Source: Opitutaceae bacterium (GTDB lineage Bacteria > Verrucomicrobiota > Verrucomicrobiia > Opitutales > Opitutaceae). Taken from it: a stretch of 50,484 nucleotides of DNA. How positions within the stretch are numbered: the stretch's first letter is position 1; each line of letters starts with the position of its first letter. The notes below the pieces were generated by a model. The model had not been told where the DNA came from and made no database searches. It saw only the letters and a list, made by a program, of their open reading frames with translations. Made by a program: the position numbers and the translations under genes. Below are positions 1-50,484 of the stretch, piece after piece. Location: assembly GCA_016794725.1 (NCBI GenBank), contig JAEUGZ010000564.1, positions 1 through 50,484 on the forward strand. Direction: 5' to 3'.

Positions 1-1
1 C

Positions 2-535
2 GCCAAGGTCTCGCGCCCCGGGGTTTGCAATGCCGCCGAACAATTGCTCGTGCACGCGTCGGCCGCGCCCGTGCTCCTCCCCCGGATTGCCGCCGCCTTG
101 GCGAGCAAGGGCGTCCAGCTCCGGTGCGACGCGCGGGCCTCGGCTGTGCTCGCCACCGCCACCGAGGTCCCCGCCGAACAGGTGGTTGCAGCGCAACCCT
201 CCGACTACACCACGGAGTTCCTCGATCTGGTCATCGCGGTCCGGGTCGTTGACTCGGTCGACGAGGCCATTGCCGTGATCAATCGTGACAGTTCCGCTCA
301 CACCGACGTCATTGTCACCCGCGACGAAGCCGCCGCCCGCCGGTTTCAGTCGGGCGTGGACAGCGCCGTGGTGGGATGGAATGCCAGCACCCGGTTCAAC
401 GATGGGTTCGAATTCGGCTTCGGCGCCGAAATCGGTATCAGTACCGATCGCCTGCACGCCCGCGGGCCCATGGGACTGCCGGAACTTTGCAGTTACAAAT
501 ACCTGATCGATGGGACCGGCCAAATTAGGACGTAA
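2..535 (+). CDS. proA: Gamma-glutamyl phosphate reductase, C-terminal part (5' end lies outside the window)
   Basis: The frame is open from the window edge. It reads [18 protein letters not shown]...HTDVIVT...[24 protein letters not shown]...HARGPMGL, with the catalytic Cys in the CNAxE context and a typical ProA C-terminus. Stop TAA at 533-535. Confidence 0.9.
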
Positions 536-668
536 GTCGCGGCCCGTGGATCTACCCATCCAAACTTTTATCAATTAACAATTTACTGAGTATCACGCGT
601 TCCGCCTCCCCTGCCTCTCTTCATTCCCCGCCGAACTTTCCCGGCGAAAAGGCGTCTACCATATTGCC

Positions 669-1280
669 ATGAACACATCCCCTCTCCTGCTGGCCCTCGT
701 GGCGATTCCCCTGCTTTCCGGTCCGGCCGTTCGGGCTCAGGCGGTGACCCCGCCGCCTCCGCCGGAGCGACCCACCGTGGAGGTCAGCGGACCCTCCAAA
801 CGACTCTCCCGGAACACCCTCAGCGCGGTCACCGCCGGCATTGCCTACGAAGCACCCACCCCAAAAAAGGCGGAAGAGAAAAAACCTGAACCCGCTGAAG
901 CCGAAGAAGAAGGTCCAAAGAACGGCATCATCCGGCTGCCCCAGTACATCGTGGAAGGGGACCGCCCACCCGTATTTCGTCCCAAGGATGTCAACACCAA
1001 GAAGGGACTCGGTCAAATCGCTGTTGACAAGTACTTTACGGAAACCGGTAAGGCCTTGAACCGCTTCACCATCCCGCTCTTCGGCATGAGCAAGGAACAG
1101 TACGCGCTGATGATGTGGGAAGAGGAGGAGCGCCTCAAAAACATGAAAAACGCCTCCGAAAACGTGTACCTGCTGCGCCAGACCGACCCCGCCGCGGCCG
1201 CCCAGCTCAAGCGCGAGGTGGACCAGACGTTTATTCGGCGCACCGAATTCTCGCCGATCAGCAACGGTCGGGACAAGTAG
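669..1280 (+). CDS. Secreted hypothetical protein with a Pro/Lys/Glu-rich N-terminal region
   Basis: ATG ORF with signal peptide MNTSPLLLALVAIPLLSGPAVRAQA and GC3-rich codons. I recognise no family. Confidence 0.6.
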   Translation: MNTSPLLLALVAIPLLSGPAVRAQAVTPPPPPERPTVEVSGPSKRLSRNTLSAVTAGIAYEAPTPKKAEEKKPEPAEAEEEGPKNGIIRLPQYIVEGDRPPVFRPKDVNTKKGLGQIAVDKYFTETGKALNRFTIPLFGMSKEQYALMMWEEEERLKNMKNASENVYLLRQTDPAAAAQLKREVDQTFIRRTEFSPISNGRDK

Positions 1281-1302
1281 TCTAGTTCAAGGCGAAGATG
1301 TC

Positions 1303-1328
1303 GCGACCGCATCAGGCGATGCGGTCGC
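1303..1328. terminator. Perfect 11-bp stem hairpin between two convergent genes, a candidate bidirectional terminator
   Basis: gcgaccgcatc-aggc-gatgcggtcgc lies between the stop at 1280 (+) and the gpmI stop at 1375 (-). The flanking U-tract is weak. Confidence 0.4.
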
Positions 1329-1374
1329 TCTTGCAGTCATACCGGTGCCGTGACGGCTCCCGGCGCTTTCGCCC

Positions 1375-2958
1375 TCACGCGACCACCAAACTCTGACCGG
1401 TCATTTCCGCGGGTTTGGGCAGTCCCATCAAATCCAGAACCGTCGGGGCAATGTCCGCCAGGCGTCCGCCGGTGCGCATGCGGGTCTTTCCGACCGCGTA
1501 CCCGGAACCCACGACAAACACCTCGACGAGGTTGAGGGTGTGCGCGGTGTGGGGAGAGTTGTTTTCAGGATCCCACATCTGCTCGCAATTGCCATGATCC
1601 GCACAGACCACTGCCCGCCCTCCCACACGCTCGAGCGCCTCAAGCAGCGTTCCTACGCCGACATCCGTCGCCTCCACGGCTTTGATCGCCGCCGGCAGTG
1701 ATCCGGTGTGGCCCACCATGTCGGGGTTCGCGAAGTTCACCACGATCAGGCCGTACTGGCCGGAGAGAATCGCTTCTTTCGCCAATCGGGTGACTTCGGG
1801 CGCCGACATTTCCGGCTGCAGGTCATAAGTCGGCACTTTGGGGCTGGCGGGACATGCACGCGCCTCACCGGGAAAGGGCTCCTTGCGGTAATTGTTGAAG
1901 AAGAACGTGACATGCGGGTTCTTTTCCGTCTCGGCGCACCGGAACTGACCGAGCCCGGCATCGGCTACCACTTTGCCCAGGATGTTCTTTAGGGCCTCGG
2001 GTTTTGGAGAAACCACATGCACTGGAAGACCCGCCTCGTACTCGGTCATCGTGGCATAGTAGAGGTCGAGCTTCGGCCCGCGGGCAAAATCGGCAAACCC
2101 GTCCATGACAAATGCCCGCGTGATCTCGCGGGGACGATCACCCCGATAATTGTAGAAGAGGACCGCGTCTCCGTCCCGCATCGTGGCCAACGGCTTTCCG
2201 GCGGCGTCCACCACCCACGTGGCGGGGACAAATTCGTCTCCCTTCTGCGTTTCGCTGAGCGGTTTTTGATAGTAGGAGCGGACCGCCTCCACGGCGGAGG
2301 TGGCTGTCGCCTCGGCTTTCTGGCCAGTGAGCATGAGGTACGCCTTGGCCACCCGTTCCCACCGGTTGTCACGATCCATGGCCCAAAAGCGGCCGCAGAC
2401 AGACGCAATACGACCAACCCCAATCGACCGGCACTGCTGCTCCACTTGCTCCACATACCCCGCTCCGCTGTTGGGGGGCGTGTCGCGTCCGTCGGTGAAC
2501 GCGTGAATATAGACCTCACTCAAACCTTCGATTTTCGCCTGACGCAGGATGCCGTACAGGTGTTCCAGCATGCCATGCACGCCGGCATCCGACACGATTC
2601 CCATCAAATGCAATCGGGAGCCGCGTGACCGCACCCGATCGACCGCTGCACGCCAGACCGGATTAGCCTCTAACTGTTTCTCGGAAAACAATTTATTCAG
2701 ACGCACCAACTCCTGGTCCACAATGCGGCCGGCTCCGATGTTCTCGTGACCCACCTCGCTGTTCCCCATGACGCCATCAGGCAGGCCAACATCCAATCCG
2801 GACGCCGCCACCAAGGTGTGCGGGTATTTCGCGTGGAGACGATCATCCGCCTGTTTCTTAGCCAAGTACACGGCGTTGAACGCGTTCTGCTCGGGATGGG
2901 GATTCTTGCCCCAACCATCGCGGATGATCAAAAGGACCGGAGTGCGCGGAGTGCTCAT
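1375..2958 (-). CDS. gpmI: 2,3-bisphosphoglycerate-independent phosphoglycerate mutase
   Basis: MSTPRTPVLLIIRDGWG..., GNSEVGHENIGAGR and ADHGNCEQM are iPGM hallmarks. I chose the internal ATG at 2958 rather than the ORF-track start at 3012. Confidence 0.93.
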   Translation of the reverse strand: MSTPRTPVLLIIRDGWGKNPHPEQNAFNAVYLAKKQADDRLHAKYPHTLVAASGLDVGLPDGVMGNSEVGHENIGAGRIVDQELVRLNKLFSEKQLEANPVWRAAVDRVRSRGSRLHLMGIVSDAGVHGMLEHLYGILRQAKIEGLSEVYIHAFTDGRDTPPNSGAGYVEQVEQQCRSIGVGRIASVCGRFWAMDRDNRWERVAKAYLMLTGQKAEATATSAVEAVRSYYQKPLSETQKGDEFVPATWVVDAAGKPLATMRDGDAVLFYNYRGDRPREITRAFVMDGFADFARGPKLDLYYATMTEYEAGLPVHVVSPKPEALKNILGKVVADAGLGQFRCAETEKNPHVTFFFNNYRKEPFPGEARACPASPKVPTYDLQPEMSAPEVTRLAKEAILSGQYGLIVVNFANPDMVGHTGSLPAAIKAVEATDVGVGTLLEALERVGGRAVVCADHGNCEQMWDPENNSPHTAHTLNLVEVFVVGSGYAVGKTRMRTGGRLADIAPTVLDLMGLPKPAEMTGQSLVVA

Positions 2959-3107
2959 GAGTGAAGGTGGTTGAACCAACCGACAGGCATGGACGCCCCG
3001 GTTGCCCGACAAAAGGCTAAACTCACTGCACCTTTTGTGCTTCTTGAGCTAATTTCTGAGCCGCCCGCGACGAAATTGGCAATGGCGATGCTCTAACGAG
3101 TCCCTCG

Positions 3108-3425
3108 ATGACCCTCATCATACGAGACCTTCTGGTGAACCCTCCCACGTGGTTCCTGTCGTTCCGGGACCTCACGCTCTATTGCAATGTTTTCCTGAAA
3201 TCCGACATCGTCATCGAGTCGGAGGACCCCGACCTCTACTACCGCTGGATCAAGCCGCGCGGAGGCATGGACTTCATCGAGGATTTTGTCCGCCCGGGAT
3301 CCGAAGACGGCCTGCGGCTGGATGTGGAGCACAATTACCCGCGTTCGCTGGTGACCGACCGAATCGCACCAGAAAATGTCCATCGGCTCATCGCGATGAT
3401 TCGCGGTTGCCAGGGCGCCGCCTGA
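3108..3425 (+). CDS. Hypothetical protein (105 aa)
   Basis: It shows a strong G/C third-position bias in this frame and lies 65 nt upstream of hemH on the same strand. The overlapping minus-strand ORF 3093-3539 looks like an antisense shadow. Confidence 0.5.
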   Translation: MTLIIRDLLVNPPTWFLSFRDLTLYCNVFLKSDIVIESEDPDLYYRWIKPRGGMDFIEDFVRPGSEDGLRLDVEHNYPRSLVTDRIAPENVHRLIAMIRGCQGAA

Positions 3426-3489
3426 AGCGACTCCCGGGCGTGGAGCTCGTTTGACTCCGACGCAAAACGCCGCCCCCATAGGGCTTCGC

Positions 3490-4563
3490 ATGTCCAAACG
3501 CGCTGTCCTGTTGGTCAACCTCGGCTCGCCCGATTCCACCTCCGTCCCCGACGTCCGTCGCTACCTTCGCGAGTTTCTCGGCGATGAGCGCGTCCTCGAC
3601 CTGCCCGCGGCCTTTCGCTGGATGCTGCTGGAGGGCATCATTCTGCGCACCCGCCCAAAGAAATCCGCCCACGCCTACGAGGAGATCTGGACCAAGGACG
3701 GCTCCCCGCTTGTCCTGACGTCAAAACGCGTTGCCCAGAAACTCGCTTCCGCCCTGGGGCCCACGACGCCTGTTTATTTGGCGATGCGTTATGGCAGTCC
3801 GTCGGTCGCCAGCGTGATTGAAGCGATGGCCAAGAACGGCATCACCGAGGTTCTGCTCTTTCCCCAATACCCACACTACGCCATGTCCTCGTGGGAAACG
3901 GTCGTCGTTAAGGTGTTCGAGCAGGCAGCCAAGCTGGCACCTAAACTGAAGATCGACTCGGTGCATCCCTTCTACGCCGACGCCGACTACATCGAGGCCC
4001 TCTACCAGGTCTCCGCACCCTATTTCGCCCAACCCCACGATCACATTCTGTTTTCGTATCACGGCATTCCCGTTCGTCACCTGCGCAAGGCGGACTCATC
4101 CAAGGCGCACTGCACCCTCGTGCCCGACTGCTGTACGACCTGTTCCCCCGTGCACAGCACCTGTTACAAGGCGCAGGTTCTCGCCACGACCCGGGCCCTC
4201 GTGCGGCGCGCGGCCATCCCGGCCGAACGCCACTCGGTCTCTTTCCAGTCCCGACTCGCCGGCGAACCCTGGCTGACCCCCTACACGGACTTTGAGCTCA
4301 AGCGCCTGCCGCAGGAGGGACGCAAGCGGATCATTGTCATGACTCCGGCCTTTGTCGCTGACTGCCTCGAAACCCTGGAGGAAATTGCCGGGGAAGGCAA
4401 AGAGGACTTCCTGGCCGCGGGAGGAGAACACTTCCAGCACGTGCCGTGTCTCAACGACCAGGCGCCGTACATTGACTTCCTGGCCGGCCGCGTGCGCGCC
4501 TGGCTCGACCGGGCGAGTCCCACCGCCACCCACGTCCGGCAGGCCGCCGCGATCGCGGTCTGA
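3490..4563 (+). CDS. hemH: Ferrochelatase
   Basis: RAVLLVNLGSPDS...VRRYLREFLGDERV, FPQYPHYA, LFSYHGIP and LTPYTD are ferrochelatase blocks. Start taken at MSKRAVLL (ATG 3490). It contains a 5-Cys insert (see findings). Confidence 0.9.
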   Translation: MSKRAVLLVNLGSPDSTSVPDVRRYLREFLGDERVLDLPAAFRWMLLEGIILRTRPKKSAHAYEEIWTKDGSPLVLTSKRVAQKLASALGPTTPVYLAMRYGSPSVASVIEAMAKNGITEVLLFPQYPHYAMSSWETVVVKVFEQAAKLAPKLKIDSVHPFYADADYIEALYQVSAPYFAQPHDHILFSYHGIPVRHLRKADSSKAHCTLVPDCCTTCSPVHSTCYKAQVLATTRALVRRAAIPAERHSVSFQSRLAGEPWLTPYTDFELKRLPQEGRKRIIVMTPAFVADCLETLEEIAGEGKEDFLAAGGEHFQHVPCLNDQAPYIDFLAGRVRAWLDRASPTATHVRQAAAIAV

Positions 4564-4599
4564 CCCACCCCACCGCCTCCGACCCCGCCCGTATCCAGC

Positions 4600-7302
4600 A
4601 TGAGCGGACGCAACCTTCCTCCATCGGGGACTTCGGTCCAGGCGGCGGATCCGGCCTGGTTCTGGCTGGGGCGCGACGGCCTGATCCGTGCCAGCACGTC
4701 CGCGGCCGCGGTCCTCGGCGTCACCGATGCCGCCGCCCTGGTCGGCACGCCCCTGGTCAGCCACCTGGCCTGGGACATCACTTCCCAGGAGCCCGACTGG
4801 CAGCTGGCGCAATGGGAGGTACTGCTCGCCGCCGCTTCCGATCTGGACCTGAAGGTCGCCCCCCAGTCCGCACCGGAGACCGAGCTGGTCCTCCGTCTGC
4901 GCCCGGGGACCGGTCCGGACGGGGGCTATTTCGCCACCCTCGCCCCCACGCCGCCGCGCACGCTGCCGGAGGGTTCGGACCTTCTCGCGAGCTGGCTGGA
5001 AAGCGACGCCCCGGCCGGGCTCTTCAGCCTGCACTTCCAGCAGGGAAAGAGCCGCTTTTCCGCCTCGTTGAAACGTCTTTTCGGATACGCCGACCACGAA
5101 CTCCCTGAGACCTACGAGGCCTGGCAGGGGTTGCTGCACCCGGAGGACTCCGCCGCCTCCCCGCACCGGGTCTCGAAGCGCCCGCCCGCGCCGGGCACGC
5201 GGCCCCTCTTTCTGGAGTTCCGGATGCGTCACCGTGACGGCCGGTACCTTTGGATGCAGTGCCTCGGCCAGCAGGTGTTCGGCCCGTCCGGGGACCTGGT
5301 GCAGACGCACGGGGTGCTTTTCGACATCACCGAGCGCAAGGAGCTGGAGGAGGAGTCCGTGGCCGCGGCCGACCGCCTGCGCCGCATCTCCGAACACGGC
5401 CAGCTCGGGCTCTTCGACCTCGATTTCGGCGCGCAGCAGTATTGGTTTTCTGATACGTGGCGCCGGCTTCTGGGTGTGCCTGACGCCCCGTCTGAACCCG
5501 AGAGCGACCCCCTGTCCCCGCTCCTCGATGCGCTCCTGCCCGGCCGCGCCCCCGCCGGCATTTCAACCTGGCTGACCCAGTACCGTCCCGACGAGGAACC
5601 GCTGGTCGAGGCCACCACGCTCCTGCACCGGAACGGCCAGGTCATTCCGGTCCTCTTCGGCGTCGCCCGGCAGTTCACGCGACGGCGCGACCTGGCCCGG
5701 GTGGTGGGCTTCGCCCTCCCGCTCTGCGGGGATGCCGAACGGATGCGCAGCGGTTCAGCCCTGCCACCGCCGCACCTGGTGGGCGCGCTGCTCGATGCCC
5801 TGCAGGAAGCCATCATCGTGGCCGACGCCGAGGGCACCGTGGTCTACATGAACCGCCGGGCGGAACGGCTGACCGGGCGCTCGCCCCGGACCGATGGGGT
5901 CCTGACCATCAGCCAGGCTTTCCCTTTGGTCCGGCGCATCGACTATCAGGCCGACCACGACGCGGTCAGCCTGCACCTCGCTTCCCCCGAGGCCGGACGA
6001 CTGCGGACCGAACACGCCCTCGCACCATTGCCGGATCGCAGCGAACCCCTTCCCATCCTGTGGAGCGCACACCAGAGCTGGGACAGCGAGGGCCGGATCG
6101 CCGGGGCCATCATTGTCTTCCGGGATCCCCGGGAGATGTCGCTCACCCCCGAAGAGCTGTTGCGCGCCAACCGGCTTGAGTCGCTCGGGCAGCTCGCAGG
6201 GGGCATTGCCGCCGACTACACCAACCTGCTCACCACAATCCTCGGGGCGATCTCTCAGGCAAAGGAGAATCGGGACTTTTCGCACCTGGCCAACGCAGAG
6301 AAGGCCTGCCTGGAAGCCACGACCCTGTCACGGCAGCTCATCGCCTTTGCCACCGAAACCCCCGGCGCACGGCGTGCCCAGGGCCAGGTTGACGATCTGC
6401 TACGCGACGCCGTACGCATTGCCGCGACGGGCTGCCTCGCCTCGATCGGAATCGACGTGCCTGACAACCTGCCTCCCGTCGAGGTTGACCGCGGTCAAAT
6501 GCTGCAGGTCTTCCAGAATCTCGTGCTGAACGCGATTCAGGCACTGCCCAAGGACGTCGGCGCAGGCCGCATCCGCCTGCAAGCCCGTGCCGTCACCCTG
6601 GCTGAAGGCGAAGTGCCACCTCTCGCAGTCGGCCGGTATGTTCAGATCGATGTCCAGGACAATGGCTGCGGCATCGCTCCCGAAAACCTGGAACGGATCT
6701 TCACCCCGTTCTACACCACCAAATCGCACGGCACCGGCCTCGGACTGGCCACTGTGCTCTCGATCGTCCGCCGGCACGGAGGCCAGGTCTGGGTCTCCTC
6801 GCTCCCCGACGCCGGCTCCACGTTCACGGTCTACCTTCCCGCGGCCGCCACGCCCGCAGAGCCCGCGGCCCCCCGGCTACCGTCGCTCCCCTTCGGCACG
6901 GGACGGGTGCTGTTCATGGACGACGATCCTCATATCAGCGCCCTGACCGCGAGCATGCTGCAGAGCCTCGACTACACCTTCGATCTCGCGCGGGACGGCG
7001 AGGAGGCGCTCTCGCTCTACCGCCGCTATCTCAATGTCGGGCGTCCTTATGACGCCGTCATCATGGACTTGACCGTGATCGGCGGCATGGGCGGCGAGGA
7101 GTGCCTGCGCCGCCTGCGCGAACTGCACCCCGAGGTGCGCGCGCTCGTCTCCTCGGGCTACGATGACCCGGTGCGACGGCGTCACTTCGCGGACATCGGA
7201 TTCTCCGGCTTTCTCGCCAAACCCTACCGGGTCGGTGACCTCGGCAATGCCCTCAAGGCAGTCATTGGCGACCGCTCGCCCCCGTTTTCGCCGCCCTCCT
7301 GA
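4600..7302 (+). CDS. PAS-domain hybrid sensor histidine kinase/response regulator with a degenerate H-box
   Basis: PAS-like repeats are present (RHRDGRYLWMQ..GVLFDITERK). The DHp reads ESLGQLAGGIAADYTNLLTTILG. The N-box (NLVLNAIQA), G1 (DNGCGI), F (FTPFYTTK) and G2 (GTGLGLA) are intact. The C-terminal REC has DDD, MDLTV and KPY. Confidence 0.85.
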   Translation: MSGRNLPPSGTSVQAADPAWFWLGRDGLIRASTSAAAVLGVTDAAALVGTPLVSHLAWDITSQEPDWQLAQWEVLLAAASDLDLKVAPQSAPETELVLRLRPGTGPDGGYFATLAPTPPRTLPEGSDLLASWLESDAPAGLFSLHFQQGKSRFSASLKRLFGYADHELPETYEAWQGLLHPEDSAASPHRVSKRPPAPGTRPLFLEFRMRHRDGRYLWMQCLGQQVFGPSGDLVQTHGVLFDITERKELEEESVAAADRLRRISEHGQLGLFDLDFGAQQYWFSDTWRRLLGVPDAPSEPESDPLSPLLDALLPGRAPAGISTWLTQYRPDEEPLVEATTLLHRNGQVIPVLFGVARQFTRRRDLARVVGFALPLCGDAERMRSGSALPPPHLVGALLDALQEAIIVADAEGTVVYMNRRAERLTGRSPRTDGVLTISQAFPLVRRIDYQADHDAVSLHLASPEAGRLRTEHALAPLPDRSEPLPILWSAHQSWDSEGRIAGAIIVFRDPREMSLTPEELLRANRLESLGQLAGGIAADYTNLLTTILGAISQAKENRDFSHLANAEKACLEATTLSRQLIAFATETPGARRAQGQVDDLLRDAVRIAATGCLASIGIDVPDNLPPVEVDRGQMLQVFQNLVLNAIQALPKDVGAGRIRLQARAVTLAEGEVPPLAVGRYVQIDVQDNGCGIAPENLERIFTPFYTTKSHGTGLGLATVLSIVRRHGGQVWVSSLPDAGSTFTVYLPAAATPAEPAAPRLPSLPFGTGRVLFMDDDPHISALTASMLQSLDYTFDLARDGEEALSLYRRYLNVGRPYDAVIMDLTVIGGMGGEECLRRLRELHPEVRALVSSGYDDPVRRRHFADIGFSGFLAKPYRVGDLGNALKAVIGDRSPPFSPPS

Positions 7303-7316
7303 GTCGCTCCCTCGCA

Positions 7317-7961
7317 CTACCCGCGCCAGGTGAACGCATGGCAGAGCGCCACGCCGGCCGCATCCGCCTCGTCGGGCGCCAGCGTCCGGCCATGTCCGAG
7401 CAGAGCCATGACTGTCCGGGCCATCTGCTCCTTGCTGGCCCGGCCCGCGCCGACCACCGCCTGCTTGACCCGCAGTGGGGGATATTCGAATACGTCCTTC
7501 GACCGCAATGCCGCCGCCGAGATGGCCGCCCCGCGCGCGGCCCCGAGGATCTGGGCGGTCTGGAAATTCTGCACAAAAATCGTCTGCTCCAATGCGACGT
7601 GCCGGACCTCGAAATCGGCGAGAAAGGCTGTCACCGCCCGGTGGATCTCCCCCAGGGCATAGGCCATCGTCTCCCGCGGCGAGACCTTCACCGTCTGACA
7701 GCGGAGCAGGACCGGCGCGCGACCGGAGGTGAATTCGATCATGGCCAGTCCCGTGCCCCGCAACGACGGGTCAACGCCGAGCACCAGCCCGTTGAACGGC
7801 GTTCGCTGCAGGGACAGCGCCGGCTGCAGCTCAGCCCGCCGTCCACCCCCTGCCCGCGGCACCCCCGCCTCCACCGGGAGGCCCGCCAGCTTCGCCGCCC
7901 ACATCTGTCGCACGGTCATGCGCGCCATGGCCCGCCTTTCTTCCCGTCTGAAACTCGCCAC
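7317..7961 (-). CDS. ruvC: Crossover junction endodeoxyribonuclease RuvC (start codon uncertain)
   Basis: LVLGVDPSLRGTGLAMIE..., a KVSP-containing segment and DEADAAGVALCH at the C-terminus are RuvC-like. The roughly 55 aa upstream of the GVDPS motif may not all be translated. Confidence 0.8.
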   Translation of the reverse strand: MASFRREERRAMARMTVRQMWAAKLAGLPVEAGVPRAGGGRRAELQPALSLQRTPFNGLVLGVDPSLRGTGLAMIEFTSGRAPVLLRCQTVKVSPRETMAYALGEIHRAVTAFLADFEVRHVALEQTIFVQNFQTAQILGAARGAAISAAALRSKDVFEYPPLRVKQAVVGAGRASKEQMARTVMALLGHGRTLAPDEADAAGVALCHAFTWRG

Positions 7962-8047
7962 ACCTGCAGGGGCGCTTCGTCCCGCCGAGGATCTGCCACA
8001 GTCGTGTCCATTCGTGTCACTTCGTGGTTCAATGGCATCCTTCCGTC

Positions 8048-8803
8048 CTAGGACAACATCAGCTTGAGTCCCGCGACTGCCGTCAACGACAGCGTGATCA
8101 CCTCAAACCAGCGTTGATTGATGCGATGCACCAGCCAGCGACCGGCCAGGGCGCCCACTCCAACCGCCGGCGCGAGGACGAGGTTGGTCATGAGGCTCGG
8201 CCCGTTGACGAGGCCCAGGTGAACCATGAAGGGGACCTTGAACAGGTTCAGTAGCAGGAAATACATCGCAGCGGTGCCAAGGAATTCGAGTTTGGGCAAA
8301 CGCAGGGCGAGCAGGTAAATGGACATGAGCGGTCCGGCTGCATTGGCGATGAGGGTGGTGAACCCGGCGAGGATTCCTGTGCCTGCCACGATGGGCGCCG
8401 GGGGCCCCTTCTCTTTCCACTTCTCCTCCGCCTTTCCTCCTTGGCTGCGTCGCCACAGGTGCAGGGCCATCAAGACGACAATGATTCCGCCCACGAGCAC
8501 ACGCGCCTGCTGATTATCAATGCGGTCCATGGCAAAATAGCCGAGCAACACACCCAGCCCAGCCCAGGGAAATAATCGCAGCAATTGCGGCCACTGGGTG
8601 TGCCGTCGATAGGACGCCACCGCCACCAGGTCGCCAAAGATCAGCAATGGAAGCACCAGGCCGGTGCCCTGCTTGGTCGGAAGGACATTGGCAAAGATGG
8701 CAATGAAGAGGGTCCCGAGCCCGGCCACTCCGGTCTTGGCCATGCCCACCAGCACGGCCCCCGCCACGAGAAGCGCCCATTGCCAGGGCTCGAGTTGCAT
8801 CAT
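8048..8803 (-). CDS. TauE/SafE-family anion exporter, a membrane protein
   Basis: It is polytopic and hydrophobic, with ALLVAGAVLVGMAKTGVAGLGTLFIAIF and a second half-repeat GILAGFTTLIANAAGPLMSIYLL. ATG 8803 lies 2 nt after the recF stop. Confidence 0.8.
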   Translation of the reverse strand: MMQLEPWQWALLVAGAVLVGMAKTGVAGLGTLFIAIFANVLPTKQGTGLVLPLLIFGDLVAVASYRRHTQWPQLLRLFPWAGLGVLLGYFAMDRIDNQQARVLVGGIIVVLMALHLWRRSQGGKAEEKWKEKGPPAPIVAGTGILAGFTTLIANAAGPLMSIYLLALRLPKLEFLGTAAMYFLLLNLFKVPFMVHLGLVNGPSLMTNLVLAPAVGVGALAGRWLVHRINQRWFEVITLSLTAVAGLKLMLS

Positions 8804-8805
8804 GA

Positions 8806-9894
8806 TCACGGTGACTCCGTCCGGGCAAACGTACCCTTGGCAACCGTAATCACATTCCAAGGGAGCGGATCCGACTCCGGTAGCGTCGTTCCCGTCGCCA
8901 ATATCTGCCACTCCGGTTCAATGGCCTCCCAGAATCTCGCCCGGCGACCCGGATCCAATTCACCCAGCACATCATCGGCGAGCAGGACCGGCGCCACCCC
9001 GGTGCAGGCCTGAAACCAGTGGGCTTGGGCCACTTTGAGCGCGAGGACGAGGCTGCGCTGCTGGCCCTCCGAAGCCACGTCCCGGGCCGGGCGTCCGTCC
9101 AATGCAAATTCCAAATCGTCCCGATGGGGTCCGGTCAGCGTGGATCGAAACTGGACATCACGAGCCCGGCCTGCGGCCAGGGCCTGCAGCCACGTCCGCT
9201 CATCCGATGTCGCCAGGTTGGGTGCATAGGCAAATCCCACCGTCTCCGGACTGCCCGGGGTGGCGATGCGACCGTAGGCACGCACCACGTGGGCGGTCAG
9301 TCGCTCGAGCCCGCTGACCCGGTCTTGCATCAATCGGCATCCCGCCTGCGCCAGAGGCCGCTCAAAGGCCGCCAGCTCCGCCGTCGAGGCCGCTCGCTTC
9401 AGCAACGCATTTCGTCCCGCGAGGGAGCGGTGATAGGTCTGCAGCGTCTGGAGATAGGCCGGATCCGTCGCCGCCAGCGTCAAGTCCAGCCATCGGCGGC
9501 GTCCGCCGGGAGCACCTCGGATCAACTGCTGGTCCTGCGACGAAAACACCACCGTGGGAAATCGCCCAAGGATGTCACCCAGTTTGACCACCCGCTCCTG
9601 ATCGACGGTCACCTCTTTGCTGCCGCTGCGCACGCGGACCGTGACACGGGTGGCGCCGGCGCGTTCATGGTCGAGCTCGAAGGCCAGTGCCGCCTCCGTC
9701 TGACCATGCGCAATCAGCATTCGCGCGTCATGGGTGCGAAAGGAACGCAGCGCCGTCAGAAAACCGACCGCCTCCAGGAGGTTTGTTTTCCCTTGTCCAT
9801 TCGGACCAATGAAAAACTGACGCGTCCCGGCCAGCTCGAGGTCGGCCTGGGGGATGTTGCGAACGTGTTGAAGGAGAATCCGGCGCAAACGCAT
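8806..9894 (-). CDS. recF: DNA replication and repair protein RecF
   Basis: MRLRRILLQHVRNI..., Walker A GPNGQGKTNLLEA, the SGGQQR-like signature EGQQRSLVLALK and LLADDVLGELD. Start taken at ATG 9894. Confidence 0.9.
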   Translation of the reverse strand: MRLRRILLQHVRNIPQADLELAGTRQFFIGPNGQGKTNLLEAVGFLTALRSFRTHDARMLIAHGQTEAALAFELDHERAGATRVTVRVRSGSKEVTVDQERVVKLGDILGRFPTVVFSSQDQQLIRGAPGGRRRWLDLTLAATDPAYLQTLQTYHRSLAGRNALLKRAASTAELAAFERPLAQAGCRLMQDRVSGLERLTAHVVRAYGRIATPGSPETVGFAYAPNLATSDERTWLQALAAGRARDVQFRSTLTGPHRDDLEFALDGRPARDVASEGQQRSLVLALKVAQAHWFQACTGVAPVLLADDVLGELDPGRRARFWEAIEPEWQILATGTTLPESDPLPWNVITVAKGTFARTESP

Positions 9895-10062
9895 CAGCGA
9901 AAGTGAGCCAGTACATGCATTCTTCCGCCAAAACCCAGCCGATTTCCTCGCAGGTTGAGGTACCATTCTTGGGTCTCGCGTTCCGACTCCCGCGCAACTC
10001 ACCTTCGGCTCGCGCTCCGCGCCCGTCCGATCAAACGGGTGGCCGGCACCGAGGCGCCTGCC

Positions 10063-11229
10063 CTACCGCGCTCCATCGAGCTCTGCCGCCACCGCCGCCA
10101 TCGCCTGCGCCAGCGCGGTCCACTCCGTCATAACCGTTGCCCAGCCCGCGCTGATGCGCACGGTTCGACGCATCGCCTCCGGCTCCAGCCCGATTGCCGC
10201 CAGAACATGGGAGGGCCCTTGCTTGCCCGACGCACAGGCTGAGCCGGTGGAAATCTGGAAACCTCGCTGATCAAGGCGGGCCACCCACCGGTGATTCTCG
10301 TGCCGCGGCAGGGACACCGAGACCGTATTCCACAAACGCTCGGTTCCTGCTCCCACCAGGCTGGACCCCGGGAGAACCGCGAGCAGGGCCCGCTCAAATC
10401 CATTCCGCCAGGCAGCCCGCTCCTCCTCCCACAGCACCTGGCTGCGCTCCGCTTCGCTCAATGCCGCCAGCATGGCCGCGACACCCGGATAGTCCTCCGT
10501 TCCGGCCCGGTGCCCCCGCTGCTGTCCCCCGCCCACAAATCCATGAAATCCGTCGGCCTGCGCCGCACGCAGCAGGAGCCCCACTCCCTTGGGTCCGCCA
10601 AACTTGTGGGCCGTGCCAAACACCCAGTCGACTTCACCCAACCCGGCCGCGGGCAGTTTACCCAACCACTGCGATGCATCGCAGACCATTTCCACCCCGC
10701 GAGCGCGACAGACTCGTCCCAAGTCGGCCCACGGTTGCAGCACCCCTGTCTCATTGTTCGCCGCCATGACCACCAACGCCCCCACGGGCGCGCCCGACGC
10801 GCGGCTCCCGTCGAGCAGTGACGCCACACGGTCGGGCTCGACCTTTCCGTCGGTGTCCACCGGCAGTCCCTGCCAGCGTCCGGGGAAAGCCGAGGCAAAT
10901 GCCGCCAGGACGCAGGGGTGTTCCGTCGGATTGACCGCCACCCGGGCGTGCGCGGGCAGCGACCGCGCCAGGTGAGCCGCCACGACAGAGGCCGCCTCGG
11001 TCGCTCCGGAGACATGAACCACGCGATCCGCCGCCGCGCCCAGCAGCAGCCCAAACGCCTCACGCGCCCCTTCGAGACGCACCCGTACGCGCGCCGCCTC
11101 GCGGTAGGGACTGGCCGGGTTCGCCCACGCCTCGTCCTGAGCCTGCAGCCACGCCTGACGGGCTGCCGGCGACAAAGGAGTGGTGGCGTTGTGATCAAAA
11201 TAGGGCACGCGGCACGCACCCTGCAACAC
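10063..11229 (-). CDS. Cysteine desulfurase, class V aminotransferase (NifS/IscS-like)
   Basis: YFDHNATTP at the N-terminus, PLP lysine context GTAHKFGGPKGVG and catalytic Cys loop STGSACASG. GTG start. Confidence 0.85.
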   Translation of the reverse strand: MLQGACRVPYFDHNATTPLSPAARQAWLQAQDEAWANPASPYREAARVRVRLEGAREAFGLLLGAAADRVVHVSGATEAASVVAAHLARSLPAHARVAVNPTEHPCVLAAFASAFPGRWQGLPVDTDGKVEPDRVASLLDGSRASGAPVGALVVMAANNETGVLQPWADLGRVCRARGVEMVCDASQWLGKLPAAGLGEVDWVFGTAHKFGGPKGVGLLLRAAQADGFHGFVGGGQQRGHRAGTEDYPGVAAMLAALSEAERSQVLWEEERAAWRNGFERALLAVLPGSSLVGAGTERLWNTVSVSLPRHENHRWVARLDQRGFQISTGSACASGKQGPSHVLAAIGLEPEAMRRTVRISAGWATVMTEWTALAQAMAAVAAELDGAR

Positions 11230-11288
11230 CCGGAGCCGGCTTGCAAGGAGCCACCCTCCTGGGGCAACCTGCTCCTCAGACCTCTCCC

Positions 11289-11849
11289 ATGTCGCTCGAC
11301 TCGGCTCTCACCCACACGATCCAGACGCTCCAATCGCTGAACGCGATTCGATCGGAAATTCACCAGGCGTCCGAATTGATCCGAAGCACCCTGCAGGCAG
11401 GGGGCAAACTGCTGATTTGCGGAAATGGAGGCAGCGCCGCCGAAGCCCAGCACTTCTCCACCGAACTGGTCGGACGCTATTTCAAGAATCGTCGCTCCCT
11501 GCCTGCGGTCGCCCTCTCAGCCGATGGCTCGTTGCTCACCTGCATCGGCAATGACTATGGCTTTGACGCGGCCTTCTCGCGGCAGATCGAGGGCCTCGCG
11601 CGGCCCGGTGATGTCGTCGTCGTGTTCACTTCCAGCGGCAACTCCTCCAATATTCTGGCCGCACTCCACGAAGCCCGCCGGCAAGGGCTCTCCAGCATTG
11701 CGTTCCTGGGACGGGGTGGCGGCAAGGCCAAGGGCATTGCGACGGTCGACCTGATTGTCCCGGGTGACTCCGGCCGCTCCGCCCAGGAGGCCCATCTTTT
11801 TCTCATCCACCACTTCTGCGACATCATTGACTCCGACTGTACTCCGTGA
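11289..11849 (+). CDS. gmhA: D-sedoheptulose-7-phosphate isomerase (SIS domain)
   Basis: GGKLLICGNGGSAAEAQHFSTELVGRY, ALSADGSLLTCIGNDYGFD, SSGNSSNIL and QEAHLFLIHHFCD match GmhA. Confidence 0.8.
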   Translation: MSLDSALTHTIQTLQSLNAIRSEIHQASELIRSTLQAGGKLLICGNGGSAAEAQHFSTELVGRYFKNRRSLPAVALSADGSLLTCIGNDYGFDAAFSRQIEGLARPGDVVVVFTSSGNSSNILAALHEARRQGLSSIAFLGRGGGKAKGIATVDLIVPGDSGRSAQEAHLFLIHHFCDIIDSDCTP

Positions 11850-11914
11850 ACGGTCGGCAACGTCCCCACCCGCCCGTGTTCGATGACCTGCCGCAGCCTG
11901 TGGAGGGCCCCGCC

Positions 11915-12628
11915 ATGTCCCGAACCCCACACCGCCGTCTCTCGGCCGACGAACGCAAACAGGCAATTCTGGAAGCAGGCCTGCCCCTTTTCGCCCACCA
12001 GGGACTGCGTGAGCTCTCCACCCGCGAACTGGCGAAGTCTGCCGGTGTATCCGAAGCACTGTTGTTCAAGTATTTTCCCTCCCGTCCGGTTCTCTACGAA
12101 GAAATTTATCGGTTCTGCGCCCGCCGGCTGCCGCTGGAGGCCATCAACTTCGAGACCCTCAAACCGACCACGGCAAATCTGGTGTGCCTGGTCTATCTCA
12201 CCTGCCGGGTGGTGATGATCGCGAACGCCCTCGAAGTGAAGGCCGTCATGCGCATGATGGGTGACAGCCTGCTCGATGACGGCGCGTTCGCCCGCCTGCT
12301 GCTGGGCAACAATGTGATTACGGCCTTTCGCGAGCGCGTGGTGGCCTGCATTGAGGCGGGTATCAAGGCCGGACATATCACCGCCGACGGCCCGCCTCCG
12401 GCACTCCGATTCTGGTTTGTCCGCAACGCTGCGACCCAGGTGTACTTTCATCGCCTGCCGCAACCACCGGTGGTGCCCTATGACGACGATCCCCTCGAAG
12501 TTGTCCGCCAAGCCACTTACTTTGGACTGCGGGGCATTGGACTCAAGGAATCGCAAATCTCAAAACACGCCAGCCGGGAACGATTGCTCGCCTGGGAGTG
12601 TGAGGACGGCTTCCGGCTCGTCCCCTAG
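11915..12628 (+). CDS. TetR/AcrR-family transcriptional regulator
   Basis: N-terminal HTH: RKQAILEAGLPLFAHQGLRELSTRELAKSAGVSEALLFKYFPSR. An alternative GTG at 11846 overlaps the gmhA stop (GTGA). Confidence 0.8.
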   Translation: MSRTPHRRLSADERKQAILEAGLPLFAHQGLRELSTRELAKSAGVSEALLFKYFPSRPVLYEEIYRFCARRLPLEAINFETLKPTTANLVCLVYLTCRVVMIANALEVKAVMRMMGDSLLDDGAFARLLLGNNVITAFRERVVACIEAGIKAGHITADGPPPALRFWFVRNAATQVYFHRLPQPPVVPYDDDPLEVVRQATYFGLRGIGLKESQISKHASRERLLAWECEDGFRLVP

Positions 12629-12640
12629 TTGGCGCGCATG

Positions 12641-12676
12641 AAAAAGGGGCACGTCGGCCGCGGCCAACCTGCCCCT
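12641..12676 (-). terminator. Rho-independent terminator closing the receptor/hydrolase operon
   Basis: On the minus strand a long GC hairpin (aggggca..ggccgcggcc..tgcccct) is followed by UUUUU (the complement of aaaaa at 12641-12645). It lies 30 nt after the stop at 12706. Confidence 0.55.
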
Positions 12677-12705
12677 CGTACTTGGAGGTGGATCGTCGCC
12701 GTGGT

Positions 12706-14142
12706 TTACTTGAACCAACGAACCACGCTGTAGGTGGCGGCCGCCAGCTGTTTGGGCAGCTCAACGTGGCCGTAGTGGGTCATAAGCGGATCCCATACCA
12801 TGAGCCGGACCTTGGCGTTCGGGTTCTTCTTTCGGTACTCATTCGCGAAAAACACCTCCACGGCCTTCATCGGGTCCTCCGGCACCCAATGGTTGCGGTC
12901 ATAATGACCCACCGTCCAGACCATCTGCTCGTATCCATCCATCCGGGTGTAATGGGTCGAGAACAGGTCAGCACTCACCTCCTCCATGTTCACTCCCCAT
13001 GGATTGCCGGACTTCGCGAGCAGGGTTTCGATGGAAACCTCGATCCAGCCCTTGAGCGAACTGTCGCCCCCGTGCTCAATGCTCTGGATCTGCTGCTTGA
13101 ACTGGGCCCGGCGACGTCCCTCTGCCTTGATCCACTTTTCGGCGATCTGGTACGTCGAATCGCCCGGCTCATACAGCGGATTGAGAAACCGGCTGTAGCC
13201 TCGCGCATAACCGGCCGCGTCCCGACGGGAAAGCTTGTGCAGCGGGGTTCGCTCCCGGGGCGTCGCCGGGGCGGAGGTACTGCCGTAGGAGGGACGCCGG
13301 CCTGCATCCTCGCTCGAGGAGACGCCCTCGCGCGCCTCGCGCACCTGATCGAGCCGGGCCGGTCCACCACTGCCCCAGCCCAGGTAGCGACCCTTGGTGC
13401 GTGCCCGAAGCTCGGGGTCGTTGTTCGCCAGCATCGCCATTTCTCCGGAGGTCGAGTGCCCGATCAACAGCAGGTCGCCCGTCGTGTTCTTCATCAGGAG
13501 CTGCTTCAGCCCCTTCATCACGTTCACATTGGTCAGGAGGCAGTTTCTCACTTCATATTCCTCCAACGACAGCGTCTTGTCCAACAAGTAGGCCGGTTGT
13601 CGCAGCTCGCTCTTGATCGGTTCATCCCAGCCGCCGTACTTGAAATTCCCGGGAATCGTGACGATCATCACATTGAGTTTCTGGGCAAGGAATTGCCCCC
13701 AGCCAGGACGGTTCTTCAGGTCGACATAGAACTCATACACATTCGCCGCCCCGCCGTTCATGATGACGAGCCAGGGGTACTTCTTTGCCTCGGGATCGTT
13801 GCTGGTCAGCCGCAGACCGGTGATGTCCCAATCCAAATTGTAGTGGCGGTACCGTTCCACGATCCAGTCGGCTTTGTAACCAAGCACCGAGGCCGGGACT
13901 TTGTCGAGCAGACGCGGATCAAAGGCGCCGCCGGGTGCCGCCAGGGCAAGATCGGTCACAGTCTTGCCACCATCCGGCAGATCCCAGCCAAGGGACATGA
14001 AAGAGGGGGTGTCGAGCGAAACATAAACCGCTTTTGGATCATCGAGCAGCGTCCAGATCTTCTTTTCCACTTCGTCACCCGCAAAGGCGTGAAGGGCAAA
14101 GAGACTGGCGGCGGCGCAGAGGGAGGAGAATTGAGCCTTCAT
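12706..14142 (-). CDS. Secreted alpha/beta-hydrolase-like Ser-hydrolase, paralog 1 (uncharacterised family)
   Basis: Signal peptide MKAQFSSLCAAASLFALHAFA, oxyanion-like VIMNGGAAN and nucleophile elbow LLLIGHSTSGE (Ser codon 13453-13455). It aligns end to end with the next two genes. Confidence 0.75.
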   Translation of the reverse strand: MKAQFSSLCAAASLFALHAFAGDEVEKKIWTLLDDPKAVYVSLDTPSFMSLGWDLPDGGKTVTDLALAAPGGAFDPRLLDKVPASVLGYKADWIVERYRHYNLDWDITGLRLTSNDPEAKKYPWLVIMNGGAANVYEFYVDLKNRPGWGQFLAQKLNVMIVTIPGNFKYGGWDEPIKSELRQPAYLLDKTLSLEEYEVRNCLLTNVNVMKGLKQLLMKNTTGDLLLIGHSTSGEMAMLANNDPELRARTKGRYLGWGSGGPARLDQVREAREGVSSSEDAGRRPSYGSTSAPATPRERTPLHKLSRRDAAGYARGYSRFLNPLYEPGDSTYQIAEKWIKAEGRRRAQFKQQIQSIEHGGDSSLKGWIEVSIETLLAKSGNPWGVNMEEVSADLFSTHYTRMDGYEQMVWTVGHYDRNHWVPEDPMKAVEVFFANEYRKKNPNAKVRLMVWDPLMTHYGHVELPKQLAAATYSVVRWFK

Positions 14143-14164
14143 AGGAGGGAGTCTGAAAGACGGG

Positions 14165-15613
14165 TTAGCTGTCCTGTTTCATCATCCAGTCGACGACGTG
14201 AATGAATGCGCCGGCAAGCTGCTCGGGCAGCTCAACGTGGGCGTAGTGGGTGACGTTGAGATCCCAGCCAATGACGCGGATCTTGGCCTTCGGATTGCGC
14301 AGGCGATATTCGGCGGCAATGCCGACATCACCGCCCTGCGCTGGATACAGTGCATTCCAGTGACCATCGAGTTTGCCCACGCACCAGACCATTGTACGGT
14401 ACCCGGTCGCCGGCGCATAACTCGTGGAATGGAGATCCTTCTGAACTTCCTCGAGATTCACTCCCCACGGATTTCCCGTCTTTGCCAGCGCCTTTTCAAT
14501 CGCCACCTCGATCTCACCTTTCATCGCAAAGTTGTCACTGTGCTCGAGGTCCTGCAGCGGTTGCTTGAAATTGGCGCGACGGCGTCCTTCGACCTGCAAC
14601 CACCGGGTCGCAATGTCCATGACCGACATGCCGGGCTCATAGAGTGGATTCAGCCACCGGCTGTAGACGCGACTATAGACCTGGGGCGTCCGACGGGCGA
14701 GATCGTTCAACCAGAAGTCTCCCGCCTTTTTCCAGTTGCGGGCACCACCCTCTTCGCCGCCACCACCGGTCAGACTCGGCGCGGCCTTGTACAACGGATC
14801 CGCTGCTTTCTTCGCGGCAATGACCGCTTTCACCCGCACGGGACCACCCGTTCCCCAACCGAGAAAGCGTCCCTTGAGTCGGGCTGTGAGCTCGGGATCA
14901 CGTTGCGCAAGACCGGGCAGCTCGCCGCCGGTCGAGTGACCGACGATGACCAGGTCGCCGGTGGTGTTCTTCACGATCAGCTGTTTCAACCCCTGATAGA
15001 TCACCTCGAAGGTGAAGACCGAGTTGTAAACCAGGACCTCGTCGGGATTCAGGTCACGATCGAGCAGAAACGCCGGGTCACGCTGATCGATCGGCTTTTC
15101 CCATCCACCATACTTGAAGTTTCCCGGTATGGAGACGATCAGCACGTTGAGTTTCTGGGCCAGGAACTGGCCCCAGCCGGGACGGTTCTTCAGGTCGATG
15201 TAGAACTCATAGATATTTGCCGCACCACCGTTCAGAATCACGACCCAGGGTTTGTCCTTCGCACCGGGATCCAGCGAGGTGAGTCGCAGGCCGCCGATAT
15301 CCCAGGGGAGATTGTAGCGAGTGAACCGCTCCACGATCCAATCGGCTTTGTAGCCGAGGGACTTTGGATCGAGTTTAGCAACGTCGCGGGGATCAAAGGC
15401 CCCTCCAGGTGCCTTGAGCGCCAGCTCGGTGACTTGTTTGCCACCATCCGGCAGCGCGACCTTCAAGGAGCGAAAGTCGGCTTCCGACAGCATGGTGAAC
15501 GGCTTCTCCTGGTCGAGGAGAGCGTGGATCGTGGCGCCCGCATCGGCCCGCAGTCCAGTGGCGCAGGCGAGCGAGACGGTGCACAGGGCAGCGGAAAAGA
15601 GTGTGTGTTTCAT
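14165..15613 (-). CDS. Secreted alpha/beta-hydrolase-like Ser-hydrolase, paralog 2
   Basis: Start taken at MKHTLFSAALCTVSLACA (ATG 15613), because the ORF-track extension to 15841 would overlap paralog 3. VILNGGAAN and VIVGHSTGGE (Ser codon 14933-14935). Confidence 0.75.
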   Translation of the reverse strand: MKHTLFSAALCTVSLACATGLRADAGATIHALLDQEKPFTMLSEADFRSLKVALPDGGKQVTELALKAPGGAFDPRDVAKLDPKSLGYKADWIVERFTRYNLPWDIGGLRLTSLDPGAKDKPWVVILNGGAANIYEFYIDLKNRPGWGQFLAQKLNVLIVSIPGNFKYGGWEKPIDQRDPAFLLDRDLNPDEVLVYNSVFTFEVIYQGLKQLIVKNTTGDLVIVGHSTGGELPGLAQRDPELTARLKGRFLGWGTGGPVRVKAVIAAKKAADPLYKAAPSLTGGGGEEGGARNWKKAGDFWLNDLARRTPQVYSRVYSRWLNPLYEPGMSVMDIATRWLQVEGRRRANFKQPLQDLEHSDNFAMKGEIEVAIEKALAKTGNPWGVNLEEVQKDLHSTSYAPATGYRTMVWCVGKLDGHWNALYPAQGGDVGIAAEYRLRNPKAKIRVIGWDLNVTHYAHVELPEQLAGAFIHVVDWMMKQDS

Positions 15614-15627
15614 GTTAAGGTTGAGGG

Positions 15628-17037
15628 CTACTTGAACCAGCGAACGACACCGTAGAACGCAGCGGCCAGTTCCTTGGGTTTCTCGACATGTCCATAGTGC
15701 GTCATGGGGACGTCCCACACGATGATCCGGACCTTGGCCTTCGGATTTTTCAGGCGAAGTTCCTTCGCGAGGAACACCTCCCAAGCCTTCATGGGATCTT
15801 CCGGTACCCAGTGGTTGCGATCGTAATGGGCAACGCACCACACGATCTGGTTGAACCCGTCCATGCGCGTGTAGGCAGTGCAGAACAGGTCCTTGCTCAC
15901 CTCATCCATGTCCACGCCCCAGGGATTGCCCGACTTGGCCAGGAGCACCTCGATCTGGCGCTCGACCTCGCCCTTCTTGCCCCAGGCGTTCGTGTGCTCG
16001 AGATCCTGCAGGGGCTGCTTGAACATGGGACGCCGAACTCCTTCCGCCTCCATCCACTTTTCCCCGATCTGCAGGTGTGACATGCCAGGCTCGTAGAGGG
16101 GATTGAGCCACCCGCTGTAGCCTCGCGCATAACCCTTGGCATCGCGGCGATTGAGGATGTGCAACGATTTCATCGCACCCATCGGTCCACCTTCACTGTC
16201 CTTCATCCCCGGCTCTTTCGCCTCCTGCAGGGCGTGGGCACGCGCCGGGCCACCACTGCCCCAACCTAGGAATCGGCCTTTCAAACGAGCGGCCAGGGTG
16301 GGATACTCATAGGAAAGGAATGCCAGTTCTCCTGACGTGGAATGGCCGATCATGAACAAGTCGCCCGTGGTGTGTTTGTTCACCAGCTGCTCCAGTCCCT
16401 TCATCACCAGTCGATTCGTGTAAATGGCATTGCGCACCTCCGATTCCATGATCGGAAGATCCCGGTCAAGCAGGTACGCGGGCTGTCGCGTCTCGTCCTT
16501 GATGGGCATGCTCCAGCCGCCATATTTGAAGTTTCCGGGAATTGAAACAATCAGTACGTTCAGCTTCTGGGCGAGAAACTGTCCCCAACCGGGCCGGCTT
16601 TTCAGGTCGACATAGAACTCGTACACGTTGGCCGCACCTCCGTTCATAATGACGAGCCAGGGGTACTTCTTGGCCTCGGGATCAAGCGACGTCAGCCGGA
16701 GCCCGGTGATGTCCCAATCCAGGTTGTAGTACTTGAAGCGCTCCACGCACCACTTCGCCTCATAGCCCAGGGTCGCGGCCGGGATCTTCTCCAGGTCGCG
16801 AGGATCAAACGCGCCCCCCTTGGCGGCAAGGGCGAGCGCAGTCACGGTTTTGCCGCCATCGGGCAGAACGAAGTCCTCACCCAAAGCGAGAAAGTCCTCA
16901 CCCGGGAGCGACGAATAGATTTTGTCCTGATCGAGCAGGGCGTGGATCTTTTTTTCCAGCGCGGCTGGACTGCCGTGCAGGAAGCCGCCGGCCAGAAGCC
17001 CCGCGGTCAGGGTGGAAACGAGATGGAGAAGTCGCAT
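15628..17037 (-). CDS. Secreted alpha/beta-hydrolase-like Ser-hydrolase, paralog 3
   Basis: Signal peptide MRLLHLVSTLTAGLLAGGFLHG, VIMNGGAAN and FMIGHSTSGE (Ser codon 16339-16341). Parts of its DNA are nearly identical to paralog 1, for example around 16585-16685 versus 13690-13790. Confidence 0.75.
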   Translation of the reverse strand: MRLLHLVSTLTAGLLAGGFLHGSPAALEKKIHALLDQDKIYSSLPGEDFLALGEDFVLPDGGKTVTALALAAKGGAFDPRDLEKIPAATLGYEAKWCVERFKYYNLDWDITGLRLTSLDPEAKKYPWLVIMNGGAANVYEFYVDLKSRPGWGQFLAQKLNVLIVSIPGNFKYGGWSMPIKDETRQPAYLLDRDLPIMESEVRNAIYTNRLVMKGLEQLVNKHTTGDLFMIGHSTSGELAFLSYEYPTLAARLKGRFLGWGSGGPARAHALQEAKEPGMKDSEGGPMGAMKSLHILNRRDAKGYARGYSGWLNPLYEPGMSHLQIGEKWMEAEGVRRPMFKQPLQDLEHTNAWGKKGEVERQIEVLLAKSGNPWGVDMDEVSKDLFCTAYTRMDGFNQIVWCVAHYDRNHWVPEDPMKAWEVFLAKELRLKNPKAKVRIIVWDVPMTHYGHVEKPKELAAAFYGVVRWFK

Positions 17038-17071
17038 GGGAAGTGTGAAGGAAGGAAGGAACGAGGGTCGG

Positions 17072-17089
17072 ACGCACCGCTCGGTGCGT
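17072..17089 (-). other. Intercistronic GC hairpin between the receptor and the first hydrolase gene
   Basis: acgcaccg/cggtgcgt form an 8-bp inverted repeat in the 63-nt spacer. There is no U-tract. Confidence 0.25.
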
Positions 17090-17100
17090 GTCCGGTGGAA

Positions 17101-19791
17101 CTAGAACGTGCGGGTAAAGGTGAATTGGAAGCGCCGCTCCGGATTCACGGTCACGAGCGTTTCGCTTCCGTCGCCGCCGCTCCGGGAGCGGAAACTAAGA
17201 TCGTCCGTGACATTGAAAACGTCCGCCTTCAGCCTCCACTGGCCGAAGTGATAGAAGGCGCCGACATTGATCGTGCGCGTCAGCGGGAGCTTCAAGAGCT
17301 GCCAGCGGCCGGAGTAGGTGCTGGAGAAGTAGTTTCCGCTCAGGGTGAAACCCAGTCCGTTCGACATCGTGTAGATGGAGCTGATGCCAAACTGGTTCTC
17401 CGGCACGCCTTGCTTTTCCGAATACATCGCCGCCACATCAGCCGGCACCGTCAGATTGAGCTTGCCGCCATAGCCAAACGCCTCGGCGGGGTAGATCACC
17501 TTTCCGGTGGCATCGACGACGTCCTTGAAACCAAGCCAGTCGGCGTTGATCCAGATGCTTCCGGTGCGAACCGGGTCATACTCGGTCTTCTGCGTCAGCG
17601 CATAGACCGACGCGGAAAAGGCCTTGGTCGGCACCCACTTGATCTCCATCTCGGTGCCGCGCGTCACCGTTGACGACACCTCGGCCGCCAGCAGGGACGA
17701 ATCCGAGTTCGGCGAAACGTCCGTGCGCGTCTGCTCGTAGGCGGCGACACTGACAAACACCTTGTTGTTGAGCAGGCTCGACTTGACTCCCGCCTCCAGG
17801 ATCTCACCCGCACCAATGTGTCCGGCCAGAATGACGGCGTTATCCATCTTGTTGTTGTTCGACTCAAGCATCAGGCTGGAGTGGGAGAACGTGAGGTAGG
17901 GAACGATCTTGAACGGCGCCTTGTAGCTGAGACTGGCGCTCCAAGAAGAGCCGTTGTCGTAGCCCTTGGCAAAGGAGTCACCGACCACGAAGCGCCCGGG
18001 ACTGGCGGACGTGCCCGCGTTGGGAGTGAAGCCGGCATAGTCGACGTTCTCCGCATAGGAGCGGTCACGCCTTCCACCAATCATGAGGTTGATCTTGCTG
18101 AAGAAATCCACATCCAGCATCGCGCCCACCCCTGCCTCCCAGTACACCGTGCGGTAACTGCTGGTGTAGGGAGCGCCGTCAGCGTTGATGTCGGGATTGT
18201 CGAAGGGGTGGGCGAAATTGACATTTGGAGTCAGGCCCGCACCCATCGCGTCAACCCGGTACCCACCGCCAAAGTCGCCGCCATAACGGAAACCGGTGGC
18301 GCGCGTGTGGCGGAAGTTCGCCGAGACCAGTGTATTGACCGCCATCCAGTCGGGCAGCTTGGAAAGCCGGTAGGTCAGGGTCGCCTTGTCCTCGTAGATA
18401 TAGACGTCCTGCTTGCCGCCGCTGGGCGTTCCGGAGACCTTGTTTTGATCCTGACTGTCGAAGAACATCTGGTTCTTGAACGTGAAGTCGGGATTGAAGT
18501 CGTAGAGCAAATCCAGGTACGCGACGATGAACTCGGCCTTCAAGTCGCGCTCATAGGCGCTCGGACGGCGGTAGTCGATCGTCGTGGTGCCGACCGTGCG
18601 CGGATCGAGCACGAAGCCGATCGGTAGCTGCAATGATGTCGGCAGCGGACCGCCGGCGCCCTGGGCGCGCAACAGGCCGGTTGGATCAGCGGCCGGATTG
18701 GCCACGAGGTAGTTGAACATGGTGACCGGAATGCCCGAGACCGTCGGGAACTTGCCGAGCGGATAGGCCTTGCCCGAGGAGTCACGCGGCCAACTGAACG
18801 TCTGGCTCAACGGGGCGTTGGCATTGCTCAGATTCCCGCGCACGGGCGAGGCCCTTTGATACTCATAGTAACCGATCGCGCCATTGTTGTTGGTATCGAG
18901 ATTGATGAGCGGCGACCCGGTGATGACCGTGCCGTTGTCAATCCAGTCCTGAGTGATGCGACCGGGGAACGCTCCCGCGGTCTGACTCAGCTGGTAGCTG
19001 AAACCGGTCTCCAGACGCAGCTTGCCCACCGCATCATCCAGGCTGATCGCTCCCTGGAGAATCTTCTGCTTGATCGGCACGTCCTGGATGTAGGCGTCCG
19101 AGTCCTCAAAGAGGCCGTAGACATAGTATCCACCCTTCTTCTTCCCGACCTTGAGCGGCCCCCCCACCCCGGCGGACGCCTCGAATTTCCCGTAGCTGCC
19201 GGTGGTCAGCTGGGTGACTCCCTCGCTGGAGGAGAGATAGCCACCCGTCTTCGCCCGACCTGCCTTGGGCACCATGTTCGTGTAGCCACCAATCTTGCCC
19301 ATGCCAAATATGGGCGACGGGGGACCCTTCACCACTTCGATCGAATCCATCGCGGCGAGCACGGATCGTCCATGCCCCTGCAGGTTCATTCGCTTCATGC
19401 CGCGGAAGTAGGTATCCCCCGGCACACTCCGGACGTCGATGCCACCCTGAATGCCAAACCGCGTGACCGTGAACACCCCGGGCACCACGCGCACCAAGTC
19501 CTCCACTGCCGAGAGCGACATCGCGTCAATCACCTCGGCACTCACCAGCGAGACCGAGCGAGGCGTCTCCAGAATTGATTTTTGAAATCCGAAGGCGCCC
19601 TCCACCGGTTTCTCCGGAAGCATGCCAAGGGGGTCCTCGACCACTTCCTCGACGATGAACTTGTTCAGGATGGTCACGGGCTCCTCCGCCGCGGCCTGAG
19701 CCTTGGCCTTCGAACTCACGCTCTGGGCAGAGGCGAGGAGTGTGCAGCAGGCGAAGGATGCGGCGCCTGCAATGTGCGCTAGGTTTCTCAT
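17101..19791 (-). CDS. TonB-dependent outer-membrane receptor with a FhuA/siderophore-receptor-like plug
   Basis: Start at MRNLAHIAGAASFACCTLLASAQS (ATG 19791). TonB-box-like VTILNKFIV. Plug blocks ETPRSVSLVS, DVRSVPGDTYFRGM and IEVVKGPPSPIFGMGKIGGYTNMVPK. C-terminal beta-strand ...FQFTFTRTF. Confidence 0.85.
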   Translation of the reverse strand: MRNLAHIAGAASFACCTLLASAQSVSSKAKAQAAAEEPVTILNKFIVEEVVEDPLGMLPEKPVEGAFGFQKSILETPRSVSLVSAEVIDAMSLSAVEDLVRVVPGVFTVTRFGIQGGIDVRSVPGDTYFRGMKRMNLQGHGRSVLAAMDSIEVVKGPPSPIFGMGKIGGYTNMVPKAGRAKTGGYLSSSEGVTQLTTGSYGKFEASAGVGGPLKVGKKKGGYYVYGLFEDSDAYIQDVPIKQKILQGAISLDDAVGKLRLETGFSYQLSQTAGAFPGRITQDWIDNGTVITGSPLINLDTNNNGAIGYYEYQRASPVRGNLSNANAPLSQTFSWPRDSSGKAYPLGKFPTVSGIPVTMFNYLVANPAADPTGLLRAQGAGGPLPTSLQLPIGFVLDPRTVGTTTIDYRRPSAYERDLKAEFIVAYLDLLYDFNPDFTFKNQMFFDSQDQNKVSGTPSGGKQDVYIYEDKATLTYRLSKLPDWMAVNTLVSANFRHTRATGFRYGGDFGGGYRVDAMGAGLTPNVNFAHPFDNPDINADGAPYTSSYRTVYWEAGVGAMLDVDFFSKINLMIGGRRDRSYAENVDYAGFTPNAGTSASPGRFVVGDSFAKGYDNGSSWSASLSYKAPFKIVPYLTFSHSSLMLESNNNKMDNAVILAGHIGAGEILEAGVKSSLLNNKVFVSVAAYEQTRTDVSPNSDSSLLAAEVSSTVTRGTEMEIKWVPTKAFSASVYALTQKTEYDPVRTGSIWINADWLGFKDVVDATGKVIYPAEAFGYGGKLNLTVPADVAAMYSEKQGVPENQFGISSIYTMSNGLGFTLSGNYFSSTYSGRWQLLKLPLTRTINVGAFYHFGQWRLKADVFNVTDDLSFRSRSGGDGSETLVTVNPERRFQFTFTRTF

Positions 19792-20216
19792 ATTGGGTGT
19801 GAAGGTCGATGCAGTTCGTTTGGTTCCAGTGTCAGCGCCAACAAGCACGGCACGTGCCCATTCATGATTTGAATACACAACCAGGCATGAATGTTTTTCC
19901 AGGCACCGGCCGCAACCGCCCCGGGGTTGCAGTTACAAATCAGATCCGTAGTTGATTGTTCACTTCACCGTTAATGTGTGACCACTGACCGACCCGACGC
20001 GATTCAACCGACGTCCGCGAACGCCTCGGCACACCTCCGGTTCGCGGCGTCCGTCGGATCCACCCTGCGGCAACCAGTCGGTGCTACACTTTCAACTACC
20101 GACGCTGGTAGACAGAGGGGCACGCCGGCGCCCGCACCGGGCCGGCGGCCCGGCGCGTCTCGTCCAGGGTCCGCTCCACCCCAATCCGGGACCGGAATGT
20201 CCCGGCGAGGGCGGAC

Positions 20217-22481
20217 TCACGCTGAGGGTGTTGGTTTGAGCTGGTTCAGTATCGATTCGGGAGTGAAGGGAATGCGACGGACTCGCACGCCCAGCGCGTC
20301 GTAGATTGCATTGCCGATCGAGGCGGCGATCGGCCGTGTCGCCGGCTCGCCCGCACCGGTGGAGGGTCGGTCGGGGCGGTTGTTGACGATCTCGATGTCA
20401 ATCGCCTGGGGAACCTCGGTCATGTCAAGAATGGGATAGCTCAGCCAGTCGGTGCTGGTCACCGCGGTGGAGGTGAAGGCCACCGCCTCGTGGAGCGCCC
20501 GGCTCAGCCCTTGGATCAGATTCGCCTCAATGGTCCCCTGCAGGCTGGCCGGATTGATGACGAAACCGCAGTCGTGGGCCACCACGAAGCGCTCCACCCG
20601 AACCCGGCCGGTGGTTGTGTCCACCGCCACCTCCGTCACGATCGCCACGGTCGTACCGTTGCGCGGCGCATAGGCAATACCGCGCCCGCGCCGGGTCGCA
20701 GCCGATCCCGGCGCGGGATTGGGCGAGGGACGTGACTCCCAGCCTGCCCGGCTGGCCGCCGCGTGAACGATGTCGCGGTCACGCTGATCCGACAGGTATT
20801 GGATGCGAAACTGCACGGGATCCATCCCGGCGGCGGCGGCCAGCTCATCCACAAAACACTCGCTGGCAAAACACGTCGCCATGCCATCGGGGTCGCGAAG
20901 GTGAGCCGTGCGCAGTCCGGTCGGAAGGGCGTGATCCCAGGGCAGGAGGTGGGACGTCAGTCGTTTCGCCGGAAACCGGTAGGTCTCGGTCGAAAACTGG
21001 AACCGGTCGGTGCTTTTGGCCTTCCATCCCCCGAGCATCTGCCCGAGAAGCGAATCCCCCGGCTCCTCGGTGCTGGAGGCGCGCAGACGACCTGAAAAGC
21101 CCCGCGCTTCATAGTCAAAGGCAGTCACCGCTCCCGTTGTACTCAGCCCACCGCGCATCGTCACCACCAAGGGAGGCCCCTTCGGATCCCACGCCGTTCC
21201 CTCCTCCCGGCTGTACTGCACCCGCACCGGCCGCCGCACGCGCGCCGAAAGGAACGCGGCATCCATGGCGGCATCGTCGGCGTCATTCATGCCATAGGAG
21301 CCGGGACCCGCCATCCACACCACCCGGACACGGCCAGGCTTCAGTCCGAGGAGTTTCGCGACCGCCCGACGCAGTGAATAGGGTTTCTGGCCTCCCATCC
21401 AGACTGTGGCGGAGTCCTCCTTCACCTCGGCAACCCCACAGCCGGGTCCCATGCAGGCATGGGACTGAAAAGGAAACTCGTACCGCGCCTGAAGGACCCG
21501 GGCCGACGCCTGCAAGCCTTCATCCACCGAGCCCACCGTATCCGCCGACTCCGACACACCCGGATTGCCCGCGGCCAGGTGGGTGTAGAGCTCACCGTAG
21601 GAGCCGGGGAACCGGGGGGCGGGCGTGCTCCAGCGCGGGACAAGGCTCCGCGCCGCCCGCACTGCCTGGAACTCCTGCTCGCAAACCACCGCGACGAAGT
21701 TTCCCTGTGTCACCACCTCAATCAATCCAGGTGACGAAAAGTCCGGCGGCACGCCGAGCAGCGTCGCCCCCGCCTGGGGCGGTCGAACGACGCGTGCATG
21801 CACCATCGCAGGGAGCACGAAGTCGACCAGGTACTCATAGCTGCCGTGCACCTTGGGGGGAATGTCGATGCGCGGTACCGGCTTGCCGACGTAGCGGTAG
21901 TGTTCCGGCGACTTCGTCTCAACCCCCTTGGGCAGGGCGAGTTCCAGCTTCCGGCCCTTCACCAGCTGGGCATAGGTTACGCCGACGCCAGGACGCAGCG
22001 TGGTGGTCACCACGCCCGCGTTCACGGCGAGTGCCTCCACACCCACGCCCAGCTGCTCCGCCGCCAGACCCAGTAGGTGGTGATGGGCGGCTGCGGCGGC
22101 CTTGCGCAGAGCCGACCCGCCCTCGACAATACCGTTGCTCGATCCGGTCCCGCGTTGATCCACCGTCGAGGCCGTGTCGCCCATGACCAGGACAACGCAT
22201 TCCATGTCGACCCTGAGTTCGTCCGCCACGATCTGCACAAACGCAGTACTGACACCCATGCCGGCTTCTATCTTCCCCACCGCCGCCACCACGCGTCCGT
22301 CATCGAGCAGCGCGAGCCAGGAATCGACGCGGTCAGCCGGAATGCTCTCCTTCCAGTCAGGGGTCACGGGAGCCTGCGCACGGAGCGACGGCGGCGCGGA
22401 GAAGAGCACGACCAGACCGCCGGCCACTCCAAGAAAGTCGCGGCGCGTCCAAAAACCGCCGGCCGGGGACGACGGGCTCAT
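20217..22481 (-). CDS. Molybdopterin-binding subunit of an IorB/aldehyde-oxidoreductase-like xanthine dehydrogenase-family enzyme, TAT-exported
   Basis: Twin-arginine signal MSPSSPAGGFWTRRDFLGVAGGLVVLFSAPPSLRA. The size (about 754 aa) and blocks (GKIEAGMGVSTA, GGQKPY, AGPGSYGMND, GAGEPA) fit the family. The ATG overlaps the upstream stop as ATGA (22478-22481). Confidence 0.85.
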   Translation of the reverse strand: MSPSSPAGGFWTRRDFLGVAGGLVVLFSAPPSLRAQAPVTPDWKESIPADRVDSWLALLDDGRVVAAVGKIEAGMGVSTAFVQIVADELRVDMECVVLVMGDTASTVDQRGTGSSNGIVEGGSALRKAAAAAHHHLLGLAAEQLGVGVEALAVNAGVVTTTLRPGVGVTYAQLVKGRKLELALPKGVETKSPEHYRYVGKPVPRIDIPPKVHGSYEYLVDFVLPAMVHARVVRPPQAGATLLGVPPDFSSPGLIEVVTQGNFVAVVCEQEFQAVRAARSLVPRWSTPAPRFPGSYGELYTHLAAGNPGVSESADTVGSVDEGLQASARVLQARYEFPFQSHACMGPGCGVAEVKEDSATVWMGGQKPYSLRRAVAKLLGLKPGRVRVVWMAGPGSYGMNDADDAAMDAAFLSARVRRPVRVQYSREEGTAWDPKGPPLVVTMRGGLSTTGAVTAFDYEARGFSGRLRASSTEEPGDSLLGQMLGGWKAKSTDRFQFSTETYRFPAKRLTSHLLPWDHALPTGLRTAHLRDPDGMATCFASECFVDELAAAAGMDPVQFRIQYLSDQRDRDIVHAAASRAGWESRPSPNPAPGSAATRRGRGIAYAPRNGTTVAIVTEVAVDTTTGRVRVERFVVAHDCGFVINPASLQGTIEANLIQGLSRALHEAVAFTSTAVTSTDWLSYPILDMTEVPQAIDIEIVNNRPDRPSTGAGEPATRPIAASIGNAIYDALGVRVRRIPFTPESILNQLKPTPSA

Positions 22482-22978
22482 TTCCTCACCTTCCGCCAGA
22501 GCACCGCAGCGCGTTTGACCGCGCGCAGAATGCTGACATGCGCACCACAACGGCACTTGAGGTCGGAGAGCGCCCCTCGGATGCGGGCGTCATCCGCCTC
22601 CGGATCGGCCTCAAGCAGCGCCACGGCCGTCATGATCCACCCATTGAGGCAATAGCCGCACTGCGCCGCCTGCTCGTCAATGAACGCCTGCTGCACCACG
22701 TGCCGGGCCTCCAGGGCCTGGGTCCGCGGTCCCCGTGAGGCCAGACCCTCCAGAGTCGTCACCTGAGTCGCGGCCGCGCCCTCGGCGGGCACGCTGCACG
22801 ACCGGGCCGCCACCCCGTTGATCAGGACGGTGCAGGCTCCGCACTGGCCGAGCCCGCAGCCAAAACGGGGGCCCTTGATTCCGAGTTGATTCCTGAGAAC
22901 GTAGAGCAGCGGCGTATCCGATTCGATCGGTACGGAGGTCGGTTTACCATTCAACTCAAAGGTGATGGTTGGTGTCAT
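22478..22978 (-). CDS. (2Fe-2S)-binding small subunit (IorA-like) of the molybdenum hydroxylase
   Basis: GCGLGQCGACTVLINGVAARSC and QCGYCLNG...CRCGAH are the two [2Fe-2S] motifs. It has no signal peptide of its own, so it may hitch-hike on the large subunit. Confidence 0.9.
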   Translation of the reverse strand: MTPTITFELNGKPTSVPIESDTPLLYVLRNQLGIKGPRFGCGLGQCGACTVLINGVAARSCSVPAEGAAATQVTTLEGLASRGPRTQALEARHVVQQAFIDEQAAQCGYCLNGWIMTAVALLEADPEADDARIRGALSDLKCRCGAHVSILRAVKRAAVLWRKVRK

Positions 22979-22981
22979 GGT

Positions 22982-25900
22982 TCAGGCGACCGCCGAGGGC
23001 AGCACGGGGGAATCCACCGGCTGGGGAGCCGCCACCTGCGTGCGGCGGGCACAGACGAGGAGGTACATGGAGGGAACCACATAGAGCGTGAGCACGCTGC
23101 CGACGATCAGTCCCCCGATCACCGCCAGACCCATCGAGACCCGGCTTTCGCTGCCCGCACCCAGGGCAAGCGCGATCGGCACCACACCGAGCACCGTGGC
23201 CACCGTGGTCATCAGAATCGGCCGCAGCCGCGTGTCCGCCGCCTGCAGCACCGCCTCGCGCGCCGCCACACCATCGCGAACCCGCTGCAGGGTGAACTCA
23301 ACGAGGAGGATGCCATTCTTGGTGATCAACCCCACCAGCATGATGATCCCAATCTGGCTAAAAATGTTCAGGGTCTGGTCAAAAAGTGCGAGCGTGCCGA
23401 GCGCGCCGACCAACGCGAGCGGGACGGTCAGCATGATCACAAACGGAGCACGCCAGCTTTCAAACTGGGCCGCCATCACCAGGTAAACAAACACCAGCGC
23501 GAGCGCAAAACCGACCAGCAGTCCTTTCTGACTCTCCGCATAGTCCGCCGCCGCGCCGGTCAACGCCGTATCCAGTTCCTTCGGCAGGTGATCCCGGGCC
23601 AGGGCCCGCATCGCGACAATTCCGTCCGCGATGGTTACCCCCGGGGCCAGGCGGGCCGATACGGTGGCCGCAATCTGCCGACCATAGCGATATCGCTGCG
23701 GCGGGGCCACCCGTTCCTTGACTGATATGAGGTTGTCCAGCGACACCAGTTTCCCCGGCGCCACCCGCACCGCCAGCCGGTTGATCGTGCTCGCGTCCAG
23801 CCTCATGTCGGCCGACAGCTGCTGCACCACCTCGTACTGGCGCCCGTTCCGGGTGTAGTAACCCACGCGCTGTCCGCTCAGCGCCGATTGCAGGGTCTGC
23901 GCCACGGTGACGGCCGAGACTCCCAGTGCCTGCAGTCGTTCCCGATCCAGCTCCACCTGCAACTCAGGTCGGGTGAACTTGAGGTCGACCTCACTCGAGG
24001 CAAACGAGGGAGCATCCTCCACCGCATTGAGAAACTTCGGCAACCCATCGATCAGGTCCTTCATATCGGGAGCGCCGACGACGAATTGAACCGAATCACC
24101 GCTCCGTCGGTCGCCAATGCTGGTCTCCTGGGAAATGCTCACCCGCGCCCCGGGGTGGTTGCGCACCAGGCGGGTGAGGCGCGCCGCGATCTCAGCCTGC
24201 GACACACCTCGGGACGCTTTCGACGACAATTGAAGCTCGATCACCCCGGTGTTGGCCACCCCGGTTCCACTCCGCGCCCCCGAGGCCGGAACCTGAAGCG
24301 TCATCAGAACCGCCTCCGGCACCGCAGCATCCACCGCAGCCGCCAGGTCGTTCATGTAGGAGAGCATGTAGTCGTAGGAGGCGCCCTCCGGACCCGTCGC
24401 CCGGACCGCCACCCGGCTCCGATCCTCAAGCGGCGACAGTTCGGAAGGCAGGCGGCCATGCAGCCACACCACTGCCGCAACGCAGCCGGCCAGCACGCCC
24501 AGGACCAGCACGCGCCATCCCAGCACCCGCTCCAGCGAGGATCGGTATCCTTTCCTGAGTGACGCGAGAAAGCGCTCCATCCCACCCAACCACCCCACCC
24601 TGCCGCCATGAATCCGAGCGCCCATCATGGGCGTCAGGGTAAGCGCCACAAACGCGGACAACCCCACCGCCGACGCAATGACCACGCCAAACTCACGAAA
24701 GAGCCGTCCCGTCAGTCCCTCCAGAAATACGATGGGGGAAAACACCACCACCAGCGCCAGCGTAGTTGCGATGACCGCCACATACACCTCTTTGGTTCCT
24801 TCAATGCCGGCATCGAGCGGCGACATGCCTTCCTCCTGCCGCCGGTGGATGTTTTCCACCACCACGATGGCATCGTCGACCACGAGTCCCACCGCCAGCA
24901 CCAGGCCAAGGAGGGTGAGGATGTTCAGGGAAAACCCCGCCGCCTGCATCACCAGGAACGTTCCGACCAGCGAAATCGGGATCGCCACCGCCGGGATGAG
25001 GGTGACGCGCCAGGAACCAAGAAATAGAAAGAGGACCACCACCACGAGGAGGAGCGCCAGACCGATCGTCTCGGCCAACTCGACCACCGCCTGGCGGACA
25101 AACTGGGTTGTATCCGTGGCGATTTCCACGGTGACATCGGCCGGCAGTGAAGCGCGGATGGCATCGAGACGGCGGTAGGTTTCGTCAGCGATCGTGATCT
25201 GATTCGCGCCCGGTTGCGGACGGACCGCGAGCCCGACCAGCGGGACTCCGCGCAAGGTGTAGGAGAGGCGTTCGTTCAGCGGGGCATACTCAGCCTGTCC
25301 GATCTCTTCAAACGGGATGCGCTGCTCCGCCTTGGTCAGCACTGCCATGCGATTGAACTCCTCCGGCGTGCGCAGCCGCCCTTGCGCCTGCAAGGTCAGC
25401 TCCGAGGCGCGATTTTCCACGCGTCCACCGGGTAGCTCCACGCTCTCGCGCTGCACCGCTTCCTTGACGTCAAGCGCGGTCAGTCCATGCGCCGCCATAC
25501 GATCGGGATCCAGCCAGAGTTTGATCGACTGGCGCTTCTCACCGAGGATGTCGACCCCGCCCACCTCGGGAATCGTCTGCAGGCGATCCTTAACCCGATC
25601 CGCCAGTTCGGTCAGTTCCATGAGGTCACGGCGGTCGCTCCGCACCACGAGGGTGAGCACTGGCGAGGAATCGGCGTCGGACTTGGAGATCGAGGGCGGA
25701 TCGACATCCCGGGGCAACAGTCGAATCGCGCGGCTAATCTGGTCCCGGACGTCATTGGCCGCCGCTTCCAGATCCGTCCCCAGTTCAAACTCGACCCGGA
25801 TGCGGCTCGCACCATCGCGGCTGACCGACGTCAGGGAACGGATGCCGGAGACCGTGTTCACCGCCTCCTCCAGGGGAACGGTGATCTGCGATTCAATGAC

Positions 25901-26071
25901 CTCGGCATTGGCCCCGGGGTAGTTCGCCACCACGGAGATCACCGGGGGATCGACCGCGGGATACTCCCTGACTCCGAGCCGGGAGAGCGCGATGGCTCCG
26001 GTGAGAAAGAGCACTCCGGAGAGCACCACCGTGAACACCGGACGCCTGACGCACAGCTCGTAGAGTCGCAT
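22982..26071 (-). CDS. RND efflux transporter permease (AcrB/HAE family)
   Basis: 1029 aa with 12-TM architecture. N-terminus CVRRPVFTVVLSGVLFLTGAIAL, LVVDDAIVVVENI and a duplicated half with GLITKNGILLVEF. Confidence 0.92.
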   Translation of the reverse strand: MRLYELCVRRPVFTVVLSGVLFLTGAIALSRLGVREYPAVDPPVISVVANYPGANAEVIESQITVPLEEAVNTVSGIRSLTSVSRDGASRIRVEFELGTDLEAAANDVRDQISRAIRLLPRDVDPPSISKSDADSSPVLTLVVRSDRRDLMELTELADRVKDRLQTIPEVGGVDILGEKRQSIKLWLDPDRMAAHGLTALDVKEAVQRESVELPGGRVENRASELTLQAQGRLRTPEEFNRMAVLTKAEQRIPFEEIGQAEYAPLNERLSYTLRGVPLVGLAVRPQPGANQITIADETYRRLDAIRASLPADVTVEIATDTTQFVRQAVVELAETIGLALLLVVVVLFLFLGSWRVTLIPAVAIPISLVGTFLVMQAAGFSLNILTLLGLVLAVGLVVDDAIVVVENIHRRQEEGMSPLDAGIEGTKEVYVAVIATTLALVVVFSPIVFLEGLTGRLFREFGVVIASAVGLSAFVALTLTPMMGARIHGGRVGWLGGMERFLASLRKGYRSSLERVLGWRVLVLGVLAGCVAAVVWLHGRLPSELSPLEDRSRVAVRATGPEGASYDYMLSYMNDLAAAVDAAVPEAVLMTLQVPASGARSGTGVANTGVIELQLSSKASRGVSQAEIAARLTRLVRNHPGARVSISQETSIGDRRSGDSVQFVVGAPDMKDLIDGLPKFLNAVEDAPSFASSEVDLKFTRPELQVELDRERLQALGVSAVTVAQTLQSALSGQRVGYYTRNGRQYEVVQQLSADMRLDASTINRLAVRVAPGKLVSLDNLISVKERVAPPQRYRYGRQIAATVSARLAPGVTIADGIVAMRALARDHLPKELDTALTGAAADYAESQKGLLVGFALALVFVYLVMAAQFESWRAPFVIMLTVPLALVGALGTLALFDQTLNIFSQIGIIMLVGLITKNGILLVEFTLQRVRDGVAAREAVLQAADTRLRPILMTTVATVLGVVPIALALGAGSESRVSMGLAVIGGLIVGSVLTLYVVPSMYLLVCARRTQVAAPQPVDSPVLPSAVA

Positions 26072-26073
26072 GG

Positions 26074-27153
26074 TCAGTTTTTCAGAACCTTGACCGGCGC
26101 CCCAGGTCGCACCTGGTGCGCTCCGGCCACGATCACCTGATCGCCCGAGCGGATTCCCTCAAGAATCTCAATGTCCGCCTCGCGGCGCGTTCCCACCCGA
26201 ACTCGCCGACGTTCCGCAACCCCTTCCTTGACCACCATGAGATCGGCCCCGTCGGAACCCATGACCAGCGAGGGGGCCGGCACCATCAGGGCGTCGAGGG
26301 TGCTCCGGGCGATCCAGACCACCCGCGCCAGCGATCCGGTTCGCAACGCGAGGTCGGGATTTCTCCCCCGGGCCCGCACGAGGAGGGTGCGGGTGCCCTC
26401 ATCCACTTTCGGCTCAATCGCAAAGACCTCGGCCTCATATTCGCGGGCGTCCCCTGCGACAGAAAATCGCACCGGCTGGCCGACCTGTATCCGATGTGCA
26501 TGACGCTCAGCCAGGAAGAAATCCACATTCACGGGATCGAGCGACTCGATGGTCGCAAACCGCGTCGAGGATGACACCACCGCGCCCACGCTGATGTTGC
26601 GCAATCCAATGATGCCATCAAACGGTGCCACCAGCGTCGTCTTGGCGAGTTGGGCTCTGACCACCTCCTCCTCCGCCTTCTGCACCGCAGCCTCGGTCAC
26701 CGCTCCATCGAAGTCCTGGAGATTGGCAAAACCGCCCTCACGCAGGGGACGGAGCCGCTCGACGCGCAGGTCGGCCAGTCGTCGTCGCTGCACAATACGC
26801 TCCAGTCCGGCGCGCAGCTCCACGTCGTCCAGCTTGACGAGGATTGCTCCCTTGCGAACGGGCTGGCCCTCCTGAAATCCGATTGTCAGGACCCGCCCGG
26901 CGATCTCCGTCTGAATCTCCACACGTTCACTGGCACGCACCGTGCCCGCAGCCACAATCCGCTCCTCCAGCATCTTTGGCTCCACCTTCACCACCCGCAC
27001 CGCAAGAGGCTCCCGCTCCCGGCCCCGGGAGGATGATCCCGAGCCCTCGCGGGACACTTTCGGCCGCGTCCCATGCCACCACGCACCGGCCCCAAATCCG
27101 CCGGAAAGGAGGAGCAATGCGCCAATCAGAGGCAGGAATCGAAATTTGAACAT
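26074..27153 (-). CDS. RND efflux periplasmic adaptor (membrane fusion protein, HlyD family)
   Basis: N-terminal anchor MFKFRFLPLIGALLLLSGG, a lipoyl/hairpin region and APFDGIIG. The stop lies 2 nt before the RND start. Confidence 0.85.
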   Translation of the reverse strand: MFKFRFLPLIGALLLLSGGFGAGAWWHGTRPKVSREGSGSSSRGREREPLAVRVVKVEPKMLEERIVAAGTVRASERVEIQTEIAGRVLTIGFQEGQPVRKGAILVKLDDVELRAGLERIVQRRRLADLRVERLRPLREGGFANLQDFDGAVTEAAVQKAEEEVVRAQLAKTTLVAPFDGIIGLRNISVGAVVSSSTRFATIESLDPVNVDFFLAERHAHRIQVGQPVRFSVAGDAREYEAEVFAIEPKVDEGTRTLLVRARGRNPDLALRTGSLARVVWIARSTLDALMVPAPSLVMGSDGADLMVVKEGVAERRRVRVGTRREADIEILEGIRSGDQVIVAGAHQVRPGAPVKVLKN

Positions 27154-27181
27154 GACGAGTCCGCACACGGGATGCAGACAG

Positions 27182-27203
27182 TAAGTGAGTTATCACTCAC
27201 TTA
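27182..27203. promoter_or_regulatory. 22-bp near-perfect palindrome, a candidate operator in the divergent promoter region
   Basis: TAAGTGAGT-TATC-ACTCACTTA is self-complementary at 20 of 22 positions. It lies 29 nt upstream of the adaptor ATG (27153), between the divergent pump operon and the DsbA-like gene. Confidence 0.35.
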
Positions 27204-27373
27204 GCTTAAACCATGCTACCGATGAGATTCCTCAATGAAACTTTGTCATCCTCAACCATGCCATCGGCGTGCAAAACGGCCGGCCGGTGCACTGGCGGAA
27301 AATACAGCCAGCTGCACCCTCGCGTCCGCCTGTCCAATTGACCCGCCGACACGGGGGCCGCAGGTTTCAACCC

Positions 27374-28045
27374 ATGTCCTCCCCTGTCACTGTCACCTAC
27401 TACCTCGAAGTCATTTCCTCCTGGTGCCATTGGGTCGAGCCCACGTGGCACCGGCTTCAGGAAGCGTATGCCGGGCGCGTGAACTTCGCCTGGAAGGTCG
27501 CGTTGATGAGTCCGGGTGACTTCCCAGTTTCGGAATCGCAATGCCGGTGGTTTTATCGTCGCAGCGGGACGATTATGCGGTCGCCCTATGCGCTCAATTC
27601 GGGATGGTTCGAAGCCGGCCGGGAAGGTCACTATGAAGCACCCAACCTGGTGGCCGAGGCGGGCCGCGACTTTATCGGGGCCGCGGACGAACGTATCCGA
27701 CTCGCGCTGAATCACGCGGCCGTGCGCGACGGCCGCAAGATCGGCGACCTCGCGATTGCATCGGAAGTCGCCGCCGCCGCCGTGGGAATCTCCGCCGCGG
27801 CATTGCGCGCCGCCGCCGAGTCCGTCGCCGTCCGGGCCCGGGTCGACGCCAGCACGGCGGAGTTCCATGCGCACCAGATCAGTCAGCGTCCCGCTTTCAT
27901 CCTCGGCAATACCATCGGGGACAAGGTGGTCGTTTCCGGCCTCACCCGCTACGAGACGCTCGCCGCCGCCATCGACGGACTCCTCATCGACGCCGAAGCC
28001 TATGCCAGCCACGCCGCACACTTCGGCGGCCCGCCGGCGACCTGA
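27374..28045 (+). CDS. DsbA-family thioredoxin-fold protein (HCCA-isomerase/FrnE-like)
   Basis: N-terminal YYLEVISSWCHWVEP has SSWC (27416-27427) where CPWC is expected. A helical insert follows, then RPAFILGNTIGDKVVVSG. Start taken at ATG 27374. Confidence 0.6.
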   Translation: MSSPVTVTYYLEVISSWCHWVEPTWHRLQEAYAGRVNFAWKVALMSPGDFPVSESQCRWFYRRSGTIMRSPYALNSGWFEAGREGHYEAPNLVAEAGRDFIGAADERIRLALNHAAVRDGRKIGDLAIASEVAAAAVGISAAALRAAAESVAVRARVDASTAEFHAHQISQRPAFILGNTIGDKVVVSGLTRYETLAAAIDGLLIDAEAYASHAAHFGGPPAT

Positions 28046-28191
28046 TGGAGTGATTGACCCATCGCGACCTTCCCGCGACTGCGCATGCGCACCTGCGGGG
28101 TCCGCCTCCCACGAAACCCCTGCACCCGTCCACCGGACTCCGGGCGGATTTCGCTCTTCACCTCGCCTCTCTCCGCGGTCAGCGTGCCGCC

Positions 28192-28680
28192 ATGGACCCC
28201 CGGTGGAATTTGTCGCACGCGCGTGGTTACCTCGAACTCGGCATGTTGAAGGAAGCCGCGTCCGAGTTGGATGCGCTCCCGCCCGCCCTCGCCGCGTCCG
28301 AGGAGGCCCTGGCGGTGCGGGCCAGCCTTCACCAGGAGCGGAAGGACTGGCCGGCCCTTCAGATTGTATCTAAACAATTGGTACAGATCCGGCCCGACTC
28401 CGCCGGCGCGTGGGTCATGTGGGCCTACGCCACCCGCCGGGCCGAGTCACTCGGCTCCGCCGAACGCATCCTGACCGAAGCACGGGCACTTCACCCCAAG
28501 GAACCCACCGTGCTGTTCAACCTGGGCTGCTACGCCTGCCAGCGGGGCGACCTGGCCGCCGCCCGCAGTCTGGTGGAAGCTGCCATCGCACTCGACTCGT
28601 CCTTTGTGACGCTCGCCCGGCAGGACGATGACCTCGCCCCGCTGCGCGCGAGCCGGTGGAGCCCGCCTTCGTCGGTCTAG
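28192..28680 (+). CDS. TPR-repeat protein
   Basis: Helical repeats: GYLELGMLKEAASELDAL, AWVMWAYATRRAESLGSAERIL and LFNLGCYACQRGDLAAARSLVEAAIAL. The start is uncertain; a TTG at 28054 is also possible. Confidence 0.55.
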   Translation: MDPRWNLSHARGYLELGMLKEAASELDALPPALAASEEALAVRASLHQERKDWPALQIVSKQLVQIRPDSAGAWVMWAYATRRAESLGSAERILTEARALHPKEPTVLFNLGCYACQRGDLAAARSLVEAAIALDSSFVTLARQDDDLAPLRASRWSPPSSV

Positions 28681-28942
28681 ACACGGACCCATGCCTCCCT
28701 GCGCAAATCCTGCCAATTTGCGCGGCAGTTTTCCCAAGATATGCGGAGCAGAATTCTGCCGTTCTGGCATCCTGTGTCTCGTCAAGCGTCGCTGGTGGAC
28801 GCCAGACAAACGCCTTCGGAATCCATGAGACCCTCCCTCACCGCCACCGCCCTCCGTTCGGGCGCGAGCGACCTGGGAAGACTCAGCCGAAAGTAAGACA
28901 TCTTGGCGTGGGCCAACGGTTCAACCCACGTCAGTAGACAAC

Positions 28943-28991
28943 AACCGCCGGTGCGAAAGTTATGTGGGGTCGCGCCGGCGGTTCTGTTTTT
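28943..28991 (+). terminator. Rho-independent terminator
   Basis: aaccgccggtgcg...cgcgccggcggtt forms a 13-bp stem including one G-U pair, followed by cUGUUUUU. It lies 260 nt downstream of the nearest + strand stop. Confidence 0.6.
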
Positions 28992-29032
28992 CCAGGACTC
29001 CCCTCCTCCGTTGTTTCCCCTGCAACGGTTGC

Positions 29033-29070
29033 GCCCGATCGATCCCCCTGGGTCGATCGGGCATTTTCTT
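29033..29070 (+). terminator. Second rho-independent terminator-like hairpin
   Basis: gcccgatcga/tcgatcgggc form a perfect 10-bp stem with a 10-nt loop, followed by aUUUUcUU. Confidence 0.5.
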
Positions 29071-29142
29071 GGTCAAATTTTCAGCCCTTTCTAGGCAGTT
29101 TTGCGTCTAGGCTTGGCGCCCCGAGTCCCCTAGAACGGACCG

Positions 29143-30036
29143 GTGCTTCGCATCCACCCCATCACCGGCCTCGATCTGCCTGCTTTGGTCCCCTACCGGA
29201 CCCTGCGGTACGCGACCGTGCACGCTTCCGCCGGCATTTTTGTGGCCGAAGGTCCGTCCGTGGTGGCACGGCTGATGTGTTCGCCGTTGACCATCAAATC
29301 CTTGCTGGTCACGGAGCGGTGGTACGCCGAACTCGCTCCCTCCCTGGCGCTCCGCAGCGAAGCGATCGACGTATTTGTCGTTGCCAATGATGCACTTTTG
29401 AAAGAAATTGTCGGTTTTGACCTGTTTAATGGGGTTCTGGCGGTGGCTGCGATTCCTCCGGCTCCGAGTTGGGACGAAGTCTTTGCCCGGACCCGGTCAC
29501 CCCGGCTTTGGGTCGCGCTTGACGGGCTCGCCCAGGCCGAAAACGTGGGCGGCATTGCCCGGAGCGCAGCCGCCTTCGGGGCGGACTGCCTGCTCATCGG
29601 GGAAACGTGTTCTCCCCCCTGGGTTCGACGGACCGTCCGGGCTTCCATGGGCACCCTGCTCGACCTGACCGTGGTTCCGTCCACCCATCTTGCCGCTGAT
29701 CTGCGCCGTCTGCAGGACCAGGGAGTCTCCTGCACGGTCGCGGACGCCCACGGTTCCGTGCCACTGACCTCGCTCCCGCTGACGGGAGACGTTTGCCTGG
29801 TGTTTGGCAGCGAAGGGGCGGGGGTCCGACCCGAGGTTCGGGATGCCTGCGGAACCAGCGCGTCGATCGCGATGGCGCCGGGGATCGATTCCCTCAACGT
29901 CGCGGCCGCCGCCGCGGTCTTTCTTTACGAAACCTCCCGGCAACGGGGCACCGTGGCCAATTCGCATGTCCCCGGTGTGGCTCACTCCGCGGCTCGCGCG
30001 GGAACGACCGGCGGAACCGTCGCCGCGAGCGGTTGA
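29143..30036 (+). CDS. TrmH/SpoU-family RNA 2'-O-methyltransferase
   Basis: LDGLAQAENVGGIARSAAAFG, VFGSEGAGV and IAMAPGIDSLNVAAAAAVFLYE are the three SpoU motifs. GTG start. Confidence 0.8.
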   Translation: MLRIHPITGLDLPALVPYRTLRYATVHASAGIFVAEGPSVVARLMCSPLTIKSLLVTERWYAELAPSLALRSEAIDVFVVANDALLKEIVGFDLFNGVLAVAAIPPAPSWDEVFARTRSPRLWVALDGLAQAENVGGIARSAAAFGADCLLIGETCSPPWVRRTVRASMGTLLDLTVVPSTHLAADLRRLQDQGVSCTVADAHGSVPLTSLPLTGDVCLVFGSEGAGVRPEVRDACGTSASIAMAPGIDSLNVAAAAAVFLYETSRQRGTVANSHVPGVAHSAARAGTTGGTVAASG

Positions 30037-30071
30037 GTGGCGTTTTTACGCAAGTTGGTTCCTATCGAGAG

Positions 30072-30290
30072 ATGATCGTCATTCGGCGGCAAATCGACCG
30101 CACGCGCGCCTATACGGCCATTTTCCTTCCTGGGGAGCCCCCACGGGTGTTTCCGACGTCCGACTACGAGCACGCACGCATCCTGCAAATCTACAAACAG
30201 GACCGTCCCCATCCCGGGATCGAGAACGACTTCACCGATTTTCCGTTTTCCTCCCCGACCGCTCCACATTCGTCCAAACCACCGGCCTAG
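30072..30290 (+). CDS. Possible small hypothetical protein (72 aa)
   Basis: ATG ORF MIVIRRQIDRTRAYTAIFLPGEPPRVFPTSDYEHARILQIYKQDRPHPGIENDF... It has a protein-like composition and a G/C third-position bias, and sits in the 420-nt gap before icd. I see no recognisable homology. Confidence 0.3.
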   Translation: MIVIRRQIDRTRAYTAIFLPGEPPRVFPTSDYEHARILQIYKQDRPHPGIENDFTDFPFSSPTAPHSSKPPA

Positions 30291-32681
<2,391 letters not shown>

Positions 32682-32910
32682 TCCGTGAGAGCCCGCCCGC
32701 CCGTGTTCCCCGGGCGGGCATCCCCGCGGCTTGCTGGTGGCTTCGAGGCGGAGGGTTTCGAGCTCCCACCCCGGCTCAGCGCAACCGTCCGCTCCCAGGT
32801 GGACCAGGGGTGGAATCCGCGGGTCGGGGCCCAGCGCCCCCCCGGGGACAGGGACATCGTGCAACCTACGGACCGGGAGCACGGCCTTTGATACATAAAA
32901 ACCGCGATTG

Positions 32911-33031
32911 AACCACGGATGGACACGGATCAACACGGATACAAACGAGTTGAGCCAAAGTGGGCACTCACCTTGCAGGTGAAGAACCGCTTGTAGACCG
33001 AATCCGCGTTTATCTGTGTCCATCCGTGGTT
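32911..33031. repeat. Imperfect inverted repeat with 30-nt arms, each carrying three 10-bp-phased CACGGAT heptads
   Basis: The left arm is aaccacggat-ggacacggat-caacacggat (32911-32940). The right arm (33002-33031) matches its reverse complement at 27 of 30 positions. The spacer is 61 nt. It lies 230 nt downstream of icd. Confidence 0.6.
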
Positions 33032-33411
33032 TATGAACGGATCGATTCGTTACAGCTGCGGAAAATAGGTTGATTCGTGGTTCTCAGCCAAATACCTAGC
33101 CGCGTTCGCCGACCGGCGAGAGGGAGCGATTCGGCCTGCGTCAAATGAGCCAGGCATTCTCAACTTTATCACATTCAGCGATATAGAGCGTTCGATCTGA
33201 AAGAAAGTTGGGGAGCCGGCTGGATGCTCAGCGACAGGCAGGTCGCTCAAGTGAAGGACGTAGCGGGACGAAGAACACCGTGAGCGACTCACTTCTTTTC
33301 TGGCGTGGCCTGCGACTCCCGACCGTGCGTATCGGGATCTCGCAGAGTCGCTCCGGAGAAAGACTCCCTGCAGCTCACGCCGGCGCCAGTGTTTCCAGCG
33401 ACACTTTTATC

Positions 33412-35022
33412 ATGAGTACACCTTTGCCTCGCACCTCGGCGGCCTTGGAGCACCCGAGGTTGACGCTCAGAAAACGGCTTCTTCTCCTCTGCGGCCTTCC
33501 CTTGGTTGGCCTGCTGGTGATGATCACCGCCGCCTGCCTGAGCACGCGTTCCGCCTTGGTTTCAATTCGCGAGGCAACGACCGAGTCCGCACCGCTTGCG
33601 GATCTGGCGCGGAAGCTCCAAATTGAGATTGGCTCACTCCAGGACATCTTCACCGATCTCTCGGCGACGCGCAATGTTCAGGAGAAGGACGCGTGTTGGG
33701 CCGCGGCGGAAAAGGCGCGCGGCCTGTTTCATGAGCACCTGAAACGTTTTGAGGAGAATGCGGTTTCTCACGGCAACGCCTCCCAGCGCGATCGCGTCTT
33801 GGAAATCGGCAAGGCCGTCGATGCGTTTGTGCTTTCGGGGCAGGCCATGGCGACGGCCTTCCTGACCCAGGGAACGGAACACGGGAATGTGGTCATGGCC
33901 TCCTTCGATGCCGCGGCGGATCGGCTGCACACCCTGTTGGAGCCGTTCGTTGACGAGTATGTGGTCCGTTTCAATGAACGCCTGCGAGAAACCGAAGCAC
34001 AGCAAGTCAATCTGAACCGATGGTCGTTGATCGGCGGGACCGGACTGGTGGTCTTGACCCTCGTGGTTGCGGTCTTCTTCAACCGTTCAATTCTCCGCAG
34101 CCTCTACGAATTGAGCGAAGTGCTGCATTCTGCGGCGTCTCAGAACCTGGCGCTGGCCGACAAGATCTCCGAGGCGAGCCGGTCGCTGGCCGAAGGCGCG
34201 AGCGCGCAGGCCGCGTCCCTGGAGGAAACATCCGCATCATTGGAGGAAATCTCCAGCATGACCAAGAGCAATGCCTCGAACTCGCAGCAGGCCAACCAGG
34301 CCGCGAGTCAGACCCGGACCGTGGCCGACACCGGCAGCGGGCAGATGGAGGCGATGCAGTCGGCGATGAATGCGATCAAATCGGCCAGCGACGACATCAC
34401 CAAGATTCTCAAGACGATCGATGAAATCGCCTTCCAAACCAATCTGCTCGCCCTGAACGCCGCGGTCGAGGCCGCACGCGCGGGCGAGGCGGGAGCCGGA
34501 TTCGCCGTGGTGGCCGGCGAGGTCCGCGCCCTCGCCCAGCGGTCCGCGGCCGCCGCCCGGGAGACCGCTGCGAAAATCGAGGAATCGGTCAATCGCAGCC
34601 GGCACGGCGTTGAGATCAGCGCCAACGTCGGTCAGAGCTTCAACCTCATTCGTGAACAGATTCGAACATTGGATACGCTGGTGGGTGAAATCGCGACGGC
34701 CTCAACCGAGCAGAGCCAGGGAATCGGTCAGTTGAACGTCACCGTGACGGAACTCGACCGGATCACCCAGGCGAGCGCGTCTCGCGCCGAGGAATCGGCC
34801 ACCATGGCCGCCGACCTGAAGGTCCAGGCCTCCGAACTGTCCATCACCGTGGGCATCCTGCTGACGCTGCTGGGAGGCCGACGGCGCAATGACAAGCTGG
34901 GACTTCCCGGAGAGCGCCGGCCGGGCGGTCGGCGGCGGTCCGATCGGGCTTCCGAGCCCGCCGGTTCCGCGCCGGGACTTGCATCCCCACCGCTGAGGCC
35001 GACCGCCACCTTGGCGAAATGA
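33412..35022 (+). CDS. Methyl-accepting chemotaxis protein
   Basis: Two TM segments flank a helical periplasmic domain. The signalling hairpin [43 protein letters not shown] is highly conserved. Start at ATG 33412. Confidence 0.88.
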
Positions 35023-35125
35023 GGACCGTCAGGGTAACAATAGGCTGATCTCGCTTCACACCACCCGAACCAGGTTCACGCGCAAACACGGGCGGGCATG
35101 CATTCGGCACGCAGGTTCCCGCGCT

Positions 35126-35542
35126 TCAGGCAGGAGGACGTCCGCGCACGTCGGCCAGCACCGGACTGACCTCTGCAATCGGACGCACCTCCACCGTCAA
35201 TCCGAGCGGGAGACCGGGACACCCCTTCGCGATTTCCGTGGCCTCCTCCATGTCCGCAACCGTCAGGAAAAAGTACCCTCCCACCGCCTCCTTGGCCTCG
35301 GCGTAGGGGCCGTCCACCACCACCTGGCCACGGTCACCCGAAACCACACGGCCGGTCAGCTCGAGGGGACGTCCATGCTGGACCTTGCCTTGGCGTGCGA
35401 GTGACTCGTACCACGCGTTCCATTGCCCGGCGAGTTCACGCTGTTGCTCCGGAGAGAGATGGGCATGGGTGTCCGGTCCGGCGTTGCGAAAGAGGAGGAG
35501 AAAAGGAACGTGCGATGTGGAGGACGGAGATACAGAGGCCAT
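35126..35542 (-). CDS. YciI/YCII-related (DGPF-motif) family protein
   Basis: FLLLFRNAG..., WNAWYESL and VVVDGPYAEAKEAVGGYFFLTVADMEEATEIAKGCP. Confidence 0.75.
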   Translation of the reverse strand: MASVSPSSTSHVPFLLLFRNAGPDTHAHLSPEQQRELAGQWNAWYESLARQGKVQHGRPLELTGRVVSGDRGQVVVDGPYAEAKEAVGGYFFLTVADMEEATEIAKGCPGLPLGLTVEVRPIAEVSPVLADVRGRPPA

Positions 35543-35630
35543 GGCGAAGATCGGGATGTCAATCGGAGCGTGCGCCGTCAAAAAACAAATACCTGCGTCA
35601 CACGGAGCGGATGCAGCCACCGCCGCCCCA

Positions 35631-36011
35631 TCAGTGGGAATCCGGGGGTGCCTCGCACTGATCGCCGGGCATGTGCGGACGCAACTCCAAGGTGCAGCCC
35701 GCGGCGAGTCCTGGAAAGCGACTCGCGAGGGTGCGCGCCTCCTCCAAGTCGCGGCAATCGATCACCTCGTAACCGCCCAGGACTTCGCGGCTTTCACTGA
35801 AGGGTCCGTCGGTCACAACAATGCGTCCCAAGCGATCCCGCAACGTGGTGGATTGCGAACTGGGCTGCAATCCGGTGGCCGAACGACTGTGACCGCTCCG
35901 GACCAGCTCCTGATGCCAGGCACCACACGCCCGGTGGATGCGGTTTTGTTCCTCTGCCGGTAGACACTGGAAGCGACGTTCGTCGAGGTAGATGAAAAGG
36001 GAGTAAAGCAT
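35631..36011 (-). CDS. YciI/YCII-related family protein, second copy
   Basis: MLYSLFIYLDE..., CGAWHQEL and IVVTDGPFSESREVLGGYEVIDCRDLEEARTLASRFP. Confidence 0.7.
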   Translation of the reverse strand: MLYSLFIYLDERRFQCLPAEEQNRIHRACGAWHQELVRSGHSRSATGLQPSSQSTTLRDRLGRIVVTDGPFSESREVLGGYEVIDCRDLEEARTLASRFPGLAAGCTLELRPHMPGDQCEAPPDSH

Positions 36012-36199
36012 GGCAAAGTAGGTCGGTGTAAGACTTGTCGAATTCAGGTGAGGAAATTCGACACCTGCAACGGCCGTGGGCTCATGGGTGCATTCAGGAA
36101 TGCAACCGAGAGATCCTCGCCCGCACTCCCTTTCTGCTCCCTCAATTCGGGCCCAATCGTGTCGATTCGTGGGCACCACGGGTTGGATCCCGTCACGCC

Positions 36200-36724
36200 A
36201 TGTTGCCCCACCCTCGCAGCCAGATCGTTGTGTCGCTGTGCCTGCTTGGGCTCTGCCTGCTGACCTGCGGGTGCGGGCAGGTCTCCCGACCGGCCGCGTC
36301 GCAAGCGGCAGATCGAGAAATCAGGGCACGTATCGCACGGATTCGCGAGGCCATCTTGGCCAAGTCGACTGCCGGGATCATCGCCTCGGCCACCGCGGAT
36401 TGGACATTTGCCGGCGCGGATGGAACACCGATCGACCGGGCGGCCTTTATCACCCGGACTGAGGCGCTCTTTGCCCGGGTGCGGACCATCGAATCCCTCG
36501 AAACACAGGTGGATCGCATTTCCTGGACCAGCCGCGTCGCCGCCGAGGTCGAGATCACCCAGACCATGGTCCGGACCGAACCGGCGGCCGATTCGGGTGC
36601 GGAGATCCGCCTTCGCCTCCGCTATCGGGAACGCCACACGTGGGTACACACCAACGAGGGTTGGCGGGTGCAGCGGGTGAGTTTCATTGGCCAGCCCGAG
36701 CGCACGATCCTCGCCCATCCCTAG
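36200..36724 (+). CDS. Putative lipoprotein with an NTF2-like (SnoaL/DUF4440-like) fold
   Basis: Signal and lipobox-like LLGLCLLTCGCG. The body (IREAILAKSTAGIIA...WTFAGADGTPIDRAAFI...HTWVHTNEGWRVQRVSF) resembles DUF4440-type proteins. Confidence 0.5.
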   Translation: MLPHPRSQIVVSLCLLGLCLLTCGCGQVSRPAASQAADREIRARIARIREAILAKSTAGIIASATADWTFAGADGTPIDRAAFITRTEALFARVRTIESLETQVDRISWTSRVAAEVEITQTMVRTEPAADSGAEIRLRLRYRERHTWVHTNEGWRVQRVSFIGQPERTILAHP

Positions 36725-36776
36725 GAACGTCGCCACCGAACCACCCCGTCCCAGTAACCGGACCTCGGTGTGGAGG

Positions 36777-36902
36777 CTACTTCTTTTTCTTCGCAACCTT
36801 GCCTCCGCCTGCGACCTTGGTCTGCGGCAGGGGATTCTGCTTCTGGTGGAAACGCTGGTTCGCCTTCAAATCGCGCTTGGTTGGCAGGTACTTGGCTCCC
36901 AT
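36777..36902 (-). CDS. Possible 41-aa Lys/Gln-rich basic micro-protein
   Basis: My own translation is MGAKYLPTKRDLKANQRFHQKQNPLPQTKVAGGGKVAKKKK. It lies 45 nt downstream of the AlkD-like gene on the same strand and falls below the ORF-track length cutoff. Confidence 0.3.
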   Translation of the reverse strand: MGAKYLPTKRDLKANQRFHQKQNPLPQTKVAGGGKVAKKKK

Positions 36903-36947
36903 GGCCTCTAGGGCGGCAAGGTTGGGACCTCCCGGCAATCACATTCG

Positions 36948-37730
36948 TCAGCCTCGGGCGGAGCGCCGCTGCACCTTGGCGGCCCTGGCCACGCGCTGTT
37001 GACTGCGCCGTTCCGCCCGGCTTGCCACCGCCGGCCGGGCCAGGTCGCGCACCGCGTCCTTCCCCACCCAACGGGAAGAGGCGTCGGGCGATGCCGCCAA
37101 TCGCGTGGCCAGGTCCAAAGCGACCGCGTGGAGTGCAGGCGAGCGATGCCCCAAGGAGCGAAGGGCCCAACTCACCGCTTTCTTCACAAAATTCCGCGCA
37201 TCGGTGGCTTCGCTTTCGATCCGGGGCAAAAAACCGAGAAACACGTCATCGAGGGCGAGCGGATCGTGGAGCGCCAGGCTCGCTAGCAGCGCAAACGCCC
37301 CCCGCTTCGGAAATTCGTCCTTGTACTTCGACCAGGCCTCCACCTTGGCGAACGCGAGAGGACTGCGGTCAAACAGGTGAAAGCACACGGTGTCGCAGAT
37401 CCCCCAATTGTCGAAATCCCGGCACCACCGGTCCATGCCTTTGGAAGTCAGCGCATCCGGTTCACCGACAAATGCGGCCAGCAACCGGGCTTCGTAGAGA
37501 TCCGTCCGCCAGAGGGCCTCGGCCAGCAGCTGCGATTTTCCAACGTCCCTGGCTCGCCGTTGCACGTCGCCGACGGCAACTCCGAGTGCCTTTTCATTCG
37601 GAATGCCGTAGCGGCTCAAGCCCTTCCGGTAGGACTCGCTGGCCCGACTTTTCAACCAGGCGAGCGATGCCGCCAGATCCGCGGCGATTTCAACTTGGCC
37701 GCGGGTCGGCGGGCGACTCGTTCGTTTCAT
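36948..37730 (-). CDS. DNA alkylation repair protein (AlkD/HEAT-repeat family)
   Basis: YGIPNEKALGV, LWRTDLYEARLLAAFV, WCRDFDNWGICDTVCFHLF, EFPKRGAFALLASLALHD and NFVKKAVSWALR match the DNA_alkylation family pattern. Confidence 0.8.
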   Translation of the reverse strand: MKRTSRPPTRGQVEIAADLAASLAWLKSRASESYRKGLSRYGIPNEKALGVAVGDVQRRARDVGKSQLLAEALWRTDLYEARLLAAFVGEPDALTSKGMDRWCRDFDNWGICDTVCFHLFDRSPLAFAKVEAWSKYKDEFPKRGAFALLASLALHDPLALDDVFLGFLPRIESEATDARNFVKKAVSWALRSLGHRSPALHAVALDLATRLAASPDASSRWVGKDAVRDLARPAVASRAERRSQQRVARAAKVQRRSARG

Positions 37731-37810
37731 TCCGAACTTTGTCTCTTTTCTCCGGCGACAGACATGCTGGAAGGTTGGATCCGCACGTCGCGCCGTCGGT
37801 CAAGGGACGA

Positions 37811-37909
37811 CTAGCGTCCCTTCTTCTCGCGCTTTTCCGCCTTTTTCTGCGCGGGTGTCTTCAAGGGTTTCTTCTTCGTTTCCTTCTGGGAGTTTTGTGT
37901 TTTAGCCAT
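37811..37909 (-). CDS. Possible 32-aa Lys-rich basic micro-protein
   Basis: MAKTQNSQKETKKKPLKTPAQKKAEKREKKGR from ATG 37909. It lies 80 nt upstream of the AlkD-like gene on the same strand. The upstream part of the track ORF (to 38023) looks non-coding. Confidence 0.3.
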   Translation of the reverse strand: MAKTQNSQKETKKKPLKTPAQKKAEKREKKGR

Positions 37910-38039
37910 GGCTTGGTGGGAACGCCTCGCCTCGAAGGGCGGCCGTTCGGTTTGGGTTGAATTGCCTGCGGAAAAAGAACTCTCCCGAGGGCAAAGGCAT
38001 TTGTGTCCGGTTTCCCCGGCCAAAGCGAGCTTTCGCCGC

Positions 38040-39380
38040 TCAGCGCCGGGCCAGCCCGTCCCGAACCGGAATCACCGTCGATGTCCAGCGCTCCCGCACA
38101 TCGGGATGGGTCTGCCGAAGAACCGTCGCAATCCGCCGCTTTTCCTCCATCCCCAGATAGGCGTATCGACCCGCTGGATCGTCCGATCGCAGCTCCTCGT
38201 GCAGCCGCTGCAGAATCCTCGACTTGAGCACGACCGGCAGGCCGACGAAAGCCTCCGAATAGATAAGGTAGCTGCAGCGCAGGTTGAACAAGCGACCCTG
38301 CAGCTTCAGGTCCTTCAGCGCATCTCCGTCCGCGCTGCGCGGTGCACCCGCGGCAAAGGCCTGTCGAAAGTCTTCGTGGCCCGCGACGCCGTCAGGCAAA
38401 GCCGCGGCCTCCCGGAAGAGGAGGTGATCGAGCACGTCCTGCACCGAGCTTTCCAGCACACTCTTCACACTTTCGTAGACAGGCTCGTCGGTGATCGTCT
38501 CCTTGAATGCCTTCTGGAGTCCGTGCTGGTAGGCAATCATCCGACGCACCGCCAGTCCGGCCCGCGTCAGGCTGTTCTGCATGGTCATCTGATGCTCCAA
38601 CACCAGCAACGCCACCACATCGCTGGTCCCGCGGAGGTAGGGACTAGGTGAGAAATAACCCGAAAGCTCTTCCGGTCGACGCGTGTCCGGGGTGAATCGG
38701 AGAACTCCGTCCACCTCGGAAGCCAGGACGTTTCCGCGGTGCGGAACCGTACCGCGATAGCCGGTGACATACCATCCGCCCCAACGCTCCGAAAAGGGTG
38801 TTTGGTCGTCGACGAGTTGCGTGCCATGCCTCAGCAGCGGTTCACCGTCGGCGTCGGGAAACACCGATCGGGCAAACAACCCGGGAATGTCCCGCACAAA
38901 GGTGCCGCCATGGCAGCGCAGGCAATCGGGGTCACGCTCCACGCGTGGTCCTTCGGTCCCGCCCGGACGCGGATCAATCGAATAGAAGACCGGGCCCAGG
39001 TTGGGATCGATCGCCACCACTTCGAACAAACCGCCCGGCACCCAGCCGACATAGACCGAGTCCGAAAAATACAAGGCCCGCGGCCGCTCCGGACGAATCC
39101 GTCCGCGCTGCAGGCTGGTGCGGGAAAACACCAGGACCTGACTCGCCATCGGCACCTTCAGGCGGTCGAGCAAGGATTTCAGGATCTGTCGCTCGCTTCC
39201 CCGGAGGGTCCACGTCCCGGTCTCCAATTCCCGCTTCACCCCCGCGAATGCATCCTGCGGCGTCCGGGCCGAGTACTCGACTGGAGGCAATTCATAGTCG
39301 GGTTGACCCTGCGCCCAGAGTCCGAGGTTTGAAAGGGCAAGACCGGCCGACCACCAACAGAAAACACGAAAAGGGCTCAT
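38040..39380 (-). CDS. Secreted hypothetical protein with a single CxxCH haem-c motif
   Basis: Signal peptide MSPFRVFCWWSAGLALSNLGLWAQG and CLRCH at 38910-38924. The rest has no family I can name. The start could be GTG 39404 or ATG 39380. Confidence 0.65.
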   Translation of the reverse strand: MSPFRVFCWWSAGLALSNLGLWAQGQPDYELPPVEYSARTPQDAFAGVKRELETGTWTLRGSERQILKSLLDRLKVPMASQVLVFSRTSLQRGRIRPERPRALYFSDSVYVGWVPGGLFEVVAIDPNLGPVFYSIDPRPGGTEGPRVERDPDCLRCHGGTFVRDIPGLFARSVFPDADGEPLLRHGTQLVDDQTPFSERWGGWYVTGYRGTVPHRGNVLASEVDGVLRFTPDTRRPEELSGYFSPSPYLRGTSDVVALLVLEHQMTMQNSLTRAGLAVRRMIAYQHGLQKAFKETITDEPVYESVKSVLESSVQDVLDHLLFREAAALPDGVAGHEDFRQAFAAGAPRSADGDALKDLKLQGRLFNLRCSYLIYSEAFVGLPVVLKSRILQRLHEELRSDDPAGRYAYLGMEEKRRIATVLRQTHPDVRERWTSTVIPVRDGLARR

Positions 39381-39553
39381 CAGACGAGGGGTCCATGGGG
39401 CCACGGGTTCTCACCGCTGACAAGCGTCGATCTGCGGCAACGCGGGGGATAAACACCCTTTGCGGCTCAACCCCGCGACGGCGGCGGCCACCGTGAACTT
39501 CGTCCCGGACCGCCTGGCCCGCGGTGCGCGCGGCCAGGCGGCCCGGGACGGGC

Positions 39554-40462
39554 TCATACCGGACGACGACCCCGTGTCACCGGTACAAAAATCTCGAGCA
39601 CGCTCTCGTCACTGGTGGGATTGAACGAGCGATCATAGCGCTCGATATCCGGTCCCTCCGTTCGCTGGTAATCGCCACTGGAGAGCCAGGATCCATAAAT
39701 GAACCCCATGGTCTCGCCGATTTTCTCAATCCGTCCGATGTGGGTGAACCTCGCAAACAGCCCTCCCCTCGATTTCCACGCCACCATGCCCTCGGGGAGC
39801 TTCGCCTCGTCCGCGACCACCGTTCCGGCGAGGTAGACGGCCTCCTCCGGATGACTCGCTTTCAGGCCGAGCGCTTCGGGACATTCGCTCAGTCCGTAGC
39901 CGACGCCGGGTTCCAAGGGTTGGATTTCACGAATGCGGTCAAAAAAATCATCCCAAAGTTTGGGGATGACCCTCAGGTTGTTGGCGTCCTTTGAGCCTGG
40001 CACAATGAACAGGGTTTGCAGGCCGGCGAACGTGCGCGGCGGGAGGGTGACGATTTCGGGGGTGAGTTTCATATGTTGATAACGAAGACGAAGGGCCGAC
40101 GCCGTGAGAATCGCGGGCGGCAATGCGCCCACCCCCATGTCCTGACCGGAACGATAGGCGCTGGGGGTGACACCCAGCTCGGCCTTGAAGGCGCGGGTAA
40201 AGGCCTCATGAGACTCGAACTGGCAATCGAGTGCGAGGTCCAGCAAGGGAGTGGAGCTGCTGCGCAGTCGCAGGGCGGCTGCCGCCAGTCGCCGGCGTCG
40301 CAGGTAACTGCCCGCGGACTCACCGACCATGGCGGAAAACGTGCGTTGGAAATGCCAGAAGGACATGCCCGCGGCGCGGGCCAGCGTTTCCAAGCTCAGC
40401 GGGCGATCCAGGTGTTCCTCGATCAGGCGGAGTGACTTCTGAATGGCACCGAGCTGTTGCAT
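39554..40462 (-). CDS. AraC-family transcriptional regulator with a GyrI-like effector-binding domain
   Basis: The N-terminal double HTH has LSLETLARAAGMSFWHFQRTFSAMVG and QFESHEAFTRAFKAELGVTPSAYR. The C-terminal half is GyrI-like (FTHIGRIEKIGETMGFIYGSWL...ERYD). Confidence 0.85.
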   Translation of the reverse strand: MQQLGAIQKSLRLIEEHLDRPLSLETLARAAGMSFWHFQRTFSAMVGESAGSYLRRRRLAAAALRLRSSSTPLLDLALDCQFESHEAFTRAFKAELGVTPSAYRSGQDMGVGALPPAILTASALRLRYQHMKLTPEIVTLPPRTFAGLQTLFIVPGSKDANNLRVIPKLWDDFFDRIREIQPLEPGVGYGLSECPEALGLKASHPEEAVYLAGTVVADEAKLPEGMVAWKSRGGLFARFTHIGRIEKIGETMGFIYGSWLSSGDYQRTEGPDIERYDRSFNPTSDESVLEIFVPVTRGRRPV

Positions 40463-40580
40463 GAGCGTGGTTCCACCTTAGCAGGCCCGGTGAGGGACTC
40501 GCTTGATTTTTTGTGCTTTTCTTCGCCGCGCGCAGGAGAAAGTCACCGGAGCCGGGCCAGCCCAACTCCTCCCACCCGCC

Positions 40581-41399
40581 TCACTTCGTCATCTGTGCGA
40601 AGTAGGTTTTCGCTTCAGAAACCAGCCGATTGGGGTCGGAGGCGAAGGCTTTGCTATCCGTCTCAATGGCGAGAACGCCCTTCCATTTGGACTTCTTGAT
40701 CTCGGCGAACAGCCCCGCGTAGTTCGCCTTGCCTTTGCCAATCTCGGTGTCGACGGCGACGACCTTGCCCTCGACCGTCTCGGTCGTCTTGTCCTTGAAA
40801 TGCATGTCGAACACGCGATCGCCGTACCCGCGAAACACCTCGGCTGCATCGAACCCGGCCGCAGTCACCCAACCCACATCCAGGCATACGCCGATCCGAT
40901 GATCCCGCGCCGCCAGGATTTTTTTCACGGTGGCCGGGTCGCCATAGACACTGCCCGTGCCATGATTGTGAATCGCCAGCTTGATATCGTACTCCTTGAC
41001 CAGCGCCTCGAGATTGTCCCACTCCGCCATGTCGCGCGGCTCCACGACAATGATCTTGATGCCCATCAGCTTGGCGAATTCGAAGAGTTTTCGATTCTCC
41101 TCCTTGTTCGTCGTCGTGCGGTTGACGCCGAAGGTGTAGGCGACCAATCCCGCCTTTTCGAGCACCGCCTTTTTGCGGAGCGACTCGGCGGCCGGGCCGT
41201 TGGGATCGATGTGGGAACCGATCAGTTGGAGCTGTTTGATGCCGTGCTTGGTCGCGAAGGCCACGACTTCATCAAAGCTCATGTTGCGACAGGTCCAGGT
41301 CTGCAGACCCAGTTCGAGGCCAGGCTGCGCGGCCACAGCACGCACAGCCAAGGCAAACACGGCGAGAGCGAGAACCAAACCGAGACGGGTGATCTTCAT
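40581..41399 (-). CDS. Secreted sugar-phosphate isomerase/epimerase-like protein (xylose isomerase-like TIM barrel)
   Basis: Signal peptide MKITRLGLVLALAVFALAVRAVAA, then LAIHNHG and CLDVGW metal-ligand-type blocks. Confidence 0.8.
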   Translation of the reverse strand: MKITRLGLVLALAVFALAVRAVAAQPGLELGLQTWTCRNMSFDEVVAFATKHGIKQLQLIGSHIDPNGPAAESLRKKAVLEKAGLVAYTFGVNRTTTNKEENRKLFEFAKLMGIKIIVVEPRDMAEWDNLEALVKEYDIKLAIHNHGTGSVYGDPATVKKILAARDHRIGVCLDVGWVTAAGFDAAEVFRGYGDRVFDMHFKDKTTETVEGKVVAVDTEIGKGKANYAGLFAEIKKSKWKGVLAIETDSKAFASDPNRLVSEAKTYFAQMTK

Positions 41400-41493
41400 G
41401 GGTAATTTCTCCAAAGGGGGAGTCAGATCGTGGCGCGCGCGGAACGGAGTGTCGACCCCGTTTCCAGCCTGGCCCAGGCAGGCGGACCGGCGG

Positions 41494-42852
41494 TCAGGCG
41501 ACGGGATAATCCCAGCCCTTGCGGTAAGAGCGACTCAGCAAGGCGTTGGCCGCATCGTCATCCACCACCCGTTCTTTTTCCCCATCCCACTCCAAACTCC
41601 GTCCCCGACGCCAGGACACCATGCCGAGGAGCGCGAGATTGGTGGCGTGGTGGATGTCCGCGATGTCGCAGGCCGGCTTTGAGCCGGTGCGGATGGCCTG
41701 CAGGAAGTCGGCCCACAGTTCCTTGATGTTCTGGGCATCAGGCTCGCCGAGTTGAGCCGCCTGCGACAAGGGAGCGGCCTTGGAGTCGTTGGGATAGAAT
41801 TTCCAGCCGTCGCGCCAGCCAAGGTGGAATGTCCCCTGGGTGCCGTAAAAGTAGCACCCCACGCTCTCGCCCTTTTCCGCCCCGTTGCCGCCAAAGCGTC
41901 GATGTTCCCATTGCACGCTGAAACGGTCGAAGCTGTAGGTCGCGAGCTGATGATCGGGTGCGTCCGGAGTCTGCTCGGTCGGGGTCAGCACCGGCGGGCC
42001 CGCCACCGGCCGGCCCGCGGTGGAATAGATGCGGCGGGGGTGCCGCTCCTCCATGATCCACAATACTTGATCCAACCAATGGATACCCCAGTCGCCCAGG
42101 GTGCCGTTGGCGTAGTCGAGGTAGTTGCGGAACCCGCGGGGATGGATCGCCCCGCTCCATGCGCCCTTGCGGTCGCGGGGATCGCCGCCGTTGTAGGGAC
42201 GCAGCGGCGCCGGTCCGCACCACAGGTCCCAGTCCAGCTCCTTCGGCACCGGCTGGGTCGGAATCGGGCGGTCGCGCCCGCCGCCGGAGTTGACGAAGCA
42301 CCGGATCATGCCGATCTCGCCCACTTTGCCCGATCGAATGAAGTCCCGCGCACTGAGATTGTGAGGCGAAATGCGCCGGTGGGTGCCCACCTGCACGACG
42401 CGTCCGGTCGCCTTGGCCGCGTTCACCATGGCGCGGCCTTCGTTCACGGTGTGAGAAATGGGTTTCTCGACGTAGACGTGGGCGCCGGCTCGCACCGCCG
42501 CAATCATGGGGAGCGCATGCCAGTGATCGGGGGTGCCGATGATCGCGATGTCGGGTTTGGTCTGCGCGAGCAGTTCGCGGTAGTCCTTGAAGCACTTGGG
42601 AACATCGCCCGTGCCCTCGCGCACCGCGGTCATCGTGGTTTCAAGCTGGCGCTCGTCGACGTCGCAGAGCGCCACAATCTCGCATGAGCGGCTCGCCATC
42701 GCCTCGCGCAGGATGTTGTTGCCCCACCACCCGCAACCGATCAGCGCGGTCCGAAAGCGTCGGCCGGTAAGGTCCGCAGCGCGGACCGAGCCAGGGAGTG
42801 ACGCAAGGGCGCCAGCAGCGAGGGAGTGACTGAGAAATTCGCGGCGTTTCAT
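41494..42852 (-). CDS. Gfo/Idh/MocA-family oxidoreductase, TAT-exported
   Basis: Twin-arginine signal MKRREFLSHSLAAGALASLPGSVRA, Rossmann motif ALIGCGWWG and DIAIIGTPDHWHA..VYVEKP. Confidence 0.88.
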   Translation of the reverse strand: MKRREFLSHSLAAGALASLPGSVRAADLTGRRFRTALIGCGWWGNNILREAMASRSCEIVALCDVDERQLETTMTAVREGTGDVPKCFKDYRELLAQTKPDIAIIGTPDHWHALPMIAAVRAGAHVYVEKPISHTVNEGRAMVNAAKATGRVVQVGTHRRISPHNLSARDFIRSGKVGEIGMIRCFVNSGGGRDRPIPTQPVPKELDWDLWCGPAPLRPYNGGDPRDRKGAWSGAIHPRGFRNYLDYANGTLGDWGIHWLDQVLWIMEERHPRRIYSTAGRPVAGPPVLTPTEQTPDAPDHQLATYSFDRFSVQWEHRRFGGNGAEKGESVGCYFYGTQGTFHLGWRDGWKFYPNDSKAAPLSQAAQLGEPDAQNIKELWADFLQAIRTGSKPACDIADIHHATNLALLGMVSWRRGRSLEWDGEKERVVDDDAANALLSRSYRKGWDYPVA

Positions 42853-43111
42853 AGGGGAGAACAAAGGGGGTCGGGACATCCTTGGGGGCGAAGCCCAGCA
42901 CGGCGAGTTTTTCCGTTGAAGGCGGGTTCGTCGTCGCGCAAACGCGTCGACTCAATGAAAACCGACACGGATGGATTCCGTCACCGTTGAAGGTGGCCTC
43001 GGAGAGCCGCGACGGGACCGGCCGGTCCCGCCTCTGTTTCTGATTTCTTCATCCGACGCCAATCCCCGCGCGGTCGGCGACCCCACCTCCAACGGACCCT
43101 GCCCTTTCCCG

Positions 43112-44200
43112 CTACGCCTTTAGTCCGAGACCGATGGTGTCACGCAAATAGACAAGTGATCGCTCCAACTCGCCGCGCTGGTAGGCCTGGGTCACGGGCC
43201 GGCCCTCTGCCCCCGGCGGGGCCTTGAAGGCTTCCAGCGGGCGTCCGCGACGTGCCAGGCGTTCAAACCGGTCCAGCGCTTCGGGTCGCCGGTCATACAC
43301 GTTCCAAAAGGAGGGGTCCCGGTAGGCAAAAGTCCGGGAAAAGCCGGAGATGGTCTCGATCATAATCGGGACCTTGGGACAGAGCTGGGCCCACCGCGAC
43401 GCCAGCGCGCTCCAGTCCAACTGCCCCTCGCCCGCTGCGGTCCATTGGACGGCGGCCCCCTCGGGAACCGACCAGACCATGACGTCGCGCAAACTGGAAC
43501 AGATCGTGACGGGCCCGAGGCGCTCCAGCGCGTCCAAAGGATCTTCCAGGGTCCAGGCTGCATTGCCGGTGTCAAAGTTGGCCCCGACAAAGTCGGTCCC
43601 GGCCTCGTCAATCAGCCGGCGCAGTTCCCATGAATGCAGGTCACCGGCATGATTCTCCAACGCGATCTTCACTCCGGAATCCAGCGCCTGGGAACGGCAC
43701 GCCTTCAGCACCACCAGGGTATCTGCCATCCGGGCGGCAATCCCTCCGGGTGTCTTCCGATCATCCCGGGAGCCCAGCACCACCCGAAACACCGGGGAGC
43801 CCAGCGCGGCGGCGACGCGCAATCCCAGGCGAAGATGCGCTTCGGCCGTACCCCAGGTGGCCTTGAAGGAGGGCGACGTGGGACAAATGCTCCAGCTCCC
43901 CGCGTACAATCGCAGCCCTTGGTCGTCGGCCCGAATTTTCACCTCGGCGAGCGCCGCCGGCTCCAGACTCACGTAGGCGTCGAGGTCCGATATGAGGAGG
44001 GAGTCGAGACGAAGCGACGCCGCATAGTCCACCAACTCGGCCGCCTTCCACCCCATCGCCCGCACGGCGTAGTTGTCCATGCCCAATCCGATGCCCCGTC
44101 GGGCCACTCCAGCCGCCGCCGTCGCGCGATTCGCGGCCCAAGCAGCCGGAAGGCCGCCCAGCAGCGCGGTGAGGAAAGTCCGTCGGGTCGAATGCGGCAT
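43112..44200 (-). CDS. TAT/Sec-exported xylose isomerase-like TIM-barrel protein
   Basis: MPHSTRRTFLTALLGGLPAAWA signal, then IALENHAGD and GANFDTGNA blocks. Confidence 0.8.
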   Translation of the reverse strand: MPHSTRRTFLTALLGGLPAAWAANRATAAAGVARRGIGLGMDNYAVRAMGWKAAELVDYAASLRLDSLLISDLDAYVSLEPAALAEVKIRADDQGLRLYAGSWSICPTSPSFKATWGTAEAHLRLGLRVAAALGSPVFRVVLGSRDDRKTPGGIAARMADTLVVLKACRSQALDSGVKIALENHAGDLHSWELRRLIDEAGTDFVGANFDTGNAAWTLEDPLDALERLGPVTICSSLRDVMVWSVPEGAAVQWTAAGEGQLDWSALASRWAQLCPKVPIMIETISGFSRTFAYRDPSFWNVYDRRPEALDRFERLARRGRPLEAFKAPPGAEGRPVTQAYQRGELERSLVYLRDTIGLGLKA

Positions 44201-44305
44201 AGGAAGCAAAGAGGTTGCCGCCAACAAAGCCATCCCCCGCGCCCTGTCGAGCCTTGGACGCGGCTCGAGTTCAGGGACGCATTACACCCGGCTTGTGCCT
44301 GCCGA

Positions 44306-44334
44306 GCCCTGCTTCGGCCAAACCGAAACAGGGC
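44306..44334 (-). other. Intercistronic 12-bp-stem hairpin after the receptor gene
   Basis: gccctgcttcgg-ccaaa-ccgaaacagggc. Its single mismatch becomes a G-U pair only in the minus-strand RNA. There is no U-tract. Confidence 0.3.
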
Positions 44335-44356
44335 GTTGGCTGCACCAGCCCAAGGG

Positions 44357-47300
44357 TCAAAGCCGCTTCGTGATCTGCAGCGACCAGGAACGGCCGCGGG
44401 CCATCTGGTTGTAGACCGACGGATCATAACCGCGCGAATCGCTCGAGAGCGGCGGGATCTTGTCGAAGAGATTGATCACCCCGAGGCGGATCGTCGTCCC
44501 ACCCAGCCAGCCCTCACGCTTGGCCGGAAAGCGGTAGGAAATGTTGGCATTGTAGCTGATCGAGTCGCTGACGATGTAGCGGTAAACCGCGCTGCCGCCC
44601 GTGAACACCGGAGCGATGTAGGAGGGCGAGCCGAGCGACTCATAGGTTGCCGCCGTCGTGGTGGCTCCGGAATCGCTGTAGTCTCCCGTATAATACGCCG
44701 AGAAACCGGCTCCCCACTCCTTGCGCCGCCAGGTCACCGACGCCGTGCCACGCCACTTGGGCGAAGCCCCGCCGACCGCCGCACTGTTGGTCCAACGCAG
44801 GTCCGTGCGGCTGGCGCCGGCCGCGTTGTACGTATGGAAGTCGTTCAGGTAGGTCCAGGTCGTCGCCAGCACAAAGTTGCCCAGGGAGGACTTCGGCAGG
44901 CGGTAATTCGCATCGAAATCGAACCCGTTCACAAACTGCTGGGCTCGGTTGAAGTAGGTGGTGCGGATGTAGTCGATCGCTCCGACGGTGGCGCGCTGAT
45001 TGCCCGGGGTGCGGGTGGCGTTGTAGGCGGCAAAGAAGTCGCGGTCGGTCTGGTTCACGGGCAGTCGCACCACCGACGAATCACCCTTGTAGGCAGCCGT
45101 GCCGGAACCGAGATCGATCGACCCAATCGACTGCCCCGCGGCGAGGGCCGCGGCCGTGGCCGCCTGCAGCGCGGCCGTGTCGTCCGCGATGCCGCCACCC
45201 GAGGCGATCACGTCCGTCTGACGAATTTCCCAGTAATCGACCCCGAGTGAGAGGCCCTTCACCTTGGGAACCTCGACGACCACTCCGGCCGACTTGCCCA
45301 CCGATTCCTCGGGCTTCAGGGTCAGATTGCCGGAAGCGATGCTGCGCCGGTTGGAGGGTCCGTCCGTGGGGAGGCCGGTCACCGCACTCCGGTAGCTGTC
45401 GGTGCTGCCCGTGACGGTGCGGATCAGCGTTCCCGTGAACAGCTGGGCCAGATTGGGCGCATTGAAGCCCTCGTTGTACGACGCACGAACCAAAATCCAG
45501 GGGGCCGGCCTCCAGGTGGCGCCGACCTTGGGTTTGGTCGTGTTGCCGAAGTCGGTGAAGTCCTCAAAGCGGGCCGAGGCCGCGAGTTCGAGGGAGTGGA
45601 CGAGCGGGAGTGTGAACTTCCCGCCGACGAGCGGGAGCACGGTCTCCAGATAGAACGCCGTGACATGGCGCTTGCCGTGGGTGTCGGAATTGGGCGAAAA
45701 CCCAAGGAAGTCGTTCGACGTGGGATCCAGGCCCGAGCCTGGCGGGTTCAGACCGGCGAACGGGGGACGGAAATCGTCGTAGGCCTCAAACCGATACTCA
45801 CCGCCAAAGGCGGCGCCGAGGCTGTTGCCGCCCCAGATCCCGACGACATCACCCGCCGCGCGGAAGTCGACGCTGGAGAGTTTCGTGATGCCTTCACGGA
45901 CAAACACCGAGCGGAACGTCTGCTGCACACTCTCCGGATTCACATAGGGGCCGGTGACCACGAGCGTGTTGTTTTGCACCGCGAAGGTGCGCGTGAACGG
46001 ATTGAAGGCCAGCGCCGGATCGGACTGGTTGATCGCCGCGATCAGCTTGCTCTTGCGGCTGGGTCCGGTCTCCCGGTCGGTCACCCGGCCCTCCGACAAC
46101 AGCACGGCCGACTCCCAGCGCCAGGTATCGAGAAACTTGCCGCGCACTCCGCCCACCACGCGAAAGACGTCGGTGTCGACGGTCGCGGTCCGGTCGGGCA
46201 GGTCCGTCAGGCGTTTGTTGCTGATGCGCACTGCCGCCGGCGTGCCGGTCAGACGCGCGGTGCCATCGGCGTTGGGCGCCCCGGTGGGACTCCAGAACCG
46301 GGTGCCGAACGGATTCCACGGATTGGTCGCCGGAACGACAATATCGCCGTCCGTCGACTGCGTGATGCCGTCGGGTTCGCGGTAGGTCAGCGAACGTGCG
46401 CTGTAGAGGTTCAAGTCACCGAAGGCGGTCAGGCGGTCGCTCAGGTCAAACTCGCCGGTCAGCATGGCATTGAACCGGTTCGACTCCGGCTGCAGCACGC
46501 GGTAGGCGTTGTTGTTCCAGTAGTAGGTGCTGGTCACTCCGCTCCGGCTCGGGGTGGCGGTGAGGAAACCAACTCCGGTGGCGGTCGGTGCGAGGAAGAA
46601 GGTCCCTGAGGTCGCCACCAGGGAGGCCGGCACCCCGGTCGGACGCGCCGCGGTGAAAACGCCCGCGCTGTTGACCGTGCCCACCTGGTAGTTGCCGAAT
46701 TCGCTGGTGGCGGAGCGCAGGTTGAACGTCGTGTTGGTCGACACATTCCAAGGCTCGGGGGCCTGGGAGCTGTGATCGGCCTCGGCCATGAACCCGCGGT
46801 TTCTGGCGAGGATGGCCTCGCGGTTGTAGACATCGAGGATGATCCCCAGACGACCCTTGCCACCGGCAAAGTTCCGCCCGTGCGTCAAGGTGCCGCGCCA
46901 CTCCTTGCCATCTCCAATCTCGGTCTGGGCATAACGCAGGCTCACCTCGGTGCCAACAAAGTCGCGCTTGGTGATGTAGTTGATCACACCCGCCACGGCA
47001 TCGGTGCCATAAATCGAGGACGCGCCGTCCCGCAGGACTTCCACCCGCTCAAGTCCTTGATTGGGCAGCTGGTTGACGTTCGTCGCAAGGGTCGGCACCC
47101 CAGCTTCGGACTGACTGATGGCATGCCCCACGAGGCGTCGGCCATTGAGCAGGATCAGGGTGTTGCTGGACGGAATGCCCCGCAGGGAAACGGTCGAATT
47201 GTCGCCGCGGGCGGTGGCGCCCAGGGTGGCGGTTTCATTACCGGGCAGGCCGGTCACCTGGGGCAACCCCGAAAGAAAATCGGCGGCCTGGGACGCGTCC

Positions 47301-47530
47301 CGGACCTGGATGTCGTCCAGGGTCAAAACCGTGACAGGCAGCGCCTTCTCCTGGTCGAGTCGCCGCACATTCGAGCCAGTGACGGTGAACGCGTCCAACT
47401 TGATCGTTTCCGACTGCAGTTCCTTTTCAGGCTCGGGAGCGGGGGGGGTGGCTTGGGCGAAACCGTCGACGGCGAACGCGCCGACGGCGGTCGTGACAGT
47501 GAGGACTCGAATCCAAGGGTGTTGGGTCAT
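44357..47530 (-). CDS. TonB-dependent outer-membrane receptor
   Basis: Signal peptide MTQHPWIRVLTVTTAVGAFAVDGFAQA, TonB-box-like IKLDAFTVTGS, plug VSLRGIPSSNTLILLNGRR and VEVLRDGASSIYGTDAVAGVINYITK, then a long beta-barrel. Confidence 0.88.
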   Translation of the reverse strand: MTQHPWIRVLTVTTAVGAFAVDGFAQATPPAPEPEKELQSETIKLDAFTVTGSNVRRLDQEKALPVTVLTLDDIQVRDASQAADFLSGLPQVTGLPGNETATLGATARGDNSTVSLRGIPSSNTLILLNGRRLVGHAISQSEAGVPTLATNVNQLPNQGLERVEVLRDGASSIYGTDAVAGVINYITKRDFVGTEVSLRYAQTEIGDGKEWRGTLTHGRNFAGGKGRLGIILDVYNREAILARNRGFMAEADHSSQAPEPWNVSTNTTFNLRSATSEFGNYQVGTVNSAGVFTAARPTGVPASLVATSGTFFLAPTATGVGFLTATPSRSGVTSTYYWNNNAYRVLQPESNRFNAMLTGEFDLSDRLTAFGDLNLYSARSLTYREPDGITQSTDGDIVVPATNPWNPFGTRFWSPTGAPNADGTARLTGTPAAVRISNKRLTDLPDRTATVDTDVFRVVGGVRGKFLDTWRWESAVLLSEGRVTDRETGPSRKSKLIAAINQSDPALAFNPFTRTFAVQNNTLVVTGPYVNPESVQQTFRSVFVREGITKLSSVDFRAAGDVVGIWGGNSLGAAFGGEYRFEAYDDFRPPFAGLNPPGSGLDPTSNDFLGFSPNSDTHGKRHVTAFYLETVLPLVGGKFTLPLVHSLELAASARFEDFTDFGNTTKPKVGATWRPAPWILVRASYNEGFNAPNLAQLFTGTLIRTVTGSTDSYRSAVTGLPTDGPSNRRSIASGNLTLKPEESVGKSAGVVVEVPKVKGLSLGVDYWEIRQTDVIASGGGIADDTAALQAATAAALAAGQSIGSIDLGSGTAAYKGDSSVVRLPVNQTDRDFFAAYNATRTPGNQRATVGAIDYIRTTYFNRAQQFVNGFDFDANYRLPKSSLGNFVLATTWTYLNDFHTYNAAGASRTDLRWTNSAAVGGASPKWRGTASVTWRRKEWGAGFSAYYTGDYSDSGATTTAATYESLGSPSYIAPVFTGGSAVYRYIVSDSISYNANISYRFPAKREGWLGGTTIRLGVINLFDKIPPLSSDSRGYDPSVYNQMARGRSWSLQITKRL

Positions 47531-47701
47531 GTTGATACGGGGTCGAGGAACGGGAACAGCAGCGAACCTCCGGAAGGTCAACCGGAAGCTTGGGTTCGAC
47601 TACAGTAGTACAAGCCATTACCAGCGTCATTGGGTAGTTCTACGCCATCTCATCGCCACAGCCTTGCCGTGCAGCGGAATCTCCCTCTCGTAAACCTTGC
47701 C

Positions 47702-48361
47702 ATGCCCCCGGCTGCCACCCCGACTTCCTTGCTCCGCTTCGTGCTGGTCGACGACACCACCACGTACCGGGGACTGGTCAAGGATGCCATTCAGGCGCGG
47801 TTTCAGCCCAAGGAGCTGTGGGACTTCACCGACGGCCGCAAAGCGTTGGCGCACTGCCTGGAACAACCACCCGATCTGCTGATCGTTGATCTTTACCTGC
47901 GGGGAATCGACGGCCGCGACATTGTCGCCGAATTGCGCCGCCGGCAGTTGAAAACGCGAGTCGTGGTGCTTACGGCCCACCCGGAAGCCCAGCTCCCCGC
48001 CGAACTGATCGCCCTGGGTGTGGCCGGGTTTGTCGACAAGAACTCGCCCCTTGAGCAGATCGAGCGGGCCGTGCAATGTGTGCTGGAGGGTGGCATGTTC
48101 TTCTCGGCCACGGTGCCTCCCCCGGTTCCCTCGTTGTCGGCCGAACCGGCGTTGCCGCGTCTCGGTTCGGACGCCCTTTCGCAACGGGAGCAGGAAGTGG
48201 TGCGGTTGGTGGCCCGGGGCCTGGTTTCGAAAGAAATCGGCGACCGACTCAACCTGAGCACACGCACCGTCGAGAAACACCGGGCCCGGATCTTCGCAAG
48301 GCTGGGAGTGCACGACGTTCCCACCCTGGTCCGCTGGTGCCTGCGCAACGGCCTGGGTTGA
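47702..48361 (+). CDS. LuxR/NarL-family response regulator
   Basis: The REC domain has FVLVDD, LLIVDLYL, VVVLTAH and VDK. The C-terminal HTH is LSQREQEVVRLVARGLVSKEIGDRLNLSTRTVEKHRARIF. Confidence 0.85.
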   Translation: MPPAATPTSLLRFVLVDDTTTYRGLVKDAIQARFQPKELWDFTDGRKALAHCLEQPPDLLIVDLYLRGIDGRDIVAELRRRQLKTRVVVLTAHPEAQLPAELIALGVAGFVDKNSPLEQIERAVQCVLEGGMFFSATVPPPVPSLSAEPALPRLGSDALSQREQEVVRLVARGLVSKEIGDRLNLSTRTVEKHRARIFARLGVHDVPTLVRWCLRNGLG

Positions 48362-48363
48362 AG

Positions 48364-50328
48364 CTACACGGCCGCGGTCGCAAGCATGACCCGGAAGACG
48401 GCTCCCCGTCCCGGCTGTGACTCCACCTCCAGGCGCCCCCCCTGCATCGCGAGCAGTTCGCGGGTAATGACCAGACCCAACCCGGTCGAGTCACCTTCAC
48501 CCGCTTTCGTTCGCGGGCCAAAACCCACGCCAGGCGAAAAAATCCGGGCAAATTCAACCGGCCCCAGACCGGGGCCGTTGTCACGGACTTCCGCATACAC
48601 CCACGGCGCCGATTCGCCAAAAGTGATGGAAATCTCGCCGCCCGCCTGGGTGAACTTGAGGGCATTGCCAATCAGATTGTCAAAGACCTGCCGAAGTCGC
48701 TCCGCGTCGGCCCGCACAAGGGGAAGCCGGGCGGCCGGGGCTATGATCTGGAGACGTTGCTCCTTTTGCACCGCCACGGGTTCCAGGCTTGCGACGGCGA
48801 GGCGGGCCGTTTCGACCAGATCCGTGGCTGCGGGCTGCACGAGCAGGTTGCCCTCCTCAATCGCGGAGGCATCGAGGAAATCGCGCACGAGGGCCCGCAT
48901 CCGGGCGGCGTCGGCCTGAATTCCGGTCGCGTGGCGGCGCACCGCCTCTGGATCGCCGGGTGACCGCGCCATCAGTCCCGCCGTGGCATGGAGTGCGGTC
49001 AATGGAACCTTGAGATCGTGCGAAGCGATTTGCAGCAGGTGGGATTTCAAACGTTCCGCACTCTCGGCGCGCTTTCGGGCGTGCTCGGTCGCGACGTGGA
49101 GGCGACGAGCGCTGCGCAACCGCACAATTTGGACGCCAATGATGGCTCCCAGAAACGCAACTCCGCCGATCAATCCGGCGGCGAGAGCAATGTTCCGGGA
49201 CCGTTGGTCTGACAATTCGGCCTTTTGCAGTTCCTGACTGCGACGCAGCAGGGCGATCTCCAGTTCACGCTGCTCCTCGCCATAACGGGCGCGCAACTCG
49301 GCCATGCGCCGTCGATCCTCCACCCCGCGGGCGCGTTCGCTGGCAGCGGCGTGCCGCCGCTGGGCCGAAAGCGCCTCGGCAAACTCGCCGCGGGCTTCAT
49401 GCGTCAGGGACAGTTCCAGCCAGATCTCCGCCATGACCTCGCTGCTTTCGAGGGTACCCGCCACCTTCAGCGCCGCGTTCAGGCTCGCGAGCGCCTCGGT
49501 GGTCCGACCGGCGCCGCGGAGCACCGCCGCAATCCGGCGGTGGGTGGTCGCGATCGACCGCCGGTACTTCAGGGTCTCAAAGGTGGTCAACGCCCGTTGC
49601 AAGTAATTCAGCGCGCGACCCGAGTCGCCCGCACCGTCCGCCGCCAGCCCCAGATTGGTCAGCGTCTCGGCAATGGCGCGGGAGTTGCCATAGGTTTCGC
49701 GCAGCCGCAGCGCTTCGGTCAAGAGCTCGGTCGCCTGCACCGGCTCGCCCCGATCGAGGTGATAGACGCCGAGGCTGTTCAGCAGACTGCTGCGGATACG
49801 GTCGTCGGGCGCCCGCGCGGCCACCTCAAGTCCGCGCTTGAAGTGGTCGAGTGCGTCGTCCGGACGACCAAATCGCTGATACGTCAGTCCAAGTCCCCCG
49901 TGGGTGCGTGCGAGGAGGAACGGATCATTCATCGCCTGGGTCAGGCGCAGCTCCTCCAAGTGCGTTTCCAGGGCCCGCGGATAGTCGGTCAAATTCCAGT
50001 AGAGGCGTCCCCGTAGGTAGAGAAACTCCACTTCCAGTGCCCGATCACCGAGGAGCCGGGCGCGTTCGAGTCCATCGCGCGCCCGGGCAAGACCCTCAGC
50101 GAAGTCGCCCCGACGACGGTGCAGGTTGACCACGGTGGCCAACGCCCGCAGTGCATCGGGTTCCGACTTGGCGGCGGCCAGCGTCGCCTGGGCCGTCGCC
50201 AGGGAATCATCACCGTCGGGAGGATCCGTCTCACCCAGCGATGACGATGGCCCGGCACGTTCCACCACCGGCTCCGCCGACCAAACAACCGCGGGCCAAA
50301 GCACAAGGAAGAGGAACCGACCCATCAT
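48364..50328 (-). CDS. Sensor histidine kinase with an extracytoplasmic TPR domain
   Basis: Signal/TM MMGRFLFLVLWPAVVWSA, about 330 aa of TPR repeats, a coiled coil, TM IALAAGLIGGVAFLGAIIGVQIV, H-box IASHDLKVPLTAL, N-box NLIGNALKF, DNGPGL and GLGLVI. Confidence 0.85.
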   Translation of the reverse strand: MMGRFLFLVLWPAVVWSAEPVVERAGPSSSLGETDPPDGDDSLATAQATLAAAKSEPDALRALATVVNLHRRRGDFAEGLARARDGLERARLLGDRALEVEFLYLRGRLYWNLTDYPRALETHLEELRLTQAMNDPFLLARTHGGLGLTYQRFGRPDDALDHFKRGLEVAARAPDDRIRSSLLNSLGVYHLDRGEPVQATELLTEALRLRETYGNSRAIAETLTNLGLAADGAGDSGRALNYLQRALTTFETLKYRRSIATTHRRIAAVLRGAGRTTEALASLNAALKVAGTLESSEVMAEIWLELSLTHEARGEFAEALSAQRRHAAASERARGVEDRRRMAELRARYGEEQRELEIALLRRSQELQKAELSDQRSRNIALAAGLIGGVAFLGAIIGVQIVRLRSARRLHVATEHARKRAESAERLKSHLLQIASHDLKVPLTALHATAGLMARSPGDPEAVRRHATGIQADAARMRALVRDFLDASAIEEGNLLVQPAATDLVETARLAVASLEPVAVQKEQRLQIIAPAARLPLVRADAERLRQVFDNLIGNALKFTQAGGEISITFGESAPWVYAEVRDNGPGLGPVEFARIFSPGVGFGPRTKAGEGDSTGLGLVITRELLAMQGGRLEVESQPGRGAVFRVMLATAAV

Positions 50329-50484
50329 GGCGCACAGATTGCCCACCGCCGCACTGAACGCAATGCAGTAGCAAGAGTATTCTTGATCCCACGGTACTTC
50401 GTAAGCCCCGCGACGTTGTAGCGGAAGGCTGAAAGCCTTTCGTTCCGACTCCCCCCGCAACACCTACTCGCCCCATCCAAGAAA

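What the first reader, a model, noticed from the sequence alone, without database searches (positions are those of the whole stretch)
12706..19791. Operon of a FhuA-like TonB-dependent receptor plus three tandem paralogs of an unplaced secreted Ser-hydrolase
Seen in the sequence: four co-directional minus-strand genes are separated by only 63, 14 and 22 nt and are closed by a hairpin+U5 terminator (12641-12676). The three 469-482 aa products align end to end. They share the blocks NGGAAN[VI]YEFY[VI]DLK[NS]RPGWGQFLAQKLNV, IPGNFKYGGW, GHST[SG]GE, WLNPLYEPG, NPWGVN[ML][ED]EV and THY[GA]HVE, and each has an N-terminal signal peptide. The hydrophobic-strand/GHSxG nucleophile elbow and the NGG oxyanion-like motif follow alpha/beta-hydrolase logic. 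About 200 residues of mostly helical sequence separate the Ser from the C-terminal His-containing block. I cannot assign them to any named esterase or lipase family. From established knowledge, the receptor plug (ETPRSVSLVS, VVKGPPSPIFGMGKIGGYTNMVPK) resembles FhuA/FhuE-type siderophore receptors. Inference: the receptor imports an ester-containing cargo, and the hydrolases then open or deacylate it in the periplasm. One candidate is a trilactone xenosiderophore, by analogy to the IroE/Cee/Fes logic. Another is an ester-decorated oligomer. Triplication with divergence suggests a substrate series. No inner-membrane transporter, TonB-ExbBD or reductase is encoded in this window.
Basis: partly seen in the sequence, partly recalled or inferred. 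Interest (0 to 1): 0.75.

Follow-up and report, generated by a model that had tools for sequence, protein, structure and literature searches.

The report
TonB receptor with three novel hydrolases
An Opitutaceae bacterium carries a conserved operon for an outer-membrane TonB-dependent importer followed by three diverged copies of an uncharacterised secreted alpha/beta-fold serine hydrolase; in related bacteria peptide-amidase-like enzymes take the same position, which points to an undescribed system for taking up and hydrolysing amide- or ester-linked compounds.

Summary
Four co-directional minus-strand genes (a TonB-dependent receptor, TBDR, and hydrolases H1-H3) are separated by 63, 14 and 22 nt and end in a strong hairpin+U5 terminator. 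H1-H3 are 55-67% identical. They have no Pfam, NCBIfam or PDB sequence match above threshold. A confident AlphaFold model is a canonical alpha/beta-hydrolase with a ~137-residue cap. Ser233, Asp406 and His447/His450 are invariant or nearly so in 73 homologues.

The window comes from an Opitutaceae metagenome-assembled genome. The TBDR-H1-H2-H3 order is kept in 11 of the 13 Opitutaceae loci fetched; the other two contigs end inside or just after the TBDR. New findings:
- A conserved sigma54-type -24/-12 promoter precedes the TBDR.
- The TBDR family (50-58% identical relatives in 75 metagenome loci) belongs to a recurrent modular system: ECF sigma/FecR/transducer or a sigma54 promoter, then a TBDR, then Pam-like amidases or H-family hydrolases, then MFP-RND, then a TonB2-like cluster.
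- H-linked and amidase-linked TBDRs interleave in the tree.
- Acidobacterial H genes sit with the same amidases.

The trilactone-xenosiderophore reading is neither excluded nor favoured. There is no Fur box, no iron gene and no Fes/IroE homology. The best reading is periplasmic hydrolysis of an imported amide/ester compound, possibly for nitrogen. This is a new hydrolase family in an undescribed variant of TBDR-coupled hydrolysis.

The parts
19844..19858 (-). sigma54-type -24/-12 promoter element GGCACGTGCCGTGCT (GG-N10-GC), about 55 nt upstream of the TBDR start codon
   Evidence: It is the only match in the 50-kb window. GGCA and TGCT are invariant in 10 orthologous upstream regions that are otherwise 47% identical. 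The motif lies upstream of 15 of 25 TBDR-family genes without ECF/FecR, against 2 of 37 with FecR. Background is 0.02 per segment.
19886..19898 (-). Second conserved upstream motif AAAAACATTCATG (consensus AAAAAnAATTCATG), about 28 nt upstream of the -24 element; function unknown
   Evidence: Invariant TTCAT and an A-rich run in the 10-sequence alignment.
17101..19791 (-). TonB-dependent receptor, 896 aa, with signal peptide, plug and a large barrel carrying long extra loops (about 270-410)
   Evidence: Pfam Plug 1.5e-9. AF2 model pLDDT 76.5. Foldseek top hits are FhuA, PiuA/D, Fiu, FoxA, FpvA and FhuE with TMt about 0.7. It scores far below all NCBIfam equivalog cut-offs.
15628..17037 (-). 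H1, secreted alpha/beta-hydrolase of an unplaced family (469 aa). Key residues: NGG132-134, GHSTSGE with Ser233, Asp406, His447/His450
14165..15613 (-). H2, the most divergent paralogue (482 aa, 55% identical to H1). Its clade is basal in the family tree
   Evidence: Abhydrolase_6 scores 20.6 bits, below threshold.
12706..14142 (-). H3, paralogue (478 aa, 67% identical to H1). Its clade lies next to the single-copy Acidobacteria/Proteobacteria clade
12641..12677 (-). Intrinsic terminator closing the operon (14-bp hairpin plus U5)
22982..27168 (-). Candidate associated module: MFP (26074-27168) and RND permease (22982-26071), co-directional and upstream of the operon
   Evidence: Pfam and NCBIfam. 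RND orthologues at about 51-55% identity lie next to TBDR-family genes in at least 13 other loci. Association is inferred, not shown.
20217..22978 (-). Candidate associated module: Fer2 small subunit (22478-22978) and a MoCo-binding large subunit with an RRDFLG twin-arginine (TAT) motif (20217-22556) of a likely periplasmic xanthine-dehydrogenase/aldehyde-oxidase-family enzyme
   Evidence: Homologues lie near H genes in Opitutaceae, Woeseiaceae, Micropepsaceae and Sphingomonas loci. The functional link is uncertain.

Best explanation
The locus is a sigma54-promoted operon for TonB-dependent uptake followed by hydrolysis in the periplasm (or at the cell surface). The 896-aa receptor imports a small, polar, amide- and/or ester-linked organic compound, for example a peptide-like or depsipeptide-like natural product. 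The three secreted paralogues H1-H3 then cleave it. They belong to a previously unplaced alpha/beta-hydrolase family with a Ser233-Asp406-His447/450 triad, an NGG oxyanion loop and a conserved basic cap. In sister modules the same job is done by Pam-like amidase-signature enzymes. The purpose is most likely nutrient scavenging, with nitrogen the leading candidate.

Shown: gene order, operon structure, fold, conservation of catalytic residues, conserved promoter motif, recurrent synteny with amidases, RND and TonB2.
Inferred: localisation, catalytic activity, substrate class, sigma54 dependence in vivo and the physiological role.
For: - Operon anatomy.
- H1 model: pLDDT 87, pTM 0.89, with the canonical b1-b8 order. 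Ser follows b5, Asp follows b7, His follows b8, and the cap lies between b6 and b7.
- Foldseek returns only alpha/beta hydrolases.
- S233, D406 and H450 are invariant and H447 is present in 72 of 73 homologues from five phyla; 92 columns are at least 97% conserved.
- Some family members pass the Abhydrolase_6 gathering score.
- TBDR+H synteny is kept in 11 Opitutaceae loci and in L077 and L146, which carry ECF/FecR and/or TonB2 clusters.
- In most TBDR-family loci the position after the TBDR is held by 1-3 amidases. The 538-aa type matches peptide amidase Pam at 1e-68.
- H-linked and amidase-linked TBDRs interleave in the tree.
- In Acidobacteria, H sits co-directionally with AmiL (58-64% identical) and AmiS behind an unrelated TBDR type.
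- Amidohydro_3/1 genes lie near H in 17 of 53 other loci. Asparaginase-domain genes recur in TBDR loci.
- The sigma54 motif is conserved and strongly enriched.
Against: - No biochemical data exist for any family member, and the substrate is unknown.
- Most single-copy H genes outside Opitutaceae have no TBDR within 10 kb, so coupling to a TBDR is not universal.
- The closest solved folds to the TBDR are all siderophore receptors, and its relatives use Fec-type cell-surface signalling. Both features are typical of iron-carrier systems.
- Sigma54 does not by itself imply nitrogen control, and no enhancer-binding protein is encoded nearby.
- The NJ trees have no support values.
Confidence: 0.55

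Rival explanations
1. Xenosiderophore piracy. The TBDR imports a ferric complex of an ester- or amide-backbone siderophore, such as a trilactone catecholate, fusarinine-type ester hydroxamate or peptide siderophore. H1-H3 (amidases in sister modules) open the scaffold in the periplasm to release iron. The RND pump expels the fragments.
For: - The closest solved folds are FhuA, PiuA/D, Fiu, FemA, FoxA, FpvA and FhuE, and the plug-level sequence hits are to siderophore receptors.
- Relatives sit behind ECF sigma/FecR/STN-transducer triads with TonB2-like clusters. This is the classic architecture of xenosiderophore systems.
- RND adjacency would fit export of used chelator.
- There is precedent in PfeA-PfeE in Pseudomonas aeruginosa (PMC8001512, found).
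Against: - There is no Fur box; the best match of 10/19 equals background. The caveat is that the Fur motif of Verrucomicrobia is unknown.
- A sigma54-type promoter is present instead.
- No reductase, PepSY/FoxB, binding protein or iron ABC genes appear in the window or among the recurrent neighbours.
- H shows no similarity to the Fes/IroE/PfeE family.
- Up to three amidases plus asparaginase-like genes per module is unusual for iron release.
- The PDB set of TBDTs is dominated by siderophore receptors, so the fold ranking is biased.
Confidence: 0.2
2. Detoxification or interference. The module takes up and destroys an antibiotic or signal with a labile ester or amide bond (cyclic depsipeptide, lipopeptide or lactone), and the RND pump provides efflux protection.
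For: - The RND-MFP pair recurs with the TBDR family.
- The closest generic structural hit is a macrolactone esterase, brefeldin A esterase.
- NHL/lactonase-like and metallo-beta-lactamase-fold neighbours occur in some loci.
Against: Active TonB-dependent import of a toxin in order to destroy it is uneconomical. The dedicated TonB2 motor and cell-surface signalling fit nutrient acquisition better. The structural hits are weak (TMq 0.3-0.4).
Confidence: 0.1
3. Generic secreted lipase, polyester depolymerase or carbohydrate esterase of a polysaccharide-utilisation-type locus.
For: There are weak Lipase_3 and Abhydrolase_6 hits. Foldseek hits include gastric and lysosomal lipases and ABHD6. Opitutaceae are known polysaccharide degraders (background knowledge).
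Against: - No glycoside hydrolase, SusD, CBM or sulfatase genes lie in the window near the operon or among the recurrent neighbours.
- The TBDR is not SusC-like.
- Conservation is extreme (44-65% identity across phyla) and the cap is polar and basic. This argues for a specific small polar substrate rather than lipid or polymer.
Confidence: 0.08
4. The three proteins are non-catalytic binding proteins (pseudo-enzymes) that hand cargo on from the TBDR.
For: None is specific. Their periplasmic location and tandem copies would be compatible.
Against: The nucleophile elbow, Asp, His and oxyanion-loop glycines are conserved in all 73 sequences and in all three paralogue clades.
Confidence: 0.02

Closest known systems
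PfeA-PfeE (Pseudomonas aeruginosa), IroN-IroE (Salmonella/E. coli), CfrA-Cee (Campylobacter): a TBDR plus a periplasmic trilactone esterase
   Same: The logic is the same: a TonB-dependent outer-membrane importer is genetically coupled to a periplasmic alpha/beta-fold serine hydrolase that cleaves the imported molecule.
   Different: H1-H3 show no detectable sequence relation to the Fes/IroE/PfeE esterase family (no PF00756 hit). They are about 470 aa with a large cap, are triplicated, sit behind a sigma54-type promoter and show no sign of iron regulation.
Peptide amidase Pam of Stenotrophomonas maltophilia (PDB 1M21/1M22, 5AC3), amidase-signature family
   Same: Pam-like secreted amidases occupy the same position after TBDRs of this family, and they co-occur with H genes in Acidobacteria. 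A related substrate class is therefore inferred.
   Different: The fold and catalytic machinery are unrelated: Ser-cisSer-Lys in Pam against the Ser-Asp-His alpha/beta hydrolase in H. H is not a member of that family.
Hormone-sensitive-lipase family / family IV esterases (e.g. brefeldin A esterase 1JKM)
   Same: This is the top Foldseek hit. A Gly-Gly oxyanion loop follows b3 (NGG here; HGG in 4 of 73 family members and in the remote Woeseiaceae paralogue).
   Different: TMq is only 0.31 and identity 16%. There is no Abhydrolase_3 hit. The elbow is GHSTSG, not GDSAG/GTSAG. H has an extra N-terminal region and a larger cap.
FhuA/FoxA/FpvA/PiuA-type siderophore TonB-dependent transporters
   Same: Both have a plug plus 22-strand-barrel fold, and these are the closest solved structures. 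Relatives of the window TBDR carry STN domains and ECF/FecR partners, as FpvA, FoxA and FecA do.
   Different: Identity is 12-15%. The window TBDR is about 200 residues longer. It scores far below all equivalog cut-offs and has no TIGR01783 hit. The window copy has no STN domain, and its substrate is unknown.
Vibrio-type TonB2 cluster (TtpB/DUF3450-TtpC-ExbB-ExbD-TonB2-TtpD)
   Same: The same gene set (DUF3450, large MotA/ExbB, ExbB, ExbD, ExbD, TonB, TPR) follows the TBDR-hydrolase unit in many relatives.
   Different: It is absent from this window. The equivalence to Vibrio TonB2 rests on domain order as recalled from memory and was not tested.

Membership tests
alpha/beta-hydrolase superfamily (Pfam clan CL0028) | Eight-stranded mostly parallel sheet with canonical strand order | tested here: met
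   The AF2 model (pLDDT 87) has b1 92-103, b2 106-117, b3 127-132, b4 161-165, b5 227-232, b6 255-259, b7 397-403 and b8 435-442. There are 436 Foldseek hits at E<=1e-3, and all 50 listed are alpha/beta hydrolases.
alpha/beta-hydrolase superfamily (Pfam clan CL0028) | Nucleophile elbow Sm-X-Nu-X-Sm-Sm after b5, acid after b7, His after b8 | tested here: met
   G231-H-S233-T-S-G236, D406 and H447/H450 lie at the expected topological positions. S233, D406 and H450 are present in 73 of 73 sequences and H447 in 72 of 73.
alpha/beta-hydrolase superfamily (Pfam clan CL0028) | Triad geometry (Ser-His and His-Asp hydrogen-bond distances) | not testable with these tools
   Model coordinates are not exposed. 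Only secondary structure and pLDDT were returned.
alpha/beta-hydrolase superfamily (Pfam clan CL0028) | Significant match to a clan HMM | tested here: inconclusive
   The window proteins are below threshold (H2 Abhydrolase_6 20.6 bits against GA 26.3; H1 no hit). Family members P0128, P0125 and P0234 exceed GA at 27-32 bits.
Fes/IroE/PfeE/Cee siderophore esterases (Pfam Esterase PF00756) | Sequence membership in PF00756 | tested here: not met
   No PF00756 hit at E<=1 for H1-H3.
Fes/IroE/PfeE/Cee siderophore esterases (Pfam Esterase PF00756) | Iron (Fur) regulation and linkage to iron-uptake genes | tested here: not met
   The best Fur-box match is 10/19, which equals background. There are no iron genes in the window. 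Caveat: the E. coli Fur consensus was used.
Hormone-sensitive-lipase family (Abhydrolase_3, family IV esterases) | HGG(G) oxyanion motif, GDSAG/GTSAG elbow and a PF07859 match | tested here: not met
   The window proteins have NGG and GHSTSG, with no PF07859 hit. Only 4 of 73 homologues have HGG.
FhuA / ferrioxamine / TIGR01783 TonB-dependent siderophore receptors | Score above the curated family cut-off | tested here: not met
   PRK14049 scores 46.6 bits against 904; FhuA PRK10044 scores 39.7 against 803; TIGR01783 is not listed at E<=1.
FhuA / ferrioxamine / TIGR01783 TonB-dependent siderophore receptors | Plug plus 22-strand barrel closest to siderophore TBDTs | tested here: met
   Pfam Plug. 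The Foldseek top 30 are all siderophore TBDTs, with TMt 0.60-0.74. The PDB is biased towards this class.
FhuA / ferrioxamine / TIGR01783 TonB-dependent siderophore receptors | Transport of a ferric siderophore | not testable with these tools
   This needs uptake assays.
sigma54 (RpoN)-dependent promoters | GG-N10-GC with a TGGCAC-N5-TTGCW-like sequence at a suitable distance from the start codon | tested here: met
   GGCACGTGCCGTGCT lies at 19844-19858, about 55 nt upstream of the ATG.
sigma54 (RpoN)-dependent promoters | Conservation in orthologous promoters beyond background | tested here: met
   The motif is present in 10 of 10 Opitutaceae upstream regions. It is present upstream of 15 of 25 TBDR-family genes not preceded by ECF/FecR, against 2 of 37 that are. 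The expected number is 0.02 per segment.
sigma54 (RpoN)-dependent promoters | Cognate enhancer-binding protein and RpoN-dependent transcription start | not testable with these tools
   No Sigma54_activat protein was found among the window ORFs scanned, and not all ORFs were scanned. This needs 5'RACE and genetics.
Fec-type cell-surface signalling (ECF sigma / FecR / STN-TBDT) | STN domain on the TBDR and adjacent ECF sigma and FecR genes | tested here: not met
   The window TBDR has only a Plug domain. There are no ECF/FecR homologues in the window. They are present in many relatives.

The most novel reading that the evidence does not exclude
The H proteins define a new, tightly conserved alpha/beta-hydrolase family. 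Together with this roughly 900-aa TBDR family, they belong to an undescribed and widespread system found in Verrucomicrobiota, Acidobacteriota, Proteobacteria and Gemmatimonadota from soil and fresh water. The system is a TonB-dependent uptake-and-hydrolysis unit for an amide- or ester-linked natural compound. It is controlled either by sigma54 or by an ECF/FecR/transducer cascade. It has its own TonB2-like motor and an RND pump that may return or expel a hydrolysis product. Amidase-signature enzymes and H-family hydrolases act as interchangeable catalytic cassettes.
Probability: 0.45. Interest if true: 0.7.

Novelty: new variant of a known kind. Interest (0 to 1): 0.6.

Why it matters
TonB-dependent transporters in environmental bacteria are abundant, but most have no known substrate outside iron carriers and glycans. 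This analysis links one large TBDR family to a fixed set of secreted amide and ester hydrolases, to an RND pump, to a dedicated TonB motor and to two alternative regulatory inputs. That gives a concrete and testable handle on a possibly major route of organic-nitrogen (or xenosiderophore) acquisition in soil and freshwater Verrucomicrobia, Acidobacteria and Proteobacteria. It also flags an alpha/beta-hydrolase family with no Pfam, NCBIfam or PDB representative whose extreme conservation suggests a specific, still unknown substrate. A cultured host is available for experiments: Lacunisphaera limnophila, genes Verru16b_02801 and Verru16b_02803 (named) plus the paralogue between them.

Tried and rejected
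- Pfam, NCBIfam and PDB-sequence searches of H1-H3 gave only sub-threshold or spurious hits: Lipase_3, Strep_his_triad, 4-oxalocrotonate tautomerase, QmcA.
- The Fur-box search gave nothing within 3 mismatches, and the best match of 10/19 equals background.
- The recent-HGT idea based on low GC is rejected. GC3 of the operon genes (0.72-0.81) equals that of the rest of the window; the lower GC lies in codon positions 1 and 2.
- TetR (11846-12628) as the operon regulator is rejected. It is adjacent only in the same species (L007) and absent from the other Opitutaceae loci.
- The simple sigma70 promoter scan found nothing upstream of the TBDR.
- Rfam and tRNA scans of the window were empty.
- Four literature searches for a described TBDR-amidase/hydrolase system or for Lacunisphaera data found nothing pertinent. 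The bile-salt amidase preprint describes a different, MFS-linked cluster.
- The sigma54 motif is not found directly upstream of H genes outside the TBDR operons (0 of 63).
- De novo clustering of TBDR-locus genes found no conserved importer, binding protein or reductase.
- Triad distances in the model could not be measured because coordinates are not exposed.

Full report
**Observation.** ORF listing confirms four co-directional minus-strand genes:
- TBDR at 17101-19791, 896 aa from the ATG that is conserved in orthologues. The longest ORF would start at 19878, inside the promoter.
- H1 at 15628-17037 (469 aa).
- H2 at 14165-15613 (482 aa).
- H3 at 12706-14142 (478 aa).

The spacers are 63, 14 and 22 nt. 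The operon ends in a 14-bp hairpin followed by U5 at 12641-12677, dG -28.3 kcal/mol. The total GC of the operon is 5-8 points below the flanks. GC3 (0.72-0.81) is the same as in the other genes, so the dip reflects amino-acid composition and not recent transfer.

**What the hydrolases are.** None of H1-H3 reaches a curated threshold in Pfam or NCBIfam. A family profile finds nothing real among PDB sequences. An AlphaFold2 model of H1 built on 30 homologues is confident (pLDDT 87.4, pTM 0.89). It shows the canonical alpha/beta-hydrolase sheet:
- Ser233 sits in the GHSTSG elbow after b5.
- Asp406 follows b7.
- His447/His450 follow b8.
- The NGG132-134 loop follows b3.
- A mostly helical cap of about 137 residues lies between b6 and b7.

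Foldseek against the PDB returns hundreds of alpha/beta hydrolases but none close (TMq 0.3-0.4, 10-16% identity). The top hits are brefeldin A esterase, lysosomal and gastric lipases, curacin TE, ABHD6 and epoxide hydrolases.

In 73 full-length homologues, S233, D406 and H450 are invariant and H447 is present in 72 of 73. Ninety-two columns are at least 97% conserved. These include a basic, aromatic-rich cap segment: R298, Y303, Y307, R335, R336, K340, Q341, E347 and H348. A few members pass the Abhydrolase_6 gathering score.

The family is small and isolated. Only 202 clusters at 50% identity match in 1.84 billion representatives, and most of those are fragments. Yet it spans Verrucomicrobiota, Acidobacteriota, Alpha-, Beta- and Gammaproteobacteria and Gemmatimonadota at 44-65% identity. 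This is a real but uncharacterised alpha/beta-hydrolase family.

**Origin and conservation of the operon.** The window is 99% identical to a contig of the Opitutaceae MAG STL-VER4. TBDR-H1-H2-H3 in this order is kept in 11 of the 13 Opitutaceae loci fetched, including cultured Lacunisphaera limnophila. L078 and L081 are cut within H3 and H1. In the other two loci, L082 and L085, the contig ends inside the TBDR. Each paralogue forms its own clade, so the triplication predates these genera. An NJ tree without support values places the H2 clade basal and the single-copy Acidobacteria/Proteobacteria clade next to H3. Across the three clades 183 columns are identical and 37 are clade-specific. All clades keep the catalytic residues. 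This fits three active enzymes with modest specialisation.

**Promoter.** Aligning ten orthologous upstream regions (47% mean identity) reveals two conserved islands: AAAAAnAATTCATG and GGCA[CT]-N6-TGCT. The second has the GG-N10-GC spacing and sequence of a sigma54 -24/-12 promoter. It lies at 19844-19858, about 55 nt upstream of the ATG, and is the only match in the window.

Across the TBDR-family loci the motif distribution is as follows:

| TBDR context | Loci with motif |
|---|---|
| No ECF/FecR gene upstream | 15 of 25 |
| FecR upstream | 2 of 37 |
| Second TBDR in a tandem | 0 of 17 |

The background expectation is 0.02 per segment. No Fur box is present; the best match of 10/19 is at background level. 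No Rfam element was found.

**The wider system.** The TBDR has only a Pfam Plug hit. It scores 40-47 bits against FhuA/ferrioxamine equivalog models whose cut-offs are above 800. PDB sequence similarity is confined to the plug. Its AF2 model (pLDDT 76.5) is closest to FhuA, PiuA/D, Fiu, FemA, FoxA, FpvA and FhuE at TMt about 0.7. The "FhuA-like" label therefore holds at fold level only.

Relatives at 50-58% identity are numerous. Three genomic look-ups and 75 metagenome loci show a recurrent modular arrangement, in this order:
1. ECF sigma, FecR and a transducer-size TBDR of about 980-1000 aa next to FecR; only about a fifth of the relatives listed carry a recorded STN hit.
2. A TBDR of about 900 aa.
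3. One to three amidase-signature enzymes, or H-family hydrolases.
4. MFP-RND.
5. DUF3450-ExbB-ExbB-ExbD-ExbD-TonB-TPR.

Further points on this system:
- The 538-aa amidase type matches Stenotrophomonas peptide amidase Pam at 1e-68.
- H replaces the amidase directly after the TBDR in L077 (55% to H1) and L146 (63%), outside the Opitutaceae clade.
- In the TBDR tree, H-linked and amidase-linked receptors interleave.
- A close relative of the window (L080, TBDR 93% identical) carries a second TBDR plus two amidases directly after H3.
- RND orthologues about 51-55% identical to the window's RND (22982-26071) accompany the TBDR family in at least 13 loci.
- De novo clustering found no conserved importer, binding protein or reductase.
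- Asparaginase-domain proteins also recur in these loci.

**H genes outside this TBDR family.** In 53 loci of at least 8 kb, the recurrent neighbours are:
- secreted Amidohydro_3/1 enzymes, in 17 loci;
- AmiS/AmiL amidases, in about 11 loci;
- an Acidobacteria-type TBDR, in 8 loci;
- an unknown family of about 290 aa, in 14 loci;
- a MoCo oxidoreductase, in 5 loci.

In Edaphobacter and other Acidobacteria (L026, L037, L055) a different TBDR type, AmiL (58-64% identical to the AmiL of the modules above), AmiS and H are co-directional. The link between H and these amidases is therefore independent of the TBDR family.

**Interpretation.** The best-supported mechanism is TonB-dependent import of a small polar compound with amide and/or ester bonds, followed by hydrolysis by H1-H3. 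Transcription comes from a sigma54-type promoter. Nitrogen scavenging is the leading guess, for two reasons: the partners are amide hydrolases, and there is a sigma54-type promoter.

The xenosiderophore reading stays alive. The closest folds are siderophore TBDTs, relatives use Fec-type signalling, and an RND pump could expel used chelator, by analogy with PfeA-PfeE (PMC8001512). It lacks positive support, however: there is no Fur box, no iron gene and no Fes/IroE homology. Its trilactone form in particular has no evidence. The lipase/polymer, detoxification and pseudo-enzyme readings are less likely, as set out under the rival explanations.

**Novelty.** No paper describing this system or family was found. 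The logic of a TBDR coupled to a periplasmic hydrolase is known. The hydrolase family, the cassette exchange with amidases, the dual sigma54/ECF control and the companion RND pump appear undescribed. I rate this a new variant of a known kind, with interest 0.6.

**Limits.**
- Triad geometry was not measured.
- Localisation was read from the sequence only.
- The trees are NJ without support values.
- My gene calls in the fetched loci are heuristic.
- The sigma54 assignment rests on motif and conservation only.

Noticed in passing
window 22982-27168 (-): An MFP-RND efflux pair lies co-directionally upstream of the operon. RND orthologues (about 51-55% identical) sit beside TBDRs of this family in at least 13 unrelated loci. 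No outer-membrane factor or importer is conserved with them.
   Followed up: partly
window 20217-22978 (-): A two-subunit molybdenum oxidoreductase of the xanthine-dehydrogenase/aldehyde-oxidase family. The large subunit has a twin-arginine leader (RRDFLG). Its likely ATG at about 22481 overlaps the Fer2 stop. Homologues lie near H genes in Woeseiaceae, Micropepsaceae and Sphingomonas loci.
   Followed up: partly
L057, L059, L063-L067 (e.g. L066:9727-11190, minus strand): In these gammaproteobacterial (mostly Woeseiaceae) loci a 230-590 aa protein (~490 aa where complete) with no Pfam hit lies divergently next to the H gene. It aligns weakly to the H profile (25% over 314 columns) and shares the HGG, GHSTGG and RPQFK motifs. 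It is probably a remote paralogous family.
   Followed up: partly
L041:8023-8910 (-) and 13 other H loci: A secreted protein of about 290-330 aa with no Pfam match recurs near H genes, in 14 of 53 loci.
   Followed up: no
H1 residues 232, 348, 409, 447, 450 (window 15628-17037): Five histidines are invariant or nearly invariant in the family, including an H447-x-x-H450-x-E452 motif. It is unclear which histidine is catalytic and whether a metal site exists.
   Followed up: no
L080:16828-21977; L088:289-5708: In close relatives a second sigma54-preceded TBDR plus Pam-like amidases lies directly after H3 (L080), or directly after the RecF-SIS genes (L088). The window has TetR and the convergent H operon at the corresponding place. 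The locus looks like a hotspot for exchange of TBDR-hydrolase modules.
   Followed up: partly
window 11846-12628 (+): A TetR-family regulator is convergent with H3 and shares the terminator region. It is present only in the same species (L007), so it is probably not the operon's conserved regulator.
   Followed up: yes
window 41494-47581 (-): A second, unrelated TBDR (1074 aa, Plug plus barrel Pfam hits) lies upstream of, and co-directional with, xylose-isomerase-like TIM-barrel and GFO/IDH/MocA oxidoreductase genes. This looks like a separate sugar-type uptake cluster.
   Followed up: no
window 19886-19898 (-): A conserved AAAAAnAATTCATG motif lies about 28 nt upstream of the sigma54 -24 element in all Opitutaceae orthologues. 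It may be a regulator or IHF-type site.
   Followed up: no

Follow-up and report, generated by a model that had tools for sequence, protein, structure and literature searches.

Four genes of an Opitutaceae bacterium, encoding an RND efflux pump and a two-subunit molybdenum hydroxylase, very likely form one transcription unit, as judged from their junctions. Comparison of related loci indicates that this operon belongs to a larger and patchily distributed accessory island, the core of which is a TonB-dependent receptor gene and three tandem hydrolase paralogues. The oxidoreductase is an optional addition to the pump and the island and not an obligatory partner. The window analyzed here is the whole 50,484-nucleotide stretch GCA_016794725.1 JAEUGZ010000564.1:1-50484, and on its minus strand the genes are ordered adaptor, RND permease, 2x[2Fe-2S] subunit (iorA) and molybdenum subunit (iorB) (Table 1).

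Table 1. Features of the efflux–oxidoreductase operon and the adjoining island, in window coordinates.
Feature	Coordinates	Strand	Length (aa)	Remarks
DsbA-like thioredoxin-fold gene	27374..28045	+	223	Divergent from the operon; Pfam DSBA 1.6e-9
Inverted repeat, ATGAxA-N5-TxTCAT type	27235..27249	.		Divergent promoter region 5' of the adaptor gene; candidate operator
RND periplasmic adaptor (membrane fusion protein)	26074..27153	-	359	Pfam HlyD_D23 1.1e-24; NCBIfam TIGR01730
RND permease, HAE1/multidrug type	22982..26071	-	1029	Pfam ACR_tran (PF00873), full length
IorA-type small subunit	22478..22978	-	166	Two [2Fe-2S] sites; no signal peptide of its own
IorB-type molybdopterin-binding large subunit	20217..22481	-	754	Pfam MoCoBD_1 and MoCoBD_2
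Twin-arginine motif WTRRDFLGVAG	22419..22451	-		In the IorB signal peptide
G+C-rich stem-loop, no U tract	20167..20215	-		Directly 3' of the iorB stop; possible operon end, weak
TonB-dependent outer-membrane receptor	17101..19878	-	about 900-925	Pfam Plug 1.6e-9
Secreted alpha/beta-hydrolase-like paralogue 1	15628..17037	-	469	
Secreted alpha/beta-hydrolase-like paralogue 2	14165..15655	-	about 482-496	Start may be 15613
Secreted alpha/beta-hydrolase-like paralogue 3	12706..14142	-	478	67% identical to paralogue 1

Organization and conservation of the operon

The TGA stop of the adaptor gene lies 2 nt from the ATG of the RND gene, the RND stop lies 3 nt from the iorA ATG, and the iorA stop and iorB ATG share a 4-nt ATGA overlap with GGTGAGGAA directly before it; the re-derived reading frames and junctions are those that the initial annotation had described. 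It had also proposed co-transcription, and the junctions prove to be tight in every one of the nine assemblies with these genes, as far as the contigs reach, with an RND-to-iorA gap of 3-35 nt and an ATGA-type 4-nt overlap of iorA and iorB in at least eight of the nine. A promoter and terminator scan of 19500-28200 gave no promoter-like sites and four terminator-like sites (5.2 expected from shuffles), and so nothing separates the pump genes from those of the oxidoreductase. Independent promoters or terminators at that point had been named as evidence that would count against the proposal, and the scan contains none. In the 338-nt gap 3' of iorB, the minus strand has no ORF that reaches 80 aa. 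The stem-loop directly after iorB is a possible, weak, candidate for the operon end; the fold of 20140-20222 has an energy of -44.1 kcal/mol with a z-score of only -1.08, and its sequence is partially conserved in G001 and L144.

The order adaptor-RND-iorA-iorB recurs in nine assemblies (the window, L031/G001, L144, L145, L150, L034/G184, L146, L147 and L227/G511) representing three of the four lineages of the RND orthologue group, and holds where IorB is 58-96% and RND 64-98% identical; it is thus not peculiar to one genome, whereas a restriction to one would also have spoken against the pairing. The genome is in 641 contigs and there is a step up in G+C near 20 kb (0.645-0.668 over 20-26 kb vs 0.59-0.605 over 14-20 kb), features that could be expected of a chimeric metagenome-assembled contig in which an unrelated oxidoreductase has been joined to the efflux operon. 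The occurrence of the same four-gene order in independent genome and metagenome assemblies, including the single-contig 4.2-Mb G511, refutes this, and we consider such an artefact to have next to no chance of being correct.

The linkage has sharp limits. Among metagenome loci, iorAB lies directly downstream of the pump in all five whose RND is at least 64% identical and in none of 74 where it is 48% identical or less. For the Opitutaceae pumps next in similarity (47-54% identity), 25 loci in 22 genomes all lack iorAB in the 1.5 kb downstream. From the other side, an RND gene is missing from every one of the 41 proteobacterial iorAB loci that have 4.2 kb or more of upstream sequence. The pairing of pump and oxidoreductase put forward in the initial annotation thus stands as a conserved operon and falls as a general module, being restricted to a single RND orthologue group of Opitutaceae. 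The iorAB pair is also dispensable: it has been lost from, or was never part of, G578, G561 and G470, which are 99%, 91% and 100% complete respectively and contain no IorB orthologue at E<=1e-60. In G578 an orthologous pump (65%) converges on the hydrolase genes across a gap of ~250-300 nt in which there is no iorAB remnant, and in G511 iorB is frameshifted and split between two frames near residue 575-589.

The RND pump and the IorAB molybdoenzyme

The adaptor scores 227 bits to TIGR01730 (cut-off 94.9), has an alternative GTG start at 27168, and is encoded immediately 5' of the permease gene, as is characteristic of a cognate adaptor. The permease matches PF00873 at E 6.1e-270, with residues 4-1006 aligned to positions 2-1020 of the 1021 in the profile. 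Its scores to NF033617 (RND_permease_2; 1006.8 bits, cut-off 1250) and TIGR00915 (679.6 bits, cut-off 940) fall below both NCBIfam subfamily cut-offs, so the assignment is to the family in general and carries no subfamily or substrate class. Among solved structures, its best relatives are multidrug pumps (7wlv, MexB, AcrB and MdtB).

IorA contains the Fer2_2 (4e-22) and Fer2 (1.2e-7) Pfam domains, and its cysteine motifs C-x4-C-x2-C-x11-C and C-x2-C-x31-C-x-C are intact in all nine verrucomicrobial copies. The closest solved relative of IorB is 8gy3_C (E 1.3e-40 over residues 12-749); no NCBIfam equivalog cut-off is reached by IorB, the best being XdhA at 169 bits against 780. A GAGEP motif near the IorB C-terminus, the glutamate of which we take to be the catalytic base, is present in 69 of 72 orthologues and in all six verrucomicrobial IorB proteins checked. 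Neither FAD_binding_5 nor CO_deh_flav_C, the domains of an FAD-binding medium subunit, has a match among the genes of 12.7-28 kb. Taken together, the domains and motifs indicate that IorAB is an intact two-subunit enzyme of the xanthine oxidase family, with a molybdenum cofactor and two [2Fe-2S] clusters and without an FAD subunit.

The translated N-terminus of IorB, MSPSSPAGGFWTRRDFLGVAGG..LRAQAP, has the layout of a Tat signal, WTRRDFLGVAGGLVVLFSAPPSLRA-QAP comprising the twin-arginine motif, a hydrophobic stretch and an AxA-like site. The Tat signal recognized earlier on this subunit is borne out by an RRxF/L-type motif at the same position in all 77 IorB orthologues with a recovered N-terminus; the genome encodes one TatC, together with an XdhC-type maturation factor and MoeA. 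Because the large subunit carries this family-wide signal, the folded IorAB heterodimer should reach the periplasm with IorA as a passenger.

In a phylogenetic tree, the seven verrucomicrobial IorB proteins group together as a single clade (SH-aLRT 99) within 58 proteobacterial rows. The verrucomicrobial iorAB genes thus appear nested among those of Betaproteobacteria, which fits a single acquisition.

The receptor and hydrolase island

The TonB-dependent receptor has weak NCBIfam matches to siderophore receptors, and its orthologues (69-99% identity) adjoin the hydrolase triplet in every island examined. Paralogue 1 has no hit in Pfam or NCBIfam searches; it has an atlas score of 0.98 to alpha/beta-hydrolase clusters, and its AF2 model (pLDDT 86) matches lipases, esterases and epoxide hydrolases in Foldseek (TMq 0.34-0.42), which are only generic alpha/beta hydrolases. 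Paralogue 2 is 54-56% identical to paralogues 1 and 3 and has a weak Abhydrolase_6 hit (8e-4). The paralogue 1 motif G-H-S-T-x-G-E is invariant across 30 homologues. We note that the region described in the initial annotation ended at 20217, and that the receptor and hydrolase genes beyond it are more constant than the rest of the island.

These four genes adjoin iorAB in three arrangements. In arrangement A (the window, G001 and L144, the last seen as far as the receptor gene, within which the fetched stretch ends) they lie downstream of iorAB on the same strand; given the 338-nt gap between iorB and the receptor gene, separate transcription of the two units is probable. In arrangement B (G184, L146 and G511) the receptor and hydrolase genes are convergent with iorAB. 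Loci of types A and B are not independent observations, because the adjacency could be that of one ancestor, kept through local inversion. In arrangement C (G185) the receptor, the hydrolases, a different adaptor and a second type of RND permease (34% identity) are co-directed and converge on iorB-iorA. Finding a non-orthologous pump at this island as well suggests that there is a need for efflux.

It is possible, if somewhat doubtful, that a betaproteobacterial iorAB cassette, gained by horizontal transfer, hitch-hikes behind an existing adaptor-RND operon with a borrowed promoter, that pump and enzyme have unrelated substrates, and that the gene order is kept by inertia in a small number of related lineages. 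The iorAB genes do look like a self-contained mobile pair, with neighbours that differ widely across 70 loci: a SEC-C-motif protein is encoded upstream in 12, a TctC-family protein is adjacent in 14, and EutA, sigma factors and regulators occur beside them in others. An RND gene adjoins iorAB in Verrucomicrobia only, and among 60 relatives an orthologue is found in G001 alone. The nested phylogeny, the losses and the frameshift, and the G+C step all point the same way, as does the faster divergence of IorB than of the pump (in L145, RND is 89% identical whereas IorB is only 67%). Inertia accounts less well for the nine assemblies that keep tight junctions down to 58% IorB identity and for the intact cofactor-binding and catalytic motifs of all complete copies. 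Moreover, the G185 iorAB genes are outside the pump operon and are still at the same island beside a different RND pump, which pure inertia would not lead one to expect.

Electron acceptor and outer-membrane factor

The initial annotation remarked on the absence of both a cytochrome c subunit and an outer-membrane factor. Neither is encoded here: domain searches of 12.7-28 kb give no OEP-domain gene, and cytochrome c genes are lacking both in that region and in arrangements B and C. These absences are no anomaly, however: only two of 70 iorAB orthologue loci have a cytochrome c gene as their nearest neighbour, and related MFP-RND loci likewise contain no outer-membrane factor gene. The genome search proposed at the time yields 35 OEP-domain and 38 cytochrome-c-domain matches elsewhere.

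Membrane-bound aldehyde dehydrogenases feed the respiratory chain, and IorAB could similarly yield energy as a periplasmic dehydrogenase that acts on a product of hydrolysis and works with the receptor and hydrolases, while the RND pump gives general protection and merely shares the island. The similarity of IorB to the large subunit of just such a respiratory enzyme (8gy3_C), the abundance of c-type cytochromes in the genome, and the location of iorAB beside the receptor and hydrolase genes in each of the three arrangements, even in C with iorAB outside the pump operon, are consistent with this. We nonetheless think it improbable: nine of ten verrucomicrobial iorAB loci are in the pump operon and not in a receptor/hydrolase operon, no arrangement encodes a cytochrome c subunit or a quinone-reducing partner, and the islands of G470 and G578 have no iorAB, so the hydrolase pathway can do without the enzyme.

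Comparison with known systems

The pump genes resemble acrAB, mexAB-oprM and mdtABC in having an adaptor gene followed by a permease of ~1030 aa with full-length ACR_tran, and the outer-membrane factor of this pump is probably encoded elsewhere, as that of acrAB is. Unlike acrAB-type operons, this one has two additional genes for a molybdoenzyme with a Tat signal, lacks a conserved adjacent TetR-type repressor, and encodes a permease below the NF033617 cut-off. The membrane-bound aldehyde dehydrogenase of acetic acid bacteria (8gy3) has a large molybdenum cofactor subunit, a small [2Fe-2S] subunit and a cytochrome c subunit; its large subunit aligns with IorB end to end, although with moderate similarity, and starts with the twin-arginine sequence SRRNFL. 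Neither enzyme has an FAD subunit, whereas the cytochrome c subunit is lacking at our locus and in the other arrangements. Isoquinoline 1-oxidoreductase of Brevundimonas diminuta consists of a small 2x[2Fe-2S] subunit and a ~750-780-aa molybdenum cofactor subunit with no FAD subunit, and its two-subunit architecture, set beside that of our IorAB by description only, is the same.

Escherichia coli PaoABC has an FAD subunit and a Tat signal on its small subunit, and PaoC matches IorB only at E 8.8e-28 over part of its length. Passages of a Pseudomonas aldehyde study describe PaoEFG as the primary periplasmic HMF-oxidizing enzyme and MexEF-OprN as an aldehyde-induced RND pump, one that lowered rather than raised tolerance (PMC11144800). 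As far as those passages go, the parallel is of a periplasmic molybdenum enzyme (PaoABC or PaoEFG) that detoxifies aldehydes and an RND pump that answers the same stress, with enzyme and pump at separate loci there and in one operon here.

Uptake through a TonB-dependent receptor coupled to a periplasmic hydrolase is known from siderophore-esterase and polysaccharide-utilization loci, in which, as here, a gene for an outer-membrane importer is followed by genes for secreted hydrolases. The present hydrolases differ in belonging to an uncharacterized ~470-aa alpha/beta-hydrolase family without a Pfam model and in being linked to a pump and a molybdoenzyme; no SusD-like or PF00756 esterase match is found at the locus.

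A possible import and efflux pathway

Given these arrangements, we propose, with about even confidence, that this is an accessory island for periplasmic import, hydrolysis, oxidation and expulsion. The receptor would import a specific, probably ester-linked, compound that the hydrolases would cleave in the periplasm. IorAB could then oxidize a reactive or toxic fragment, either from aldehyde to acid or by hydroxylation of an N-heterocycle, handing electrons on to one of the numerous c-type cytochromes whose genes lie elsewhere, and the RND pump, with an outer-membrane factor also encoded elsewhere, would expel the fragment or its oxidized product. A stricter version, which we advance only tentatively, is a self-contained line in which a dedicated importer admits an ester-linked compound, three specialized hydrolases break it down, and the Tat-exported molybdoenzyme turns the toxic group so released into what the RND pump of the same operon actually transports. 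If true, oxidation and efflux would be mechanistically coupled in a processing line not described before, and this RND operon would be the first to bring along a periplasmic enzyme that prepares the pump's substrate.

The upstream region

The divergently transcribed DsbA-like gene is absent from L034, L144 and L226 and present in G001 (96%) and L145 (75%), and is a neighbour in the window's own lineage only. Between it and the adaptor gene is the palindrome ATGAxA-N5-TxTCAT, the only match with one mismatch or fewer across the whole window. A single match is similarly located 5' of the adaptor gene in L031, L144, L145, L034, L146, L227 and L226, which makes it a candidate operator, and the palindrome is present in L228 even though the pump operon is missing.

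A conserved operon of pump and oxidoreductase genes

An ORF scan of the window finds four minus-strand reading frames between 27153 and 20217, corresponding to an adaptor, an RND permease, and the iron–sulfur (IorA) and molybdenum (IorB) subunits of an oxidoreductase. The adaptor and RND genes are joined at TGA-cc-ATG, RND and iorA at TGA-acc-ATG, and iorA and iorB overlap at ATGA with GGTGAGGAA just before it, so that the gene order and junctions described in the initial annotation are confirmed. There is no sign of a separate promoter or terminator dividing pump from oxidoreductase: a consensus scan of 19500-28200 gave no promoter-like sites, and four terminator-like sites compared with 5.2 expected by shuffling. 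One of these four lies inside the first iorB codons and was dismissed on that ground and because the total falls below the shuffle mean; a stem-loop 3' of iorB was also discounted (z-score only -1.08). No Rfam family, whether a Moco riboswitch or another leader, reaches its gathering score anywhere in the window.

Features of the operon, the adjoining island and related loci (positions refer to the window unless a fetched locus, L, is named)
Feature	Position	Strand	Remarks
Adaptor	27153-26074	-	HlyD_D23; TIGR01730 227 bits vs cut-off 94.9
RND permease	26071-22982	-	ACR_tran end to end, E 6e-270
IorA, 166 aa	22978-22478	-	Fer2 + Fer2_2
IorB, 754 aa	22481-20217	-	MoCoBD_1 + MoCoBD_2
Terminator-like site	22475-22456		dismissed
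TonB-dependent receptor	19878-17101	-	338 nt downstream of iorB
Receptor and three tandem hydrolase-like paralogues	12706-19878	-	downstream of iorB
Palindrome ATGAAACTTTGTCAT	27235-27249		divergent promoter region
Inverted repeat TAAGTGAGT-N4-ACTCACTTA	27182-27203		just upstream of adaptor start
TetR gene	11846-12628		rejected as operon regulator
Split iorB (G511)	L227 about 12470-14660
PF06516 gene (G185)	L097 8283-9452	+	directly precedes iorA
~230-aa secreted protein	L034 4396-5097	-
~230-aa secreted protein	L226 2412-3266	-
~230-aa secreted protein	L228 6616-7329	-
~230-aa secreted protein	L097 13033-13722	-

The unit is conserved in nine assemblies, with RND-to-iorA gaps of 3, 3, 6, 4, 3, 35, 13, 13 and 13 nt. 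In at least eight of them iorA and iorB overlap by 4 nt, and in the seven that extend to the adaptor/RND junction those two genes range from overlapping by 4 nt to being 6 nt apart. The explanation that the gene order is an assembly artefact is excluded by the independent assemblies. Every lineage has an inverted repeat, ATGAxA-N5-TxTCAT, ~45-100 nt ahead of the start of the adaptor gene. Within the whole 50-kb window it has a single good match (ATGAAACTTTGTCAT), and seven other loci conserve a site of this type in front of the adaptor gene. Because both the junctions and this upstream repeat are conserved, the co-transcription that the initial annotation had read from the junctions of the window, here predicted to start from one regulated promoter, is well supported by sequence. 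The second perfect inverted repeat was set aside, being kept only in G001, a genome of the same genus, and not in the metagenome loci L144 or L145. The TetR gene has no homologue in those stretches of the other islands that were retrieved.

Distribution of the pump and of iorAB

Among 150 sampled Opitutaceae genomes, the nearest RND relatives are 47-54% identical and come from 25 loci in 22 genomes. Each of these loci retains the adaptor-RND pair, and none has iorAB within 1.5 kb downstream. Among 79 loci from a metagenome collection, iorA-iorB lies directly downstream in all five with RND identity of at least 64% (L144, 93%; L145, 89%; L150, 87%; L146, 67%; L147, 64%) and in none of the 74 with identity of 48% or less. 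L145 differs unequally from the window (RND 89%, adaptor 79%, IorA 69%, IorB 67% identity), and the oxidoreductase genes evolve faster than the pump, with IorB diverging faster than RND.

Sixty relatives, sampled from the genus, family and order, contain a Mo-subunit orthologue in G001 only (96% identity), the next-best match being 35%. A scan of one genome per species identified 76 loci with IorB relatives, 70 of them with both subunits: two verrucomicrobial (L034 and L097, from genomes G184 and G185), two actinobacterial and 66 proteobacterial, the last mostly in Burkholderiales and Usitatibacter. By tblastn, an RND gene is present beside iorAB only in L031/L032 (G001), L034 and L097. L034 has the same gene order (adaptor 44%, RND 67%, IorA 59% and IorB 62% identity), and the L097 RND gene, of 34% identity, is on the other strand. 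No RND gene lies upstream of iorA in any of the 41 proteobacterial loci with at least 4.2 kb upstream, enough for a pump; across the 70 loci the nearest neighbours vary, with EutA, sigma factors and regulators also represented in some, and cytochrome c is a nearest neighbour in only two. iorAB is therefore a mobile cassette of two genes that, as a rule, is accompanied by neither a pump nor a cytochrome subunit. The synteny is kept in the nine assemblies but absent from the 41 proteobacterial and 25 Opitutaceae loci.

The receptor/hydrolase island

Beyond iorB there is a TonB-dependent receptor gene with three tandem paralogues (469, about 490 and 478 aa; pairwise identity 54-67%), each with a signal-like sequence at its N-terminus. 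Neither Pfam nor NCBIfam has a family model for them. They are predicted to be alpha/beta hydrolases because they match alpha/beta-hydrolase clusters with an Atlas score of 0.98, a G-H-S-T-x-G-E motif is invariant and His residues are conserved in 30 homologues, and the AF2 model (pLDDT 86) has Foldseek matches to lipases, esterases, thioesterases and epoxide hydrolases with modest TM-scores of 0.34-0.42; these features do not point to a specificity. The island is patchy: the receptor and hydrolases, always as a triplet, are present in 7 of the 401 genomes sampled from the family, one of them the window's own, and in none of 300 other genomes of the order or 400 others of the phylum sample. 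The hydrolase family is common in metagenomes (731 matches at E<=1e-10 among 8000 candidates scored), and the cultured Lacunisphaera limnophila has named homologues of the hydrolases. The receptor weakly resembles siderophore receptors, and periplasmic esterases are known in siderophore piracy; a siderophore reading was set aside since no esterase family model is matched by the hydrolases and the island contains nothing iron-related.

Wherever the flank suffices, the receptor/hydrolase cluster adjoins verrucomicrobial iorAB, in three arrangements. In arrangement A it is on the same strand downstream of iorAB (the window, G001, and L144 at least to the receptor gene, at which its retrieved sequence stops), and in arrangement B it is convergent (G184 = G486, L146 and G511). 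In arrangement C, found in G185, the receptor, three hydrolases, another adaptor, an RND gene and a 229-aa secreted protein all run in one direction and converge on iorB-iorA; the RND is MdtB/C-like, with only 34% identity to that of the window. Of all the observations, this different-lineage pump makes the strongest case that the island has a functional need for efflux. Less probable than the joint mechanism proposed below, though possible, is pure hitch-hiking, in which a captured iorAB cassette of the mobile kind simply resides in the pump operon. The secreted protein, ~230 aa and of a family without known assignment, is 43-75% identical among arrangements B and C and the genome G470; it was rejected as an island component in the window's genome, where a homologue (45%) is encoded amid unrelated genes on a different contig. 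The G+C content steps within 14000-26000 of the window, from 0.59-0.605 in the receptor/hydrolase genes to 0.645-0.668 in iorAB and the pump, consistent with separate origins of the island's two halves.

Further family genomes were brought in by searching with the hydrolase neighbours. G578 encodes an orthologous pump (65-68% identical to all others, a fourth lineage) that converges on the hydrolase genes across a gap of ~250-300 nt, in which no iorAB remnant was found at E<=1e-3. In G470 the whole pump operon is absent, yet the palindrome (L228) and the divergent gene still lie next to the hydrolase cluster, which looks like a deletion of the operon. No IorB orthologue is encoded anywhere in G578, G470 or G561 at E<=1e-60 (genomes 99, 100 and 91% complete). 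In the single-contig genome G511, iorB is split over two reading frames near residue 575-589, reflecting either a real frameshift in a pseudogene or a sequencing or assembly error. The linkage of these genes is real and conserved, yet narrow in distribution and dispensable. We consider it unlikely that IorAB is a respiratory dehydrogenase of the hydrolase pathway and the pump merely co-resident.

The oxidoreductase: candidate partners and ancestry

IorB aligns end to end with 8gy3_C (E 1.3e-40), the large subunit of a membrane-bound aldehyde dehydrogenase that likewise starts with a twin-arginine-like sequence (SRRNFL); PaoC and others match at E 1e-27 or weaker. The N-terminus of IorB is MSPSSPAGGFWTRRDFLGVAGGLVVLFSAPPSLRAQAP, and all 77 orthologues with a recovered N-terminus carry a twin-arginine motif. 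Together with a TatC gene in the genome, this bears out the predicted Tat signal of the initial annotation. The enzyme is otherwise intact, with both [2Fe-2S] Cys motifs in 9/9 IorA copies and the GAGEP motif in all six verrucomicrobial IorB proteins checked, and the genome also encodes an XdhC/CoxI-type maturation factor and MoeA. Hitch-hiking of partner subunits through Tat is established; as IorA has no signal peptide, we infer that IorAB is exported as a folded heterodimer. The cytochrome subunit and outer-membrane factor first listed as missing are indeed not at the locus, but the genome has 38 cytochrome-c-domain and 35 OEP-domain matches elsewhere, and because of these both partners could be supplied in trans.

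In an IorB tree of 69 rows, constructed without G511 and without partial rows (starting after query residue 20 or ending before residue 700), the seven verrucomicrobial sequences group as a single clade (SH-aLRT 99). This clade lies within Betaproteobacteria, and the actinobacterial and gammaproteobacterial rows branch outside. The nesting and the rarity of iorAB in Opitutaceae favour a single acquisition, probably from Betaproteobacteria; rooting was by midpoint and outgroup only, and we therefore infer the direction of transfer.

A putative modify-then-expel pathway

Each part is of a known kind: a HAE1-type RND pump, a molybdoenzyme of the IorAB / membrane-ALDH type, and a TonB-dependent receptor with secreted hydrolases. 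We give about an even chance to a joint periplasmic mechanism in which the receptor would import a compound, the hydrolases would cleave it in the periplasm, IorAB would oxidise a reactive fragment, and the pump would expel the fragment or product via an outer-membrane factor encoded elsewhere. RND pumps are normally viewed as stand-alone extruders, and a pump operon with a built-in periplasmic redox enzyme in several lineages would exemplify a natural 'modify, then expel' detoxification in the periplasm. Such an operon would, moreover, provide a first functional lead for an uncharacterised IorAB / aldehyde-oxidoreductase branch widespread in Betaproteobacteria, for a ~470-aa secreted alpha/beta-hydrolase family without a family model, and for accessory metabolism in Opitutaceae. 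With hitch-hiking only, the locus would still be a clean example of a resident operon that has captured a cassette acquired by horizontal transfer.

The pairing of pump and molybdenum hydroxylase still appears to be new: in the portions available to us of the literature on RND efflux with IorAB, periplasmic aldehyde oxidoreductase or molybdenum hydroxylase, the terms occur separately and no RND-IorAB operon is described. The nearest concept, from a Pseudomonas study, pairs the periplasmic oxidoreductase PaoEFG with the aldehyde-induced MexEF-OprN in a joint role; these are separate loci, unlike the one operon here, and the MexEF-OprN pump was detrimental in that work (PMC11144800).

A DsbA-like link was rejected: the window has a DsbA-like gene divergent from the operon (27374-28045, +) and the actinobacterial locus L105 has a DSBA-domain gene ahead of iorAB, but their products show no relationship (best E 2.5). 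In G185 the gene immediately ahead of iorA belongs to the purine-nucleoside-permease family (PF06516), a single case that may hint at a purine-like heterocyclic substrate. A SEC-C-motif protein (N-terminal motif, ~180-210 aa) is encoded directly upstream of iorA on the same strand in 12 betaproteobacterial loci (L038, L044, L045, L050, L066, L068, L070, L071, L081, L085, L090 and L094), and TctC-family binding proteins adjoin iorAB in 14 loci; both may help to indicate what this group of iorAB orthologues acts on.
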